A DNA stretch of 64,000 nucleotides from Puniceicoccales bacterium. GTDB taxonomy: Bacteria > Verrucomicrobiota > Verrucomicrobiia > Opitutales > LL51. Numbering within the stretch: the stretch's first letter is position 1; each line of letters starts with the position of its first letter. Below are positions 1 through 64,000 of the stretch, in pieces. The translations under genes and the position numbers were made by a program. Under the pieces are notes generated by a model. The model was not told where the DNA came from, did not search any database, and worked only from the letters and a program-made list of their open reading frames with translations. The DNA lies in NCBI GenBank assembly GCA_031257405.1, contig JAIROS010000002.1, positions 10,512 through 74,511 on the forward strand, in the 5' to 3' direction.

Positions 1-238
1 ACTTAAAATTGGAAATACTCTTTTTGGTTTTTACAATAACGGGCTTTTGACAGCAAATCGCCCCGATATCGCGCTCCACATCGGCAATGAAATTTTTGTC
101 CCAATCGGAACTGATCGCCGCATTGACAACCACTTTTTCCAAATAGGGCACCAAATGCCTATTCCCGTACCCGTGCGCCTTCACCAATTCCGGCGCCACT
201 ACCTCCGAATAATACTTTTTTAAAACCGATTCTTTCAT
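1..238 (-). CDS. rplE: 50S ribosomal protein L5, N-terminal part (gene runs off the window start)
   Basis: Own translation of the minus strand from the ATG at 238..236: MKESVLKKYYSEVVAPELVKAHGYGNRHLVPYLEKVVVNAAI...QKPVIVKTKKSISNFK. This is an L5-type N-terminus and follows L24 as in the spc operon. Confidence 0.85.
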   Translation of the reverse strand, partial: MKESVLKKYYSEVVAPELVKAHGYGNRHLVPYLEKVVVNAAISSDWDKNFIADVERDIGAICCQKPVIVKTKKSISNFK

Positions 239-298
239 TTCACTTCCTTCTGAGATCGAAGTTTTCACAACTCCCAAAAGCTTCTTTTTACATAAAAA

Positions 299-550
299 TT
301 ACTTTAATTTCCTCCGCGCATCGAAAATTTCCGCCCTCATAACATTAGAATAATGGATGCTACTTTCGCGTTCCACCTCGCCGCCCTCGGGATGGCTCTG
401 ATCCTTCTTAATATATTTTTTCCGCAAACCAACGCCTTCGACGATAACCCGACAGGAATCACGCAAAACCTCCAAAACCTTCCCGCGACTACCCCTGTTG
501 GCCCCGGAAATGATAACCACTTCATCATTTTTCTTGACTTTATATTTCAT
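299..550 (-). CDS. rplX: 50S ribosomal protein L24
   Basis: 83-aa ORF with a KOW-type motif ([20 protein letters not shown]). It sits in the conserved slot between L14 and L5, with a 4-nt overlap with rplN. Confidence 0.93.
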
Positions 551-912
551 ATAACCTCCGGCGCTAATGAAATTATTTTCATAAAATTTTTCTGCCGTAA
601 CTCGCGCGCAACAGGCCCAAAAATACGACTGCCTTTCGGATTATTTTTGTCGTCGATAATCACACACGCATTGCGGTCAAAACGTAAATAACTCCCATCT
701 TCGCGAGCAATCGGAGCCGCCGTCCGTACAATCACCGCATGCACAACACTCCCCTTCTTCACCATCGCCTCAGGAATACTCTGCTTAATCGATACCACAA
801 TGACGTCCCCAATGCCCGCCGTGCGCGTGTTCTGCCCCAAACGCCGAATCATCATCGCCTTCTTCGCCCCCGTATTGTCCGCCACATCCAATATACTCTG
901 CTGCTGTAACAT
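547..912 (-). CDS. rplN: 50S ribosomal protein L14
   Basis: 121-aa [21 protein letters not shown] is the near-universal L14 N-terminus. Confidence 0.97.
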
Positions 913-917
913 AAATT

Positions 918-1190
918 TTACCCCGCAACCGGCGTCCTCTCCACAATACTAACCACACGCCAACGCTTCATCTTACTCAGCGGACGCGTCTCCATTATCT
1001 CCACCTTATCTCCAATTAAACACTCATTTTTTTCGTCGTGCACGTGCAAAACCGTCTTACTGCGCACCTCCTTGCGGTAAAGCGCGTGGGGAACTTTGTA
1101 AAAATAAACCACCTTCACACTCTTGTCCCCAGAACGCCCCATCACCACTCCTTGCAAACTTTTCCTGCTTCTTCGCTCCATGCCTAACAT
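918..1190 (-). CDS. rpsQ: 30S ribosomal protein S17
   Basis: 90-aa ORF with the S17 pattern (LQGVV...KSVKVVY...[24 protein letters not shown]). An alternative ATG lies at 1181. Confidence 0.93.
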
Positions 1191-1195
1191 ACTTT

Positions 1196-1393
1196 TTACT
1201 TATTGCCCACTTGGCAAGCTTTTTGTTTCAAAAATGTTTTCATTCTCGCAATCTGTTTCCTTAAAAAATTAACCATGTGAGACTTATCTAACGCCGCAGA
1301 ACACTTCTTCATGCGTAAATTAAACAAAGTATCCTCCGCCTCTTTTAGATTTTGTAACAATTCTTTTGAAGATTTTTCACAAAAATTTTCCAT
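1196..1393 (-). CDS. rpmC: 50S ribosomal protein L29
   Basis: 65-aa helical ORF (ELLQNLKEAEDTLFNLRMKK) in the conserved slot between L16 and S17. Confidence 0.85.
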   Translation of the reverse strand: MENFCEKSSKELLQNLKEAEDTLFNLRMKKCSAALDKSHMVNFLRKQIARMKTFLKQKACQVGNK

Positions 1394-1394
1394 G

Positions 1395-1823
1395 TCAATA
1401 GCTCTCCAACTCCTCGCGATTCACAAAACGACAGCGAAAAGGGATCTTGAAATCCGCTAAACGAAACGCCTCCCGCGCTAAATTAATCGAAATCCCCGCT
1501 AACTCAAATAAAATAATACCCGGCTTCACCGCCGCCGCCCAGTACTCAACCGCCCCCTTGCCTTTACCCATGCGCGTCTCCGCCGGCTTTTTCGTCACCG
1601 GTATGTGCGGAAAAATTCGAACCCATAACTTCCCCTTCCGCTTGAGATGACGCGAAATCGCTACCCGAGCCGCCTCAATCTGCGCCGCCGACATACTCCC
1701 GCGCCCCAAAGATTGTAAACCACAATCCCCAAAAGCTAAAAAATCACCGCCCCGCGCATCACCACGATTGCGCCCCTTCTGAACCTTTCTGTACCTCGTC
1801 CGCGCCGGAGATAACTTACTCAT
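1395..1823 (-). CDS. rplP: 50S ribosomal protein L16
   Basis: 142-aa ORF with L16 motifs (KVQKGRNRG...FGDCGLQSL...SAAQIEAARVAISRHLKR.GKLWVRIFP..PVTKKPAETRMGKGKG). Confidence 0.96.
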   Translation of the reverse strand: MSKLSPARTRYRKVQKGRNRGDARGGDFLAFGDCGLQSLGRGSMSAAQIEAARVAISRHLKRKGKLWVRIFPHIPVTKKPAETRMGKGKGAVEYWAAAVKPGIILFELAGISINLAREAFRLADFKIPFRCRFVNREELESY

Positions 1824-1843
1824 ATCGCTCCCTCTCTTCCTCC

Positions 1844-2476
1844 CTAAATTTTTATGCCATCATTGCGACAAATCCAACACTTCACACCAATCTTCCCATA
1901 CACTGTGTTAGCCTCGGAAAATCCATAGTCAATATTTTCTTTCAACGTGTGTAACGGCACGCGCCCCTCGTGTAAAAATTCCGCCCGCGCAATCTCCGAC
2001 CCTCCTAGCCGCCCCGCACAACGAATCTTAATGCCGTCCGCCCCTAAAGTCATCGCCGATTGAGCCGCCTTCTTCATCGCCCGACGAAAAGAAATCCGCC
2101 GCTCCAATTGTAAAGAAATGTTCTCCGCCACTAACTGCGCCACCAAATCCGGCTTGCGAATCTCCTGCACGTCAATCAATACCTCCCGCCCAATGAGTGC
2201 CTTCAATTCCCTGCATAAAATATCCAAATCCTGCCCCTTCCGACCAATAACCGCCCCCGGCCGAGATGTAAAAATTTTTACGCGTACCCGCTCCCCAGCC
2301 CGCTCAATGAAAATCTCCGAAAATGACGCAGCCGATAGCCGCCTCTTCAAAAAAACACGAACGTCATAGTCCTCCTTCAAAAATAAAGGATAATTCTTCT
2401 TCGCCGCATACCAACGCGAACTCCAGTTCCGACGTACACTCAAACGCAACCCTATAGGATTTACTTTCTGTCCCAT
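1844..2476 (-). CDS. rpsC: 30S ribosomal protein S3
   Basis: 210-aa ORF. It has the MGQKVNPIGLRL N-terminus and a KH-domain core typical of S3. Confidence 0.97.
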   Translation of the reverse strand: MGQKVNPIGLRLSVRRNWSSRWYAAKKNYPLFLKEDYDVRVFLKRRLSAASFSEIFIERAGERVRVKIFTSRPGAVIGRKGQDLDILCRELKALIGREVLIDVQEIRKPDLVAQLVAENISLQLERRISFRRAMKKAAQSAMTLGADGIKIRCAGRLGGSEIARAEFLHEGRVPLHTLKENIDYGFSEANTVYGKIGVKCWICRNDGIKI

Positions 2477-2485
2477 AATTTATTT

Positions 2486-2815
2486 TTAACAATCCGTTAA
2501 CACTATTTTTATATGGCTGGTGCGCTTCCGAATCGGATGCGCCGAACCGCGCGACGCCGGAATAAATCGCTTAAACGCTACCCCCTGCTCCGCTAAAGCC
2601 TCCTTTACGACCAAAATTTCCGCGTTCATTCCCCGACATACCGCATTGGCAATCGCACTGGATAACGTTTTCCCCACAAGACGCGCCGACTTCCGTGGCA
2701 CAAATTTCAATAACTGCACCGCTTCATTGGCATTCTTACCTACAATAACCCGCGCCACATCCCTTACCTTCTTGTCGGACATGCGCACATACTTCGTTAA
2801 AGCCCTAACTTCCAT
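2486..2815 (-). CDS. rplV: 50S ribosomal protein L22
   Basis: 109-aa ORF (YVRMSDKKVRDVARVIVGKNANEAVQLLKFVPRKSA...RGSAHPIRKRTSHI) in the slot between S19 and S3. Confidence 0.94.
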   Translation of the reverse strand: MEVRALTKYVRMSDKKVRDVARVIVGKNANEAVQLLKFVPRKSARLVGKTLSSAIANAVCRGMNAEILVVKEALAEQGVAFKRFIPASRGSAHPIRKRTSHIKIVLTDC

Positions 2816-2817
2816 CT

Positions 2818-3087
2818 CTATTTCTGCGTGTGAGGATTGTGATTTTTAAACGTACGCGTCGGAGAAAATTCCCCCAACTTGTGCCCGACCATATTCTCCG
2901 TCACATAAATGTCGATAAACGATTTGCCATTGTGGATCTGAAAATTTAACCCGACGAAATCCGGCGTAATCGTCGACCGACGCGACCAAGTCTTAATCGG
3001 CTTGCGACTACTCGCCGCCTGCGCCGCATCAACCTTGTCCATTAAATGCGGGTCTACAAAAAAACCTTTCTTTGCGGAACGTGCCAT
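2818..3087 (-). CDS. rpsS: 30S ribosomal protein S19
   Basis: 89-aa ORF ([15 protein letters not shown]...[16 protein letters not shown]...[25 protein letters not shown]). Confidence 0.96.
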
Positions 3088-3093
3088 ATATTA

Positions 3094-3939
3094 CTATTTT
3101 TTTACCTTTCTGCCATTTCTTCTCACTAAAATCATGCGATTCGACTGCTGCGAACGCTTGCGCGTCGGGTAACCCTTCGCCAACTGCCCCCACGGAGAAA
3201 CCGGATGGCCACCGCCCGAAGTCCGCCCCTCGCCGCCCCCCATGGGGTGATCAACCGGATTCATAACCACACCGCGTACGCGCGGCCGCCGCCCTAACCA
3301 ACGATTCCGACCCGCCTTCCCAAGGGATTGCTTGCCATGATCGCCATTGCCCACCTGGCCAATCGTCGCCCGACACCTCGCATTAAATAAACGGACCTCC
3401 CCACTCGGCATCTTCAGCGTCGCATAACCGTTGCCAAAAGCTACAATCTGCGCGCCAATCCCCGCACCACGAGCAATCGCCGCACCCTTGCCCGGCTCCA
3501 CCTCAATGCAATGCACAAAAACACCAGCAGGAATGAGCGCTAACGGTAAAGACATGCCCACGGAAAAATCCCGCGGAACAGTATCCAAACTCACTACGCG
3601 ATCGCCAATATTCAAATTGCGCGGCGCTAAAATGTAACGCTTTTCCCCGTCCGCATAATTGAGTAAAGCAATGTCCGCCGAACGATTCGGGTCATACTCG
3701 ATGCGCGCCACAGTAGCCGGAATATCCAATTTATCGCGGAAAAAATCAATCACGCGAATCAGCCGCCGATGCCCGCCGCCCCGCCGACGAGAAGTAATGC
3801 GCCCATAACAATTGCGCCCCTTGCAGCGGTGCTTGCTCACCACCAAAGAATATTCCGGTCCGCCCCGCCACAATTCCCTTTTGTTGAGCGCTAAAAACCG
3901 TTGCGTCGAAGTTTTTGGTCTGCGTTGAATAATCGTCAT
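3094..3939 (-). CDS. rplB: 50S ribosomal protein L2
   Basis: 281-aa ORF with L2 hallmarks (GRNCYGRITSRRRGGGHRRLIRVIDF; MNPVDHPMGGGEGRTSGG). Confidence 0.97.
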   Translation of the reverse strand: MTIIQRRPKTSTQRFLALNKRELWRGGPEYSLVVSKHRCKGRNCYGRITSRRRGGGHRRLIRVIDFFRDKLDIPATVARIEYDPNRSADIALLNYADGEKRYILAPRNLNIGDRVVSLDTVPRDFSVGMSLPLALIPAGVFVHCIEVEPGKGAAIARGAGIGAQIVAFGNGYATLKMPSGEVRLFNARCRATIGQVGNGDHGKQSLGKAGRNRWLGRRPRVRGVVMNPVDHPMGGGEGRTSGGGHPVSPWGQLAKGYPTRKRSQQSNRMILVRRNGRKVKK

Positions 3940-3951
3940 TTTGCCCTCGCC

Positions 3952-4236
3952 TTAAATTATTTCTATTTTATCGCCGTCCTTCAGCGTGACAATGGCTACC
4001 TTCCGCCGTGCCGTACGCCCAAAATGACCACGCCGCATCCTGTTCCGCCGAACTTTTCCATCGCGACGAATCACATTTACCGCCAAAACAGTCACGCCAA
4101 AAGCCAATTCCACCGCTTCCCTAATCGTATTTTTCGTGCCGGAAATTGCAACGTCAAAAACATATTGGTTGCCACTCGCCGCCAATGCCGTGAATTTCTC
4201 CGTGTAACAAATTTTTTTCAAAATTTTTCCTGCCAT
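3952..4236 (-). CDS. rplW: 50S ribosomal protein L23
   Basis: The ORF track gives 3952..4284. The internal ATG at 4236 (MAGKILKKICYTEKF...) gives a normal L23 of about 94 aa starting just after the rplD stop at 4244. Confidence 0.88.
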   Translation of the reverse strand: MAGKILKKICYTEKFTALAASGNQYVFDVAISGTKNTIREAVELAFGVTVLAVNVIRRDGKVRRNRMRRGHFGRTARRKVAIVTLKDGDKIEII

Positions 4237-4243
4237 ATCCGCC

Positions 4244-4864
4244 TCACCTAACGCGCTCCAATAATTGCATAAATCCACTCTCACTCATAAGAAAATGATC
4301 GTAGGACTTCAAATCCAAAGCGTTGACCGATGCCGCATCAATCATAAAAATATGAGCCATGTTCCTCGCCGAATACATCAAAGCATCACTAAAATAAGCA
4401 TCCACTAATAATACGCTCCCAGACGAAAAAATTTTCCCAATAAATGCAGAAAAATCCTTCGTTTTACTGAAATTTTCCGCAAAATGTTCCACAATCGAAA
4501 TCTGTAGCCCGTCGGCACAATCGTAAAGCGCCCGCGCTAAAGCCAATTTTTTTACCTTTTTGTTGACTTTTTTATAATAACTTCGCGGATGAGGCCCAAA
4601 TACAACCCCGCCACCCGGCATCAACGGACTCCGATTCGACCCCTGACGCGCATGCCCCGTCCCCTTCTGCCGAAAAGGCTTTTTTCCTCCTCCACTCACA
4701 TCCCTGCGCGTCTTCGTTGAAGCATCCCCCTGCCGCATATTCGCCTGTATCGCCTCAATCACAAACTTTACCGCCATAATCCCGCGACCTTCTTCAAAAA
4801 TCGGAACACTATAGTCGCGGTCCCCAACTAAATCCCCCTCTCGATTATATATGCTTAATTTCAT
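4244..4864 (-). CDS. rplD: 50S ribosomal protein L4
   Basis: The ORF track gives 4244..5071. L4 homology begins at [11 protein letters not shown] (ATG at 4864, TGATG junction with the rplC stop). Motif: [36 protein letters not shown]. Confidence 0.93.
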
Positions 4865-5532
4865 CACGCCGCCCTCGCTTGCTTCCCCTTCTTCGCCTTC
4901 CGCAATACCACTAAACCCCCATTGGCCCCCGGTAAATTGCCCTTCAATAACAATAAATTTTTCTCCAAAATCAGCTCGACGATCTCCAAATTCTGTACCG
5001 TGCGCATCACACAACCATCGTGCCCCGGCATCTTGCGCCCCTTGTAAACGTGCCCAGGCCACTGGCGACAACCGTAAGACCCCCCGCGCCGGTGAAACAT
5101 CGACCCGTGCGAAGCCGGCCCACCAGAAAAATTGTGGCGCTTCATAACCCCTTGAAACCCTCGACCCTTCGTCCTCCCAATAACATCAATCCATTCACCA
5201 ATACTAAATATCGAAAAATCAATGGCGTCCCCTACCTTGTACGCACCTAAATCCGTAACGCGAAACTCCCGAAATCCCTCGCAAGTCCCTAAGCCCGCCT
5301 TCCCTAAATGCCCACGCACAGGCTCCGATAAATTAACCTCCTTGCAACGCCCATAAGCCAACTGAACCGCCCCATAACCATCCCTTTCCTCCTCCTTCAA
5401 TTGCGCAACAAAACACGGCACAGCCTCAACAACAGTCACCGGTACGCGGCACCGCTGCCCGTCAAATACCTGCGTCATCCCCACTTTTCTTCCTATAACT
5501 ATCCTCGCATCTCTCATAACTCTAAACGGCAA
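4864..5532 (-). CDS. rplC: 50S ribosomal protein L3
   Basis: 222-aa ORF with the L3 signature ([12 protein letters not shown]...; [26 protein letters not shown]). The true start may be the internal M at 5517. Confidence 0.94.
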
Positions 5533-5615
5533 ACCAGCTCTCCTATCAAAAATTCCAAATTTAGCTGTTTTCCTTTCTCTTCACCAAAAATAATCTGTCA
5601 AGAATATTCTAAATT

Positions 5616-5921
5616 TTAAATATTAATCAGTATTTCAACCCCGGCCGGCAAATTCAAACGCTTCAACGCATCGATCGTATCCGCCGTCGCCCCATGAATG
5701 TCAATCAAACGGTCGTGCTCACCCAACTCAAATTGATCCATCGCTTTTTTATGGACGTGCGGCGAACGATTTACCGTAAAACGCTCCCGGCGCGTCGGTA
5801 ACGGCACCGGCCCCACTACCCGCGCCCCAGACCGCTTGGCCGTCTCCACAATTTCTACCGCCGATTGATCCACCAAACGATAGTCAAAACTCTTCAATTT
5901 TATCCTAATTCTCTGCGCCAT
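5616..5921 (-). CDS. rpsJ: 30S ribosomal protein S10
   Basis: 101-aa ORF ([20 protein letters not shown]...[26 protein letters not shown]...H.RLIDI). Confidence 0.97.
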
Positions 5922-5936
5922 AAAACATTTCCTTCC

Positions 5937-8093
5937 CTACGAACGCGCCGCCGCACGACTCGACGTCTCCACAATTTTCTGTAACAAATTCGCCGGGACC
6001 TGCTCAAAATGCGAGGGTTCCATCGAGTAACTCGCCCGCCCCTTCGTCAAAGAACGTACGTCCGTCGCGTAACCAAACATCATTTCCAACGGAACAAATG
6101 CCGTAATATTCGCCAACGTACCCTTCGTTTCCATGTTCTGAATCTGCCCCCGCCGCCGATTTAAATCGCCCACAACATCACCCTGATACTCCTCCGGCGT
6201 CGCAACCTCTACCTTCATAATCGGCTCCAGTAAAATAGGTGCCGCCTTCCTCATCGCATCCTTAAACGCAAATATACCCGCCATTTTAAACGCCATCTCC
6301 GAAGAATCTACCTCGTGAAAACTGCCATCCACAATGCGCGCACAAAAATCGACCACCGGATACCCAGCCACAACACCATTCGACGCCCCCTCCAATATGC
6401 CATCCTGCGTCGGCTTAATGTACTCCTTCGGAATCACCCCGCCCACTATCTCATTCAAAACCGATACTCCCTCGCCGCGCTGCACCGGCTCTAACTTGAT
6501 TACCGCATGACCATATTGGCCGCGCCCCCCCGATTGGCGTATGAATTTTCCTTCTCCGGTCGCTGATCCCGTAACCGTCTCCCGATAGGCTATCTGCGGC
6601 CGCCCAGATGTCGCATCAACGCTGAATTCCCGAAATAAACGATCGCAAATAATCTCCAAATGTAACTCGCCCATCCCCGCGATCAACGTCTGCCCCGTCT
6701 CCGGATTCGTTACCACCTTAAACGTCGGATCCTCCTCCGCTAAACTTTGTAAACCAAATGCTAATTTTTCCTGATCCGCCTTCGATTTCGGCTCAATGGA
6801 CATACTAATGACCGGCTCCGGGAAAGTCGGCGGCTCCAAAATCCCATCAAACGAACGGTCACAGAGCGTATCGCCCGTCGCTATGCCCCTCACGCCAATA
6901 ATCGCACAAATATCCCCCGAATAGGCAATGTCAATGTCCTCGCGATCATTCGCCTTCATAATCATCAGACGACTCACCCGCTCCGTCTTGCGCGTGCGCG
7001 GATTATAAACCGTGTCGCCTTTCCGCAATTGCCCACTGTATACGCGGCAAAATACCAATTTCCCTACGTAGGGATCGCTCATCAACTTGAATCCCAACGC
7101 CGTCATCTTACCCAAATCATCGGGCCGAATGCCTATTTCACTTCCATCATCCAAAAATGCCCTCGTCGGCGGTAAATCGATCGGCGACGGTAAAAAATCG
7201 ACCACCGCATCCAATAACATCTGTACACCGCGCTTCTTAAACGCACTCCCCGGTATCACACCCACAAAATCCAATGACAATGTCGCTTTTCGCACCGCTA
7301 AACGAATCATGTCCTGCGAAATGGCTTCGCCCCCCAAATACGCCTCCGCTAACCCATCGTCGTAGTCCGCTAGCGCCTCAATCAAAGATTCGCGGTACTC
7401 CTCCGCCTGCTTCCGATAATCCCCGGGAATCTCCACCTCGTCGAACCTCTCTCCCAACGGATCCTTCGCATCATATAAATAGGCCCTCATGGCAATTAAA
7501 TCAATCAGGCCCTCAAATTTGTCTTCCGCACCAATGTTGAGATATAAAGGGTGTGCATTTTTTCCCAGTTTCGTGCGAATATCCTCGACGGCACCCAGAA
7601 AATTCGCCCCCGTGCGGTCCATTTTGTTAATAAACGCAATGCGCGGCACGCCATATTTGTCCATCTGCCGCCAAACGGTCTCCGACTGCGGCTGTACCCC
7701 GGCTACCGCACAAAATACCCCAATCGCACCATCTAAAACCCGCAGCGAACGCTCCACTTCCGCCGTAAAATCGACGTGCCCTGGTGTGTCAATGAGATTA
7801 ATTTGGTGGTTGATCCCAGCAAATAAACCTACCTTCGTCCGCCAACCACAACTAATCGCCGCCGAAGTAATCGTTATGCCGCGCTCCCGCTCCTGCGCCA
7901 TCCAATCCGTTACCGCCGTCCCGTCGTGCACCTCCCCCATCTTGTGCACAACCCCAGCGTAGTACAAAATGCGCTCCGTCGTCGTCGTCTTCCCCGCATC
8001 AATGTGCGCCGCAATCCCTATGTTGCGCGTGTATTCCAACGCCGTCCTGCGATTGGGGGCATTCGCCACCGAAATTTTCCTGTCGACCACCAT
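5937..8093 (-). CDS. fusA: Elongation factor G
   Basis: The ORF track gives 5937..8117 with a TTG start. The ATG at 8093 (MVVDRK...) avoids overlap with rpsG. G-domain motifs: NIGIAAHIDAGKTTTTERILYY and DTPGHVDF. Confidence 0.95.
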   Translation of the reverse strand: MVVDRKISVANAPNRRTALEYTRNIGIAAHIDAGKTTTTERILYYAGVVHKMGEVHDGTAVTDWMAQERERGITITSAAISCGWRTKVGLFAGINHQINLIDTPGHVDFTAEVERSLRVLDGAIGVFCAVAGVQPQSETVWRQMDKYGVPRIAFINKMDRTGANFLGAVEDIRTKLGKNAHPLYLNIGAEDKFEGLIDLIAMRAYLYDAKDPLGERFDEVEIPGDYRKQAEEYRESLIEALADYDDGLAEAYLGGEAISQDMIRLAVRKATLSLDFVGVIPGSAFKKRGVQMLLDAVVDFLPSPIDLPPTRAFLDDGSEIGIRPDDLGKMTALGFKLMSDPYVGKLVFCRVYSGQLRKGDTVYNPRTRKTERVSRLMIMKANDREDIDIAYSGDICAIIGVRGIATGDTLCDRSFDGILEPPTFPEPVISMSIEPKSKADQEKLAFGLQSLAEEDPTFKVVTNPETGQTLIAGMGELHLEIICDRLFREFSVDATSGRPQIAYRETVTGSATGEGKFIRQSGGRGQYGHAVIKLEPVQRGEGVSVLNEIVGGVIPKEYIKPTQDGILEGASNGVVAGYPVVDFCARIVDGSFHEVDSSEMAFKMAGIFAFKDAMRKAAPILLEPIMKVEVATPEEYQGDVVGDLNRRRGQIQNMETKGTLANITAFVPLEMMFGYATDVRSLTKGRASYSMEPSHFEQVPANLLQKIVETSSRAAARS

Positions 8094-8110
8094 CGTCCTT
8101 ACCCCACTCC

Positions 8111-8584
8111 TCACCAAACAAAATGCGCAAATGCCCGATTCGCCTGCGCCATCCGATACATCTCCGCCTTCTTCTTTACCACATTCCCCGTGTTGTTGTA
8201 AGCGTCAATAATCTCCTGCCCTAACGCCTCACGCATCGCCTTCCCCTTGCGCGACTTCGATGCCTCAACTAACCAACGAAAAACTAAGCTCTGCTGCCGA
8301 ATGTACGGCACTTCCACCGGCACCTGGTAAGTCGCTCCACCAACACGCCGACTCTTTACTTCCACCTTCGGCCGAGCATTCTCCAAAACAATCAGTAAAA
8401 GTTCAACGGGATCCCCCTTCGTCAACTCCTCACAAGCCTTCTCCAACGCCCCGTAAACAATCGAACACGCCAAAGAACGCTTCCCGCGCTCCATCACTAT
8501 ACTAATCAACTGCCCAATGAGGGTGCTGTTAAACCGCGGATCCTTTGCAAATTCACGTTTTTCGGCTCTTCTACGACGCGACAT
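8111..8584 (-). CDS. rpsG: 30S ribosomal protein S7
   Basis: 157-aa ORF (MSRRRRAEKRE...DPRFNS.L...GGATYQVPVEV...RAFAHF.W). Confidence 0.96.
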   Translation of the reverse strand: MSRRRRAEKREFAKDPRFNSTLIGQLISIVMERGKRSLACSIVYGALEKACEELTKGDPVELLLIVLENARPKVEVKSRRVGGATYQVPVEVPYIRQQSLVFRWLVEASKSRKGKAMREALGQEIIDAYNNTGNVVKKKAEMYRMAQANRAFAHFVW

Positions 8585-8598
8585 ATCTCCCTCTCAAC

Positions 8599-8982
8599 CT
8601 ATTTTTTCCCCGCCTTCGGCCGCTTCACACCGTACTTCGAACGACTCCTGCGCCGCTTCTCAACCCCAGAACAATCCAACGCACCCCGCACAATGTGATA
8701 GCGTACTCCCGGCAAATCCTTCACACGCCCACCGCGGACCAATACAATGCTGTGCTCCTGCAAACTATGGCCCTCGTCGGGAATGTAGGCAATCACCTCT
8801 ACCCCATTCGTAAGCCGCACCTTCGCTACCTTCCGAATGGCAGAATTCGGCTTTTTGGGCGTACGCGTCATCACCTGTACACATACCCCGCGCCGAAACG
8901 GATTCTCACGTAATGCCGGTGCCTTCGATTTTACATTTACATTGACACGCGGCGTCTTCACTAACTGATTAATAGTAGGCAT
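8599..8982 (-). CDS. rpsL: 30S ribosomal protein S12
   Basis: 127-aa ORF (MPTINQLVK...[51 protein letters not shown]). Confidence 0.98.
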
Positions 8983-9057
8983 CTAAAATTTATAATTTCA
9001 ATTTTTTGCTAAACTACGACTAAACTTCACCAAATCAAGCATTTATTTGAAAAAATA

Positions 9058-12000
9058 TTAATACGCATAAACCTCTTCCTCCTCCGGTACATCTTCCCTA
9101 ATCTGAATTTCTTCGCCCTCCTCGGCTAATGTATGAATTTTTAAGCGCCGGTACGCCGGTAACCCGCTTCCCGCAGGAATTAAATGGCCCATGATCACGT
9201 TCTCCTTGAACCCACGCAACTCGTCAATCCGACCCAGCGTCGCCGCATCCGTCAGTACCCGCGTCGTCTCCTGGAACGACGCCGCCGAAATGAAACTCTC
9301 CGTCTCCAACGAAGACTTCGTTATTCCCAAAAGTACGGGCTCCGCCTCCGCCGGCTTACCCCCCGCTTCAGTAATCTCCTCGTTCTTCTCAAGAAATAAA
9401 TCCTTCTCAATCTGCTCCCCCCAAAAGAAATCCGAATCACCCGGATCAATAATCCTCACCTTGCGTAACATCCGCGCCACAATTAATTCAATGTGCTTGT
9501 CGTTGATCGTCACCCCCTGTAACCGATAAACTTTCTGTACCTCCGAAATTAAATACTCCTGTACCGCCGATATACCCAAAATATTTAGAATTTCATGGGG
9601 ATCCGCTACCCCCTCCGTCAAATTTTGACCGCGATTTACAAAATCCCCCTCGTGAACCACTAAATGAATGCCGTGCGGTATGAGATGCTCTTCGCGCCGC
9701 CCCGTCTCCGTATCCGTTACCCATATGCGCCGCTTGTTCCGAATCATCCCACCAAAAGCAACTACACCATCAATCTTAGCCATCTCCGCAGCCTCCTTCG
9801 GCCGACGCGCCTCAAATAATTCCGCTACCCGCGGCAATCCACCCGTGATATCCTGCGTCTTCGAAGCTGACCGCGGCGTCTTCGCCAATAGCGCCCCACC
9901 GGAAATCTGATTGCCCTCGTCAACCAATACCTGCGCACCCGTCGGAATCGCATAAGCCCCAATCACACGCTCCTCACCCCGCTCCTCCGATATAATCTCA
10001 ATGGTCGGCGTCAATTCCTCCTTGTGCTCCACCACTACCGTCGTAATCCGCCCACTCGCCTCGTCAATGTCCCGCTTAATCGTAATGCCCGAAAGAATAT
10101 CCCGGAAACGTATACGCCCCGAAAATTCAGCAATAATCGGCACATGATGCGGATCCCAAGCCGCCAAAAGCTCGTCCTTCTTAACCGCTTCCCCGTCCGC
10201 CTGCAATAACACCGTCCCCGGAACAATCGTATAGCGCTCCGCCTCGTGACCCTTCCGATCCAATAAAACCAAATGTCCCGTCTTATTCAATACAATACTT
10301 GCCCCGTCCGCCGTGCGTACAAAACGTAACCCCTCCTGCCGAACCGTACCATCCACCTTCGCCCGATACTCCGGCGCCTTTAAAACTTGACTCGCGACCC
10401 CACCCATGTGAAACGTCCGCATCGTCAATTGCGTCCCCGGTTCACCAATGGACTGCGCCGCAATAATCCCTACAGCCGACCCACTCGCTACCATACTGTT
10501 CGTCGCCGGATCAATGCCGTAGGCAACCGAAGGAATGCCATTGCGCTTCATACCGGTCAGTGGTGACAAAACTTTTACACGCTCAATCCCCGCATCATTA
10601 ATCTTCTTCGCCACATCCGCCGTAATTAGCCCCCCAGCAACCACAAATTTCTCCTCCTCATTAAGCGGATTATTAATGTCCTCCGCCGCACAACGCCCAG
10701 TAATGCGCTCCTGTAAACCCACGATCTCCTCGTCGCCATCCATAATCGCTTGCTTCCAAATCCCATTGCGACAACCATCGTCCTCGCAGGATACAATGCA
10801 GTCCATCGCCACATCGCATAATTTGCGCGTCATGTACCCCGCATCCGCCGTCTTCAACGCCACATCCGCTAAGCCCTTGCGCGCCCCGTGGGTCGAAATA
10901 AAATACTCCATCACCGATAATCCCTCGCGAAAGGAAGATAAAATCGGCCGCTCAATGATTTCGCCCGACGGCTTCGCCATTAAACCGCGCATGCCACACA
11001 ACTGGCGTACCTGCTGGCGATTCCCCCGCGCCCCAGAATCCATCATCAGATAAACCGGATTAATATAGTCCTTGTGCTCGTTCTCCATCAGCCGGTCAAA
11101 TACCACTTGCGCTACCTCGTCCGTCGCATTGGTCCAAATGTCAATAATCTTATTATAGCGCTCGCCAGAAGTAATAATCCCCCTGCGAAATTGCGCATCG
11201 ACATCCTCCACCTTCCGCCGCGCCCCAGCAATAATATCGACCTTCTCCGCCGGAACAATCATGTCACTGACCCCAATGGATAACCCCGCTTTCATCGCCG
11301 TGTGAAACCCGAGATTCTTCAGCCGGTCAAGCATGAAAACCGCCTCCCTCTGCCCCGCAACCTTGTAGGTCCCCATAATGAGGTCGCTCAACATCCCCTT
11401 GCCTACGGAAAAATTAATAAAACCTAAAGATTTTGGAAAAATTTGGTTAAAAATAACGCGGCCCACGGTCGTCCTAATAACGCGATCCTTCGCATTGCCG
11501 TAGCGCGTCACCCTGCCGTAATCGGGATTTGCCAAATAAATCCAGTGCTGCTTCGTCACCACACCCTGCGCCTCCGCCATCAATACCTCCTCCACGTTCC
11601 CCATCAACGGAATACGCCCCTCCCGCGACTTCGGCTCGTAAGTCAAATAATACACACCCAAAATAATGTCCTGCGAAGGCGTCAAAATCGGCTTGCCACT
11701 CGACGGCGAAAACATATTTTGCGTCGCCATCATCAATAATTTACATTCCATGACCGCCTCGATCGATAGCGGGACGTGCACCGCCATCTGGTCCCCGTCA
11801 AAATCCGCATTGAAAGGCGTACACACCAGCGGATGTAAACGAATGGCCTCCCCCTCAATTAAAATGGGCTCAAAAGCTTGGATCGATAGGCGATGTAACG
11901 TCGGCGCGCGGTTCAAAAGAATCGGATGCTCCCGCGTTACCTCCTCCAAAATATCCCATACCTCCGGATCCTGCCGCTCAATCATCTTGCGCGCACTGCG

Positions 12001-13203
12001 TACCGTGTGCACAAATCCTAACTCCCGTAACCGCCGAATAATAAACGGTTCAAACAGTACAAGCGCCATCTTTTTGGGCAGCCCACATTGATGCAATTTC
12101 AGCTCCGGACCAATCACAATCACCGAACGCCCACTGTAATCGACCCGCTTCCCTAACAAATTCTGCCGGAAACGCCCCTGCTTTCCCTTGAGCATGTCGC
12201 CCAAAGATTTCAGCGGACGATTCCCCGCCCCTAAAATCGCTTTTCCGTGGCGACCATTGTCAAATAGCGCGTCCACCGCCTCCTGCAACATCCGCATCTC
12301 ATTGTGTACAATCACATCCGGCGTTTTCAATTGCATCAAACTCTTCAAACGACCATTGCGATTAATTACCCGACGATACAAATCATTCAAATCACTCGTC
12401 GCAAAACGCCCCCCATCAAGCGGAACTAAAGGCCGCAAATCGGGCGGTAATACCGGCAGCGCCTCCAAAATCATCCACTCCGGACGTACCCCGGATCGTA
12501 AAAATCCCGATACCAATTTGAGCCGCCGAGCTAATTTTTTCTTCATCTGCTTCGAATTCGACGCGTACATCTCCTCCTGAATGTTGTAAATCATCTCCTC
12601 CAAATCCATCTCCGATAAAATCTCGCGAATCGCTACCGCCCCCATCTTCGCCACAAATGCATCGTCCCCATACTCCCCGCGTAACCGCTCGTACTCCTGC
12701 TCCAAAATTAATTGGCGCTTCTTCAGCGGCGTCATCCCCGGGTCCGTCACCATGTAACTCTCATAGTAAATCACTTTTTCAATGTCCCGCACCGACATGT
12801 CAAGGAATAATCCCAAACGGCTCGGTAAACTCTTTAAAAACCAAATGTGGGCAATGGGAACCGCTAACTCCACATGCCCCATCCGCTCGCGACGTACCCG
12901 CGAAAGCGTAATCTCTACCCCACAACGATCACAAATTACCCCCTTGTACTTAATGCGCTTGTACTTCCCACAAGCACACTCGTAATCCTTGGTGGGCCCA
13001 AATATCTTCTGGCAAAAAAGTCCGCCCGGCTCCGGCTTAAAAGTACGATAATTAATGGTCTCCGGATTCTTAATCTCCCCGCTCGACCAGGAACGAATCG
13101 CATCCGGCGAAGCAACCGATATGGCTACCATATCAAAGTCGCTACTCTGATCTAACCCCAAAAACTCCTTTACTTTCTCCGTACTCATGTCAAATTTTTT
13201 CAT
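9058..13203 (-). CDS. rpoC: DNA-directed RNA polymerase beta-prime subunit
   Basis: 1381-aa ORF with the catalytic [16 protein letters not shown] motif and the zinc-binding CxC...CxxC N-terminus. An alternative ATG at 13188 abuts the rpoB stop. Confidence 0.98.
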
Positions 13204-16200
13204 GCTCCGCGTAAATCTCGTTATGTTCCAAACGAATATCGAGACACAAACTCTGGATCTCCTTCATCAAAACATTAAACGACTGCGGCACGCCCGCTTG
13301 CAGCGATCGATCGCCCTTTACCAGCGATTCGTAAGCCTTCGTCCGCCCCTGGACGTCGTCGGATTTCACCGTCAACATCTCCTGCAGCGTGTAAGCCGCA
13401 CCGTACGCCTCAAGCGCCCAAACTTCCATCTCCCCAAATCGCTGCCCACCATACTGCGCTTTCCCCCCAAGGGGCTGCTGCGTAACCAGACTATAAGGCC
13501 CGACCGCACGCGCGTGAATTTTGTCCGCCACCAGGTGATTGAGCTTCATCATGTAAATATAGCCCACGACCACTTCCTGATCGAAGCGCTCCCCCGTTCG
13601 CCCGTCAAACAATACACTTTTACCGCTTTCGGGCAAATTCGCCTTCTCCAAATACTCGCGGATCTGCGACTCCGGCATCCCGTCAAATACGGGCGTCGCA
13701 ATTTTTATGCCCAATTTTTCACACGCCCAACCCAGATGCGTCTCCAAAACCTGCCCGACATTCATCCGACTCGGCACCCCAAGCGGATTCAAAATAATAT
13801 CGACGGGCGTCCCATCCGGTAAAAATGGCATGTCCTCGCTGTGCACAATCTTCGACACCACACCCTTATTGCCGTGGCGCCCCGCCATCTTATCGCCGAC
13901 GTGAATTTTTCGTTTATTGGCGACGTAAACTTTTACATTTTTAATCACGCCACTCTCCGCCATGTCGCCCGCTTCGATCGCCTCAATCCGCTGCAAACGC
14001 TCGTTTTCCAGGTCAATAAACTTCTGCCGATAGGCGTCAACAATCTCCAAAATGCGGTTCTTAACCGGCGAAGCGGGGATTTCCAACGCATCAAAACATG
14101 CCGCAATGCGGCGCAATAACGTCTTCGTAATCTTGCGATTCGCCGCGATAATAGTCTCGCCCGTGTTCCTATTGGAAATATCGAGGGGAATTTTCTCCCC
14201 AAGCAGTATGCTCGAAAGCGACTCCGTCAAATCATCCTGCAATTTGTCCAGCTGGCTCCGAAATTCTTCATTCGTCTTCTTTACAAAACGGCGCACGTCC
14301 GAATCAGTCATATCCTCTTTTTCATGGCCAATATTGCTGGAAAATTTTACATCCATTACAATTCCTTCACACCCCGGCGGCACCACTAGCGACGTGTCCT
14401 TCACATCCGACGCCTTTTCCCCAAAAATCGCACGCAATAACTTCTCCTCGGGGACCAAATCCGTTTCGCTCTTCGGCGTAATCTTCCCCACCAATATGTC
14501 GCCGGCCTTGACCTCCGCGCCAATGCGTACAACGCCATCGCGATTCAAATCCTTGAGCGCCAAATCACTCATATTGGGAATGTCGCGCGTGATCTCCTCC
14601 GCCCCTAACTTCGTGTCGCGCGCCACCACCTCAAATTCCTCGATGTGGACCGACGTAAAAATATCCTCCTTAACCAAACGATCACTTAAAATAATCGCAT
14701 CCTGGAAATTATAACCATTCCACGGCATAAACGCTACCAAAACATTGCGCCCCAACGCTAACTCGCCACAGTCCGTACCCGCACCGTCAGCTAATACGTC
14801 GCCCGCCTTGACCGCCTGCCCCTTGCTCACAATCGGCCGCTGATTAAAACAGGTCGTCGAGTTGGAACGGATGAATTTTCGCAAATTATAAACATAAATA
14901 CCCGCCGCTGGATTCCCCTTGGGATCCAATTTCTTGGGCATCGTACCATCCTTCGTCACCACAATGCGCGCCGCCACCACCGAAGCTACAACGCCATCCG
15001 CCGCCGCTAGCACCACACTTCTCGAATCCACCGCTACCCGCCGCTCAAGCCCAGTCCCTACAAAAGGCGCCTCCGGCGATAATAATGGTACCCCCTGCCG
15101 CTGCATATTCGACCCCATCAGCGCCCGCGACGTGTCATCGTGCTCCAAAAACGGTATCAAACCCGCCGCCACAGAAATCACCTGCTTCGGCGAAACATCC
15201 ATGTAATCAACCTGCGCCCCCTCAACTTCCAAAAATATATCCCGCTGCCGCGCCGCAATATTCCCCACCAAATTCCCGTCGCCGTCGATTTCCGAATTAG
15301 CCTGCGCAATTATACTATCCCCCTCATCGGTAGCATCCAAATAAACAATTTCCTCGGTCACCTTCCCGCCGCGTACCACCCGATAGGGCGTCTCAATAAA
15401 CCCAAATTCGTTGACGCGCGCAAACGTACTCAGGGAATTAATCAAGCCAATATTCGGCCCTTCCGGCGTCTCGATCGGACAAATGCGGCCATAGTGGGAC
15501 GCATGCACATCGCGCACCTCAAAACCCGCTCGCTCACGACTTAAACCACCCGGCCCTAACGCCGATAAACGCCGCTTGTGCGCCAATTCCGAAAGCGGAT
15601 TGATCTGATCCATAAACTGGGATAGCTGGCTGCGTGTGAAAAAATCGCGAATCGCTCCCATGAAAATTTTCGGATTGACCAGCTTCTGCGGAACAATCGT
15701 ATCCACGCTGTTGTCAAATAGCGCCATCCGCTCCCGAATGAGACGCTCCATCCGCCCTAACCCAGAACGACACTGGTTGACCAGCAGCTCCCCGACATTC
15801 CTGATGCGGCGATTCCCCAAATGATCAATATCGTCCGTGTACTCCTCGCCCTTCTTCAGACGGCATAAAAATTTCGTCGCCTCGACGATATCCACCGTAT
15901 CGATCAGGCGATTCTCCAAATCCTTATTTAATTTCAGGCGCTGATTCATTTTTTTCCGCCCCACGCGCCCCAGATCGTAGCGCTTCCGCTCAAAAAATAA
16001 ACGCGACATCGTCCCATTCGCATTATTCGCCGTCACCGGCTCGCCCGGCCGCAAACGTTTGTAAATTTCGCGTAAAGCATCCTCCGTATTTTTCGCCGGA
16101 TCCCGCTTCAGCGTGCGAATAATTAAACCATCATCCGCCGCCACATTGACCACCTCCAAATGATCAATGCCCGCCATCTCAAACGCCTGCAGTAACCCCT

Positions 16201-16966
16201 TCGACAACGCTTCGTGGGCCCGCGCCAATACAATCCCCTCCTTCGCATCCACCACATCGTCGATCAAAACATAGTTCGCTAACTTAGCGTTAACCCTAAA
16301 AGATGTCAATTTTTTATTCTCGATTCTATAAAAAAGATTTAAAATTTCCTGATCCGAACCATTGCCAAATGCCCGTAAAAGCGTCGTCAATAAAAATTTT
16401 CGGCGGCGGCGGCGGCGATCCAAATACACGTAGAGCAAATCATTTTGGTCAAATTGCACCTCAAGCCAAGTCCCGCGATCCGGTATGATCCGAAAAGCGT
16501 GGAGCAATTTCCCACTCGCATGCAACGTCTCCTCAAAACAAATCCCCGGCGAACGATGTAACTGGCTGACCACTACCCGCTCCGCACCATTAATTACAAA
16601 CGATCCGCGCCCGCCCATCATCGGCAATTCACCAAAATAAATCTCCTCCTCGCGCATCTCCCCGCCCTCGCATAGCCGCAAAGTGACGTACAGCGACCCC
16701 GCATAAGTCGTCCCGTCGCGCACGCAAAAATCCTCATTGTGCCTGGGCTCGCAGACCCGAAAGGTAACATACTCCAACCGACACTTCCCATCGTAACTCT
16801 CAACGGGAAAAAAATCACGGAACGCGCTCTCTAAGCCAATATTTTTCCGACTCCCGGCGGCCACATCGCTCTGTAAAAATTCCCGAAACGAATTGATCTG
16901 ATTTTCTATGAAATCAGGCGGACAAATCACCTCCCTGAGCCTACCAAAATTAATCCTATCAGTCAT
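13190..16966 (-). CDS. rpoB: DNA-directed RNA polymerase beta subunit
   Basis: The ORF track gives 13190..17047. Homology starts at [13 protein letters not shown] (ATG at 16966). Motifs include [24 protein letters not shown]. Confidence 0.97.
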
Positions 16967-17076
16967 ATAATACGCAATCCTTGTTAACGAAAAATTTACA
17001 CGCAAAAACAGCCTTGTGAATTCCGTACGTCCTCCACAAAACTGCACAAACCCAATTCAATAAAAACACAATCCAA

Positions 17077-17460
17077 TTACTTGAGTTCCACTTTCGCGCC
17101 CGCCGCTTCCAATTTTTTCTTCATCTCCTCGGCGTCGGCTTTGGAAATTCCTTCCTTGACAGGTTTCGGCGCCCCCTCGACGAGCTCTTTGGCCTCCTTT
17201 AAACCAAGCCCCGTAATCGCCCGCACCTCCTTGATGACGTTAATTTTGTTGTCCCCAGCGGACGTCAAAATGATGTCAAATTCCGTTTTTTCCTCGACGA
17301 CCTCGGCCGCCCCACCCCCAACGGGTACGGCAACCGCCGCCACCGGAGCACTCGCACTCACACCCCATTTTTCCTCCAGGGCCTTTACCAGTCCGGCGAT
17401 CTCCAAAACAGATTGCGCACTTAACCACTCTATAACTTGATCCTTTGTAATACTTGTCAT
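17077..17460 (-). CDS. rplL: 50S ribosomal protein L7/L12
   Basis: 127-aa ORF with an Ala/Gly hinge and the C-terminal domain [54 protein letters not shown] Shine-Dalgarno sequence lies upstream. Confidence 0.97.
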
Positions 17461-17550
17461 TTTCTATCCTCCCGAAACAGATTTAGCGGCGAACATCGCC
17501 ATTTAAGAGGAAGCCTCCTAAACCCATTTCTTAAAAAAATTTTAAAAATA

Positions 17551-18069
17551 TTAGTCCCCTCTCGCCCTCGCCTGCAAAACATTGACCATGCCCTGCGGAA
17601 CGGCATTTAACACGCATACCAACTGCTGCGCCGGCGCGTTAAATAATGCTAAAATCTGCGCGCGCAATACATCAAGGGACGGCAACTCAGATAATGCCCT
17701 AATTTCGCTGACCTCGAGCGGTACTTTGGCCAATACACCGCCCTTAATGCCCATTTTTTCCTCATTATCCTTGGAAAATTTGCATAAAACTTTCGCCACA
17801 CCCGAAGGATCTTCGCCACCCATCACAATCGCCGTATGCCCCTCAAAATACCCGTCGCTCAGCCCCAAACAACCATTCGCTTCAAGCGCAAGCTTCAAAA
17901 TGCTATTCTTAACAACGTGGCACTCCGCCCCATTCTGACGTAAATTCTTGCGAAGCGCAGAAATAGCCGCGACCGTCACTCGGGAAAAATCCGCGAAATA
18001 AACATAGTCCGACTTGCAAAGATGATTGAAAACTTCCTCAACTAAAAACTTCTTCTCCGCCCTCATCAC
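17551..18069 (-). CDS. rplJ: 50S ribosomal protein L10
   Basis: 172-aa ORF in the conserved position between L1 and L7/L12, with L10-like sequence (F.DF..VTV..IS.LR..LR..G....VVKN). Confidence 0.9.
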   Translation of the reverse strand: MMRAEKKFLVEEVFNHLCKSDYVYFADFSRVTVAAISALRKNLRQNGAECHVVKNSILKLALEANGCLGLSDGYFEGHTAIVMGGEDPSGVAKVLCKFSKDNEEKMGIKGGVLAKVPLEVSEIRALSELPSLDVLRAQILALFNAPAQQLVCVLNAVPQGMVNVLQARARGD

Positions 18070-18076
18070 TCTCCTC

Positions 18077-18775
18077 CTAAACCGCCCCGTAAATGCCCTG
18101 CCCTAACTTAATGCCCGGCGTCATGGTCCCGCTTAACGAAATATTTTTTATGAAATTACCCGAAATACTCGCAGGCTTGGCCCTCAAAATCGCATCAATC
18201 GCCGCCCCTACGTTCTCAACCAACTTCTCAGCCATAAATGACCGCTTCCCCACTACAACTGCCATGTTCGCCGTCTTGTCCATCTTAAATTCTACGCGCC
18301 CAGCCTTAATATCCCGCACCGCTCCAGCAATGTCCTCCGAAACCGTCCCCGACTTCGGATTCGGCATCACCCCACGCGGCCCAAGAATCCGCGCCACATT
18401 CCGTACCTGCCGCATCGCAGAAGGCGTCGCAATCGCTACGTCAAAATCTAACCACCCCGACTGAACCTTCTCTAAAAAATCTTCCAACCCAGCAAAATCC
18501 GCCCCCGCCATAATCGCCTCCTCCGGCTTCTCCGTAAATACGAGAACCCGCACCCGCTTCCCACTCCCATTCGGTAAACTCACTACCCCGCGCACCATCT
18601 GATCACTCTGCTTCGGATCAACCCCAAGATGAATCGATAACTCAACCGTCTCGTCAAAACGCGCCCGCGGCATCCGCCCAAGTAACGCAATGGCCTCCTC
18701 AATGGAAAAACATTGGCCCAAATCACCAACTTCCCTCCCCTTCTCTTGACGCCTACTCCGCTTTTTCATAAACAA
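18077..18775 (-). CDS. rplA: 50S ribosomal protein L1
   Basis: 232-aa ORF with L1 motifs (FDETVELSIHLGVDPKQSDQ.VRG.V.LP.G.GK..RV.VF; LGPRG.MPNPK.GTV). Confidence 0.96.
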   Translation of the reverse strand: MFMKKRSRRQEKGREVGDLGQCFSIEEAIALLGRMPRARFDETVELSIHLGVDPKQSDQMVRGVVSLPNGSGKRVRVLVFTEKPEEAIMAGADFAGLEDFLEKVQSGWLDFDVAIATPSAMRQVRNVARILGPRGVMPNPKSGTVSEDIAGAVRDIKAGRVEFKMDKTANMAVVVGKRSFMAEKLVENVGAAIDAILRAKPASISGNFIKNISLSGTMTPGIKLGQGIYGAV

Positions 18776-18841
18776 ATTATAAATAGGGCTAGGGCAATTT
18801 TCACCACTGTCAAGCTATTTCTAAATATTTTTTCCATATAT

Positions 18842-19267
18842 TTACGCCACAACCTCAATCCCCATACTCCGCGCCGTCCCCATAACCATCCTCACCGCCG
18901 CTTCCAAATCCTCCGCATTGAGATCCGCCCGCTTCGTCTCCGCAATCTCCTCCAACTGCCGACGCGTCACCTTCCCAACCTTCGCTCGATTGGGTACCGC
19001 CGACCCCTTGCTAACCCCCGCCGCCTTCTGCAATAATACCGACGCCGGCGGCGATTTTAACTCAAACGTAAACGAACGATCCGCATATACAGAAATAACC
19101 GCCGGAATAATCATCCCCGCCATGTCCTTCGTCCGCGCATTGAATTCCTTGCAAAAACCCATAATGTTCACCCCAGCCGAACCTAACGCCGGCCCTACCG
19201 GTGGCGCCGGATTCGCCGCACCAGCCGGCAACTGTAATTTAATTTGCTTTACCACTTTTTTCGCCAT
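18842..19267 (-). CDS. rplK: 50S ribosomal protein L11
   Basis: 141-aa ORF ([34 protein letters not shown]). Confidence 0.97.
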
Positions 19268-19271
19268 AACT

Positions 19272-19844
19272 TTACCCTCTCATTAACTCCGCTTGCCAAA
19301 ATTCTAACTCAACGGGCACGTCCCGCCCAAATAAAGATACCGAAATTTGCATCTTCCCATTCTCCAAATCAATCGCCATTACCTCGCCTATCGACTCCAC
19401 AAACGGCCCATCCGTCACCTTTACCCGGGCGCCAACCCCAAATTCTACCCGCTGCACCGGCGCCGCTCCAATGCTGGCCTTCGCCTGATCCAAAATCCGT
19501 ACCACCTCCTCCTCCCGCAGCGGAACCGGCCGCTCGCCACCTACAAAATTCAATACCCCCTGGGCATTGCGCACGAAATACCACGGCGATTGGAGTAACT
19601 TTTCCTCCTCATCGTACAACTTCATCCGCACAAATACGTACCCCGGATAAAATTTTTTTACACGATTGTAACGTTTGCCATTCTTGATCTCCACTACCCG
19701 CTCCGACGGCACCAAAACTTCGTCGATCGCAACGCCTTCGTGGACCGCAAATTTGTCGAGATACGCCTTTACTTTGGCCTCCTGATTGGAAAAAACCTGC
19801 AGAGCGTACCAACGCGAATCCTGTACCGAAAGCACCATAACCAT
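19272..19844 (-). CDS. nusG: Transcription termination/antitermination factor NusG
   Basis: 190-aa ORF with an NGN domain ([15 protein letters not shown]) and a C-terminal KOW (G..V.V.DGPF....G.V). It sits in the slot between secE and rplK. Confidence 0.94.
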
Positions 19845-19847
19845 AAA

Positions 19848-20066
19848 CTAATCCCCTAGCCGGCCCCGTACCCAACCACTGAAAAGATCAAAAACGTGGA
19901 GCAATGAAAAATCCACAATGGAAACGTAAATGCCCAAAAGCGCCATCCCAACCAAAACAACGGCCACATAGTGGCGCATTTCCTTCTGGTTCGGCCAAGA
20001 CGCCTTCTTCAGCTCGCCAACCATCTCGCCCCAAAATATACCTAACTTTCTTAATGGATTTTTCAT
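19848..20066 (-). CDS. secE: Preprotein translocase subunit SecE
   Basis: 72-aa ORF with one C-terminal transmembrane helix (HYVAVVLVGMALLGIYVSIVDF) and ELKK..WP motif, immediately upstream of nusG. Confidence 0.88.
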   Translation of the reverse strand: MKNPLRKLGIFWGEMVGELKKASWPNQKEMRHYVAVVLVGMALLGIYVSIVDFSLLHVFDLFSGWVRGRLGD

Positions 20067-20092
20067 TACTTTCCCTCTTTTTTACATTTTAT

Positions 20093-20168
20093 TGGCAGGA
20101 GAAGAGGGTCTCGAACCCCCAACCTACGGTTTTGGAGACCGTTGCTCTGCCAATTGAGCTATTCTCCT
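20093..20168 (-). tRNA. trnW: tRNA-Trp (anticodon CCA)
   Basis: Hand-folded cloverleaf from the reverse complement: AGGAGAA-TA-GCTC-AATTGGCA-GAGC-A-ACGGT-CTCCAAA-ACCGT-AGGTT-GGGGG-TTCGAGA-CCCTC-TTCTCCT-G-CCA. The tuf / tRNA-Trp / secE arrangement is the classical one. Confidence 0.93.
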
Positions 20169-20226
20169 CCGATCACTAATAAAAAAATATTTCTCGCCCC
20201 CTTCGTCAATCATTTTTTTACCAATT

Positions 20227-21417
20227 TTATTCCAAAATTTCCGTAATCCGACCCGCACCAATCGTCCGGCCGCCCTCGCGAATCGCAAAACGCTGCCCCC
20301 TCTCCATGGCGATTTTCTTTTGCAACTCAAGCGTCACATTCAAATTGTCCCCAGGCATCACCATCTCCGCATTCTCCGATAACGACACAATCCCCGTCAC
20401 ATCCGCCGTCCCAAAGAAAAATTGCGGCCGATAACCATTGAAAAATGGCGTGTGACGCCCCCCCTCATCCTTCGTCAAAACATAAATTTCCGCCTTCGCT
20501 TTGAAATGCGGCGTAATACTCTTGGGCTTCGCAATCACCTGCCCCCGCTCCACCTCCTTCTTCTCCAAACCGCGCAACAATAAACCGACATTGTCCCCCG
20601 CGCGCCCCTCATCCAGTAGCTTGCGGAACATCTCAACGCCCGTGCATGTCGTCTTCTTCGTATCGCCTAAACCTACAATTTCAACCTCTTCGCCAACTTT
20701 TACAATGCCCCGCTCAATGCGCCCCGTCGCAACCGTACCGCGCCCCGTAATCGAAAATACATCCTCAACGGCCATTAGAAAAGGCTTATCGATGTCGCGC
20801 TGCGGCTCGGGAATATCCCTGTCGAGTGCCTCCAAAAGCTTTCCGATCGCCTCCACGCCCTCCGATTTCCCCTCCAACGCCGCTAAAGCCGAACCGCGTA
20901 CCACCGTAATGTGATCGCCGTCAAACTCATACTTCGTCAATAAATCCCGCACCTCCATCTCAACCAAATCCAATAGTTCCGGATCGTCAAGAAGATCAAT
21001 TTTATTGAGAAAAACTACGATTTTTGGTACGCCGACCTGGCGCGCCAGCAGTATGTGCTCGCGGGTCTGAGGCATCGGCCCGTCCGCCGCACTCACAACC
21101 AAAATCGCTCCATCCATCTGCGCCGCCCCCGTAATCATATTCTTGACAAAATCCGCGTGCCCCGGACAGTCAACGTGCGCATAATGCCGCCTATCGCTCT
21201 GGTACTCGACGTGGGAAACGGCGATCGTCACCGTCTTCGTCGCGTCCCGAACAGTCCCACCCTTCGTGATATCGGCGTAGGACTTGAATTGCGCTAAGCC
21301 CTTGTCCGATTGCACTTTGACGAGCGCGGTAGTTAGAGTAGATTTACCGTGGTCGACGTGACCTATGGTACCCACATTGACGTGGGGTTTTGTCCTCTCA
21401 AAAGTTTCTTTTGCCAT
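20227..21417 (-). CDS. tuf: Elongation factor Tu
   Basis: 396-aa ORF ([26 protein letters not shown]...[26 protein letters not shown]...NK.D). A Shine-Dalgarno-like AAGGAAGAG lies upstream. Confidence 0.98.
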
Positions 21418-21457
21418 TAACTCTTCCTTTTCCTAAAATAATACAAAAAATTTACAA

Positions 21458-21533
<76 letters not shown>

Positions 21534-21639
21534 CCGACAGAGTCGAAATCCGCCGCGGGAGACATCACTTGACGACTCTCGGTTAGGAATTTGCGAATCG
21601 CAGGGCACTTGGTCAATCTTTATTTTGTATATTTGGTCT

Positions 21640-21884
21640 ATTTTTTTAATTGTCGAGTTTTCTCCGCCCCATTGGGCGATTTACGGCATAAAAAATCAAA
21701 AAAAGCAGATAAAGCATTTAAAAATAGAATAAAAAAATATCTCCAATCCAAAACAGTGGAGACTTCAAATCCGGAGCAGAAAATTTTTATCCGCCCCGGA
21801 TGAATTTTATTTAAATAAGTTTTACTTAATATTTAGATTTAGATGCCAGAAGCCCCCCTTCTGAAAGCCCCAATTCCGACCTAT
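21640..21884 (-). repeat. Ankyrin-cassette copy 0 (3'-flank of ank1; degenerate promoter half)
   Basis: Aligns by eye with the four other cassettes. It carries the hairpin ccggagcag...ccgccccgg (21771..21799), a CCATTGG box (21669..21675), and ttgtcgag in place of ctgtcaag. Confidence 0.8.
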
Positions 21885-22712
21885 CTAACGCCAAAAAAAT
21901 CCACCAGGAAAGAAATCACGTAGCCTCTCAAAATATGAAGCAGTATCTTCTTTATTACGCTCTTCGTTTGTTTTCCCTCCGTTCGCACGCAATAGAGCCA
22001 CTAAATCTTTCACTACTTCGTCCTTCAATCCCTTTTTATTCTGAAAAACCAAATCTATCGGGGTCTGGCCAGTATAAATGGGAGCCATTGAGGCTAAAAC
22101 TAGACCGGGAATATTATTAGTCCTAGTATTTACATCTGCGCCATTGTCCAGCAAAAATCGAACAACATTTTTGTGGCCATTCTCCGCGGCATAATGCAGA
22201 GGCGTTCGCCCTTGATTGTCCCTAGCATTCACTGGAATGTTGTTTCTAAGGACAAGGAATGTAACAATATCAAACTGGCCTCCCTCCGCGGCATAATGCA
22301 GCGCGGTCTTGCCCTGACCATCCTTAATTTTCTCATCTGCGCCATTGTCCAGCAAAAATCGAACAACCTTTTTGTGGCCATTCTCCGCGGCATAATGCAG
22401 CGCGGTCCTGCCCTCATTAAGACCACCTTTCGCCCCAGCATTCACATCTGCGCCATTGTCCAGCAAAAATTGAACAACATTTTTGTGGCCATTCTTCGCG
22501 GCATAATGCAGCGCAGTCTTGCCGTTGTTATCCCAATTTTTCACATTTTTGTCAGACATATTTCTCACGACACATTCGCAGTCGCCTTTTTTTGCGGCTT
22601 GAAAGAACCAGTCATCTCGAAACTCTTCACTCCCCAGAAGATAATTTGCACCTAAGAAGTAACTGCCCACTACCATATATTTAATCATACTTTTTTTATC
22701 TAACTTATTCAT
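21885..22712 (-). CDS. Ankyrin-repeat protein, paralogue 1 (leader type A: MNKLDKK...)
   Basis: 275-aa ORF with repeated 33-aa units (GKTALHYAAKNGHKNVVQFLLDNGADVNA...). It has an N-terminal Ser/Gly-rich hydrophobic leader and an AAAGGAAAA Shine-Dalgarno sequence upstream. Confidence 0.92.
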   Translation of the reverse strand: MNKLDKKSMIKYMVVGSYFLGANYLLGSEEFRDDWFFQAAKKGDCECVVRNMSDKNVKNWDNNGKTALHYAAKNGHKNVVQFLLDNGADVNAGAKGGLNEGRTALHYAAENGHKKVVRFLLDNGADEKIKDGQGKTALHYAAEGGQFDIVTFLVLRNNIPVNARDNQGRTPLHYAAENGHKNVVRFLLDNGADVNTRTNNIPGLVLASMAPIYTGQTPIDLVFQNKKGLKDEVVKDLVALLRANGGKTNEERNKEDTASYFERLRDFFPGGFFWR

Positions 22713-23036
22713 AATATTTTCCTTTCGGTAACCGAACTACCAAGCACATTAATTTCAATCTGTCAAGAACTTTTTTTTTATTTTTTTTGAAAAATTTAGC
22801 ACAGCCCGAAAATTCCCCGCTCCATTGGGCGAGTTGCGGTACAAAAATCAGAAAAATATTAAAAAACAAAATAAAAAACATCCCCAATCCAAAACGGCGG
22901 AGACTTCAAAACCGGAGCAGAGAATCTCTCCCCGCCCCGGATAAATTTTATTTAAATAAGTTTTATCTAATATTTAAATATATAAGTTTTACCTAATATT
23001 TAGGCGTTAATAAGCTCCGGCAGTACGTCTCTGTGC
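22713..23036 (-). repeat. Ankyrin-cassette copy 1 (between ank2 stop and ank1 start)
   Basis: Contains the hairpin (22912..22940), a CCATTGG box (22822..22828), a T-rich tract, and TTGACA (22761..22766) with TTGGTA (22738..22743). Confidence 0.85.
22738..22766 (-). promoter_or_regulatory. Putative promoter of ank1 (TTGACA-N17-TTGGTA)
   Basis: A perfect -35 hexamer preceded by an A-tract. The block TTGACAGATTGAAATTAATGTGCTTGGTA is identical upstream of ank4, and similarity stops right after TTGGTA. Confidence 0.5.
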
Positions 23037-23819
23037 CTAGGATTTAAAACCAGGCAGTTTCCGAAACCAGCTCCGCCAGCTCCTTTCTTGCAAGACTTCA
23101 GCGCCTGTTTTCGCTCCGCGTGCCAGCAATAGAGCCTTTATTTGTTCACGCCGGGCCCGATCCCGATTCTCACACTCCTCGACCAAATCTAGCGCGGTCT
23201 TGCCCTTATCCCGGCCACCAATCACCGTAACATTCACATTAATTCCAGGTGCAGTTAGCAACATTTCAACGATCTCTGTTTTGCCCCATCTTACGACATC
23301 ATGGAGCACGGTATAGCCATAGATATCCGCAGCATTCACATTAATGCCTCGTCTGCCTAGCAACAATCTAACGGTCTCTTTGTTCCTCTTGCGGAACTCT
23401 GTTACGGCCAAAGAAAGCGCGGTATAGCCACTATTGTCCTTAGCATTCACATCGGCGCCTGCGCCTAGCAATAAGTTAGCGTTATCTACGCGGCCATACA
23501 TTGCGGCCCAATGGAGCGGGGTCCTGTTCCATCTATCAGCCCTATCCCTAGCATTCACATCGGCGCCTGCGCCTAGCAACAATTTAACAACTTCTATATT
23601 ATCCCACTGTACGGCACAATGAAGCGCGGTCTCGCCGCCAATTTCACTCCTAGCATTCACATCAATGCCTCCGATTAACGCCGCCCGAACACCTGCTACA
23701 TCGCCCTTTGCTGCGGCTTGATGGAGCGGTGTCCATAGCCCCAGAAGACAATTTGTACTTAATAGGCAACTACTCGTTGCCACACATTGAACTATATTTT
23801 TTATATCTGCGTTTCGCAT
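23037..23819 (-). CDS. Ankyrin-repeat protein, paralogue 2 (leader type B: MRNADIKNIVQCVATS...)
   Basis: 260-aa ORF with ankyrin units (TPLHWAAMYGRVDNANLLLGAGADVNAKD...). Confidence 0.92.
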   Translation of the reverse strand: MRNADIKNIVQCVATSSCLLSTNCLLGLWTPLHQAAAKGDVAGVRAALIGGIDVNARSEIGGETALHCAVQWDNIEVVKLLLGAGADVNARDRADRWNRTPLHWAAMYGRVDNANLLLGAGADVNAKDNSGYTALSLAVTEFRKRNKETVRLLLGRRGINVNAADIYGYTVLHDVVRWGKTEIVEMLLTAPGINVNVTVIGGRDKGKTALDLVEECENRDRARREQIKALLLARGAKTGAEVLQERSWRSWFRKLPGFKS

Positions 23820-24134
23820 AACATATTGTACAATAATACATTTTTAACACTTGGCAAGAATTTTTTTATTTTTTTTTGAAAAATTTTAGCGTAACCTGAA
23901 AAATTTCCCCGTTCCATTGGGCGAGTTGCGGTACAAAAATCAGAAAAATATTAAAAAACAAAATAAAAAAAATATCCCCCATCCAAAACGGCGGAAACTT
24001 TAAAGCCGGAGCAGAAAAATTTTCCCACCCCGGACGAATTGTATCTAAATAAGTTTTACTTAATATTTAAACATATAAGTTTTACCTAAACTCAGGCATC
24101 AATCAACTCCTTTAATGAGCCTTCGCCGCCTCTA
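23820..24134 (-). repeat. Ankyrin-cassette copy 2 (between ank3 stop and ank2 start)
   Basis: Near-identical to copy 3 over about 250 bp. It carries the hairpin (24006..24033) and a CCATTGG box (23914..23920). Confidence 0.85.
23825..23857 (-). promoter_or_regulatory. Putative promoter of ank2 (TTGCCA ... TGTACAAT extended -10)
   Basis: The minus strand reads aaaaaaattcTTGCCAagtgttaaaaatgtattatTGTACAATatgttATG. The -10 lies only 5 nt from the ATG and no Shine-Dalgarno sequence is present. Confidence 0.4.
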
Positions 24135-24989
24135 TTATTCTTCTGAATCTAAATATGCTGCTGCTGCTTCTTCTGCTTCTTTTCGCTGCAGCCGCTTCTG
24201 CCTCCGCAAGCTCAGTATCCGTTTTTGCTCCGCGTGTCTATGCAATAGACCCACTACTTGGGTATGATCTCTCTCATAAGCCAAATCTAGCGCAGTTTTG
24301 CCTCTGTCATCCTTAGCATTCACATCGGCATCTTTCTTTAGCAACAATTCAACAACATCTACGTGACCCTTCGCCGCGGCCAAATGGAGCGCAGTCTCGC
24401 CTTTCTCGCCTTTAGCATTTACATTTGCGCCTGCGTTTATCAATAATTTGACGGGGACTTCGAGGCCCACTACTGCGGCGTTATGAAGCGCCGTCCAGCC
24501 CTTTTCCTCGCCATTACTCACCGTAGCATTCACATTAATGCCAGGTGCAGCTAGCAACAGTTTAACAGCCTTTTTTTGGCCCCAGTCTGCGGCAGTATGG
24601 AGAGGAGTGTAGCCATTTTCGTTCGTAACATTCACGTCCGCTCCTGCGTCTATTAACATTCCAACGACCCTTCCGTAGCTGTCAAATGCTGCGGCCAAAT
24701 TGAGCGCGGTATCGCCACCATCAGTCTTAGCATTCACATCAATGTCGGGCATATCTAGTAATATTTTAACGATCTTTGGGGATCTCGGTGTGACCAAATG
24801 GAGCGCTGTCCAGCCCTCTTCATTCTTAGCATTCACATCAATGCCTCCGATTAACGCCGCCCGAACACCTGCTAAATCGCCATTCGCTGCGGCTTTATGG
24901 AGCGCGGTAGTCCCCAGACAACTTACACTTAAGAAGCAACCACTCGTTGCCACACATTGAACTATATTTTTTATATCTGCGTTTCGCAT
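24135..24989 (-). CDS. Ankyrin-repeat protein, paralogue 3 (leader type B)
   Basis: 284-aa ORF. The first 16 residues are identical to ank2, followed by ankyrin units (GWTALHLV..., GETALHLAAAKGHVDVVELLLKKDADVNAKD). Confidence 0.92.
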   Translation of the reverse strand: MRNADIKNIVQCVATSGCFLSVSCLGTTALHKAAANGDLAGVRAALIGGIDVNAKNEEGWTALHLVTPRSPKIVKILLDMPDIDVNAKTDGGDTALNLAAAFDSYGRVVGMLIDAGADVNVTNENGYTPLHTAADWGQKKAVKLLLAAPGINVNATVSNGEEKGWTALHNAAVVGLEVPVKLLINAGANVNAKGEKGETALHLAAAKGHVDVVELLLKKDADVNAKDDRGKTALDLAYERDHTQVVGLLHRHAEQKRILSLRRQKRLQRKEAEEAAAAYLDSEE

Positions 24990-25338
24990 AACATATTGTA
25001 CAATAATACATTTTTAACACTTGGCAAGAATTTTTTTATTTTTTTTGAAAAATTTTAGCGTAACCTGAAAAATTTCCCCGTTCCATTGGATGAGTTGCGG
25101 TACAAAAAACAGAAAAAAACCTAAAAACAAAATAAAAAAAATATCCCCCATCCAAAACGGCGGAAACTTTAAAGCCGGAGCAGAAAAATTTTCCCACCCC
25201 GGACGAATTGTATCTAAATAAGCTTTACTTAATATTTAAACATATAAGTTTTACCTAAACTCAGGCATCAATCCGCTCCTTCAAGACGTCGCGCCTCTGC
25301 TTCAAGTTCTTCAGCTCTCGCCTGAAGCCCTTGTGCCT
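24990..25338 (-). repeat. Ankyrin-cassette copy 3 (between ank4 stop and ank3 start)
   Basis: Same module as copy 2, with the hairpin (25175..25202) and a CCATTGG box (25092..25098). Confidence 0.85.
24995..25027 (-). promoter_or_regulatory. Putative promoter of ank3 (same TTGCCA / TGTACAAT block as ank2)
   Basis: Sequence identical to the ank2 upstream block. Confidence 0.4.
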
Positions 25339-26736
25339 CTATTCTTCTTCTTCTTCAAGTTCAGCGCCTCTTTTCGCTCCACGTGCCAGCAATAGATCCC
25401 TTATTTGGGTATAATTTCCACGATTAGCAAAATCTAACGCAGTCTCGCCATATTCAACCTTAGCATTCACATCGGCATCTTTCTCTAGCAACAATTTAAC
25501 AACATCTACGTGGCCCTTCGTCGCGGCCACATGGAGCGGCGTATAGCCATTTTTATTCTTAGCATTCACATCTAGGCCGTCCGCAGCTAGCAACGCTTCT
25601 ACGGCCTTTACGTAGCCCTTCTGTAGGGCTAAATCTAACGCTGTCTTGCCATCTTCAGCCGTAGCATTCACATCGGCATCTTTCTCTAGCAACAATTGAA
25701 CAACATCTACGTAGCCCTTCTGTAGAGCTAAATCTAACGCAGTCTCGCCATATTTATTCTCAGCATCCACATCAATGCCGGGTGCAGTTAGCAACAATTT
25801 AACGAAATTCAAATTGTCATTCATTGCGGCATAATGGAGCGCCGTATAGCTTGTGTTATCCTTAGCATTCACATCTGCATTTTTTTTTAGTAACAATTGA
25901 ACAACCTCTACGTAGCCATTCAGTGCGGCCTTAATGAACGCTGTCTCGCCATATTTATCTTTAGCATTCACATCTGCATTTTTTTCTAGCAACGCTTTAA
26001 CAACATCTACGTGGCCCTTCGTCGCGGCCACATGGAGCGCCGTCTTGCCTAATTTATCCTTAGCATTCACCACAATGTTGGATACAGCTAGCAACGATTT
26101 AACAACATCTACGTGGCCATTCTCTGCGGCCAAATGGAGCGCGGTCTGGTCCAAGAAATTCACAACATTCACATTTGCGCCGAAATACATAAGAGATTTA
26201 GCAACAGCTACGTGGCCATTCTCTGCGGCATAATGGAGCGGCGTATAGCGGTAGCTATCCTTAATATCCACTGCTGCGCCTCTAATGGGGATAAAGTATC
26301 TAACAATATCCAAGTGGCCCATCTTTGCGGCCAAATGGAGCGCCGTTTTGCCTCCGTTATCCCTAGCATCCATATTTGCCTCTAATTTTAGCAACTTTTT
26401 TACGATATCGCAGTGACCATTTTCTGCGGCATAATGGAGTGCCGTCTTACTCTTACCCTTACCATCAGTCACCTTAGCATTCACATCTATGCCGTAATTC
26501 ATAAGAAATTCAACGACATTCAAACGGTTATTCGCTGCAGCCTCAATGAACGCGTTCTGGATTTTTTCGTTCTTACCATTTATCTCAATGAGGGATATTG
26601 CATTTTCAACGCCTTCTAAATCGCCATCTCTTGCGGCCTCAATGAGCGCGGTAGCCCCCTGAAGATAACTTGCACCTAAGAGGTAACTACTCACTACCAA
26701 ACCTTTAATTATATTTTTTTTATCTAACTTATTCAT
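25339..26736 (-). CDS. Ankyrin-repeat protein, paralogue 4 (leader type A)
   Basis: The ORF track gives 25339..26781. The ATG at 26736 (MNKLDKKNIIKGLVVSSYLLGASYLQG) matches the ank1 start and has the same Shine-Dalgarno sequence. It contains about 12 ankyrin units. Confidence 0.92.
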   Translation of the reverse strand: MNKLDKKNIIKGLVVSSYLLGASYLQGATALIEAARDGDLEGVENAISLIEINGKNEKIQNAFIEAAANNRLNVVEFLMNYGIDVNAKVTDGKGKSKTALHYAAENGHCDIVKKLLKLEANMDARDNGGKTALHLAAKMGHLDIVRYFIPIRGAAVDIKDSYRYTPLHYAAENGHVAVAKSLMYFGANVNVVNFLDQTALHLAAENGHVDVVKSLLAVSNIVVNAKDKLGKTALHVAATKGHVDVVKALLEKNADVNAKDKYGETAFIKAALNGYVEVVQLLLKKNADVNAKDNTSYTALHYAAMNDNLNFVKLLLTAPGIDVDAENKYGETALDLALQKGYVDVVQLLLEKDADVNATAEDGKTALDLALQKGYVKAVEALLAADGLDVNAKNKNGYTPLHVAATKGHVDVVKLLLEKDADVNAKVEYGETALDFANRGNYTQIRDLLLARGAKRGAELEEEEE

Positions 26737-27010
26737 AATATTTTCCTTTCGACGACGACATACCAAGCACATTAATTTCAATCTGTCAAGAACTTTTTTT
26801 TATTTTTTTGAAAAAAATTTAGCACAGCCTGAAAATTCCCCGCTCCATTGGGCGAGTTATAATACATAAAATCAGAAAAAATATTTAAAAATAGAATAAA
26901 AATATCACTCATTACATTAATTTCAATCTGTCAAGCTTTTTTTATATTTTTTTGAAGAAATTTTCCCGCTCCATTGGGTAAGTTGCGGTACAAAAAACAG
27001 AAAAAAACCT
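26737..27010 (-). repeat. Ankyrin-cassette copy 4, with two promoter modules in tandem
   Basis: TTGACA at 26784..26789 is the functional ank4 copy, and a second one lies at 26929..26934 with no ORF behind it. There are two CCATTGG boxes (26845..26851 and 26971..26977). Confidence 0.8.
26761..26789 (-). promoter_or_regulatory. Putative promoter of ank4 (TTGACA-N17-TTGGTA)
   Basis: Identical 29-nt block to the ank1 promoter. Confidence 0.5.
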
Positions 27011-27205
27011 AAAAACGAAATGAAAGATGGCTTTTCGGCCTTTTAATCGAAGAATTTTCGGTAAAAATATCCATTAAATTTTATCAATAAAACACATCTC
27101 TCGAGTGTGCTTTTTGTCGGCGACTTCAGCCGCAACCCATCGCTTTTCGGCCCCTTAGTCGAAGAATTTTCTTGCCGCCACCAATTATTTTATATTTTTT
27201 TGACC

Positions 27206-28153
27206 GTGAATATTCTAATGACAGGCGCCGGCGGGTACATCGGTAACCACTGCACGCTGAAACTCCTCCCCTCAGGACACTCCCTCTTCGGCCTCGACGC
27301 CGTAAAACCTAAATATACATCCCTTTTCCGAAATTTTTACACCGGTGACCACGGCAATACCGCTCTGGTACAACGCATTCTAAAGGAGGAGCGCATCGAG
27401 TGTATCATCCACGCTTCCGGCTCGTCAAACGTCATGGATACGGTCCAAAACCCAATAAAATATTACTGCAACGACCTCATGGGAACTATATTCCTCCTCC
27501 AAACGGCCCTTGAAAATAATGTGAAAAAATTAGTTTTTCTCTCTTCGGCGCAGGTCTACGGCAACAGCTCGCCACTGTCGGCCACGGAAAATACGTCGCC
27601 CAATCCTATTAATCCAATGGGGAAAATAAAGCTCGCCATCGAACAATTAATCGAGTCGCTGTCAATTTCTCACGACCTGCACTACGCCATTTTACGGATT
27701 TCAAACGCCATTGGTATGGATCATCAGGCGGAAAATTTCCCGTCCAATGGCGACCTGCTCTCCCAAATATTACTCAATGAGTCGCTCGACCTGTTCGGCA
27801 CCGATTTTAATACGGCGGATCATCGGGCGGAACGCGATTTTATCCATGTCAATGATGTGGCGCAGGCCGTTTTACAGGTACTGCCAAAACTCGGCGGCTT
27901 CCAAAAGAATTTTTGCTACAACATTGCTTCTGGCAAGAGTTATTCGGTGGCGGATTTCGTCAAATTTGTTGAAAAAGCGGCGCATTTGACCGTCACCATT
28001 GATCCTCGGGAGCGGCGGAGCGGCGAAATCGAACGCCTCGCCATCGACCCGTACTCTGCCCAACGGGAACTCGGCTGGCGCCCGCAATATTCGTTGGAAT
28101 ACATGATCGAATCAAGCGTCAATTGGCTCAAAACTCACGAAATCTGCATCTAA
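27206..28153 (+). CDS. NAD-dependent epimerase/dehydratase, GalE-like, catalytic Tyr replaced
   Basis: The ORF track gives 27107..28153. The likely start is GTG 27206 or ATG 27218, before the Rossmann motif MTGAGGYIGNH. FLSSAQVYG is conserved, but the YxxxK motif reads MGKIK. Confidence 0.8.
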   Translation: MNILMTGAGGYIGNHCTLKLLPSGHSLFGLDAVKPKYTSLFRNFYTGDHGNTALVQRILKEERIECIIHASGSSNVMDTVQNPIKYYCNDLMGTIFLLQTALENNVKKLVFLSSAQVYGNSSPLSATENTSPNPINPMGKIKLAIEQLIESLSISHDLHYAILRISNAIGMDHQAENFPSNGDLLSQILLNESLDLFGTDFNTADHRAERDFIHVNDVAQAVLQVLPKLGGFQKNFCYNIASGKSYSVADFVKFVEKAAHLTVTIDPRERRSGEIERLAIDPYSAQRELGWRPQYSLEYMIESSVNWLKTHEICI

Positions 28154-28159
28154 CTTGAA

Positions 28160-28545
28160 CTAAAAATCCCCCATTGTCAAGACGTTTTTCGGAAATGTTT
28201 TGAAAACTAAATATCTCGGCCTGGAAAAATAAAAAATAACACCAGCGAAAATTAGAATTCCAAACGCGGCATTCTCCCCACCCTCTGCACCTAGCCAATC
28301 AGAAAAATTTCCAATTGTCAAGGCGTTTTTTGGAAATATTTTAAAAATTAAATATTTCGATTCGGGAAAGTGAAAAATAACACCAGCGGAAATTAGAATT
28401 CCAAACGCGGCATTCTCCCCGCCCCATGTACATAGCCAATCAGAAAAATTTCCAATTGTCAAGGCGTTTTTTGGAAATATTTCAAAAATTAAATATCTCG
28501 ATTCGGAAAAGTGAAAAATCAAACAATCGCACAATACTTACCCAA
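28160..28545. repeat. Tandem repeat, 141-bp period, about 2.7 copies
   Basis: The anchor ttgtcaa recurs at 28174, 28315 and 28456. Each unit carries a minus-strand TTGACA-N17-TTGGCT plus GGGGCGGGGAGAATGCCGCGTTTGGAATTC. Confidence 0.9.
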
Positions 28546-28632
28546 TCCGCTAAACTTTTTCACCTTATCCCAAAATTTCATACTTTACTATTGCCAAAAT
28601 ATATAAAATTCTTCCCATCTCCCATAACCCCG

Positions 28633-28709
28633 CGGGGCGTAGCTCAGCTTGGTAGAGCGCATGTTTTGGGTACATGAAGTCATCGGTTCGAGTCCGGTCG
28701 CCCCGACCA
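28633..28709 (+). tRNA. trnP: tRNA-Pro (anticodon TGG)
   Basis: Hand-folded: CGGGGCG-TA-GCTC-AGCTTGGTA-GAGC-G-CATGT-TTTGGGT-ACATG-AAGTC-ATCGG-TTCGAGT-CCGGT-CGCCCCG-A-CCA. Confidence 0.92.
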
Positions 28710-30761
28710 CCAGCCAATACCAGAAAATATCGCCCCACCCCTCTCCTCAAAATTAATCGCCTCAAAAAAATCCCGGCCAACCTCCCGAATAAATCGACTG
28801 CGCTGCAAAGGTGCCGGAAAATAATTCTTCTTACCATCCACAACCGCCTGGCTCGGCACACATAAATATAATTCCCGCCGCGCCCGCGTCACCGCTACAT
28901 AAAATAACCGCCGCTCTTCGCGAATTTCCTCCTCCGCTACCGCCCGCTTCAAAGGAAAACTGTTTTCGTTGAGCCCAATGATGAATACCGCCGCAAATTC
29001 TAGCCCCTTCGCCTGATGCACCGTACTTAAACGCAAACTCTCCGCCATATTCGCATCCTCCCCATTCGACTCCGATTGCAATAGCGCCACCTGCTGGATC
29101 AACTCCGATAAATCCCGAAATTTACCGCAAAAATTCGCAAACCCCTCAACGTCATCCCAACGCGCCTGCCAATTCGTATAATTCCGTTTCAAATACTCGC
29201 CATATTCGCCGTCGAGGATGAAAAAAATCATTTCGCCGATGCCCTCAAAAGATATCGATTTTTCCGCCGTTTGCTGCGCGCATTCGAAGAGATCCGCCGG
29301 GGGACGCGGAGGCTGATCCCCGCAAAAATCTGACGCACCGGAGTACAACCCCCGTAAAACACGCGTAAAAGGCCACCAATATTCCAACGCCGCCGCCGGA
29401 ATTTTCTTGACAATTTCCTCCTCCTCAAATAACGAAAAAAGATCCCGCCGCGCCATCTCGGCCGACTGCTGCAAATACAGTAAAATGCGCTCCGCCGTCT
29501 TCTCACCGACCTTCGGAAAACGACACAATAGCCGCACAAATGCCCGCGAATCCCGCGGATTGATAATAAAACGTAAAAATGATAAAATATCTTTGATATG
29601 CGCCTGCTCGAAAAATCGCACGCCACTCGTGATCGCGTAAGGAATATTGTGGCGCGTCAGCTCCATTTGCAGCTCCATCGACTGGTAATGCGCCCGGTAC
29701 AAAACGGCGATCTCCGATAGCGGGTAGCCCTCGCCGAGTAAGCCGGTCAGCCGCTTAATGATGAAATTTGCCTGTTGGCGCGCGTCGAGTACGGAGACGA
29801 CGAGGGGTTTGCGGAAGGCATTTTTCGTCGACCTCAAAATCTTCGCGTACTCAAACTTCTCCGCTACGGGAATCTCGTTCGCAAAATCCAGGATCTCCGG
29901 CGTACTGCGATAATTCACCTGCACCTTCGTCACCCTCGTCTGCGGGTACCGCTGCGGGAATTCGATAATGCTCCTAATATCCGCGCCGCGCCAGGTGTAA
30001 ATGCATTGCGCATCGTCGCCCACCGCAAAAATTTGTCCATTTTGCGCCATTAGGTCGATCATTTTCAGCTGAATCGGGTTGGTATCCTGATATTCGTCGA
30101 CTAAAATGTGGCGAAATTGCTGGTTATAGTGCGCTGCGACGTCCGGTTTTTCCTCCAATAACCGCACAAAATGGCACAGCAAATCGTCGTAATCCATAGC
30201 ATTTTGCTCGGATTTGATCGATTGGTAGCGGTCGATAAAGCGCTTCAGCATTCCCCCGTGATCCGCCAGATAGGGGTATTTTTCCTCGATCACGCGCGCC
30301 ACCGTCCGCATCGCATTGCGCGAAAAACTCACCACCTCAAACAGTACGCGTGCCGTCGGATTACTCTTATTCTTCGGGAAATCGGGCGCAATCGACCGCA
30401 TGGCGCCGTCAAATAACGCCAGCGAATCGTCCTCATCGAGAATAACAAAATTAGGATTTTCCATGTGGCGCCGCAGTAAACGCTGGCAGATGTGGTGGAA
30501 AGTGCCCCCATAAAATAAATTATTTGTAAATCCCGTCAACGCCTCCACGCGCTGGAGCATTTCTCGCGCGGCCTTATTGGTAAAAGTGAGGAGGAGAATA
30601 TTTTCCGGCGACGCGCCTTTTTCGAGTAACCAAGCCACGCGGTAGGTCAACGTCCGTGTTTTTCCGGTCCCCGCACCCGCTAAAATGAGGTTTGTCGGGC
30701 TTTGGGAAATAACGGCCGCGTACTGTTCTTCATTGAGTTCTGTTTCGAAATCGATCGCCAT
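28680..30761 (-). CDS. UvrD/PcrA/Rep-family ATP-dependent DNA helicase
   Basis: 693-aa ORF with Walker A (AGAGTGKTRT), motif II (VDEYQDTN), and LTFTNKAAREM. The last 30 nt of the ORF overlap tRNA-Pro. Confidence 0.9.
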   Translation of the reverse strand: MAIDFETELNEEQYAAVISQSPTNLILAGAGTGKTRTLTYRVAWLLEKGASPENILLLTFTNKAAREMLQRVEALTGFTNNLFYGGTFHHICQRLLRRHMENPNFVILDEDDSLALFDGAMRSIAPDFPKNKSNPTARVLFEVVSFSRNAMRTVARVIEEKYPYLADHGGMLKRFIDRYQSIKSEQNAMDYDDLLCHFVRLLEEKPDVAAHYNQQFRHILVDEYQDTNPIQLKMIDLMAQNGQIFAVGDDAQCIYTWRGADIRSIIEFPQRYPQTRVTKVQVNYRSTPEILDFANEIPVAEKFEYAKILRSTKNAFRKPLVVSVLDARQQANFIIKRLTGLLGEGYPLSEIAVLYRAHYQSMELQMELTRHNIPYAITSGVRFFEQAHIKDILSFLRFIINPRDSRAFVRLLCRFPKVGEKTAERILLYLQQSAEMARRDLFSLFEEEEIVKKIPAAALEYWWPFTRVLRGLYSGASDFCGDQPPRPPADLFECAQQTAEKSISFEGIGEMIFFILDGEYGEYLKRNYTNWQARWDDVEGFANFCGKFRDLSELIQQVALLQSESNGEDANMAESLRLSTVHQAKGLEFAAVFIIGLNENSFPLKRAVAEEEIREERRLFYVAVTRARRELYLCVPSQAVVDGKKNYFPAPLQRSRFIREVGRDFFEAINFEERGGAIFSGIGWWSGRPDSNR

Positions 30762-30764
30762 CCG

Positions 30765-31700
30765 CTAAAGGAAACGGCCCATTCGACTTTTGGCAACTTT
30801 TATATCGTGGCGGATTTGGTCCACGAGGAGCACCTGCGACGTAAATTGTTTTTCCCGGCGAATATGGCTCCAAAATTGGACCTCGATCGGCAAACTCTGC
30901 CCGTGGAGAACAACCGGATCGAAACTGTGGACCTCCAAACTAACCCCCGAAACTTCCCGAAAAAACGTCGGACGCGTGCCAAAATTCGCTACACCCCAAG
31001 TGAATTCCCCCTCGCTATTGAGGCGGTAGCGGACTAAATAGACGCCCAATTTCAGCAGCAACTCATTTTCGAAGCGCACGTTCAGCGTCGGGTAGCCCAA
31101 TTTTCGCGCGATCCCGCGGCCAGTAAAAGTCGTCCCCAGCATGTAATAGGGAAACCCCAGCATGCGATTGGCGCGATCCACGTAGCCGTCGCTGAGGCAC
31201 TTGCGGACGTTCGAACTGCTCACCCGCTGACTCTCAAAAAATACCGACTTCTGAATCGTAACGCCAAAATCGCGCGATAAATCCTGTAAAAGCCACGGAT
31301 CGCCCTCGCAACCTTGGCCAAATTTAAAATTCTCTCCGACGCAAATCCCTACCAATTTGGGGAATTTTTTTTGTAATAAAATAGTAAAATTTCTCGCCCT
31401 GATCGCGCCAAACGCCTCCGTAAAACACTGCTCAACGAAGTAATCCACCGCCAACAATTCCAACCGTTCGATTTTTTGTTCCCGCGTCAAAATAAGCTTT
31501 TTGGGGCGATTCAAAATCACCGACGGGTGGGGCCAAAAGGAGTAGACAACGGCCGCTGCCCGGAGCCGTTGCGCTTCATTTTTCGCCGAAATGATGACCG
31601 CTTGGTGCCCGATGTGCAGGCCGTCGAAAGCCCCCACCGCTAGCACAACAGGCCGCTCAATGGGAACAAAATCGTCCTTCGCCGTCAAAATTCGCTCCAT
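30765..31700 (-). CDS. ribF: Bifunctional riboflavin kinase / FMN adenylyltransferase
   Basis: 311-aa ORF (VLAVGAFDGLHIGHQ... plus a C-terminal kinase domain GRGIARKLGYPTLN). It follows truB, as is usual. Confidence 0.9.
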   Translation of the reverse strand: MERILTAKDDFVPIERPVVLAVGAFDGLHIGHQAVIISAKNEAQRLRAAAVVYSFWPHPSVILNRPKKLILTREQKIERLELLAVDYFVEQCFTEAFGAIRARNFTILLQKKFPKLVGICVGENFKFGQGCEGDPWLLQDLSRDFGVTIQKSVFFESQRVSSSNVRKCLSDGYVDRANRMLGFPYYMLGTTFTGRGIARKLGYPTLNVRFENELLLKLGVYLVRYRLNSEGEFTWGVANFGTRPTFFREVSGVSLEVHSFDPVVLHGQSLPIEVQFWSHIRREKQFTSQVLLVDQIRHDIKVAKSRMGRFL

Positions 31701-31706
31701 GACCGC

Positions 31707-32393
31707 TCACAGAATATCCGTAATCGGCAGGAGGCAATGCTCAATTTCGCGGCATTCCATGGCGAGCAAACGGTCCAACGGCACCGCCCGCTCCAGAGGA
31801 AAATGCCCCGTTTTCGTCCGCCGCAAATCCGATAAATAAGCCCCGCAAGCCAACTTTTGCCCCATATCGTGCACCAGCGTCCGCACGTAAGTCCCCTTCG
31901 AACACGTTACCGTAAAATTTACCTTGGGGAGCGCCACTTTTTGAATAAAAAATTCGTAAATTTTTACCGGTCGCGGCTCCCGTTCAATCGTTTCCCCTCG
32001 GCGCGCCCACTTGTAAAGCGGCTGGCCATTGATTTTTTTCGCCGAAAACATAGGGGGTAACTGCCACTGATCGCCCAAAAATTGCTGCGCACATCGGCGA
32101 ATTTCCTGCTCCGATACTCGAATTTCACGGGTCGCGACGACTTCGCCCTCCCGATCGTAGGAATCCGTCTCTTGCCCCAAACGGAGCGCTCCGGCGTAAG
32201 TTTTGTCCTGGTTGGTGACGTACTGGGAAATTTTCGTCGCATTGCCGATAAGTAAAATGAGGAGTCCCGTCGCCATCGGATCTAGAGTCCCCGCGTGGCC
32301 GATTTTCCGAATCCCTAGACGGTGGCGCAACTTGGCTACGACATCGTGAGACGTCCATCCAGACGGCTTATCAACTAATAAAATGCCATTCAT
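31707..32393 (-). CDS. truB: tRNA pseudouridine-55 synthase
   Basis: 228-aa ORF (NGILLVDKPSGWTSHDVV..LR......KIGHAGTLDPMATGLL). Confidence 0.94.
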   Translation of the reverse strand: MNGILLVDKPSGWTSHDVVAKLRHRLGIRKIGHAGTLDPMATGLLILLIGNATKISQYVTNQDKTYAGALRLGQETDSYDREGEVVATREIRVSEQEIRRCAQQFLGDQWQLPPMFSAKKINGQPLYKWARRGETIEREPRPVKIYEFFIQKVALPKVNFTVTCSKGTYVRTLVHDMGQKLACGAYLSDLRRTKTGHFPLERAVPLDRLLAMECREIEHCLLPITDIL

Positions 32394-33388
32394 AAATGGT
32401 TTTCAGAGAAGGAATTCAGGTGCACTTGCAACGCATTTATAAATGTTTTTTCAAACTTTACGTAGGGATCACTCACCGTAAACGCTACCGCGCAAAAATG
32501 CCCCCCTCCAAAAAATTTGGCCGCAAAAAGATCCAACCGTAACCCCGGATCGTCCGAACGCAAACTAATGCGCGTCTTCCCCTCCCGATCGTAGGCAATC
32601 GCCGCAACCCGTACCCCCTTTATCGTGCGCGGAAAATTCACCAATCCCTCCGTATCCGCCGCCACCGTCCCCGTCTCAACAAAATCCCGCTCCGTTACCC
32701 GTCCCACACAAATCGTACCATCGGCGTAAAATTTTAAAGAACCTAAAAATCGCTGCATGAGCGCAAATTTTTCCCGCGACTCATTCTCGTAAATTTCAAG
32801 GAAAATGCGATGGGGCTCCGCGCCTTGTAGGGCGAGTTGCGAGGCCAAAAATAGGGTACGGGCCGCCGTCGATGAGTAGCTGAATTTCCCCGTATCGGTG
32901 ACGATCCCGACGTACAACGCCGTCGCCGTACGTTCCCCGATGGGCCATTTTTTCTGGTCGACGAAATCCGCAATAACCTCACAAGTCGCCGCCGCTTCGG
33001 GGTAAAAAAAATTATACTGCGCAAACCGCTCCCCCGAAATGTGGTGATCGATGAGCATCAGTGGCCGGGGCAATTTTTTAGCAAAATCGCCAGCCCGTAC
33101 CATAATCCCGCAATCCACAAAAATATATTCGTCGGCAACAATCTCCTCCGCCTTAACCAATTCCCACTGCCCACTCAACCACCGCAAATTGGCCGCGATG
33201 GGCTCATCCTGCAGCCCCATGATCGGGACCGCACCGCACCGCGTCAGGATATCATGCATGGCGATTTGTGCCCCCAAACAGTCGCCGTCCGGATGCAAGT
33301 GCCCCAGAATCCCGACCCGTTTCCCTTGCAATTGCTCGCAAATGGAAAAAAATGTTTCGGCGCCATCGAAGCGCTCGAGTGCCCTCAT
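32390..33388 (-). CDS. DHH-family phosphoesterase (NrnA-like)
   Basis: The ORF track gives 32390..33433. The ATG at 33388 abuts the tal stop. Motifs: HLHPDGDCLG, FVDCG, LIDHH and GGGH. Confidence 0.85.
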   Translation of the reverse strand: MRALERFDGAETFFSICEQLQGKRVGILGHLHPDGDCLGAQIAMHDILTRCGAVPIMGLQDEPIAANLRWLSGQWELVKAEEIVADEYIFVDCGIMVRAGDFAKKLPRPLMLIDHHISGERFAQYNFFYPEAAATCEVIADFVDQKKWPIGERTATALYVGIVTDTGKFSYSSTAARTLFLASQLALQGAEPHRIFLEIYENESREKFALMQRFLGSLKFYADGTICVGRVTERDFVETGTVAADTEGLVNFPRTIKGVRVAAIAYDREGKTRISLRSDDPGLRLDLFAAKFFGGGHFCAVAFTVSDPYVKFEKTFINALQVHLNSFSENHL

Positions 33389-34311
33389 AGCTGCGCCCCG
33401 ACGAGTTCCCTCAGCCGGCGAATATCGCGGCAAAAAAGACGGATCCCCTCCGATAATTTCTCCTCCGCCATCCGATTTTCATTGAGCGACAGCCGGAAAT
33501 CGGACTCCCTGAGCTGTAATTTTGGCCCGGAAATATCCCCCTCCAACGCACCCATTTTATCCTCCACAACACCCTCCATCTGCGCCAATTCGCCGAGGAA
33601 TTTCGGGTTAATGGTGAGTAGATCGCAGCCCGCCAGCGCCAAAATCTCGTCCACATCGCGAAAACTAGCCGCCATGATCTCCGTCCTGTAGCCCCATTTT
33701 TTGTAGTAGGCGAAAATTTTCCGCACCGACTCCACCCCCGGATCAAAATGATCAGCCAAAATCTCGGGATTATTCAGCTTGTACCAGTCCAAAATGCGGC
33801 CCACAAACGGCGAAATGAGCGTCACGCCGGCCTCCGCACACGCCACCGCCTGCTCCAAAGAAAATATTAGCGTCATATTGCAGTGAATGCCGCCCTCTTC
33901 GAGGACCCGCGCCGCCCGAATACCCTCCCACGTCGCCGCAATTTTTATGAGAACAGATTGGCGCGAAATCCCCTTCGCACGATACAAATCCGCCAACGTC
34001 TGCGCCCTGTCGACCGTCGCCGCAACGTCGAATGACAAATGGGCGTCGACCTCCGTCGAAACGCGGCCAGGAATAATTTTCAAAATCTCTACCCCCATCT
34101 CAACAATAAGGCGATCCATTATTTGCTCCACACCCAGACCATCGTAAAATGTCAAGATATTTTTCAAAAAATATGGATTTTGGGCGACAGTATTGAGTAC
34201 AATGGACGGATTGGTCGTCGCATCCCGCGGTAAAAATTTCTCAATCGCCGCCAAGTCTCCCGTGTCGGCAGCAATCCTGGAAAACGCCCTGAGTTGATCC
34301 AATAAATGCAT
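33385..34311 (-). CDS. tal: Transaldolase
   Basis: The ORF track gives 33385..34371. The ATG at 34311 gives MHLLDQLRAFSRIAADTGDLAAIEKF..RDATTNPS, the canonical transaldolase N-terminus. The IKIA.TWEGI lysine motif is present. Confidence 0.92.
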   Translation of the reverse strand: MHLLDQLRAFSRIAADTGDLAAIEKFLPRDATTNPSIVLNTVAQNPYFLKNILTFYDGLGVEQIMDRLIVEMGVEILKIIPGRVSTEVDAHLSFDVAATVDRAQTLADLYRAKGISRQSVLIKIAATWEGIRAARVLEEGGIHCNMTLIFSLEQAVACAEAGVTLISPFVGRILDWYKLNNPEILADHFDPGVESVRKIFAYYKKWGYRTEIMAASFRDVDEILALAGCDLLTINPKFLGELAQMEGVVEDKMGALEGDISGPKLQLRESDFRLSLNENRMAEEKLSEGIRLFCRDIRRLRELVGAQL

Positions 34312-34551
34312 CGGCCCCTGGATAAATAAAACGCCCCAAAAAGCAATCCATTTTACTTGCTTCGCGGCCATATTGATACAATTTATCCGCTACATATGTT
34401 GCATGCGTTGTTATTTTTTGTTTTGTTGGCGCTGATCCCTTTATTGGGCTAAAAAAAGAAATGCTCGGAAAGTGTACGCCTTCGAACCCGTCCGTAAAAG
34501 TTTTACATTTTGGCGCACAAATGCGGCCTCTATTTTTACAAAACTCGCCGC

Positions 34552-35142
34552 CTATTCCCCAATTTGAAAGCGCGCAAAACGACTAATGCGAATATTTTCG
34601 CCGATGATCGCTATCGTCGCCGCGATGTGATCGTTTACCGTTTTTTCCTGATCCTTTACAAAAGGCTGCTCCAGCAGGCAAATTTGCTGGTACCACTTGT
34701 CCAACTTCCCCTCAACAATTTTATCGATGGCGTGCTGCGGTTTGCCCTGCGCCTGAGCACCCGCAATCTCCCTTTCACCGCCAACCACGTCGGCCGGAAT
34801 ATCCTTGCGGGCAATGTACAACGGGTTCGCCGCCGCAATGTGCATGCAAATGTCACGCGCCAGTTGCCTAAATTCCGAATTTTTGGCGACAAAATCAGTC
34901 TCGCAATTGAGCTCCAGGAGCACGCCGATGCGCCCGCCGCCGTGAATGTAAGATTCCACGATCCCCTCGTTCGCCTCGCGCCCTAACTTCTTCGCCGCCG
35001 TCGCAATGCCTCTTTTCTTCAAAATTGTGATCGCCCGCTCAAAATCGCCTTCCGCTTCGACAAGCGCCCTCTTGCAATCCACAAAACCCGCCCCCGTACT
35101 CCCGCGGAGATCACTCACCAATTTCGCACTAATTTCCACCAT
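34552..35142 (-). CDS. tsf: Elongation factor Ts
   Basis: 196-aa ORF (LR..TGAGF.DCK.AL.EA.GD.E.A...L...G) immediately after rpsB. Confidence 0.93.
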   Translation of the reverse strand: MVEISAKLVSDLRGSTGAGFVDCKRALVEAEGDFERAITILKKRGIATAAKKLGREANEGIVESYIHGGGRIGVLLELNCETDFVAKNSEFRQLARDICMHIAAANPLYIARKDIPADVVGGEREIAGAQAQGKPQHAIDKIVEGKLDKWYQQICLLEQPFVKDQEKTVNDHIAATIAIIGENIRISRFARFQIGE

Positions 35143-35151
35143 TTTCGCTCC

Positions 35152-36072
35152 CTATGCTTCACTTTCCGACGCCTTTTCGTCCGATTTTTCCTCCGATTTT
35201 CCCGCCGTAGGACGCCTTTTCCGCGGTACGGCAGGCTTCTCGCGACTCGCAATCGCCGCTTCCTCGTCCTTCACCGTCACCTTCTCAGCCCCACTCTCAA
35301 GAGCCGCATCCATCGTCACCCCGTCGCCGCCAGCTAACTCCCCTTTCGTTACAATTTTTTGCCGCTGCCGCTGACCGGATTGCTTCGCCTCGTAAGCCGC
35401 TTGTCCCGTTTTGATCGCGTCGACAACGGCTTCCAAAATAATCCGGATCGATTTCGTCGAATCGTCGTTGGCCGGAATGGGGTAAGTCACCTGCGTCGGG
35501 TCGGAATTCGTATCGACCATCGCCACAACGGGAATATTAAGGCGCTTCGCCTCCGCCGCCGCAATATCCTCATGGTACACATCCACAATAAACAACGCAT
35601 CGGGCAGGTCATTCACCGCCAACATCCCCTCAAAACCGCGCTGCATCCGCGCCATCTGCCGACGAATTACCGCCGCTTCCTTCTTCAACATCGCAGCCAA
35701 TGAACCGTCCGCTTCCATGGTTAAAAATCGACGATATTTGTTTAAACTGCGCCTAACGGTCTCAAAATTCGTCAAACACCCGCCTAGCCAACGACTCACG
35801 CAAAACGGCATTTCCACCGAAATCGCCGCCTCCCGTACAAACTCTTGCGCCTGCTTTTTCGTCGCAACAAATAAAATCTGCCGCCCCTTAGCCGCCAGTT
35901 CCTGCAGAAACGCACACGCATCTCCGAGACACTGATACGTTTTTTCGAGATCAATAATCGAAATACCACCCCTATGGTCGTAGATGAAATTTTTGGACTT
36001 GGGATTCCAGCGGCGTTTTTGGTGGCCGAGATGCACCCCCGCTTCAAACAAATCACTAATGCTAATATTCAT
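35152..36072 (-). CDS. rpsB: 30S ribosomal protein S2, with a charged C-terminal extension
   Basis: 306-aa ORF (LFEAGVHLGHQKRRWNPK...FVATKKQAQ...). The last 70 aa or so are Lys/Glu/Ser-rich, beyond the usual S2 core. Confidence 0.95.
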   Translation of the reverse strand: MNISISDLFEAGVHLGHQKRRWNPKSKNFIYDHRGGISIIDLEKTYQCLGDACAFLQELAAKGRQILFVATKKQAQEFVREAAISVEMPFCVSRWLGGCLTNFETVRRSLNKYRRFLTMEADGSLAAMLKKEAAVIRRQMARMQRGFEGMLAVNDLPDALFIVDVYHEDIAAAEAKRLNIPVVAMVDTNSDPTQVTYPIPANDDSTKSIRIILEAVVDAIKTGQAAYEAKQSGQRQRQKIVTKGELAGGDGVTMDAALESGAEKVTVKDEEAAIASREKPAVPRKRRPTAGKSEEKSDEKASESEA

Positions 36073-36182
36073 GTTGTGCTCCGTACCCGCGAAGGAGCGC
36101 AGACTCTCCAGAACCGCTCCTCACGACCCCAAAAACACACGCTCGCCCTCCGCAGACCTTGGATAAATTTTGACTATGGCCC

Positions 36183-36211
36183 CAATAATTTCTTTTTTTT
36201 CATAATTTCAA
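36183..36211 (-). promoter_or_regulatory. Putative rpsB-tsf promoter (AAAAATAGC-TTGAAA)
   Basis: The minus strand reads ctaaaaaatagcTTGAAAttatgaaaaaaaagaaaTTATTGggg, directly after the ispH stop. The same AAATAGCTTGA architecture occurs at other genes. Confidence 0.3.
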
Positions 36212-36212
36212 G

Positions 36213-37118
36213 CTATTTTTTAGAAATTTCATCAAAAATTTGCTGCAAAACGTCCCGTGGCGTCGATGCACCGGCCGCGATGCCGATTTTTTTGTAGGAC
36301 GCGAGATCGAGTGCCGCCGCCTGCGCAACGCCTTCTACCCAAAAAACGCGGGAGCCCCATGCCCCAATTTTTTCAAATAAACGCCGCGTATTCGCCGAGT
36401 GAAATCCGCCTACAACGATCGCCGCGTCGCAGTTTTTCAGTGCTTCGAGACCTAATTGCCGCGCCTTTGTCGCCGGACAAATTGTGTCAAAAATTTTAGC
36501 AGGGAAATGTTTTTTTTTACATAAAATGCTTGCCGCTTTCAAAAAATCTATATCCAATGTGGACTGGCAGATTATAACCCAATCGCACGTTTCGCCGGGA
36601 TCAGGATTTTTATTTTTACAAATATTTACATTATCTTTATAATTATAGCGCACGGCATCGATGTATTGCGCCAGTTCCGCGAGATTTCCACAAACGCAAA
36701 TATTCCCAGAATAACCGCATAATCCCTCGATCTCCGCGTGGTCGCGATCCCCCAAAAGAATGATTTTTTTACATTTATTGGCCTCGATCGTCCGCGCAAT
36801 GCGACGCACCAAAGGACAAGTGCAATCCACAATTTTACATCCAAAATTTTCTAAATAAAGGCGGCGCCCCGGCGAAATCCCGTGGGCACGGACGATGATC
36901 GTATCCCCACCGCAAACCACCGAATCCCGCCGCAACAGCCGCATCCCTAACGCCCATAATCGCTCATTCACCGCGCCATTGTGTACCAATTCGCCCTCCA
37001 AAAAAATATGCCCGCACTGCCTATTTTGCGCCACATTTAACACTTTTTTTACGGCAGCCGCGACGCCCCCACAAAACCCGGAAGCGGGAGCCATAATCAC
37101 TTCGCGACCTCCGCTCAT
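36213..37118 (-). CDS. ispH: 4-hydroxy-3-methylbut-2-enyl diphosphate reductase
   Basis: 301-aa ORF (GFCGGV..AV...; VRAHG.SP; three conserved Cys; STLD). Its start overlaps the fabD stop (ATGA). Confidence 0.9.
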   Translation of the reverse strand: MSGGREVIMAPASGFCGGVAAAVKKVLNVAQNRQCGHIFLEGELVHNGAVNERLWALGMRLLRRDSVVCGGDTIIVRAHGISPGRRLYLENFGCKIVDCTCPLVRRIARTIEANKCKKIILLGDRDHAEIEGLCGYSGNICVCGNLAELAQYIDAVRYNYKDNVNICKNKNPDPGETCDWVIICQSTLDIDFLKAASILCKKKHFPAKIFDTICPATKARQLGLEALKNCDAAIVVGGFHSANTRRLFEKIGAWGSRVFWVEGVAQAAALDLASYKKIGIAAGASTPRDVLQQIFDEISKK

Positions 37119-38038
37119 CGGCCGAACGCCAGCGCTAAACGATCTTCGTACTCCCCAAACGGCAAAACTTGAAATTCATCGTCGATCCGCTTCGCCATGC
37201 TAACCAGCGTTTTCCCAGCCCCGCACTGGTAAAAATGCAACACACCCGCCCACTTAGCCGCCTTCATGCAGTCCCACCACCGAACCGGTGCCGTAATTTG
37301 CTGGATCAATAAATCCTTAATTTGTGCCGAATTGCGCATCATTTCGCCCGTCACATTGCTGATCACCGGTATTTTAGGGGTCTGGAATTTTATTTTTTTT
37401 AAAAAAATTGCAAAACGATCGCGCGCCGGCTCCATCAGCGAACTGTGAAACGCTCCCGCCACATTTAAAGCTACCGCCTTCCCCCCTGTTATTTCGGGCG
37501 TAATCTCAATGGCACGCTGGATTTTTTCCCTCTCCCCAGACAAAACAACTTGCCCAGGACCATTGATATTCGACATTTCGACGCCACATAAATTGCACAA
37601 ATCTTTTACAGAATCGACAGTCGCCCCTAAAACGGAAACCATTTCGCCGCCCGTCATCTCGCACGCTTCCTGAATAAAATCTCCTCTTTTTTGCACAATT
37701 TTTACACCAGTTTTAAAATCGAATACCCCCGCAATGGCTAGGGCCGTCAATTCTCCGATGCTCAACCCCATCGCTAACGCCCACTCTCGGCCGCCGATCA
37801 GCTCCTCCAAAACCCGCGCCGCCGCAAATTGATGGACAAATAGCGCAGGTTGGCAATAGCGGCTTTTGGTCAACGTCTCGATTGGCCCAGCAAAACACAA
37901 CTTTTCCAGGTCGTAACCTAAAATCGAACTCGCCTCCTGAAATAACTTCGCCGCCGTTTCGTAATGCTCTACAAGCGACCGCCCCATGCCAACTATCTGC
38001 GTCCCCTGCCCCGGAAAAAGTAGCCCAACTTCCCTCAT
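37115..38038 (-). CDS. fabD: Malonyl-CoA:ACP transacylase
   Basis: 307-aa ORF (LFPGQGTQ.VGMG; the active site reads GLSIGE here, against the usual GHSLGE; the second conserved His is in AFHS). Confidence 0.9.
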   Translation of the reverse strand: MREVGLLFPGQGTQIVGMGRSLVEHYETAAKLFQEASSILGYDLEKLCFAGPIETLTKSRYCQPALFVHQFAAARVLEELIGGREWALAMGLSIGELTALAIAGVFDFKTGVKIVQKRGDFIQEACEMTGGEMVSVLGATVDSVKDLCNLCGVEMSNINGPGQVVLSGEREKIQRAIEITPEITGGKAVALNVAGAFHSSLMEPARDRFAIFLKKIKFQTPKIPVISNVTGEMMRNSAQIKDLLIQQITAPVRWWDCMKAAKWAGVLHFYQCGAGKTLVSMAKRIDDEFQVLPFGEYEDRLALAFGR

Positions 38039-38170
38039 CGCTAACTATTTAATGCAAACGGATCAGATGTCCAGCTATTTCACTGAACTTACTTTTTTTT
38101 AAAAAATTTCACAAAATAAAAACAATAAAAGACCCCGCCTGCGCAGCGCCTTACTCCGATAAACAAAATT

Positions 38171-38569
38171 TTAACGCTTCGAAAATTGAAAACGTTTCCT
38201 TGCGCCCGGTTGCCCCGATTTTTTACGCTCTTTCATACGGCCGTCGCGCGTCAGGTGGCCCGCCCTTTTCAAAATAGATCGCAATTGTGGGTCCATCTCG
38301 CAAAGCGCCCGCGCAATACCTAAACGAATCGCGCCCGCTTGACCAGAAATTCCACCCCCAAAAACACTAATCCGCGCGTCAATTTTGTCGGACATGCCCG
38401 CGGAAATCAGCGGAGATAATGCCATTTTTTGAGTTACTTCCTGGCAACAATAGGCATTGACAGGCTTCCCGTTGACAACAACCTCACCCGTTCCATTCGA
38501 AATCCTCACGCGCGCAATAGACGTCTTGCGCCGCCCCGTCCCTAAAAATTCTACCAAACGCTCCGCCAT
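38171..38569 (-). CDS. rpsI: 30S ribosomal protein S9
   Basis: The ORF track gives 38171..38629. The ATG at 38569 (MAERLVEFLGTGRRKTSIARV) follows the rplM stop. The C-terminus is ...KKSGQPGARKRFQFSKR. Confidence 0.94.
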   Translation of the reverse strand: MAERLVEFLGTGRRKTSIARVRISNGTGEVVVNGKPVNAYCCQEVTQKMALSPLISAGMSDKIDARISVFGGGISGQAGAIRLGIARALCEMDPQLRSILKRAGHLTRDGRMKERKKSGQPGARKRFQFSKR

Positions 38570-38573
38570 AATG

Positions 38574-39005
38574 CTACACCACCAACGGAATCGGCCGCTG
38601 CGCCCCGTGGGGATGCTCCGAACCCGCATAAATCCTCAATTTTCGAATCATCGCATTGGCTAAACGATTCCGCTGCAACATCCCCTTTACCGCATGCTCA
38701 ATGATAAATTCCGGCCGCCGCTCCCGCATCTTCCCCAGCGAAACACGCCGCTCATTCCCTAAATACATCGAATAAAACATATACTGCTTGTCCAATTCCT
38801 TCTTCCCCGTCACCTTCACCTTGTCGGCATTAATGACAATCACAAAATCACCATTGTCGACGTGGGGCGTAAACGTCGGCTTATCCTTCCCGCGCAACAC
38901 ATTCGCAACCCTTACCGCCAACTTTCCAAGCACAATACCCGCCGCATCAATAATGCGCCATGCCTTATTCTGCGCGTCCTCCTTCCTCACCAAAGTCGTC
39001 TTCAT
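38574..39005 (-). CDS. rplM: 50S ribosomal protein L13
   Basis: 143-aa ORF (W..IDA.G.VLG.LA..VA..LRGK.KP.FTPHVD.GD.V.VINA.K). Confidence 0.95.
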   Translation of the reverse strand: MKTTLVRKEDAQNKAWRIIDAAGIVLGKLAVRVANVLRGKDKPTFTPHVDNGDFVIVINADKVKVTGKKELDKQYMFYSMYLGNERRVSLGKMRERRPEFIIEHAVKGMLQRNRLANAMIRKLRIYAGSEHPHGAQRPIPLVV

Positions 39006-39042
39006 ACCACACTCACAGGCCTAACTCGCCCTAACTCCTGCA

Positions 39043-39070
39043 ACGCTAAATTCGCTCCAACCTTTGTCAA
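39043..39070 (-). promoter_or_regulatory. Putative rplM-rpsI promoter (TTGACA-N16-TAGCGT)
   Basis: The minus strand reads aataaaaaaggcTTGACAaaggttggagcgaattTAGCGT, 37 nt upstream of the rplM ATG. Confidence 0.35.
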
Positions 39071-39136
39071 GCCTTTTTTATTAAAAATTTTAGCAGCCGC
39101 CCCGCCGCCGTCGCCACAAATTTTAACACCCTCAAA

Positions 39137-40516
39137 TCATTTACACAATAAAGATGTGCCCATTTTCAGAAAAATAAACGTCGAAATCGGTTCCAATATC
39201 GCCGTCAAAATAATCGTCGAACTGTTCGCCGGATCTAACTTCATTCGCTTCAAAAAAATAGGAACAAACGCTCCCAAAACACCCCCAATAATCATATTAA
39301 TCGTCAGCGAACTGAAAACCAATAACCCCATAATTACCTTGCCCGTCCATACCACCGCCATTACGCCAGCTAGCGTGCCAATAATTAAACCACTCACTAA
39401 CCCTTTTAAAATTTCTTTTACATAAATGCGTTTGATGTCGATGGATAACAGCTCGTCCAACGCTAAACCGCGAATCGCTATCGATAATACCTGCGACCCC
39501 GCATTGTCACTCAAAATTGTAATCAAATTTAAAAACGCCGCTAAAATCGTCACCTGCTGAATCTGCTCCGCAAACCCCGAAATCACACTCGTGCTTATCA
39601 ATGTAAAAAATAAATTAATCACCAGCCAGGGCGTACGCCGCCGCACACTGTACCAAACATCGTCCGTAATGTGCTCGTCGCCGCCCGCACCGTACAACTT
39701 CTGCATGTCCGCCGTCGCCGATTCGTGCAGGATATTAATGACGTCGTCGTAGGTGATGATGCCCAGCAAACGCCCCTGATTATCCACAACGGGCAGCGTC
39801 TGCACGTGGCATTCGGTCATGGTCAACGCAACGTCCTGCTTGGATTCGCTGGGCTTACAAACGCCGATTATGTCGCGCTCCATGATATCGGCAATGGCCT
39901 GCTGGGACTTCGCCCAGATGAGATCGCGTACCGTCGTCGTGCCAATTAACCGCCGCAGGTGATCAACTACGTAAAGAATATCGCTATTTTCCGTCTCATT
40001 TTTTTCCCGGCGAATGTACTGGATGGCCTGGTCGACCGTCATCGAACCGCGCAGCGTCGTCACATAAGGCGTCATAACCCCACCCGCCGTTTCGGAGTCG
40101 TAACACATGAGATTGCGCAGCGTCTCCGCAAATTCCTTACTCAACTTGCCGAGGAGGCGTTCCCGGTCGCGGATCTCGACGTTCAGCAGCAAATCGACGG
40201 CATCATCGGGCTCCAGCTCCTCGAGGATCTTAACCGCACGATTGTCGCGCATTTCACTGAGAATCTCTGCCGAATCGCAGGAATTCATTTCGGCGAGGAC
40301 GAGCGAAGCATCGGAGGAAGATAATTTGCGCAAAATAAACTGCTGATCTTCCGAATCGAGGCGCTCCAGGAAACAACCGACGTCGTAGGGCGAAGTATTG
40401 GCGAGTTTTACGGGGTCGATGGCATCGAGTGCCCCTTCGGCAAACGCTACCAGCTCCTCGAGCGAATACTGTTCCAATTTACGGGCAACGGCATGATTTT
40501 GAATGACACTGGGCAT
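39137..40516 (-). CDS. mgtE: Magnesium transporter MgtE
   Basis: 459-aa ORF with an N-terminal MgtE domain, tandem CBS domains, and a C-terminal five-helix transmembrane domain (PFIATLVD-like region, here replaced by FLNLITILSDNAGSQ). Confidence 0.88.
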   Translation of the reverse strand: MPSVIQNHAVARKLEQYSLEELVAFAEGALDAIDPVKLANTSPYDVGCFLERLDSEDQQFILRKLSSSDASLVLAEMNSCDSAEILSEMRDNRAVKILEELEPDDAVDLLLNVEIRDRERLLGKLSKEFAETLRNLMCYDSETAGGVMTPYVTTLRGSMTVDQAIQYIRREKNETENSDILYVVDHLRRLIGTTTVRDLIWAKSQQAIADIMERDIIGVCKPSESKQDVALTMTECHVQTLPVVDNQGRLLGIITYDDVINILHESATADMQKLYGAGGDEHITDDVWYSVRRRTPWLVINLFFTLISTSVISGFAEQIQQVTILAAFLNLITILSDNAGSQVLSIAIRGLALDELLSIDIKRIYVKEILKGLVSGLIIGTLAGVMAVVWTGKVIMGLLVFSSLTINMIIGGVLGAFVPIFLKRMKLDPANSSTIILTAILEPISTFIFLKMGTSLLCK

Positions 40517-40719
40517 TTTTCAACAACATAAAAGGTTATCAAAAGTGGCCATTCTATATCTTGTAAAACGCGCGTAATGCAATACTAAATTTTCATTATT
40601 TGAATTTTTTTTTATTTTTTTGCCAACGGCACCGGATTTTTTTTATTTTGCGGCTATTTCTCGCCAAAAATCTCCCCGGCGGCCATAGCGGATTCATTTA
40701 CTTTGGAAAGATATTAATG

Positions 40720-40794
40720 TGGCGTTCCTGCCGGGACTCGAACCCAGACCCTCGGTTCCGAAGACCGATGCTCTATCCATTGAACTACAGGAAC
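40720..40794 (-). tRNA. trnR: tRNA-Arg (anticodon TCG)
   Basis: Hand-folded: GTTCCTG-TA-GTTC-AATGGATA-GAGC-A-TCGGT-CTTCGGA-ACCGA-GGGT-CTGGG-TTCGAGT-CCCGG-CAGGAAC-G-CCA. Confidence 0.85.
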
Positions 40795-40863
40795 TTTTGG
40801 CGGTTTTACGGCTCCGATATGATCCGCGGTGGGAATTTATCGGCCGTTACTCTTACTGTCGGG

Positions 40864-40938
40864 TGGCGTTCTTGCCGGGATTCGAACCCAGATTTTCGGT
40901 TCCGGAGACCGATGTTCTATCCATTGAACTACAGGAAC
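40864..40938 (-). tRNA. trnR: tRNA-Arg (anticodon CCG)
   Basis: Same scaffold as the neighbouring gene, with 7 differences in 75 nt. The anticodon loop is CTCCGGA. The acceptor stem has a C5-A68 mismatch. Confidence 0.8.
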
Positions 40939-41230
40939 TCGCTGCCAACCTGCCCAAAGATTGCTAACAACGGCCCAAAGTCAAGCCATTCTGCGACCAC
41001 GGCGGCCATTTTGGCAAATTTATGAGTCTGTGCGGCGTAACTATGATGGCGGTATATTTTTCTAAAAATTTTAAAAACTTTACGATTCGCCGAGCTGAAA
41101 ATTTTACACCCATACTCTAATATATATTTGGAAAATTGACCGGAGGTATTGCGCAGCGCCGCCGAAAAATATCCTTGCGGAGCCGAAAATTTTACTATCA
41201 TTTTGCCCGTTTTTTCCCTAAAGTAGTCTT

Positions 41231-42319
41231 ATGCTGCGGCGTCTTTCACGCATCGTCCCCATCGGCAGCCTCAACATAGGCGGCAATTGCCCCGTCCGCG
41301 TGCAATCCATGACCAATACGCCAACCCAAAACGTCGCCGCAACGGTCCAACAAATCCGCCAACTCTGCGACGCTCAGTGCGAAATCGTCCGCGTCACCAT
41401 ACCCAACTCTGCCGCCGTCGACGCCCTCAAACGCATCAAAACCCAGCTCCAAAGCGATAAAATCGATATCCCAGTCGTCGCCGACATCCATTTTTCCCCA
41501 TCGATCGCCCTGGCATGCGTCCCTCACGCCGACAAAATCCGCATTAACCCAGGAAATTTTGTTGACAACGGTCACGCCTTTCGGAATCTCATCCGCTCCG
41601 CTAAAAAAGAAGGTAAGGCGATTCGCATCGGCGCTAATCGCGGCTCGTTGAGTAAAAATATTTTAAATCGGTGGGGCCATACCGCCGAGGGAATGTTCCA
41701 AAGCGCGTTGCCTTTCCTCGAAATCGCTAAAAATGAAAATTTTTTTAATATTATTTTATCATTTAAGTCCAGTAGCGCGAGCCAGATGGTCGACGATCAC
41801 CGCGCGATTTTACCAAAAATTGACCAACTCGGCTTCAATTTTCCCATCCACCTGGGCGTCACAGAAGCCGGAAATGATCGCTATGGCCGCATAAAAAGCG
41901 CGGTGGGCATCGGTAGTCTGCTGCTCGACGGCATCGGCGACACCATCCGCGTATCGCTGACGGAAGACCCTACCCGCGAAATCGCCGTGGCTTACGACAT
42001 TTTACAAGCCTGCGGTCGCCGATTCACCCACGCCGAATACGTCGCTTGCCCGTCCTGCGGCCGAACGCAATTTGATATCCAGCGCGTTTTTAACGAAATT
42101 AAGGAAAAAACAGCCCATTTGAGTGGCATAAAAATTGCGGTTATGGGGTGTGCGGTGAACGGCATCGGGGAGATGGGCGACGCGGATTTTGGCTACGTGG
42201 GCGCTGGGCCGGGGAAGGTCAATTTGTACCGCCACGGCCGGTGCATCCACATGAATATTCCCGAGCAAAATGCTACCGAAACGCTACTCAAACTGATCGA
42301 AAATTGCCAAAAAAAGTAA
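41231..42319 (+). CDS. ispG: 4-hydroxy-3-methylbut-2-enyl diphosphate synthase
   Basis: 362-aa ORF (IGG..PV.VQSMTNT.T......Q I..L...CEIVRV.; C-terminal CPSCGR...GC.VNG). Confidence 0.93.
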   Translation: MLRRLSRIVPIGSLNIGGNCPVRVQSMTNTPTQNVAATVQQIRQLCDAQCEIVRVTIPNSAAVDALKRIKTQLQSDKIDIPVVADIHFSPSIALACVPHADKIRINPGNFVDNGHAFRNLIRSAKKEGKAIRIGANRGSLSKNILNRWGHTAEGMFQSALPFLEIAKNENFFNIILSFKSSSASQMVDDHRAILPKIDQLGFNFPIHLGVTEAGNDRYGRIKSAVGIGSLLLDGIGDTIRVSLTEDPTREIAVAYDILQACGRRFTHAEYVACPSCGRTQFDIQRVFNEIKEKTAHLSGIKIAVMGCAVNGIGEMGDADFGYVGAGPGKVNLYRHGRCIHMNIPEQNATETLLKLIENCQKK

Positions 42320-42366
42320 TTATTCTTTCCGTTTGACATGGCATTGTAAAAAAAAATAGTTTCGCC

Positions 42367-43398
42367 ATGCGATTTCAGCTTTCTTTGGAGGAAATTCGAA
42401 CCATTGCGCAACCCGAGCAGATTTTGGGGAATTTCCCTGGAAATATCACGCAAATTGCTGCGCTTCGGGAGGCACAAGCGGGCGCCCTTTCCTTCCTCGC
42501 GAACCCAAAATATTCCGGCGACGTTGCCATTTCGAAGGCCTCACTTTTACTGCTTCCGAAAAAATTCGATCACATTCCGGCGGCGAATCAGGCTATTTTT
42601 TTCTGCGAAAATCCTTCCGCCGCGCTTGCTAAAATCTGCCGGCACATTGAAAAAATGGGCGAAAATACAGCTCCTGCCGCGATCCACCCTTCGGCCATCA
42701 TCCCTCCCGGGACTGTGTTGGGGGAAAATGTTTCCATTGGCGCCCACGTTACGTTTGAAGAAAATGTAAAAATTGGTAAAAATACGAGCATTGGCGCCGG
42801 GACTTTCATTGGTAATGGGGTTTCCGTTGGGGAAAATGTAAAAATTTTTCCGAATGTATCGGTGATGGCTTTTTCGCAAATTGGTCATTTTGTTACGCTA
42901 CATGCTGGAGTCGTGATTGGTTCCGACGGGTTTGGTTTTGTAAAAATCGAAGATCGGCACGAAAAAATTCCGCAAATCGGCAACGTAATTCTTGAAGATC
43001 ACGTCGAAATCGGCGCCAACACGACCATCGACCGCGCCCGCTTTGCTTCGACGATTATCGGCCAGGGAACGAAAATCGATAATCTCGTTCAGATCGGCCA
43101 CAACGTTAAAATTGGTAAAAATTGTATTATTATTTCACAAGTCGGCATCGCCGGCAGCACGATTATCGGCGACAACGCGACCATTGGAGGGCAAGTCGGT
43201 ATCGCCGGCCACTTGCACATCGCCGATGGCACTCAAATTTGCGCCCAATCGGGCGTCACGAAAGATACCGAGCCAAACGCCGTCCTACTGGGATCGCCGG
43301 CAGCCCCCTACAAAGAAGCCGTCCGACAATTCGCCAGCATAGCCCGACTCCCAGAAATCCTGAAAAAATTCAGTAAAATAATATCTAAAAATCCATAA
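42367..43398 (+). CDS. lpxD: UDP-3-O-acylglucosamine N-acyltransferase
   Basis: 343-aa ORF with the N-terminal LSFLANPKY motif followed by a long left-handed beta-helix of hexapeptide repeats. Confidence 0.92.
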
Positions 43399-43442
43399 AA
43401 ATAACAAAAATTATCGGCCACAGAAATCAACTCCCCTATTCC

Positions 43443-43462
43443 TAAAAACGGAATTGCCTCCG
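43443..43462 (-). terminator. Possible intrinsic terminator after the peptidase-like gene
   Basis: The minus strand reads CGGAGGCAATTCCG followed by TTTTTAGG (stem of 4-5 bp), 23 nt past the stop codon. Confidence 0.35.
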
Positions 43463-43484
43463 ACAAATGAGACTCCTTTATTCC

Positions 43485-45062
43485 CTAAAAACCAAACCAT
43501 CGCCGAAATCGTTCCATAAATCTTCCCTCAATTCTTGGCTGCTCATAGTTTTCATGTTGATATTGCCCCGCTTTTTTTATGAAATCTATTATGTTAGGAG
43601 TAATCCATGGGCCGCTGTATATAGCCAAAGCATCATAACCTTCATTGCCGTTTTTCCTAAAAATAAGACTTCCACTAAACCCAGACCCACAGAGAGGTGA
43701 GGAATAAGAAGACTTCTTGTTCTTAAATTCTTCTAAACATTTTTTACATTCGCTGCTTAATTTTTTTATTTTATCTATACACTCTTTTGCGGTTTTTAAC
43801 GACCATTTTGCTCCATCTGCACATATTTTTGCTTGTTCTTTGTCTCCCCTATCCAAGGCGTCTTTCATTCTTTGATTCCAAACATTCGCAAAACCCATCT
43901 GCTTATCATACCATTGTTCTCCAAGCGAAATCTGCAACAATAAACATTCTAGAAAACGACACAAATGCAAGCCTCCCACACAACCACATCCTCCCACATT
44001 TTGACTAGTACCTTCTCCCATTAAATCTAATCCTCTCAAAGTGATTGCTTTTTTCACGCCACTTCCAAAAAAATTTCTTTTTTCCTCTCCGGAAAAGAAC
44101 GAACCCTGATCTGGACATAATCCTGTCCATCCATAGCCAATAACCACGGGACATTCATCCTCAGGAATTGCTTCTCCCGGAGATTTTTCCAAATTGACAT
44201 GGTAAGGTGGAGTGCCTCCTGCCCTATAATCGACTAAAGAAAATTGATCAAAGGGGAATCCAAAAACGGTTTCCTCTTCGCATTTTATCGGTTTATACAA
44301 TATGAGTAGAACTAAATCGTAACAAACGATTCTCCCCTCATCGCCGGTTTCCTCCTTTTTACCAGGCAAAAAATACATATGGGTAACGGGGATTCTCTCT
44401 GAAATTTTTCCCCATTCTAGTCTAACATTAATTTCGGTGATTGTCAAGTTACCGTTTTCTTTGCCGAACAAAAAACTCCCGTTTTTGGAAAGTCCCTCAT
44501 TTTGTTTAAAATGTCTCATTTCCTGCCCACCGAACGATATGACTTCATCGCCTCCATTTTCAGGCAAAACTAGCTCCTTAATATCATTATTCTCAAATTC
44601 TGGCAATACGGCGTGCGCACAGGTTATAACGCACCTTCCCTCTAATCCCCGAATATTCAGATTGACTATATTACCTGTAGCGCCACGTGCAGAGAATGAT
44701 CCTGGTTTGACTTGGCCAGTAATTGGATTATATTCCATACTTTCGTTTTCAACGTGAACAATACTCATCGCCTCCCGCCTCAGATCTCCATTCCGAACGC
44801 GCTCAACGTCTTCTAGTTTGAAACAAGCCTCAGGAAAAATATCTTCATCGTGTAAAAATTTCCTAGCTTCCCGCTTTTCTTCTTCGGAAACTGCTCCGGA
44901 AGTATCTTTCAATTTTCTGAAGGCTTCGGCGATTTGTTTCGCTTCCAATTGTGGATCAACGGCTTCCGGCGAAGAATCAGTGGCTACTGCCTTACCGTAA
45001 CCCATACTCAGCAATAAACCTATGCTGTATATCCTTAATTTTATTGTTTTGTTTCTTACCAT
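43485..45062 (-). CDS. Secreted protein with a divergent trypsin-like (S1/PA-clan) His-Asp-Ser arrangement
   Basis: The ORF track gives 43485..45092. The ATG at 45062 gives a signal peptide MVRNKTIKLRIYSIGLLLSMGYGKAVA. Candidate triad contexts are VITCAHAV, CYDLVLLIL and CGSGFSGSLIF. Confidence 0.55.
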   Translation of the reverse strand: MVRNKTIKLRIYSIGLLLSMGYGKAVATDSSPEAVDPQLEAKQIAEAFRKLKDTSGAVSEEEKREARKFLHDEDIFPEACFKLEDVERVRNGDLRREAMSIVHVENESMEYNPITGQVKPGSFSARGATGNIVNLNIRGLEGRCVITCAHAVLPEFENNDIKELVLPENGGDEVISFGGQEMRHFKQNEGLSKNGSFLFGKENGNLTITEINVRLEWGKISERIPVTHMYFLPGKKEETGDEGRIVCYDLVLLILYKPIKCEEETVFGFPFDQFSLVDYRAGGTPPYHVNLEKSPGEAIPEDECPVVIGYGWTGLCPDQGSFFSGEEKRNFFGSGVKKAITLRGLDLMGEGTSQNVGGCGCVGGLHLCRFLECLLLQISLGEQWYDKQMGFANVWNQRMKDALDRGDKEQAKICADGAKWSLKTAKECIDKIKKLSSECKKCLEEFKNKKSSYSSPLCGSGFSGSLIFRKNGNEGYDALAIYSGPWITPNIIDFIKKAGQYQHENYEQPRIEGRFMERFRRWFGF

Positions 45063-45072
45063 AGTTATATTG

Positions 45073-45102
45073 GATATATCAGTCCCATTCAATCAATGTC
45101 AA
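45073..45102 (-). promoter_or_regulatory. Putative promoter of the peptidase-like gene
   Basis: The minus strand reads aaaaaaagcTTGACAttgattgaatgggacTGaTATATCcaatataactATG. It has a perfect -35 and an extended -10. The ATG is about 11 nt after the -10 with no Shine-Dalgarno sequence. Confidence 0.45.
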
Positions 45103-45166
45103 GCTTTTTTTGGGGAAAATTTTGCATTTGAAGAAATTTCTTCGGCGATTTAGATAATCGTCCATC

Positions 45167-46477
45167 ATGACGGTCGCACTGTGCTCGATTTTTTGCGGAC
45201 TCTGCCTGGGATCCCTCCTCTACCGCTCCAGTAAATATAACGCCGAACGAAATGCCCTGGCTACCCAATTGAAAGACGCCCAAAACCGTTGCACCGAAAT
45301 CGCTACCCAAAAAGCCGAACTCCAAGGAAAATTGTCCGCCATCGAAATCCAGTTTTTACAAAAAAATCAGGAATTTAATAAACTTCTTGAACATTTCCAA
45401 CAAATCTCCGCCGAAAAAATCACCCTCGAAACGACCCGCAGCGAAATCCTTCGGCACCGCGAACAATTAAAACTCGAACTCACTGCCCTCTCCCAGGAAA
45501 TTTTAGAGGCCAAAAAACAAAAATTTTCCGAGGAAACCCAAAAGGAAATCGGCCACCTCATCGCCGACCTCCAAAAAGAATTCTCCACCTTCAAAAACGA
45601 AATTTTCTCCCCGGAAACAAAATCGCGCACCGAATTGTCCACCCACCTCAAATCGCTCCTCGATAACGTGCAAAAAATGCACAGCGAAGCCGAAAATCTA
45701 ACAAACGCCCTCCGCAATAACGCTAAAACTCAGGGTGATTGGGGCGAAGTCCAACTGGAAAACCTCCTCGAACAAGCCGGCCTGTCCGAAGAAAATGGCG
45801 ACTATGTGAAGCAGGGTAAGGGCCTCGAATTGAAGACCGATAGCGGTGCCGCAAAACCCGATTTCCTCATAAAACTCCCGCGAAATCAGTGGATTTTGAT
45901 CGACGCGAAGGTCTCGCTGTCCGCCTACGAACGCATGGTCAACGGCACCGACCCCCAAGATCGCGAGCGGTCCCTTCAACAACATATCGCCTCCATCCAA
46001 AAACATATCGACGAAGTCGCCAAATACCACCAAATCAACAATACTATCGATATTTGCCCATTTTTACTGCTGTTCCTGCCCATCGAATCCGCTTACGCCA
46101 GCGCCATTTCTAATCCCGCGGCCCAAAAAAAGGATATCGCCGAGTACGCCCGTCAAAAAAATGTCATCATCGTCTACCCCTCCACGCTATTCCTGACTTT
46201 GCGGCTGATCCAAGCGATTTGGCAGGTGGAAAAACAAAATCTCAACGCCCAGGAAATCGCTGACCGCGGCGGGAAATTGTACGATAAATTTTGCGGATTG
46301 CTTGACGAATTGCGGGAATTGTATAAGTTATTTGGAAAGGTGCACGAGCAGTTCGGCGACAAAATTATCCCCAAAATAAGCGGCCGCGGCGGGTTACTCA
46401 CCCAATGCGATGACCTCCAAAAACTCGGCGCAAAAAATAAAAAATTAATCAAAAAAGAAAATTTACTGGAGCAATAA
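45167..46477 (+). CDS. rmuC: DNA recombination protein RmuC
   Basis: 436-aa ORF with an N-terminal transmembrane helix, a long coiled coil, and a C-terminal RmuC nuclease-like domain (GDWGE.QLE..L...GL....Y..Q......PD....LP......IDAK). Confidence 0.88.
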   Translation: MTVALCSIFCGLCLGSLLYRSSKYNAERNALATQLKDAQNRCTEIATQKAELQGKLSAIEIQFLQKNQEFNKLLEHFQQISAEKITLETTRSEILRHREQLKLELTALSQEILEAKKQKFSEETQKEIGHLIADLQKEFSTFKNEIFSPETKSRTELSTHLKSLLDNVQKMHSEAENLTNALRNNAKTQGDWGEVQLENLLEQAGLSEENGDYVKQGKGLELKTDSGAAKPDFLIKLPRNQWILIDAKVSLSAYERMVNGTDPQDRERSLQQHIASIQKHIDEVAKYHQINNTIDICPFLLLFLPIESAYASAISNPAAQKKDIAEYARQKNVIIVYPSTLFLTLRLIQAIWQVEKQNLNAQEIADRGGKLYDKFCGLLDELRELYKLFGKVHEQFGDKIIPKISGRGGLLTQCDDLQKLGAKNKKLIKKENLLEQ

Positions 46478-46481
46478 AATT

Positions 46482-47753
46482 ATGTTGGACTTAAAATTCA
46501 TCCGCGAACATAGCGACGAAGTGCGAGCCGGAATCGCTAAAAAAAAATTTAGCTGCGACCTCGACGCGTTTATCGCCGCCGATCACGAACGACGCGACCT
46601 CATCACCCATTCGGAATCCCTCCGCGCCCAACAAAATGCCGCTAGCAACGCCGTCAAAATCCTCGATAAAAAGTCGCCCGAATTCCAATCGAAAACCGCC
46701 GAACTGCGGATGCTCTCCGAAAATGTAAAAACGCTCGACGCCCAACTCGCAATAATCGAAGCAAAATGGAAGGCCCTCTACCTCGCCATCCCCAACGTCC
46801 CCCATAAATCCGTGCCCGCCGGTAAAAACGCGGACGATAACCAGACGGTGGCGACTTGGGGCGATATCGAAAAAATTTCCCCCTTCGCTACCCCCCACTA
46901 CGACATTCCATGGTTCGGCCAGCTGATCGATTTCCCGCGGGGCGTGAAAGTAACCGGTGCCGGATTCCCGTTTTACGTCGGCGACGGGGCCCGTGTGGTG
47001 CGCGCGCTGATCACATTTTTTCTGAACGAAGCCAAGGCCAACGGCTACACCGAATGCATGGCGCCCGCCCTGGTCAACGCCGCAAGCGCGACGGCTACCG
47101 GCCAGCTCCCCGATAAAGAGGGACAGATGTATCACGACGCGGCGGACGATTTTTACATGATTCCGACGGCGGAAGTCCCGGTGACCAATTTTTTCCGCGA
47201 CGAAATTTTCGAAGCATCGAAATTGCCCATCTACCGCTGCGGGTACACGCCTTGTTTTCGCCGCGAGGCGGGGAGTTGGGGGAAGGACGTCCGCGGGCTG
47301 AATCGCCTCCACCAATTTGACAAAGTGGAGCTGGTCAAGTGGACCCACCCCGACGAGAGTTTCGAAGAGCTCGAAAAATTGAGGCGCGATGCGGAAAAAT
47401 TGCTCCAAAAACTGCGTCTCCCCTACCGCGTCTTGTCCATTTGCACCGGCGACATCGGTTTCCCGCACAGCAAGCAGTACGATTTGGAGGTTTGGTCTGG
47501 GGGGCAGAAGCGTTGGCTTGAGGTTTCCAGTTGCAGCAATTTTACTGATTTTCAGGCGCGGCGCGCGGGCATTAAGTTCCGTGAAAAATCCGGAAAATCG
47601 GCATTTGTACACACGCTCAACGGATCGGGGCTAGCGGTACCGCGGGTTTTGGCGGCGATTTTGGAAAACAATCTCCAGGCGGACGGAACGGTACTTTTGC
47701 CAGAAATTTTACAAGATTTTGTTGGAACGGAGAAAATAGGGCTTGCGAAATAA
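46482..47753 (+). CDS. serS: Seryl-tRNA synthetase
   Basis: 423-aa ORF (MLDLKFIRE...; class II motifs FRRE.GS.GKD.RGL.R.HQF.KVE and TLNGSGLAV.R). Confidence 0.96.
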   Translation: MLDLKFIREHSDEVRAGIAKKKFSCDLDAFIAADHERRDLITHSESLRAQQNAASNAVKILDKKSPEFQSKTAELRMLSENVKTLDAQLAIIEAKWKALYLAIPNVPHKSVPAGKNADDNQTVATWGDIEKISPFATPHYDIPWFGQLIDFPRGVKVTGAGFPFYVGDGARVVRALITFFLNEAKANGYTECMAPALVNAASATATGQLPDKEGQMYHDAADDFYMIPTAEVPVTNFFRDEIFEASKLPIYRCGYTPCFRREAGSWGKDVRGLNRLHQFDKVELVKWTHPDESFEELEKLRRDAEKLLQKLRLPYRVLSICTGDIGFPHSKQYDLEVWSGGQKRWLEVSSCSNFTDFQARRAGIKFREKSGKSAFVHTLNGSGLAVPRVLAAILENNLQADGTVLLPEILQDFVGTEKIGLAK

Positions 47754-47879
47754 TTTTCTCGCGCACGGTGACTTTAGATTTTTCGCCCCTGATTATTCGC
47801 GCGGCAGAGGCGGGGAATATGTGTATTTTAGCGGTATTTTGTCGCTTGAAAAATTTTTCGTTAGCCCCATAGTTGTTTT

Positions 47880-49225
47880 GTGGATCTCAGAGGTCACCTC
47901 CAGCAAACCCAGACTCAGCGGCTATCGCCGGCGATGCTGCGGGCGCTGAATATTTTACAATTACCCGCCGTCGAACTTTACCAACTCGCCGCCGAAGAAA
48001 TCCGACGCAATCCGCTCCTCGACATCACGGCTGCCGACGCTTTTTCCCCCATTTTTTCCGCAAGCGGGAACGCGGAAGATATTGATATAGGCGCGCGCGC
48101 GATATAGTTGACGATGAAAAAAGCAAGCAAAATTTTTTAGAAAATATTGCGGCGGAACGTTCTCCGGAGGATTATCTTTTAGCGCAGGTGCCCGATCTGG
48201 ACGAAACCACGAAATCGGCATTGGCAACGCTGATTAGCAACCTCGATGGGCGCGGATTTTTGTCGGAGGATGTGGCGCAACAATTCGGAATCTCTCCCGC
48301 AAACGGCGAAGAGAATCGCGATTCGGCTTCCAAAAATTTGCCGGAAAATGTTTTTCAAAAAGCTTACAAAATTTTACGATCGCTTTCGCCGAAGGGCATC
48401 GGCGCTCGAGATTTACAGGACTGTTTTTTGCTGCAAATCCCACAAAATACGCCGCTTTACGAGCTCATCGCGCAGCATTTCGACGACCTGGAATATCGCC
48501 GTTTTGTTAAATTACGACGAAAACTTGGTAAAACGCAAACCGAATTACGTGCGCTGCTGGCGCCCCTAAAGTCACTCAACTTCGCCCCGCTCAAGACGAT
48601 TACGCCGCACACCAATCCGACAATAATTCCGGAAATTATTTTCAAAAAAACCGATCGCCGGTGGAGTTTCGAGCTTCGTGGCCCACCGGAAATGAGGATG
48701 AGCGACCTTTACAAAACGCTGCTTATCCGCCCGCTGAAGGGCGAAGAGCGTGATTTTTTTACAAAAAATAAACAAAATGTTCAATTTTAGATTCAATCGC
48801 TGCATCAACGTCGGGAAACTTTACAAAAAATTGCCCAATATATTTTGAAATTTCAGAGTGATTTTTTGGAAAATGGCCACGCTTCACTGCGCCCGCATCA
48901 TCAAAAACAAGCCGCCGCGCTCCTGCACGTACACCCCTCCACACTCTCGAGGGCGATCCAAAATAAATATGCTCAGACGCCGCACGGAACGGTTCCGCTG
49001 CAATTTTTCTTCTCCCACGGCAATCACGGCTCACTCATCGCACAAAACGCCCTCCGCGAAAACATCAAAAATATGATCAAAAACGAAAACAAAATTTCGC
49101 CACTCAGCGACGGAAAAATCGCACAAATCCTCCAAAATGAAGACATTTGGATCGCACGACGCACCATAACTAAATACCGCACACTCCTCAGTATCCCTTC
49201 AGCAAATGTCCGGCGATATATGTAA
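47880..49225 (+). pseudogene. rpoN: RNA polymerase sigma-54 factor, disrupted by one frameshift and one in-frame TAG
   Basis: Three collinear pieces are present. Region I is QRLSPAMLRALNILQLPAVELYQLAAEEIRRNPLL (frame 0, stop at 48105..48107). The core-binding part is GIGARDLQDCFLLQI (frame 2, open from 48086, TAG at 48788..48790). The C-terminal part holds the HTH and RpoN box, HPSTLSRAIQNKY..TP.G...LQFFFS and ARRTITKYR (same frame, to 49225). Confidence 0.85.
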
Positions 49226-49254
49226 AATTTTTCACAAAAAAAATAATTTTATAA

Positions 49255-49335
49255 TTTTAAATTAAAATCCAAACGCGTTACTCGCCCCTCCCTATGTTTT
49301 CTAGCGTGGCACAAATTTTTTCCATTGTCAACTAT
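49255..49335 (-). repeat. Solitary copy of the element repeated at 28160..28545
   Basis: By-eye alignment: aattaaaatccaaacgcgttactcgcccctccc...ccattgtcaac here against aattagaattccaaacgcggcattctccccaccc...ccaattgtcaag in the array, roughly two-thirds identical. It includes a minus-strand AAAAATAG-TTGACA. Confidence 0.6.
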
Positions 49336-49418
49336 TTTTTATATTTAAAAATTTTTTCGACATTTGCGCGGCATTTCCAATATGAATTTCAGGTTTCGGA
49401 TTTTTTGAATCACCGACA

Positions 49419-50750
49419 ATGGAAACGACTATTTTCCGACAGCTCCCCGACGCATTTTTTCACGGCGACTTCCCGGTCGAAATCAGCGGTTTTTGGAACG
49501 ACACGCGGACGCTTCGGCCTGGCGGCTGCTTCCTTGCGCTCACCGCGCGGCGCGACGGCCACGAATTCCTCGCCGATGCACAACGAAATGGCGCCCATTG
49601 CGCAATCGTCAGCCGCATCAACAAAAATTTAACCCTGCCCCAATTCCGCGTCGCCGATGTCCTCGAAGCCGCCAAAACTATTGTAAAAATTTATCGAAAA
49701 AATTATATAATCATTTCCGTGTCCGGTAGCTACGGAAAAACATCCACGAAAGATATGTTGCGGCTACTGTTTGGCGAAAATGCCTACGCGACGGAAGAAA
49801 ATCTCAATAACGAACTCGGCGTCATACTCTCGTTAAGCCGCATAAAATATGAACAATTCGGCATTATCGAAGGCGGAATCGATCACCCTGGCGAAATGGA
49901 TCGCCTCATCGACCTCGTCCGCCCCAATATCTCCGTCACGACCGGAATCGCCTCCGTACACCTCTCAAATTTTGAAAATTTTAATCAATTAATTTGTGAG
50001 AAAGTAAAAATTTTACAAGACGCCCTCGCGCGCAACGGCCACGGCATTGTCCCCGAACATTGCCTGACCCACGCCGCTTTCCGACAATTCGCCGACCGCT
50101 GCACCATCGTCGGCCGCAGCAATCGCCTCGCCCAATACCCGCATTTCACCCAATTCCGACTCGCCAAAAATAATACGATCATTTTGCGCGGGAAATATTT
50201 CCAAAACACCGCTTTTTTACTGCCAGAAATGAGTCTCGGGCAGGCGGAAAACTTCGCCAAAGCAGCCACCGTAGCGAAACTCGCGGGCATCGACGACACC
50301 GTCATTCAAAAAAAAATTTTACAATGGAAGCCGGGGAAAATGCGCGGCGAAACGATTTTTTTCAGGGGCCACGCCGTTTACCTGGACGCCTACAACGCAA
50401 ATCCGGTCGCGATGGACGACGCCCTGCGCCACTTCGACAAAAAATATTCCGGTGAAAAAACTTATATCCTCGGCGGCATGCGGGAACTCGGCCCATTCTC
50501 CGAAAATAGCCACGAAATATTAGCAAAATATTTTTTTAGAAAAAAAAATGCGACGATTTTCGCCATCGGAAAAGAAATGAATACCTTCTTCGAACGGCTG
50601 CGGCGAGCGAATCCCGCAGTAAAAATTTTCTACTTCGAAGACACCGAAACAGCTAAAAAACCTTTATTAAAAGCCATTCGCGGGACAATTTTCGCCAAAG
50701 GTAGCCACGCGTACCACCTGGAAAAAATATTCAGCGACGGCCCCGCTTAA
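49419..50750 (+). CDS. murF: UDP-N-acetylmuramoyl-tripeptide--D-alanyl-D-alanine ligase
   Basis: 443-aa ORF with the Mur-ligase P-loop (ISVSGSYGKTSTKDML), NLNNELGV, and DAYNANP. Confidence 0.9.
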   Translation: METTIFRQLPDAFFHGDFPVEISGFWNDTRTLRPGGCFLALTARRDGHEFLADAQRNGAHCAIVSRINKNLTLPQFRVADVLEAAKTIVKIYRKNYIIISVSGSYGKTSTKDMLRLLFGENAYATEENLNNELGVILSLSRIKYEQFGIIEGGIDHPGEMDRLIDLVRPNISVTTGIASVHLSNFENFNQLICEKVKILQDALARNGHGIVPEHCLTHAAFRQFADRCTIVGRSNRLAQYPHFTQFRLAKNNTIILRGKYFQNTAFLLPEMSLGQAENFAKAATVAKLAGIDDTVIQKKILQWKPGKMRGETIFFRGHAVYLDAYNANPVAMDDALRHFDKKYSGEKTYILGGMRELGPFSENSHEILAKYFFRKKNATIFAIGKEMNTFFERLRRANPAVKIFYFEDTETAKKPLLKAIRGTIFAKGSHAYHLEKIFSDGPA

Positions 50751-50795
50751 GATTTATTTTCCAAATTGCAACATAAAAAAAATATAATAAATATA

Positions 50796-50824
50796 TTGAC
50801 ACTTTTCTAAAAATCTACACCCTC
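50796..50824 (+). promoter_or_regulatory. Putative promoter of the autotransporter gene (-35 TTGACA)
   Basis: Reads aataaatataTTGACActtttctaaaaatctacaccc. The -10 is unclear. A Shine-Dalgarno AAAGGAAAAAGG precedes the ATG at 50869. Confidence 0.3.
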
Positions 50825-50868
50825 AGGCGAGAAGGTATATTAGATACTTTTAATAAAGGAAAAAGGTT

Positions 50869-53800
50869 ATGAAGGAAAAAAATAGGAAGATGGGGCCGCT
50901 AGCGAATCGCTACGGCTTATTAACGGTATTAGGTTTAGGTTGTTCATTTTTGGTGGGGGCTGCTCACGGGACGGAGACCGCCGTGACGGAAAACACGCGC
51001 TACGTAGCGGGAAAAAATGCGGGCAATGTTTTCAAGTTTGGTACGGATGGCGCTCTACCGGCGGCGGCGACGGACGCGTCGATTTTTACTAACGGCAACG
51101 AAGATCGGCTCACACTCAAAGGTGCGGCCAATGCTGGGGCGTTAGCGCAGGTGATATTTGACACTGCTGGTGAAACTGCTGTTGGTGGTACTTTTCAGCC
51201 GGAGGTGAAGAACGCCGATTTAGCGGCGGTAAAGACTTCGCTCCTCGATAATGGTGATTTGAATGAGATTTTCGCGCATAATGGCGCCCCCGCTGATCAT
51301 GCTTTAGCGACGCTCCTCAACAGAATCGCCGTCATCCAAGCCGTTAATGTACTGGATGCAGCCTTTGCTGCACTTCCAGCAGATGTCAACCCCGTAGCAA
51401 ACCAACTTAATGGCGTTGTCGGTGCCACTAACGCGAATGGTGGAGGTGTTACGAATACTGAATTTAAAGCAGCGATTGCACTAATCAAAACCAATGCAAG
51501 TGCCTTTGGCGATGTAACAGCGCTTACAAACAAACTCACTGCCATTGATGGGGCTGGTGGTACAGCTCTCTTCGGTACCACACCATTAAATGGCACTCAG
51601 GCCAAGGCCGAGGCCATTGCGAAGGATATAAATGCCATTCTTGCAGCCACTAACGCTAATCATGGCTTAAAGGAGGAATTTGACGCGATCACAAATGCCG
51701 CCACTACTCAGGCAACGGCCGCAACAACTTTCGCCGGAAATCTAAACACCGGCATGACCACCGGCGCCGGCGAATGGAATACCGCAAACTCCGGAAAAGG
51801 AGAATTGATCGATGGCGGTGTTAATGCTGCTACTACTGCTGTCGTCAGCGGTAATCTCGGTGCGGCCGGAATTTTTGAAGCAATACAAACACAACATGAC
51901 CAATTTATAACATGGTTAAATATTCCCGCCAACGTCGCGGAGGCTGACCTGATAGCCGCCGTACAAGCAGTCTTTGCCCCTGGTGGTGGTGCGCCGGCAG
52001 ACAGAGCAACCGCATTAGCAGTAGTAACATCAAACCTTAACACTGCACTAAATGCCGCCAAAACTGCCGCATACGGCGCCTTGAAAGGCCTATTCGACGT
52101 CGCCCCAGCCCCAGCAGCCGGTGCCGCCGCTACCCCGCGTACCTTCACTTACCAAATTAGCCAAAGTGATTTGAAGAATGACCTGAATTTAACTAGTAGT
52201 ACCACGAGTAAAAATTTCGCCGTCATTGATCCAGCGACTATGAACGCAAATGAAACCGTGATGTTCATCTTTGATACTACAACACGCGAAGCAAAATCTG
52301 TCAACGTCGGTAATATTTTTTACAAAAAACTCGATAAAGATCTCAATTTGCACCTGGTGCATACCTTGATGGATCAGAATGGGACCATAGAGACCGTCGG
52401 ATTTAATGAAATTAAAGATCCCTTCGATCCAAACGCAACCCTAAACCACTTGACCCTGCAGCTTTCGACCGCTGCTCAAGAGCGTTCCGGCAATAATCCT
52501 GATTTTATTTTCGATAAAGAAATATTTGTCAAAAAATTGATCTTGGGTATTCCGAACACTCAGGAGATAGATATCGCAATCAAGAGTGATGTGCAGGATA
52601 AATTGATCAATAATTATAAAATCGGCCCCGGAGGTGTGGATGTAAAATTTGAGGAAAATTTAACTGTCGCGAATGATATTGAAGTTTTACAAAATAGTGA
52701 ACTAAAATTCGTGGATACTAAAACGCTATACCTCGGTGGGAACCTCAAGCTCCGAGATGGCAGCGCCACACTCCATTTAGGTACGGGCTCCGCCAGAGAA
52801 ACGGTCAATATCGCACCTCTCGCAGCACAAGCAGGAAATATTGTATTCGAGAATAGAGATGTGCTCATGCTCACCAGTAATGTTACGCTTAATGTTACAA
52901 ATCCGGGCAGAGGCACCGACTACTACTTCAAAGGCATTACTGGCGCTCCTAATGCTGCATTTACGGTTGCAGCTCCTGATGATCATGCGATAACCCTAAA
53001 ACTTGATGCTATTGATGCTGGCGCTATGCATGTCAATGGAGTTGCCGTTGGTGGCGCTAATGATATCGCCATGATAACCGTTGGGGATGGAGGTACCTTA
53101 GAACTCGAAAATATCACCATAAAAACAACAGATGACGAAAAAAATCCTATTATCGCGAAATTCGGAAGCAATGGTACGTTGGAACTCGACAATGTTACTC
53201 TCGGTGGGACTGGAATAGACATAACGGCACTCAAAGCCGGTGAGAATTTTACAATTGGCCTCAACGGTGCAACAAACTTATACGGTAATATCAATGCTGG
53301 GAAAGGTGCAACGTTGGCCGTAGATCTAGGTAATCCGGGCACTTTAAAATGGCCCGAAGGAAGTTTAGCACTCCCCGCCAATGAAAAACTCAAGATTGAA
53401 ATTGGTGATAGTAGCGATGCGATTCTTGAAAAAGGTTTGTCTGCATTAAAAACAGCTGTAGCTAACAGCAAGTTAAACATCATTGATCTATCTGGTAATG
53501 CGGCTAATGCGGCGGCTATAGGGGCTCTCGTTTCCCTCGACCTCGTTTCGTCACCCCTACTCAAAGGCGCAGCGCTAAAATTCGATGCCACAACCGGCCT
53601 TTTTACATTGGAAGTCCCAGCCAACGCAGTCCCGAGTAATCTCGCCGAATACCTCGCAAACAGCGGTAGTTTCGATCGCGCCTACATCTCCGACGACCTA
53701 TTCAGCATAGTGGATAAGGCGGTCCAAAGCGGTGCCAAAACAAACATCGAAGCCTTATTGGTCCAGGGAATATTTAATCCAAATTATTCCAATGCACAAA

Positions 53801-54861
53801 AATCTAAGATCCTATCCGCTCTATCCAAAACTACGACCGAAGAGAAAAATCGCGCCACATTAACATTGATCGATACCGCACGCGAAACGATCTACGGAAA
53901 AATGGGACAAGATCCCGACCCCGGTAAACATTATAGCGTTTGGGTATCTGGTTTCGGCGACGTCGCGCGGAATGGTTCTTCCGGTAGCTATAAGATGAAA
54001 TGCAACACCTACGGCTTCACTCTGGGCGTCGATACCCACATCAATGATGACTTCCTTTTGGGTGCCGTGTTCGGCTACGGTAAAGCGAAAGCCAAAAACA
54101 GAGGCGATATGGCGCTTAGCAGCGACGGCCGGTTCGATCTCAAGTCCTATTTCGGCGGCATTTACGGTATGTGGGATGAACTTGTTCCGGACCTTTCCCT
54201 CAAATTCTCCGTCCTCGCCGGCCACGGGAAATACGAAGAAAAACAATATTTTGACTTTGGAATAGCAAAAGGTACTATTCTCGATAGCAGCCACGACGGC
54301 AACTGGTTGAGCGGCAATGTGGATTTCACCTACAAGCACTGGAGTGTTATGGGCTTCAACGTCGGCCCTTGGGTATCCCTTTCGGCGACAACGATCCACC
54401 AAAAAAGCGGCGATGTGGGTTCCGCAACCACTACTAAAACGGATCGTATGGTCAATAGCACCGCTACACACTACAAGCGCGAGGTAGCTGCTGCCGATCG
54501 GCGCGCCATTGAAGCCATATTTGGTGTCGCGATGGATTACGAATTCGCAGCGGGTATTTTCGAGCTCGCTCTTGGTTACAAGCACGACTGGCGCAAGTTA
54601 AAAGGCGGTAAAGTATCCATTTGGGAGGCGTTCAGCGACGGCAATTACAAAGGATTGACGGCCGCATCGGGTAGCAATCACATTTCCGAGTTTTTCAAAT
54701 TCGGCGCATCGAACATGGAAACGGGCAAGCATGCGTTTGTTGGGCGAGCTGCTTGGAACATGCAATTTGGAAATTTTGGATTGACTCTCGGTGGTCACGG
54801 CCAAGCGGGGAGCCATTTTAAGGACATTTCCGGTTTCATAACCGCTTCTTATTCATTTTAA
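50869..54861 (+). CDS. Autotransporter outer-membrane protein (type Va) with a long Ala/Thr/Asn-rich passenger
   Basis: 1330-aa ORF with a signal peptide (LLTVLGLGCSFLVGAAHG). The last 280 aa or so show the alternating beta-barrel pattern (HYSVWVSGFGD...YGFTLGVD...GAVFGYG) and end in the aromatic SYSF. Confidence 0.88.
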   Translation: MKEKNRKMGPLANRYGLLTVLGLGCSFLVGAAHGTETAVTENTRYVAGKNAGNVFKFGTDGALPAAATDASIFTNGNEDRLTLKGAANAGALAQVIFDTAGETAVGGTFQPEVKNADLAAVKTSLLDNGDLNEIFAHNGAPADHALATLLNRIAVIQAVNVLDAAFAALPADVNPVANQLNGVVGATNANGGGVTNTEFKAAIALIKTNASAFGDVTALTNKLTAIDGAGGTALFGTTPLNGTQAKAEAIAKDINAILAATNANHGLKEEFDAITNAATTQATAATTFAGNLNTGMTTGAGEWNTANSGKGELIDGGVNAATTAVVSGNLGAAGIFEAIQTQHDQFITWLNIPANVAEADLIAAVQAVFAPGGGAPADRATALAVVTSNLNTALNAAKTAAYGALKGLFDVAPAPAAGAAATPRTFTYQISQSDLKNDLNLTSSTTSKNFAVIDPATMNANETVMFIFDTTTREAKSVNVGNIFYKKLDKDLNLHLVHTLMDQNGTIETVGFNEIKDPFDPNATLNHLTLQLSTAAQERSGNNPDFIFDKEIFVKKLILGIPNTQEIDIAIKSDVQDKLINNYKIGPGGVDVKFEENLTVANDIEVLQNSELKFVDTKTLYLGGNLKLRDGSATLHLGTGSARETVNIAPLAAQAGNIVFENRDVLMLTSNVTLNVTNPGRGTDYYFKGITGAPNAAFTVAAPDDHAITLKLDAIDAGAMHVNGVAVGGANDIAMITVGDGGTLELENITIKTTDDEKNPIIAKFGSNGTLELDNVTLGGTGIDITALKAGENFTIGLNGATNLYGNINAGKGATLAVDLGNPGTLKWPEGSLALPANEKLKIEIGDSSDAILEKGLSALKTAVANSKLNIIDLSGNAANAAAIGALVSLDLVSSPLLKGAALKFDATTGLFTLEVPANAVPSNLAEYLANSGSFDRAYISDDLFSIVDKAVQSGAKTNIEALLVQGIFNPNYSNAQKSKILSALSKTTTEEKNRATLTLIDTARETIYGKMGQDPDPGKHYSVWVSGFGDVARNGSSGSYKMKCNTYGFTLGVDTHINDDFLLGAVFGYGKAKAKNRGDMALSSDGRFDLKSYFGGIYGMWDELVPDLSLKFSVLAGHGKYEEKQYFDFGIAKGTILDSSHDGNWLSGNVDFTYKHWSVMGFNVGPWVSLSATTIHQKSGDVGSATTTKTDRMVNSTATHYKREVAAADRRAIEAIFGVAMDYEFAAGIFELALGYKHDWRKLKGGKVSIWEAFSDGNYKGLTAASGSNHISEFFKFGASNMETGKHAFVGRAAWNMQFGNFGLTLGGHGQAGSHFKDISGFITASYSF

Positions 54862-54879
54862 CGCTTTCGGTTGCACAGG

Positions 54880-54907
54880 GGGGCGGACAATTCCGCTCCT
54901 TTTTTTT
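54880..54907 (+). terminator. Rho-independent terminator after the autotransporter gene
   Basis: GGGGCGGA-caat-TCCGCTCC (8-bp stem including one G-U pair) followed by T8, 19 nt after the stop. Confidence 0.8.
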
Positions 54908-54944
54908 ATCTGGTTTTTTGGCATTATTTTGTTTCGATTGCTGC

Positions 54945-55325
54945 ATGGGCGGCATTATTTCGGTTGGCCACGACATGGTCGAAATTGAACGCGTGGAGCG
55001 TGCTATCAAGCGGTATGGCGAAAAATTTTTACAAAAAATATACACGCCGGCTGAGTTGCGCTATGCATTTGGGAGGGGGGATGCCGTGTCGTCTTTAGCG
55101 GCTCGATTTGCGGCCAAGGAGGCCATTTCGAAGGCATTTTTATGTGGCATCGGGCGGCAATTTCGCTGGCAAAGTGCGTCCATTATTCACCGAGATAGTG
55201 GGGCTCCGGAGGTTATTCTCGATGTTTTAGGGGCGGCGCGTTTGGAGAAACTAAGCGGCCGGCGGGTCATTATTTCTCTGACGCATACCCGCTCCATAGC
55301 TTCGGCGGTCGCCCTCGTTACCTGA
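54945..55325 (+). CDS. acpS: Holo-[acyl-carrier-protein] synthase
   Basis: The ORF track gives 54918..55325. The ATG at 54945 gives MGGIISVGHDMVEIERV..., the AcpS N-terminus. Also present: AARFAAKEA..KA and SLTH. Confidence 0.9.
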   Translation: MGGIISVGHDMVEIERVERAIKRYGEKFLQKIYTPAELRYAFGRGDAVSSLAARFAAKEAISKAFLCGIGRQFRWQSASIIHRDSGAPEVILDVLGAARLEKLSGRRVIISLTHTRSIASAVALVT

Positions 55326-55346
55326 TTAAATAACTGAGTACCGAAA

Positions 55347-55416
55347 ATTATTTTCAATATTCTAGGGGCACGGAGGAACTAAGCGGCTGGCGGGTTATTA
55401 TTTCTCTGACGCACAT
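55347..55416 (+). repeat. Partial duplicate of the acpS 3' end
   Basis: 55347..55416 (aattattttcaatattctaggggcacggaggaactaagcggctggcgggttattatttctctgacgca) matches 55211..55287 inside acpS with one short deletion. Confidence 0.8.
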
Positions 55417-55451
55417 TGCCCATAAAGTAAAAAAAATTAAAATTTAAACAC

Positions 55452-56450
55452 TTACAAAACAACAATATCTTCATCGACCGGCTCAGCGGCATGTAACGGA
55501 TGCGCGAACCCGTGCATTTCCTCCAGCGACTCCCCGCCGCCTGCCGCAATGTCGCCAACCTCTACCGGAATCTCAAGCGGCCTAAAACCCTTCGCACCCA
55601 CAAAAAGTACGCCCCTCCCCGACTCTCCACTCCCCCGAATATTCACGCTTACCGTGCGCTCACCAGGTAAAAAACGGACCTCCGGCATAATAATACTGTC
55701 GGGGATGTCGGTCGTGACGTCGAGCTCAATGCCGTCCGCCGGCGCCGCCTGGTCAATCATAAATACTAACCGCTGACTCTCCCCATTACCCAAACGAATA
55801 AAATCACTGCTGCATTGCAAATTCGAACGGTCAATGAAAAATGTCCCCGCAAAAAATTCCCTGCGGTTCGATAGCAAATAAACCTCGTACTCCCGATCGC
55901 ACTCCATGGGCGGTACCCTAAAGGCAATGGCGCCCGCCGATAGCCAATCGGACGGAATCGTCCGCCCCCCCATGCGCACCTTGTCTGCCCGCCCTAAACC
56001 GCAGCCAACGATATTCACCGGCGCCCCCACAGGCCCGCGATTCGCATCAAGCGCAAAAATATATTTGCTGGTAACCGCCGTACGGTAGAGCTCGGATTTC
56101 GCAATTCTTTCACGAATGGTGCCGTGGCGATTGATCTCGTAAATCAGCTCGAAATAATAGGGGATGGTGCCCAGGTCGTAAAATGGGTAGTCGTAGACAA
56201 AAATATTATTGCCATCGGGATGTTTTTGCATCTCATGTTTTTGGCCGTTGATAACGACGTAGGGTTTAATACTTTTTTGTAAAATGTCGCCGTCGGAATT
56301 GCGTACGCCCATGGTAATGGTGTACATGTGGGACTGATTTTGCGGCATAACATTGGGCGTCATATTGCAAATATCTTCCTCCATACACCCCCCTAAACCT
56401 ATCGCCGCCGCGAGCAAAAAAATTTTACTTGGCCCAGACAATAATTTCAT
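55452..56450 (-). CDS. Lipoprotein of unknown function with an IPT/TIG-like segment
   Basis: The ORF track gives 55452..56606. The ATG at 56450 gives MKLLSGPSKIFLLAAAIGLGGC (lipobox LGGC). The middle part, VNIVGCGLGRADKVRMGGRTIP....AIAFRVPP, resembles an IPT domain. Confidence 0.6.
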   Translation of the reverse strand: MKLLSGPSKIFLLAAAIGLGGCMEEDICNMTPNVMPQNQSHMYTITMGVRNSDGDILQKSIKPYVVINGQKHEMQKHPDGNNIFVYDYPFYDLGTIPYYFELIYEINRHGTIRERIAKSELYRTAVTSKYIFALDANRGPVGAPVNIVGCGLGRADKVRMGGRTIPSDWLSAGAIAFRVPPMECDREYEVYLLSNRREFFAGTFFIDRSNLQCSSDFIRLGNGESQRLVFMIDQAAPADGIELDVTTDIPDSIIMPEVRFLPGERTVSVNIRGSGESGRGVLFVGAKGFRPLEIPVEVGDIAAGGGESLEEMHGFAHPLHAAEPVDEDIVVL

Positions 56451-56474
56451 AATGGGCGAGGTAAGCACAAATTT

Positions 56475-57596
56475 ATGCATTTGCAAGAACAAGTTTACGT
56501 GCCGTTGGGATTGTACGTCCACGTCCCGTTTTGCGGCGTTCCGTGCAGCTACTGCGCCTTTTACAAGGAGCGTTTGACGCCGGCCGCCCTCGAACGCTAT
56601 ACCCACTGCCTGTGTGACGAAATCCGGTCTATCGACGACGATCGCGCCTTTGATACGATTTATTTTGGCGGTGGGAATCCGGGGGTTTTAGGTCCCGAGC
56701 AGATCGGGCGAATCGCGGCCAATATCCACCAAAAACTCAGGCAATCCCCCCGCGAATGGACCGTCGAAAGTTCACCCAATATGGTCAGCGAAAGTAAGTT
56801 ACGGGCCTGGCAATCCGCCGGCGTCAATCGCCTATCGCTGGGCGTCCAAAGTTTCGACGAACGGACATTGCGCGCGCTCGGTAGGAAACAAAATCCCCGC
56901 CAAACCTTCCACGCCTACGAACTTATCCGCCAAATGGGTTACCGGAATGTGGGGCTTGATCTGATTTTTTCCGCGCCGGAACAGACCGCTACGCAACTCA
57001 TCGCAGACCTGACTACCGCCATTTCCCTCGCCCCAGAACACATTTCGACCTATTGCCTGACCTACGAAGAGGGGACGCCGCTGAGTCAGAAAGTGGGTAA
57101 TGGGGCCGAGGAGGGCCGTGATAGCGATTTTTACGAAATGGTGTGCGATTTTTTGGGCAATCGGGGATACGAACAGTACGAGATTTCCAATTTTTGCCAA
57201 CGCGGCTACGCCTCCATCCACAACAAAAATACGTGGCGCATGGCGGATTGGATCGGCCTTGGACCGTCGGCGAGCAGCCAATATCGCGGCAGACGTTACT
57301 CCCAAATGGCTTCCGTGGGACGTTGGGCGGCGGGCATCGAAAATCGCCATCCCGAGTGGCGCGACATTGTAAATTTGGATGAAAAAATTTTAGCAATCGA
57401 TAAAATTATTTTCGGCCTACGGATGAACGAGGGCGTCGATATTTCCCGTAACCCGTGCGGCGACCGGCTGGAATTTTTTTTCCGAGACCTGCAAAGTGAA
57501 GCGCTACTGATCCGCGAAGGGCCGATTATCCGCCTAACCCGCCAAGGCCGCCTCCTCTGCGACGCTATCACCCAAGAAATTTTCAATTTTTTTTAA
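56475..57596 (+). CDS. hemW: Radical-SAM heme chaperone HemW (HemN-like, oxygen-independent coproporphyrinogen oxidase family)
   Basis: 373-aa ORF with the radical-SAM motif (YVHVPFCGVPCSYCAF) and GGGNPG. Its length fits HemW rather than HemN. Confidence 0.85.
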   Translation: MHLQEQVYVPLGLYVHVPFCGVPCSYCAFYKERLTPAALERYTHCLCDEIRSIDDDRAFDTIYFGGGNPGVLGPEQIGRIAANIHQKLRQSPREWTVESSPNMVSESKLRAWQSAGVNRLSLGVQSFDERTLRALGRKQNPRQTFHAYELIRQMGYRNVGLDLIFSAPEQTATQLIADLTTAISLAPEHISTYCLTYEEGTPLSQKVGNGAEEGRDSDFYEMVCDFLGNRGYEQYEISNFCQRGYASIHNKNTWRMADWIGLGPSASSQYRGRRYSQMASVGRWAAGIENRHPEWRDIVNLDEKILAIDKIIFGLRMNEGVDISRNPCGDRLEFFFRDLQSEALLIREGPIIRLTRQGRLLCDAITQEIFNFF

Positions 57597-57797
57597 AAAC
57601 TTGCCATTATTATTATATTTTTTATGAATATTTTCTTTCCGAGACCTGCAAAGTGAAGCGCTACTGGTCCGCGAAGGGCCGATTATCCGCCTAACCCGCC
57701 AAGGCCGCCTCCTCTGCAACGCCATCACCCAAGAAATTTTTAATATTTTTTAAAAAAACTTGCCATTGTTTTTATATTTTTTATAATAATTAAACCT
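57478..57797 (+). repeat. 157-bp tandem duplication covering the hemW 3' end, the intergenic promoter, and the first codons of the next gene
   Basis: The anchor gagacctgcaaagtgaagcgctact occurs at 57484 and 57641. The two copies differ at only a few positions. Each copy contains cTTGCCAtt...tatattttttat(g)aata. Confidence 0.9.
57760..57787 (+). promoter_or_regulatory. Putative promoter of the 504-aa orphan gene (TTGCCA-N16-TATAAT)
   Basis: A perfect -10 TATAAT lies at 57782..57787. The ATG at 57798 is 10 nt downstream and no Shine-Dalgarno sequence is present. Confidence 0.5.
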
Positions 57798-59312
57798 ATG
57801 AATAATATCTTAAAAAGTCAAATGGCGTGCCTATGCATAATAGGGAGTAGCAGCGTATTATTGGGCGAAGGTGAACCTTATTTTGCCCAGGAAAGAAAGC
57901 AACTTCCCAAAAACACAAACGCGGTGGGCGGGCAACCCCCAACCATGCAGAAACCCATCCAACGAAACGTCAATACTAACCAAGGTCCACACCTCAAAAC
58001 CCCACCTAATCCGGTAAACAAAAATTTGGGAAAAACAGCCGCCACACATGATAGAAAGCCCGTAGACGACGGCGTACGTTATTTTGACCAGGAAAGAAAG
58101 CAATTGTGGGAAGCTTTAAAGGCGATACGCGATAAAGTCGTAAACACGAAACAACCTACCCAACAAACCATTAATATCGGCCCAAGAACATACAAGGTCA
58201 TATGTACCATAGGCGGAGATAGGGTAACAATACTTGTTATGCTCCTTGAAAATCCAGACACCCCAGTGCAGCGGTTGATCAAAATCATCGAAGGCCAAAA
58301 TTCAACCCAAATTCAATTGGTGAGCAAAAATACGTCACAGACCATTAATGGCCCCAAAAACATATGGAGTAGGTGGGAAAATCGTAAAATTATCGACCAA
58401 GTGCTCGATAATTTTTACAAAGACACACGCAAAGACTTTGAACACTGCTTCGCAATAATGGGGAATCCAAGCGCTCCTTCCAAGCAAAAACAGAACGCAA
58501 TGAGGAAATTGAACTTGTTTTACCTATCACCTAATCTTTCAAAGTCAGATAAAGAAAGGATCGAAAAATTTGTTCGGGATCTCAATTGGAAAGTAAATAT
58601 TTTTGCACATGCCACATATTTTAAAATGAATCCAAAAGAAATCGCAAAATTGGAAAAAAATCTTTATCCGAATAAGTGCCCTGCTATAAGAAATACATTC
58701 CAATTCGATCCACAATCTATGACACGCTTCCCTGTAGCCGAAGGACTCACATATTTTAAATATAAAACACTCAACGATGAACCAGATGTTCTGCTTTTGA
58801 CGAAAGAATTTTTCTCAAAAGAGCGACAGAAACAAGTAACGGATTCCAACGGTCTGGTATTAAGTTTAAACGAACTAAAGGGAATGTGCGATGCCGAGCT
58901 TTTTAAATTACAGAAAAACAAAGATCTATCGCCTCAGGAAAAAGAAAAACGGCTGACAGCACTGTCAAAAGAAGTGCAGGAATATTTGCAGTATCTAGAG
59001 GGTTCCGGAGTTGAAAAATTAGTTGATATATATAATAAATTCAATACGGAACCAGTTTTTACCAAACGACCATTCTTTGGTAAGTTCTTTGGTAAGAATA
59101 CAATAGACTCAGCATCAATAGCAGCTGCACAAGCGGGATCAAGGATTAAATTATTTACAACAGATTTTCAAAAATTAGAAACAAAAATAAAAATTGAATT
59201 GGAAAAACTTCGGGCAAACACCTCGGGTTCAGGCGTAGATCGCAGCGGCGGGGCTATTTCGCCCGCTACCCCCCAAGCGACGCAACAGTTGTACACCATC
59301 CGGAGCGTTTAA
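57798..59312 (+). CDS. Orphan secreted protein (504 aa), unknown function
   Basis: The N-terminal leader MNNILKSQMACLCIIGSSSVLLGEG resembles the ankyrin leaders. The motif YF(A/D)QERKQL occurs twice. The protein is Lys/Asn/Gln-rich and I recognise no domain. Confidence 0.7.
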   Translation: MNNILKSQMACLCIIGSSSVLLGEGEPYFAQERKQLPKNTNAVGGQPPTMQKPIQRNVNTNQGPHLKTPPNPVNKNLGKTAATHDRKPVDDGVRYFDQERKQLWEALKAIRDKVVNTKQPTQQTINIGPRTYKVICTIGGDRVTILVMLLENPDTPVQRLIKIIEGQNSTQIQLVSKNTSQTINGPKNIWSRWENRKIIDQVLDNFYKDTRKDFEHCFAIMGNPSAPSKQKQNAMRKLNLFYLSPNLSKSDKERIEKFVRDLNWKVNIFAHATYFKMNPKEIAKLEKNLYPNKCPAIRNTFQFDPQSMTRFPVAEGLTYFKYKTLNDEPDVLLLTKEFFSKERQKQVTDSNGLVLSLNELKGMCDAELFKLQKNKDLSPQEKEKRLTALSKEVQEYLQYLEGSGVEKLVDIYNKFNTEPVFTKRPFFGKFFGKNTIDSASIAAAQAGSRIKLFTTDFQKLETKIKIELEKLRANTSGSGVDRSGGAISPATPQATQQLYTIRSV

Positions 59313-59783
59313 ATGCATATCGGCCGGCACTTCAAAAATAAGCCGGCTGTGTCCACTTTTTTGTAAAAAATTAAGGCCCCGTGCCAAAATTTCGTCGCCA
59401 TAGGTGCGCGACAAATTGTAGGGTGGATCGATAAAAATCAGATCAAATTTCTCCTCCGTCCGCACCCGCAAAGCGTCACGAATCCAAACGCAGCCGCCAT
59501 TTGCAGCGCCCATACTCCGGCAAACAGCCGCCAAATTTTCCTCCAATGCACCCGCAATTTCCCGGCTATTTTCCACGAAAATTCCAGAATTCGCCCCGCG
59601 ACTCAAAGCCTCCAACCCGTAGCTCCCCGTGCCCGCAAACAAATCTAAAAAGCGGCTCCCGATAACGCCATCGCCCAAAAACGAAAAAACTGCTTCGCGC
59701 AAATAGCCGGTGGCCGGACGGAGCCGATCGCCTTTTACATTTTTCAACACAATGCCGCGCGCTAAACCCCCCGTAATTTTCAT
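59229..59783 (-). CDS. rsmD: 16S rRNA (guanine966-N2)-methyltransferase
   Basis: 184-aa ORF (MKITGG..RG..L......RPT....REA.F..L; DLFAGTGSYGLEALSRGA; IFIDPPY). Confidence 0.88.
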   Translation of the reverse strand: MKITGGLARGIVLKNVKGDRLRPATGYLREAVFSFLGDGVIGSRFLDLFAGTGSYGLEALSRGANSGIFVENSREIAGALEENLAAVCRSMGAANGGCVWIRDALRVRTEEKFDLIFIDPPYNLSRTYGDEILARGLNFLQKSGHSRLIFEVPADMHLNAPDGVQLLRRLGGSGRNSPAAAIYA

Positions 59784-59864
59784 GGCACAGGAAATAAAAA
59801 TTTTTCAATTTTTTTCTCTAAAAAATCACCCAACCACCTAACACCTAAAATCTACCAAATTAAC

Positions 59865-60521
59865 TCAACGCTGCGGGATTAATTGCCCTTTAACATAGGT
59901 AAAACACAGGGGCGACACAGCCGCCGCCGCCGATCCCTGCCTCGTCCGCTCCAAATCATAAATCGCTTCCATCGAAACTAAATCTTCCTCCCCAGTCCCA
60001 CTCACTATAACATAATCGTAATTTTTAACAAATTTCATCTCGTGCTTCGCCGATTTTAACCGCTCCACTAACCCCTCCGGACTCTCAGAACCACGCGCCC
60101 TAAGCCGCTCCTCAAGTACATTTAAATCCTCGGGGATAATGAAAATCGTCACCATACGCTCCAGTAAATGCCGAAAATGTTTGCGAATATTCACGAGGCC
60201 TTGGACGTCAATGATGAGTAGGGAATCGATGCCGTGGCGGATATTGGACAGCACGGGCGCCATGGGTGTGCCGTAAAAATACTTCCCATAGACGTTGGTG
60301 TACTCCAAAAATTTGTCCTCGGCGATGTACTTCAAAAACGTCGCCTCATCGATGAAACAGTAATCGACGCCATTCACTTCCCCCGGACGGGGCGCACGGG
60401 TTGTCGCCGTCGTAATTTTCTTTAAACACCTAGGAAAATGCTGTAATAAATGTCGGCAGACGGTAGATTTCCCGACTCCGGCTGGCCCAGAAATAATAAA
60501 AACTTTACCGAGTTCCGCCAT
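59865..60521 (-). CDS. gmk: Guanylate kinase
   Basis: 218-aa ORF (ISGPAGVGKSTV; TTRAPRPGEVNGVDYCF; E...VYG.YYGT). Confidence 0.92.
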   Translation of the reverse strand: MAELGKVFIISGPAGVGKSTVCRHLLQHFPRCLKKITTATTRAPRPGEVNGVDYCFIDEATFLKYIAEDKFLEYTNVYGKYFYGTPMAPVLSNIRHGIDSLLIIDVQGLVNIRKHFRHLLERMVTIFIIPEDLNVLEERLRARGSESPEGLVERLKSAKHEMKFVKNYDYVIVSGTGEEDLVSMEAIYDLERTRQGSAAAAVSPLCFTYVKGQLIPQR

Positions 60522-60689
60522 GGCTACTGTTCTGTGGGGAATCGCGCCGACTTCAAGCTATTTTTTATCTTTTTGCTCCGTACCCAAAAACCCCTTCCGC
60601 ACCATCTCCCCTTAACCATTCTCCGCCGCCTGCCCACCGAAAAAAGGAAGTGAACTTGCAATGTGGTTTCATTTTTATTTTATCGTGGT

Positions 60690-62060
60690 ATGAATTTGGT
60701 TTCTGTCATCGAAAATCATCGCGATTTGGCCGATATTACCCGCATATTACACGCCCATGGCGGGCATTGTTATCTCGTAGGTGGCGGCGTGCGCGACCAT
60801 TTTCTCGGCATTCCCAGCCACAATTTCGACCTCGAAGTCTTTGGCCTTCCCTCCACGACTATCGTCGACCTCCTCACCCCTCGCTATAAAATCGATTACG
60901 TCGGCAAATCCTACGGCATTTTAAAAATTCGCGGCCTCGACATCGACATCGGCGTCCCGCGTAGGGAGCAGCGCCAAGGGCCATTACACACGGATTTTGC
61001 GGTCCAAGAAGACCCATTTTTACCGCTCGAAGAAGCCATTCGGCGGCGGGATTTTACCATTAATTCCATTTATTTTGACATAAAAAATCGGCAAATCGTG
61101 GATCCTTTTTCTGGGCTCGCCGACCTCGAAAACCGTGTCCTCAAACATACCAGCGAACGTTTTTCCGAAGATCCTTTGCGGGTGCTCCGGGGCATGCAAT
61201 TTTGTGCGCGTTTTACATTGGCGCCCGCTCCGCAGACGACCGCCCTCTGCCGATCGCTCTCCCCAAAATTCCTTTCCCAAGAACGCATAGCCCAGGAATT
61301 TACGAAATTATTACTCCAAGGCACGCGGCCGTCGGCCGGATTACACTTCCTAAAGGACGCAGAATGGACGCAATTTTTCCCGGAACTCCACCAGCTAATC
61401 GGCGTCGAACAGGACCCTACCCGCCACCCGGAAGGCGACGTTTTCGAACACACTTGCTGCGTTTTAGACACTTTTGCGCACAATAGGACGGGGATTTTTG
61501 AGGACGATTTGACGGTCGCCTTCGCGCTACTTTGCCACGATTTTGGGAAGCCCACGACGACGTTTAGAGACAGTCAGGGGATCCACTCCTACTGGCACGA
61601 AATCGCGGGAATTTTACCGGCAGAAAAATTTATGGAGCGCCTATGTCTCGCCAAAAATGTCATATTACAGGCGCTGACGCTAATCCAATACCACATCGAA
61701 CCGCGGCGTCTATTTAAGCATCGGGCATCGGACGCCGATTTCCGCAAGCTCTCCTACAACGTGCGGCGGATTGATTTACTGGCGCTACTGGGGTATTGCG
61801 ACTGTGCGGGGCGGGTGGAACACAACGAGGAAATTCGCGCTTGGATCCTCGAACGAGCCGGGGCGCTTGGCATTTTACAAGCTCCGCCCAAAGCGATTAT
61901 TCAGGGCCGCCATCTCATTGAACTGGGGATTGAGCCGAGCAAAGATTTTTCAAAAATTTTACTAAGATTTTACTTCGCACAACTCAATGGGGATTTTTCG
62001 ACATTGGAGGAGGGGCTTAGCGTAGTTAGGAAGTCGTTGGCGCCGCCCCAAGCCGTGTAA
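60690..62060 (+). CDS. cca: CCA-adding enzyme (nucleotidyltransferase plus HD domain)
   Basis: The ORF track gives 60663..62060 with a GTG start. The ATG at 60690 precedes YLVGGGVRDHFLG, DLEV, RRDFTINSIY, and the HD motif HPEGDVFEHT. Confidence 0.85.
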   Translation: MNLVSVIENHRDLADITRILHAHGGHCYLVGGGVRDHFLGIPSHNFDLEVFGLPSTTIVDLLTPRYKIDYVGKSYGILKIRGLDIDIGVPRREQRQGPLHTDFAVQEDPFLPLEEAIRRRDFTINSIYFDIKNRQIVDPFSGLADLENRVLKHTSERFSEDPLRVLRGMQFCARFTLAPAPQTTALCRSLSPKFLSQERIAQEFTKLLLQGTRPSAGLHFLKDAEWTQFFPELHQLIGVEQDPTRHPEGDVFEHTCCVLDTFAHNRTGIFEDDLTVAFALLCHDFGKPTTTFRDSQGIHSYWHEIAGILPAEKFMERLCLAKNVILQALTLIQYHIEPRRLFKHRASDADFRKLSYNVRRIDLLALLGYCDCAGRVEHNEEIRAWILERAGALGILQAPPKAIIQGRHLIELGIEPSKDFSKILLRFYFAQLNGDFSTLEEGLSVVRKSLAPPQAV

Positions 62061-62425
62061 ATCGCGACGCCTCCCGCGCTCCAACAGAACATATTTTCAT
62101 TGCATTCGCAGTGCAATTTATGTAAAAAAAATATTTTTTGATGCCGGAAAAAGGGCTTTGATATGGCTAAAAAATTTGGTTAAAAATTCGATAATACCGC
62201 CCCGGGCCATGTAAATCGCGACGCCTTCCGCGCTCCAATAGCACACATTTTCATTGCATTTACGGTGCAATTTATGTAAAAAAAATATTTTTTAATGCCG
62301 GAAAAAGGGCCTCGATATAGTTAAAAAAATTGGTTAAAAATTCGATAATACCGCCCCGGGCCGTGTAAATCGCGACGCCTCCCGCGCTCCAATAGCACAC
62401 ATTTTCATTGCATTCGCCGCATGGT
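62045..62425 (+). repeat. Tandem repeat, 154-bp period, about 2.4 copies, between cca and the exonuclease gene
   Basis: The anchor gtaaatcgcgacgcc recurs at 62057, 62211 and 62365. Copy 1 begins in the last codons of cca and copy 3 runs into the exonuclease ATG. A hairpin ATTGCA-N7-TGCAAT is present in copies 1 and 2 (62099..62117). Confidence 0.9.
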
Positions 62426-62427
62426 TT

Positions 62428-63102
62428 ATGCAGAATAGCCGCAATATGCTGCCGCCCATACATGTGATCGATTTTGAGGGGAATCGCGCCCACGGAATTA
62501 TGGAATTCGGACTGGTGACGCTCGAAAACGGCCGCATGAAAAATATTTTTTACCGCCAATGCTCCCCAAAAATTTCGCCCCAAAATGCCCCTTTCCGCGA
62601 GCACTCCCGCTTCCACGGCAACGCGACACAGCACTCTTTCGCCGAATATCTTCCTCTGTTCCGAGCCAGACGCCGGAGTGGTTTTTTTTGTGCGCACAAC
62701 GCGTCGGTCGAAGATCGCCTCCTGCGGCAGTATACTTTTCTTCCGCCGATGAGCCAAAATATGGCTTACCATGCGCTTTCGGACAGGTGCCGCGCCTCCG
62801 ATAAAACCCCAACTCCGACCCAAATAACTCCGATCACTACAGCGCCGTCGTGGGGGCCGTGGATCGATACTTACCGGATTTACAGAAAATTTTATTCGGC
62901 GGCGAAGCATTATACCCTGGCGGAATTAATCCGGCATTTTCGGCTCGAAACGGAATTACAAACGCTTGTCACTCAGCACGTGAATAACAAAAAATTGACA
63001 TTCCACCGGGCCGCCGATGACGCCCTCGCTACGGCATTACTACTGCAAAATTTTATCAATCTTTTCCACTTGAAAGACATCCGATTTTTACTCAATTGTT
63101 AA
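62428..63102 (+). CDS. DEDD-family 3'-5' exonuclease (DnaQ/epsilon-like)
   Basis: 224-aa ORF with Exo I (HVIDFEGN) and Exo III (HRAADDALATALLL) motifs. An alternative ATG lies at 62446. Confidence 0.75.
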   Translation: MQNSRNMLPPIHVIDFEGNRAHGIMEFGLVTLENGRMKNIFYRQCSPKISPQNAPFREHSRFHGNATQHSFAEYLPLFRARRRSGFFCAHNASVEDRLLRQYTFLPPMSQNMAYHALSDRCRASDKTPTPTQITPITTAPSWGPWIDTYRIYRKFYSAAKHYTLAELIRHFRLETELQTLVTQHVNNKKLTFHRAADDALATALLLQNFINLFHLKDIRFLLNC

Positions 63103-63156
63103 TTTTTTACGTAATCTAAAAAATTTTCCCGGAAAATATAGGGCGAAATTTTCACC

Positions 63157-63178
63157 AAAAAAGCGCACCGAAGTACGC
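63157..63178 (-). terminator. Rho-independent terminator after the pseudopilin gene
   Basis: The minus strand reads GCGTAC-TTCG-GTGCGC followed by TTTTTTGG, 29 nt after the stop at 63207. Confidence 0.7.
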
Positions 63179-63206
63179 CCACCAAATATCCCCCAATAAG
63201 CCAACG

Positions 63207-63653
63207 CTACTCGCACAGCGCCGCACATGCAACCGCTTCCACATTGTCGTTGAGCGCCCGTATGGCGTTGATCACCTCCGTACGCGCCCCATCCACAATG
63301 CCCGCAGCATCATTGGGCCGATCGCCATAATTGCAAACCACTAACTTCCTCAGTACCCCATCTAACCGCACGTCGCCATAATAATAGGGGTGCCCCCAGG
63401 AATCGTTGACGCCGGAAATCTCCCCCTGGTCGGCCAAAACAGCCAAACTTTCCGGATAACGATTGTGCTTCACCTTGTACAGCTGGACCGCCGAAGGAAG
63501 CGTACTCGTCACAAAAACTTTCGCCGTCCCCTTTTTTCCGTCCTCCAAAGATCCGCCCAATGACTTCACCATCACACCAGCTAAAAGCGCGATCAATGCA
63601 ACCACGATCAATATTTCAACCAATGTCATACCACTTTTTTTACGCATATCCAT
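63207..63653 (-). CDS. Type II secretion major pseudopilin (GspG-like) / type IV pilin-like protein
   Basis: 148-aa ORF with a prepilin N-terminal cleavage/methylation motif (KKSG-MTLVEILIVVALIALLAG) and a GspG-like DSWGHPYYY. A GGAGG Shine-Dalgarno sequence lies upstream. Confidence 0.85.
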   Translation of the reverse strand: MDMRKKSGMTLVEILIVVALIALLAGVMVKSLGGSLEDGKKGTAKVFVTSTLPSAVQLYKVKHNRYPESLAVLADQGEISGVNDSWGHPYYYGDVRLDGVLRKLVVCNYGDRPNDAAGIVDGARTEVINAIRALNDNVEAVACAALCE

Positions 63654-63725
63654 AAATTTACCTCCGATCTTTCACAGAATATATTCCGTTTTTTAAAAAA
63701 AACAAGAACTTTTAGCTTATTTGCG

Positions 63726-64000
63726 AAAAAAAATTATTCTCTTTTATTTTTACCTGAAATTTACTTCCCGAAACGCCGCGATCATATGCGCATGACGTCC
63801 GGCGCAAAGGAAATCACCAATCTGTAGGACTGCCCCGGGTGCATAATCAGTGGGTAACTCCGCGATAATTCCTGTAAATAATAAAATTTACAAAAAAATT
63901 ACTCTTTTTTATTTTTACTCAAAATTTACTCTCCCGAAACGCCGCAATCATATGCGCATGACGTCCGGCGCAAAGGAAATCACCAATCTGTAGGACTGCC
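63726..64000. repeat. Tandem repeat, 165-bp period, at least 1.7 copies (cut by the window end)
   Basis: The anchor gaaacgccgc recurs at 63771 and 63936. The conserved core is cccgaaacgccgcRatcatatgcgcatgacgtccggcgcaaaggaaatcaccaatctgtaggactgcc. Confidence 0.85.

Follow-up and report, generated by a model that had tools for sequence, protein, structure and literature searches.

Two independent lesions in rpoN of a probably host-associated member of the Puniceicoccales: a probable young pseudogene

The stretch of DNA analysed here (64 kb, called the window) carries a gene for sigma-54, rpoN, with a reading frame that is broken at two places. We conclude, with a probability of about 0.8, that this is a genuine and evolutionarily young pseudogene in a host-associated member of the Puniceicoccales (Verrucomicrobiota) of the termite-gut type. 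The first lesion is a frameshift at an alternating GC run, and the second is an in-frame TAG codon 680 nt 3′ of it. Either lesion alone would prevent synthesis of full-length sigma-54, while the presence of both indicates that rpoN is no longer maintained by selection. An earlier, sequence-only reading of this DNA had noticed the frameshift and offered a fixed inactivating indel as the first of three explanations. That explanation is supported by our analysis, and it is strengthened by the independent nonsense codon downstream.

The pseudogene as a whole (47880..49225, + strand) runs from a GTG start to a TAA stop (49223..49225), and would encode 447 amino acids when repaired. It is divided into three fragments on the + strand. 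The first (47880..48107) is in frame 0, and contains region I (the activator-interacting domain, AID) together with the start of the linker. From the GTG at 47880 the translation reads VDLRGHLQQTQTQRLSPAMLRALNILQLP...GNAEDIDIGARAI, and then terminates at TAG (48105..48107). In frame 2 there is a TGA at 48083..48085, from which point (48086) the frame is open and reads RRARDIVDDEKSKQNFLEN.... Both frames had been described in this way from the letters alone, and the translations agree. The second fragment (48101..48787, frame 2) comprises the remaining linker and the core-binding domain (CBD). The third (48791..49225, also frame 2) is the DNA-binding domain (DBD) with its HTH and RpoN box, and is closed by the terminal TAA. 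Pfam finds Sigma54_AID (PF00309) in the first fragment (E = 7.9e-11, 42.1 bits compared with a cutoff of 23.8), Sigma54_CBD (PF04963) in the second (E = 2.5e-31) and Sigma54_DBD (PF04552) in the third (E = 3e-45), and all three domains in the repaired protein. Residues 74-442 of RpoN from one relative (L003) map by tblastn to 48101..49222 in a single frame. The RpoN box within the third fragment, ARRTITKYR (49154..49180, +), aligns with ARRTVAKYR of the relatives. The three domains, the RpoN box and 85% identity to an intact orthologue are those of a member of the sigma-54 (RpoN) family. The window gene differs from the family in that its reading frame is broken twice, so that no full-length product is possible. 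A single uninterrupted ORF spanning all the rpoN domains is absent, the breaks being the frameshift at 48091..48101 and the TAG at 48788.

We note a variation in the RpoN box of L001, the closest intact relative. This is AQRTVAKYR, with CAG as the codon for the first Arg position (~3350 in L001, corresponding to 49157..49159 in the window). Of 15 aligned sequences, 12 have Arg in this column, the exceptions being L001 (Gln), P0004, and P0018 (Ser). The P0004 sequence (i.e. that of L002) is unreliable in this column because it is frameshifted there.

Searching with the repaired RpoN sequence returned a tight group of sigma-54 proteins from Puniceicoccales MAGs or JGI metagenomes. The best match is P0001 (85% identity, intact), with P0004 at 79% and P0002 (intact) at 71%; outside the Puniceicoccales group the identity drops to ~33%. 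The DNA of six relatives was compared with the window, i.e. L001, L002 (the same as L016, MAG Gx481_bin202), L003 (GCA_031274165.1), L020, L021 and L022. The gene order rmuC-serS-rpoN-murF-autotransporter-acpS is conserved among the relatives, and rpoN is intact at the syntenic position between serS and murF in L001, L003, L020, L021 and L022. The sequence to the left of the tract gave 0 exact matches in the contigs of GTDB species representatives. Metagenome contigs with related loci contained only distant sigma-54 genes (26-47% identity) that are useless for comparison of the tract, while the related loci among genome contigs were limited to one deltaproteobacterial gene and the L002 contig, recovered a second time as L016.

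The GC run at the frameshift is (GC)5G (48091..48101, +), i.e. 11 nt or 5.5 units. It falls within the 19-nt interval where the rpoN frame must switch, and the junction is G-GCGCGCGCGC-G, which is where the sequence-only reading had placed it. It is longer than any other run of dinucleotides in the window. In dinucleotide-preserving shuffles of the window (GC)5 is expected 0.53 times per shuffle, with at least one occurring in 33 of 100 shuffles. By itself the tract is within chance, and its significance comes only from its coincidence with the indel in the alignments to relatives.

Comparison of the tract with that of related genomes had been proposed as a check. In all six relatives the corresponding DNA is alternating GC, encodes an Ala-Arg-rich linker and is in frame. 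The tract is A(CG)6AG in L001, encoding D-A-R-A-R, and (GC)7 in L021. In the remaining four of the six it is interrupted, being CGCGCACGCGCG in L002, GCGCGCGTGCGCGCG in L003, CGCGCGCGCACGTGCGCG in L020 and CGCACGCGCATGCGCGC in L022. These sequences point to an ancestral tract of (Ala-Arg)n linker DNA, variable in length and purity and always in frame. In the DNA alignment there are 11 nt between ATAG and ATA in the window, compared with 15 nt in both L001 and L002. The tract is not one GC unit too long; it is 4 nt short of the length in either relative. The alignment thus points to a loss of 4 nt in the lineage of the window (CGAG or GCGA, formally, from the 3′ end of the run) and not to the gain of a GC unit. 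Removal of one GC unit does give ...DIGARDIVDDEK..., as had been claimed. Loss of one more unit would put the frame back and leave the linker two residues short of that in L001, and this is probably tolerable because linker lengths vary among the aligned relatives. The accompanying claim, that one continuous ORF would result, does not stand, the in-frame TAG at 48788..48790 (+) having been overlooked.

This second stop codon is in the same frame as the second fragment. Its context is ...FTKNKQNVQF*IQSLHQRRETLQKIAQYILKF..., also given as ...KQNVQF*IQSLHQRRETL.... At 48788..48790 the DNA of all six relatives has a sense codon, i.e. TGG (Trp) in L001, L002, L003 and L020, and TTG or TTA (Leu) in L021 and L022 respectively. 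In the protein alignment, which includes 13 relatives of the Puniceicoccales clade, the position is W or L in all of these but P0018 (N). One G-to-A transition is enough to turn TGG into TAG, and the sequence here is non-repetitive. When the tract alone was repaired in silico the translation still met this TAG, so repair of the tract by itself cannot restore rpoN.

The comparisons suggest a course of events, given here in the order in which we would place them. The ancestral rpoN would have contained a short stretch of alternating GC coding for the Ala-Arg linker that joins region I to the core-binding domain. A deletion of 4 nt of the replication-slippage type at the 3′ end of this stretch would then have shifted the frame, leading to termination at the TAG at 48105. 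We infer slippage at an ancestral imperfect repeat as the most economical mechanism for the 4-nt loss. Independently, a G-to-A change would have converted the Trp codon TGG at 48788, where the DNA-binding domain begins, to TAG.

The substitution data bear on when this took place. The pairwise dN/dS between the window and L001 is 0.19 for rpoN, 0.20 for murF and 0.09 for serS. Branch-specific counts of non-synonymous and synonymous changes were obtained by parsimony, and those in rpoN were compared with serS and murF combined by a Fisher test. On the window branch the counts are 19/24 for rpoN and 30/51 for serS plus murF (p = 0.45), so there is no significant relaxation. The ratio is raised on the L002 branch, with 51/43 in rpoN compared with 26/72 in serS plus murF (p = 1e-4). 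The window rpoN would seem to have been under purifying selection until recently, and the counts are compatible with a very recent loss. A ratio on the window branch like that of the neighbouring genes means that little neutral time has elapsed, as expected if the loss was recent. As a rough estimate from general mutation spectra, a neutral gene of 1.35 kb would receive a further disabling mutation after roughly 0.005 substitutions per site. The presence of two lesions is compatible with recent loss.

In L002 (and L016) rpoN is broken at a different place. One nucleotide has been lost from a T-run inside the DNA-binding domain (~5640..5740 in L002, aligning to ~49003 in the window), splitting the gene into 403 + 50 amino acids. 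From the alignments and the branch counts this looks like an independent and older decay of rpoN, and repeated loss of the gene is probable within this host-associated clade. Given the parallel decay in L002, genuine loss in the window is biologically plausible.

The sequence-only reading had also raised an assembly or sequencing error, in which case the real rpoN would be intact, and both the 4-nt shortfall and the TAG would be errors of the consensus. We consider this unlikely. Runs of alternating GC can be error-prone in some chemistries, and the source assembly is probably derived from a metagenome or a single cell, the closest relatives being MAGs. Moreover, the substitution pattern of the window branch is indistinguishable from that of the intact neighbours, as would fit a functional gene with two errors. 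However, two unrelated types of error (a 4-nt deletion and a G-to-A change) would be required in one gene of 1.35 kb with none in 15 neighbours, and the TGG-to-TAG site lies outside any repeat. When 16 genes of L003 were compared with the window by tblastn, only RpoN was split between frames. Of the other 15 syntenic genes 13 align end to end in one frame, and a hypothetical protein gives a weak match in two same-frame pieces inside an open ORF of 535 amino acids. We estimate a probability of ~0.005 that two random consensus errors over ~18.6 kb of coding sequence would both fall in rpoN. The independent decay of rpoN in a relative, by making loss plausible, also argues against error.

A second assembly reproduces both lesions. 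The Logan contig SRR14710907_7203 is 100% identical to 47399..55750 of the window (8,352 bp) without gaps. It was made by another assembler from raw reads, and may share its read set with the window assembly. The identity rules out an artefact of the assembler, though not a systematic artefact in the reads at the GC run. The exact MurF and autotransporter proteins of the window both lead to this contig; exact look-up of the window SerS and RmuC gave no match. In a collection of 5.8 billion proteins none is 90% or more identical to the repaired RpoN (the best being 85%), so an intact allele is absent from this public collection.

Two further alternatives make the GC run itself the important element. 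In one, the (Ala-Arg)n-coding tract, conserved in position throughout the clade, is a mutational hotspot that repeatedly toggles or knocks out sigma-54 in Puniceicoccales symbionts of termite guts, and the window rpoN was phase-varied to OFF and subsequently locked by the nonsense mutation. We think this very unlikely. If it were true, the gene of a global sigma factor would here contain a tract akin to a contingency locus while on its way to being lost.

In the other, which was the third option of the sequence-only reading, the run acts as a contingency tract, such that slipped-strand phase variation would turn sigma-54 ON and OFF in the population, and the OFF state was assembled. The break in the frame coincides exactly with a dinucleotide run in which a change of length shifts the frame, and the homologous runs differ between L001 and L021 ((CG)6 compared with (GC)7), so the length mutates over evolutionary time. 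There are known precedents for such switching. In C. jejuni slipped-strand switching affects flgR and flgS, which are activators of the sigma-54 regulon, and (AG)4-5 tracts in the H. pylori methyltransferase hpyAVIBM, i.e. dinucleotide runs of 4-5 units, are phase-variable (PMC3930126). The likeness is that a short repeat (homopolymers in flgR and flgS, (AG)n in hpyAVIBM) lies in coding sequence such that a change of length shifts the frame, and for flgR and flgS that the affected gene is part of the sigma-54 regulatory system. By contrast, the affected gene here is the sigma factor itself; the same paper reports phase variation in activators and not in rpoN (PMC3930126), and our literature search found none for rpoN and no paper of any kind on this genome. 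Moreover, the change in the window is irreversible. A change in tract length cannot rescue the protein past the second, non-repeat lesion at 48788. The run is short and not over-represented, its purity is not conserved among the relatives, and the 4-nt difference from the ancestral length includes non-repeat bases (CGAG), so is not a clean change of units. The Logan contig is unbroken through the tract, and no allele of rpoN with an intact frame was found at 90% identity or above in the protein collection. Phase variation of the window gene is therefore highly improbable.

It is scarcely credible that rpoN is still expressed by programmed −1 frameshifting with read-through of the TAG, or as a split sigma-54 made of separate working fragments: the three domains are well preserved with the RpoN box and HTH intact, and there are candidate internal starts at GTG 48188 and TTG 48845, but the relatives encode one polypeptide and sigma-54 requires its core-binding and DNA-binding domains on a single chain. 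No in-phase slippery heptamer of the form X XXY YYZ is present from 48086 to 48104. A single heptamer occurs, TTTTTTC at 48052, but it precedes the frame-2 TGA at 48083 and does not have the right phase. Programmed −1 frameshifting was therefore rejected, there being no in-phase heptamer in the overlap of the frames. Reassignment or suppression of TAG was also rejected, since this codon is a common terminator in the window (it ends 14 of 41 non-overlapping ORFs with 150 or more amino acids) and no suppressor tRNA with a CUA anticodon is found among the five tRNAs of the 64 kb.

If the pseudogene is genuine, sigma-54 would have become dispensable in the lifestyle of this organism. Ankyrin-repeat genes are a hallmark of eukaryote-associated bacteria. 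Four such genes, encoding 275, 260, 284 and 480 amino acids, lie in tandem in the window (21885..26781, − strand), and proteins with such eukaryote-like repeats suggest that the bacterium lives inside cells or in association with eukaryotes. Note that the genes are spaced by unusually long gaps of ~315-350 bp. The verrucomicrobia of termite guts include the 'Nucleococcus cluster', endosymbionts of protists with reduced genomes of ~1 Mb (PMC8204192).

The window was also searched for other parts of the sigma-54 system. No gene for an enhancer-binding protein was found in the 64 kb using Pfam on 20 ORFs, tblastn with an approximate NtrC central domain, and the GAFTGA motif. Searching the window for −24/−12 promoters (TGGCAC-N5-TTGCW with up to two mismatches) gave 22 sites where 26.5 were expected, which is no excess over chance and is uninformative. 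As the window covers 64 kb only, the missing activators and promoters say little about the whole genome.

The coding density of the window is ~90%, and only one gene is visibly broken in the 64 kb. Here a small indel in a simple repeat and a nonsense codon disable a dispensable global regulator among intact housekeeping neighbours, much as regulatory genes become pseudogenes in bacteria that are endosymbionts or have recently been restricted to a host. The parallel loss in the sister lineage L002, the ankyrin repeats and the relatives from termite guts are further points of likeness to pseudogenes of reductive evolution. The differences are that host association is here deduced from the sequence, and that the genome is not in advanced decay.

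In practice, the organism should be annotated as lacking a functional sigma-54, and the functions of sigma-54 deduced by homology should be taken as off. This applies to the 64 kb seen, and a second rpoN is possible elsewhere. The gene has apparently been lost independently in at least two lineages of a clade of Verrucomicrobia that are probably associated with protists or termites, the loss in the window being caught very early, while in L002 selection is already relaxed. This agrees with the way in which alternative sigma factors are usually shed under host restriction, and reveals no new regulatory mechanism. The window gene adds a new case to a familiar class of events, and contributes modestly to the record of regulator loss in this symbiont clade.

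Some other features of this region were observed. The autotransporter gene of the window (50869..54861, +) is an open ORF of 1330 amino acids, of which the L003 orthologue matches only the C-terminal two-thirds, with 38% identity. The protein is a fast-evolving surface protein, and the genes that flank it are 54-88% identical to those of L003. Directly downstream of an intact HemN-like gene (56475..57596) there is a duplicate of a HemN-like radical-SAM C-terminus (57637..57747, +), which is 37 amino acids in length and 73% identical to residues 334-370 of the L003 protein. It is followed by an ORF of 504 amino acids (57798..59312, +) that has no Pfam match, and L003 lacks this ORF between HemN and RsmD. 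The region may have arisen by an insertion that duplicated the end of its target. In the window rmuC and serS are 4 nt apart and have no short ORFs between them. Such ORFs are present between these genes in L003 (8448..8612) and L021 (8123..8278), with that of L003 giving a faint match to Seryl_tRNA_N, and they may be remnants of a duplicated 5′ end of serS.

Follow-up and report, generated by a model that had tools for sequence, protein, structure and literature searches.

Sigma-54 (RpoN) requires its region III for the recognition of -24/-12 promoters. The solved sigma-54 structures from K. pneumoniae and E. coli (PDB 7qxi, 7qv9, 5ui8, and 5nwt) have the same three-part architecture as an rpoN copy found in a 64-kb stretch of DNA (hereafter, the window) from an uncultured member of the Puniceicoccales (Verrucomicrobiota), and a phmmer search against these structures matches the window copy over query residues 94–446 (E 1e-43). 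Unlike in the K. pneumoniae and E. coli proteins, the frame in the window is broken twice and the DNA-binding region is not joinable to the core-binding domain. The intact orthologues from other Puniceicoccales resemble the window copy in synteny, in the region of the GTG start, and in a promoter-like block, but differ from it in possessing a sense codon (TGG or TTA) where the window has a stop, a (CG)n region that remains in frame, and a single open frame. A verrucomicrobial cluster of protist endosymbionts has been described that includes members from termite guts, and a symbiont from this cluster, 'Ca. Organicella extenuata', which has a tiny genome, has no sigma factor reported other than RpoD (PMC8204192). 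The window is likewise verrucomicrobial and may belong to that cluster, and sigma-54 is not among the components reported for 'Ca. Organicella extenuata' (PMC8204192); whereas the gene is absent from that tiny genome, the rpoN of the window is nearly full length and freshly broken, with the remainder of the sequence undecayed. The best explanation for the locus, held with a probability of roughly 0.88, is a young rpoN pseudogene disabled by two lineage-specific mutations. As such, the break adds one more case, an ordinary young pseudogene, to a phenomenon already well known, and it has no bearing on long-standing open questions.

The repaired translation of the locus contains all three domains of the sigma-54 family as identified by Pfam, the activator-interacting domain (PF00309; 47880–48104; E 7.8e-11, 42.1 bits against a cut-off of 23.8), the core-binding domain (PF04963; 48098–48787; E 2.4e-31), and the DNA-binding domain (PF04552; 48791–49222; E 3e-45), in agreement with an earlier reading of the DNA without database searches (the sequence-only reading), which had named the gene as rpoN. 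What is absent is a single uninterrupted frame joining the three, with the N-terminal activator-interacting domain in a different frame from that of the core-binding and DNA-binding domains. A tblastn search with an intact orthologue correspondingly recovers the window gene in two frames, and the 1665-nt rpoN region is the sole long stretch of the window without a long ORF. The locus is a pseudogene of the sigma-54 family and not a functional member, and is filed as such because of a frameshift at about position 48101 and an in-frame TAG at 48788–48790 (Table 1). The elements that the sequence-only reading had described as preserved around the TAG were all located, including the peptides FFTKNKQNVQF (48755–48787) and IQSLHQRRETL (48791–48823) on its upstream and downstream sides, respectively, the helix-turn-helix HPSTLSRAIQNKY (48932–48970), and the RpoN box ARRTITKYR (49154–49180).

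Table 1. Features of the disrupted rpoN locus, in window coordinates.
Feature	Position	Strand	Basis or defining elements
Sigma-70-like promoter match, TTGAAA-16 nt-CATAGT (pattern match only, putative function)	47846-47873	+	Consensus scan
Whole rpoN (sigma-54) pseudogene	47880-49225	+	GTG start at 47880, natural TAA at 49223-49225, two lesions
Segment 1 (frame A), region I, activator-interacting domain, running into a premature TAG at 48105-48107	47880-48107	+	PF00309, translation
Lesion 1, net loss of 4 nt at the 3' end of the GGCGCGCGCGCG tract, frameshift	48090-48101	+	Alignments, sequence
Segment 2 (frame B), region II remnant and core-binding domain	48095-48787	+	PF04963, translation
Lesion 2, in-frame TAG from TGG (Trp), G-to-A at 48789	48788-48790	+	Orthologue alignment, parsimony
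Segment 3 (frame B), region III DNA-binding domain with helix-turn-helix, RpoN box, and natural stop	48791-49225	+	PF04552, sigma-54 structure alignment

The 3' end of the promoter-like match lies 7 nt upstream of the GTG start, and the promoter blocks TTGAAAAATT and CCCCATAG are largely kept in the closer relatives (alignment columns 104–133). The conservation of this block so near to the GTG suggests that rpoN in the clade may be transcribed with a very short leader or with none.

The sequence-only reading had claimed two lesions in the gene, and the upstream lesion proves to be a net 4-nt deletion that causes a frameshift near position 48100. Between the conserved blocks ATAG and ATATAG, the closest relative (L006) has ACGCGCGCGCGCGAG where the window has GCGCGCGCGCG, such that a tract of 15 nt in L006 and in a second close relative, L002, is 11 nt in the window (48091–48101). 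It is the frameshift caused by this deletion, at the end of the (CG)n, that gives rise to the premature TAG of segment 1, and the bases taken out are non-repeat bases (CGAG), not a clean slip of a repeat unit.

For the downstream lesion, the bases at 48785–48793 (TTT TAG ATT) and the shared flanking frame confirm the in-frame stop reported from the letters of the DNA. The TAG is in frame with a 200-aa ORF upstream (48188–48790) and with the open frame downstream (48791–49225), and is directly abutted by the core-binding domain on its 5' side and by the DNA-binding domain on its 3' side. In the alignment with solved structures, the stop column corresponds to the Leu of the WLIKSL motif in chain 7qxi_M, which we take to be native residue 329 (by our own count, minus a 20-residue N-terminal tag), and the motif opens region III. 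Of 120 homologues, 118 have a hydrophobic residue in this column (L, 76; F, 25; W, 12; M, 4; T, 2; V, 1), and the placement of the stop at a conserved hydrophobic position of the W(L/F)IKSL segment was thus correct. The codon had been described as one substitution away from TTG, TAY, or TGG, and the comparison with orthologues that had been proposed alongside narrows the ancestor to TGG while placing a sense codon at the site in the relatives, the closest of them with an intact gene. In DNA alignments, the orthologous codon is TGG in L006, L002, L003, and L007 and TTA in L001, and the ancestral codon is assigned as TGG because four relatives, including the closest, read TGG. Parsimony places the change from TGG to TAG among those specific to the window, and on this reconstruction the lesion is a single G-to-A transition at 48789 that converts Trp to amber.

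Taken in sequence, the deletion at the end of the (CG)n would shift the frame after region I and end translation at 48105–48107, and the transition would place a stop within the first residue block of region III. With standard decoding, the locus would yield at most a 75-residue region I peptide and no full-length sigma-54, and even a frame-corrected product would be without the whole DNA-binding module (helix-turn-helix and RpoN box). Since the product would stop before region III, which is needed for -24/-12 promoters, this copy of rpoN is predicted to be non-functional, and sigma-54-dependent transcription would be lost unless there is another rpoN copy elsewhere in the genome.

Relatives of the window were collected with a scan of one genome per species (L002, L001, and L003, all labelled as Puniceicoccales bacterium MAGs), followed by a protein search (L006, L007, L020, L021, L022, and L024). 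Amino acid identity of RpoN to the window is 85% for L006/P0001, 79% for L002, 71% for L007/P0002, 67% for L001/P0003, and 63% for L003. The gene order serS-rpoN-murF-autotransporter is common to the window and its relatives, with rpoN situated between serS and murF as in eight relatives. Based on tblastn, rpoN is a single uninterrupted frame in six relatives (L001, L006, L007, L020, L021, and L022) and is unbroken up to the contig end in L003, and among the loci compared only the window and L002 have a split gene. None of the six intact relatives has the disabling lesions of the window, nor does L003 over the part that its contig covers. A more distant syntenic orthologue, from a tightly packed locus, is also called as an intact gene, which indicates that the loss of rpoN is not a general feature of the clade. 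A candidate for a second copy in the same genome (P0018; 44% identity, on a 757-kb contig) was rejected, as it is a syntenic orthologue from another sample.

The rpoN of L002 (Gx481_bin202) is also disrupted, by the loss of 1 nt in a T run within the DNA-binding domain (L002 positions 5661–5676) that cuts the called protein to 403 aa; this break, known from a single assembly, is a second and independent one in the same shallow subclade (dS ~0.35–0.5). The lesion differs from those of the window, and L002 keeps both the TGG and the in-frame tract. Several minor features were observed in the other relatives. The RpoN box of L006 reads AQRTVAKYR in place of the usual ARRTVAKYR (alignment columns ~1430–1441), where Gln replaces an Arg important for -24 recognition, and the L006 allele may be hypomorphic. 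In L022, the first 41 rpoN codons occur a second time (9748–9870) upstream of the real gene, and L007 has a 54-aa fragment of the SerRS N-terminus (8448–8612) upstream of serS.

Substitution patterns were explored with pairwise Nei-Gojobori estimates of dN/dS, which for rpoN are 0.19 between the window and L006, 0.26 between the window and L002, 0.23 between L006 and L002, and 0.10–0.18 among the distant intact genomes. The shallow values (0.19–0.27) are far below 1. The neighboring serS also has higher values at shallow (0.08–0.10) than at deep (0.04–0.07) divergence, and at both depths the rpoN values are about 2 times those of serS; relaxed selection specific to rpoN across the subclade was therefore rejected, serS having the same rise. 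With L002 as the outgroup, lineage-specific nonsynonymous to synonymous changes (N:S) number 25:31 in the window and 34:48 in its intact sister L006, compared to a neutral expectation of about 3.3:1. The L002 branch has an N:S of 52:38 compared to 28:35 for the window, which suggests that the loss of rpoN in L002 is older or more advanced. Only two replacements specific to the window fall at well-conserved columns, A300V, three residues before the stop (Ala in 108 of 120 homologues), and G421D (Gly in 92 of 120). Neither elevated dN/dS nor an excess of lineage-specific replacements was seen in the window rpoN, and the lack of a long neutral phase in either measure argues that inactivation was very recent, with the gene probably under purifying selection for nearly the whole branch before it was broken. 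The sequence-only reading had likewise proposed recent pseudogenisation, a proposal that gains from the intact gene in the closest relative, the lack of a nonsynonymous excess, and the strongly recognisable downstream domain.

These rates alone cannot separate a pseudogene from a functional gene that carries two artefacts, and the lack of excess nonsynonymous change is also what would be expected if the real rpoN were intact and the lesions were errors of sequencing, assembly, or consensus, or a minority variant captured in the consensus. The context of lesion 1, a GC-dinucleotide tract, is one prone to both slippage and sequencing trouble. Against an artefact, an exact-sequence look-up of the adjacent MurF led to a contig in the Logan assembly of run SRR14710907 that is 100% identical to window positions 47399–53750 (6352 nt, 0 mismatches, 0 gaps) and carries both lesions, with TAG at the stop site and a tract of 11 nt. 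For both, this rules out an error of the assembler or of polishing, and because the independent assembly is identical, doubt at the level of the reads is largely removed, though the Logan contig may rest on the same reads as the window assembly and could then share with it a minority allele or a library-level problem. Exact look-ups of the window SerRS and the 200-aa rpoN fragment in the assembly index returned no match, and a scan of metagenome contigs with the repaired RpoN returned only distant relatives (26–47% identity) and no strain-level copies. Further, lesion 2 is a substitution and not an indel, and none of the other large ORFs of the window is visibly broken despite many homopolymer runs and some very long frames. 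Among these approximately 50 uninterrupted ORFs are two of 1285 and 1381 aa situated where rpoB and rpoC are expected, an autotransporter of 1330 aa, and those of the ribosomal-protein clusters, which shows the lesions to be concentrated in one 1.35-kb gene instead of scattered as errors would be. With about 57 kb of coding sequence in the window, it would be improbable for two errors to fall within one gene of 1.35 kb, and the pair is a better fit to lapsed selection on rpoN than to random error. Overall, an artefact is considered very unlikely. Elsewhere in the window, the overlap of ORFs 4244–5071 and 4864–5532 was considered as a candidate frameshift and rejected, the two being rplD and rplC with over-extended ORF starts.

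It is also conceivable, though highly improbable, that rpoN is attenuated and not dead, with slippage in the (CG)5 and a leaky UAG-A allowing a trickle of full-length sigma-54 that is put to biological use, or with a free core-binding fragment as the product, competing for RNA polymerase. A milder and likelier version of this reading is one in which sigma-54 is being lost convergently in the subclade, a process still under way to which the independent breaks of the window and L002 would belong. A fully functional rpoN, maintained by read-through at the UAG-A together with slippage in the (CG)n during translation or transcription, or by separate translation of a core-binding and a DNA-binding fragment, is more doubtful still. 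In E. coli, UAG followed by A terminates translation comparatively weakly, the promoter-like element upstream of the gene is unchanged relative to the relatives, and the loss of one further CG unit (net -6 nt) would be predicted to bring lesion 1 back into frame. However, programmed recoding sites are normally conserved, and every relative with an intact gene has a sense codon at the stop site and an in-frame tract; none of the relatives shares either lesion, a pattern that speaks against programmed read-through or frameshifting, and programmed stop-codon recoding was rejected on the same distribution of sense codons. Two candidate restarts, GTG at 48188 and TTG at 48845, lack a correctly spaced Shine-Dalgarno sequence, a start at the former would truncate the core-binding domain, and we know of no described split sigma-54.

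TAG is a normal stop in the window. The 50 window ORFs of at least 120 aa that were taken as genes end in TAA (20), TGA (15), and TAG (15), with TAG closing rpsC, rplB, fusA, tsf, rpsB, and ispH (36213–37118), among others, and on the use of TAG in these core ribosomal genes a genome-wide reassignment of TAG was rejected. An Rfam search of the window found tRNAs only, five ordinary tRNAs that include tRNA-Trp with the anticodon CCA and among which there is no suppressor with a CUA anticodon. The sequence-only reading had considered recoding unlikely from the example of ispH, and the remaining ORFs and the tRNA-Trp point in the same direction.

A phase-variable (contingency) rpoN, switched through the (CG)n tract and hit only later and incidentally by the TAG, has in its favor a dinucleotide repeat of 5–6 units with a length and interruptions that vary among relatives, but is considered highly improbable, as the change from the ancestor was a 4-nt deletion that included non-repeat bases and not the gain or loss of a unit, six relatives are in frame, five units are short for efficient slippage, and the downstream TAG leaves any ON phase non-functional.

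For a young rpoN pseudogene, the preferred reading, the practical consequence is that the locus should be annotated as one rpoN pseudogene instead of two or three small ORFs, and that, barring a second copy, sigma-54-dependent transcription should be scored as absent from the organism. The locus also provides a small dated data point, an rpoN caught almost at the moment of inactivation, with a sister genome broken at a different site and seven other relatives that show no break, and full genomes from the subclade could reveal which sigma-54-dependent functions go first.

The surrounding sequence gives a limited view of the regulon and the lifestyle of the organism. Sites resembling TGGCAC-N5-TTGCW with two or fewer mismatches number 22 in the 64-kb window compared to 26.5 expected, a count that says little for a housekeeping region, and exact GGCAC-N5-TTGC had no match in the related Puniceicoccales loci, the only match occurring in the unrelated L004. 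The six-frame translations of the window and nine related housekeeping loci contain no GAFTGA or activator Walker-A motifs, which is uninformative in loci of this kind. The loss of the sigma-54 regulon together with a reductive lifestyle is plausible, and a link to a host-associated lifestyle has circumstantial support from ankyrin-repeat genes and the compact housekeeping layout. Four tandem ankyrin-repeat genes (275, 260, 284, and 480 aa) are located on the minus strand at 21885–26781, in a patch with a G+C content of ~0.43 as opposed to ~0.50 elsewhere, and ankyrin-repeat proteins are typical of bacteria living in or on eukaryotic cells. The fast-evolving autotransporters are a further feature that fits a host-associated bacterium, and the naming scheme of the MAGs presumably reflects a termite-gut origin for the relatives. 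Relative to their neighbors, two proteins are fast-evolving and may be surface proteins that interact with a host, one of 535 aa that matches no Pfam family (43485–45092, minus strand; 49% amino acid identity to L002, dN/dS 0.61) and the 1330-aa autotransporter (50869–54861, plus strand; 66% identity to L002, dN/dS 0.39).

Several other features of the window were observed in passing. GC skew, calculated per 2-kb window, is -0.29 to -0.40 over the ribosomal-protein and rpoBC region (1–20000), where genes are on the minus strand, and only about -0.03 to -0.15 where genes are on the plus strand (46000–58000), which suggests large replication-strand and coding-strand components to the strand asymmetry. 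The change from TGG to TAG, a G-to-A change on the G-poor strand, follows the direction of this bias. A stretch of ~1.4 kb (57756–59183; G+C 0.43, AT skew +0.21) is missing from the otherwise collinear L002 and may be a lineage-specific insertion; the product of its ORF (57798–59312, plus strand), of 504 aa, matches no Pfam family and has an apparent N-terminal hydrophobic, signal-like start. Finally, two sets of repeats, unrelated to each other, occur near the end of the window, three 154-nt tandem direct repeats (62025–62486; 100, 84, and 65% identity) just after a CCA-adding-enzyme-like gene, and two direct repeat copies of ~109 nt with a spacing of 166 nt (63726–64000), upstream of a pilin-like gene (63207–63653) with an N_methyl motif.
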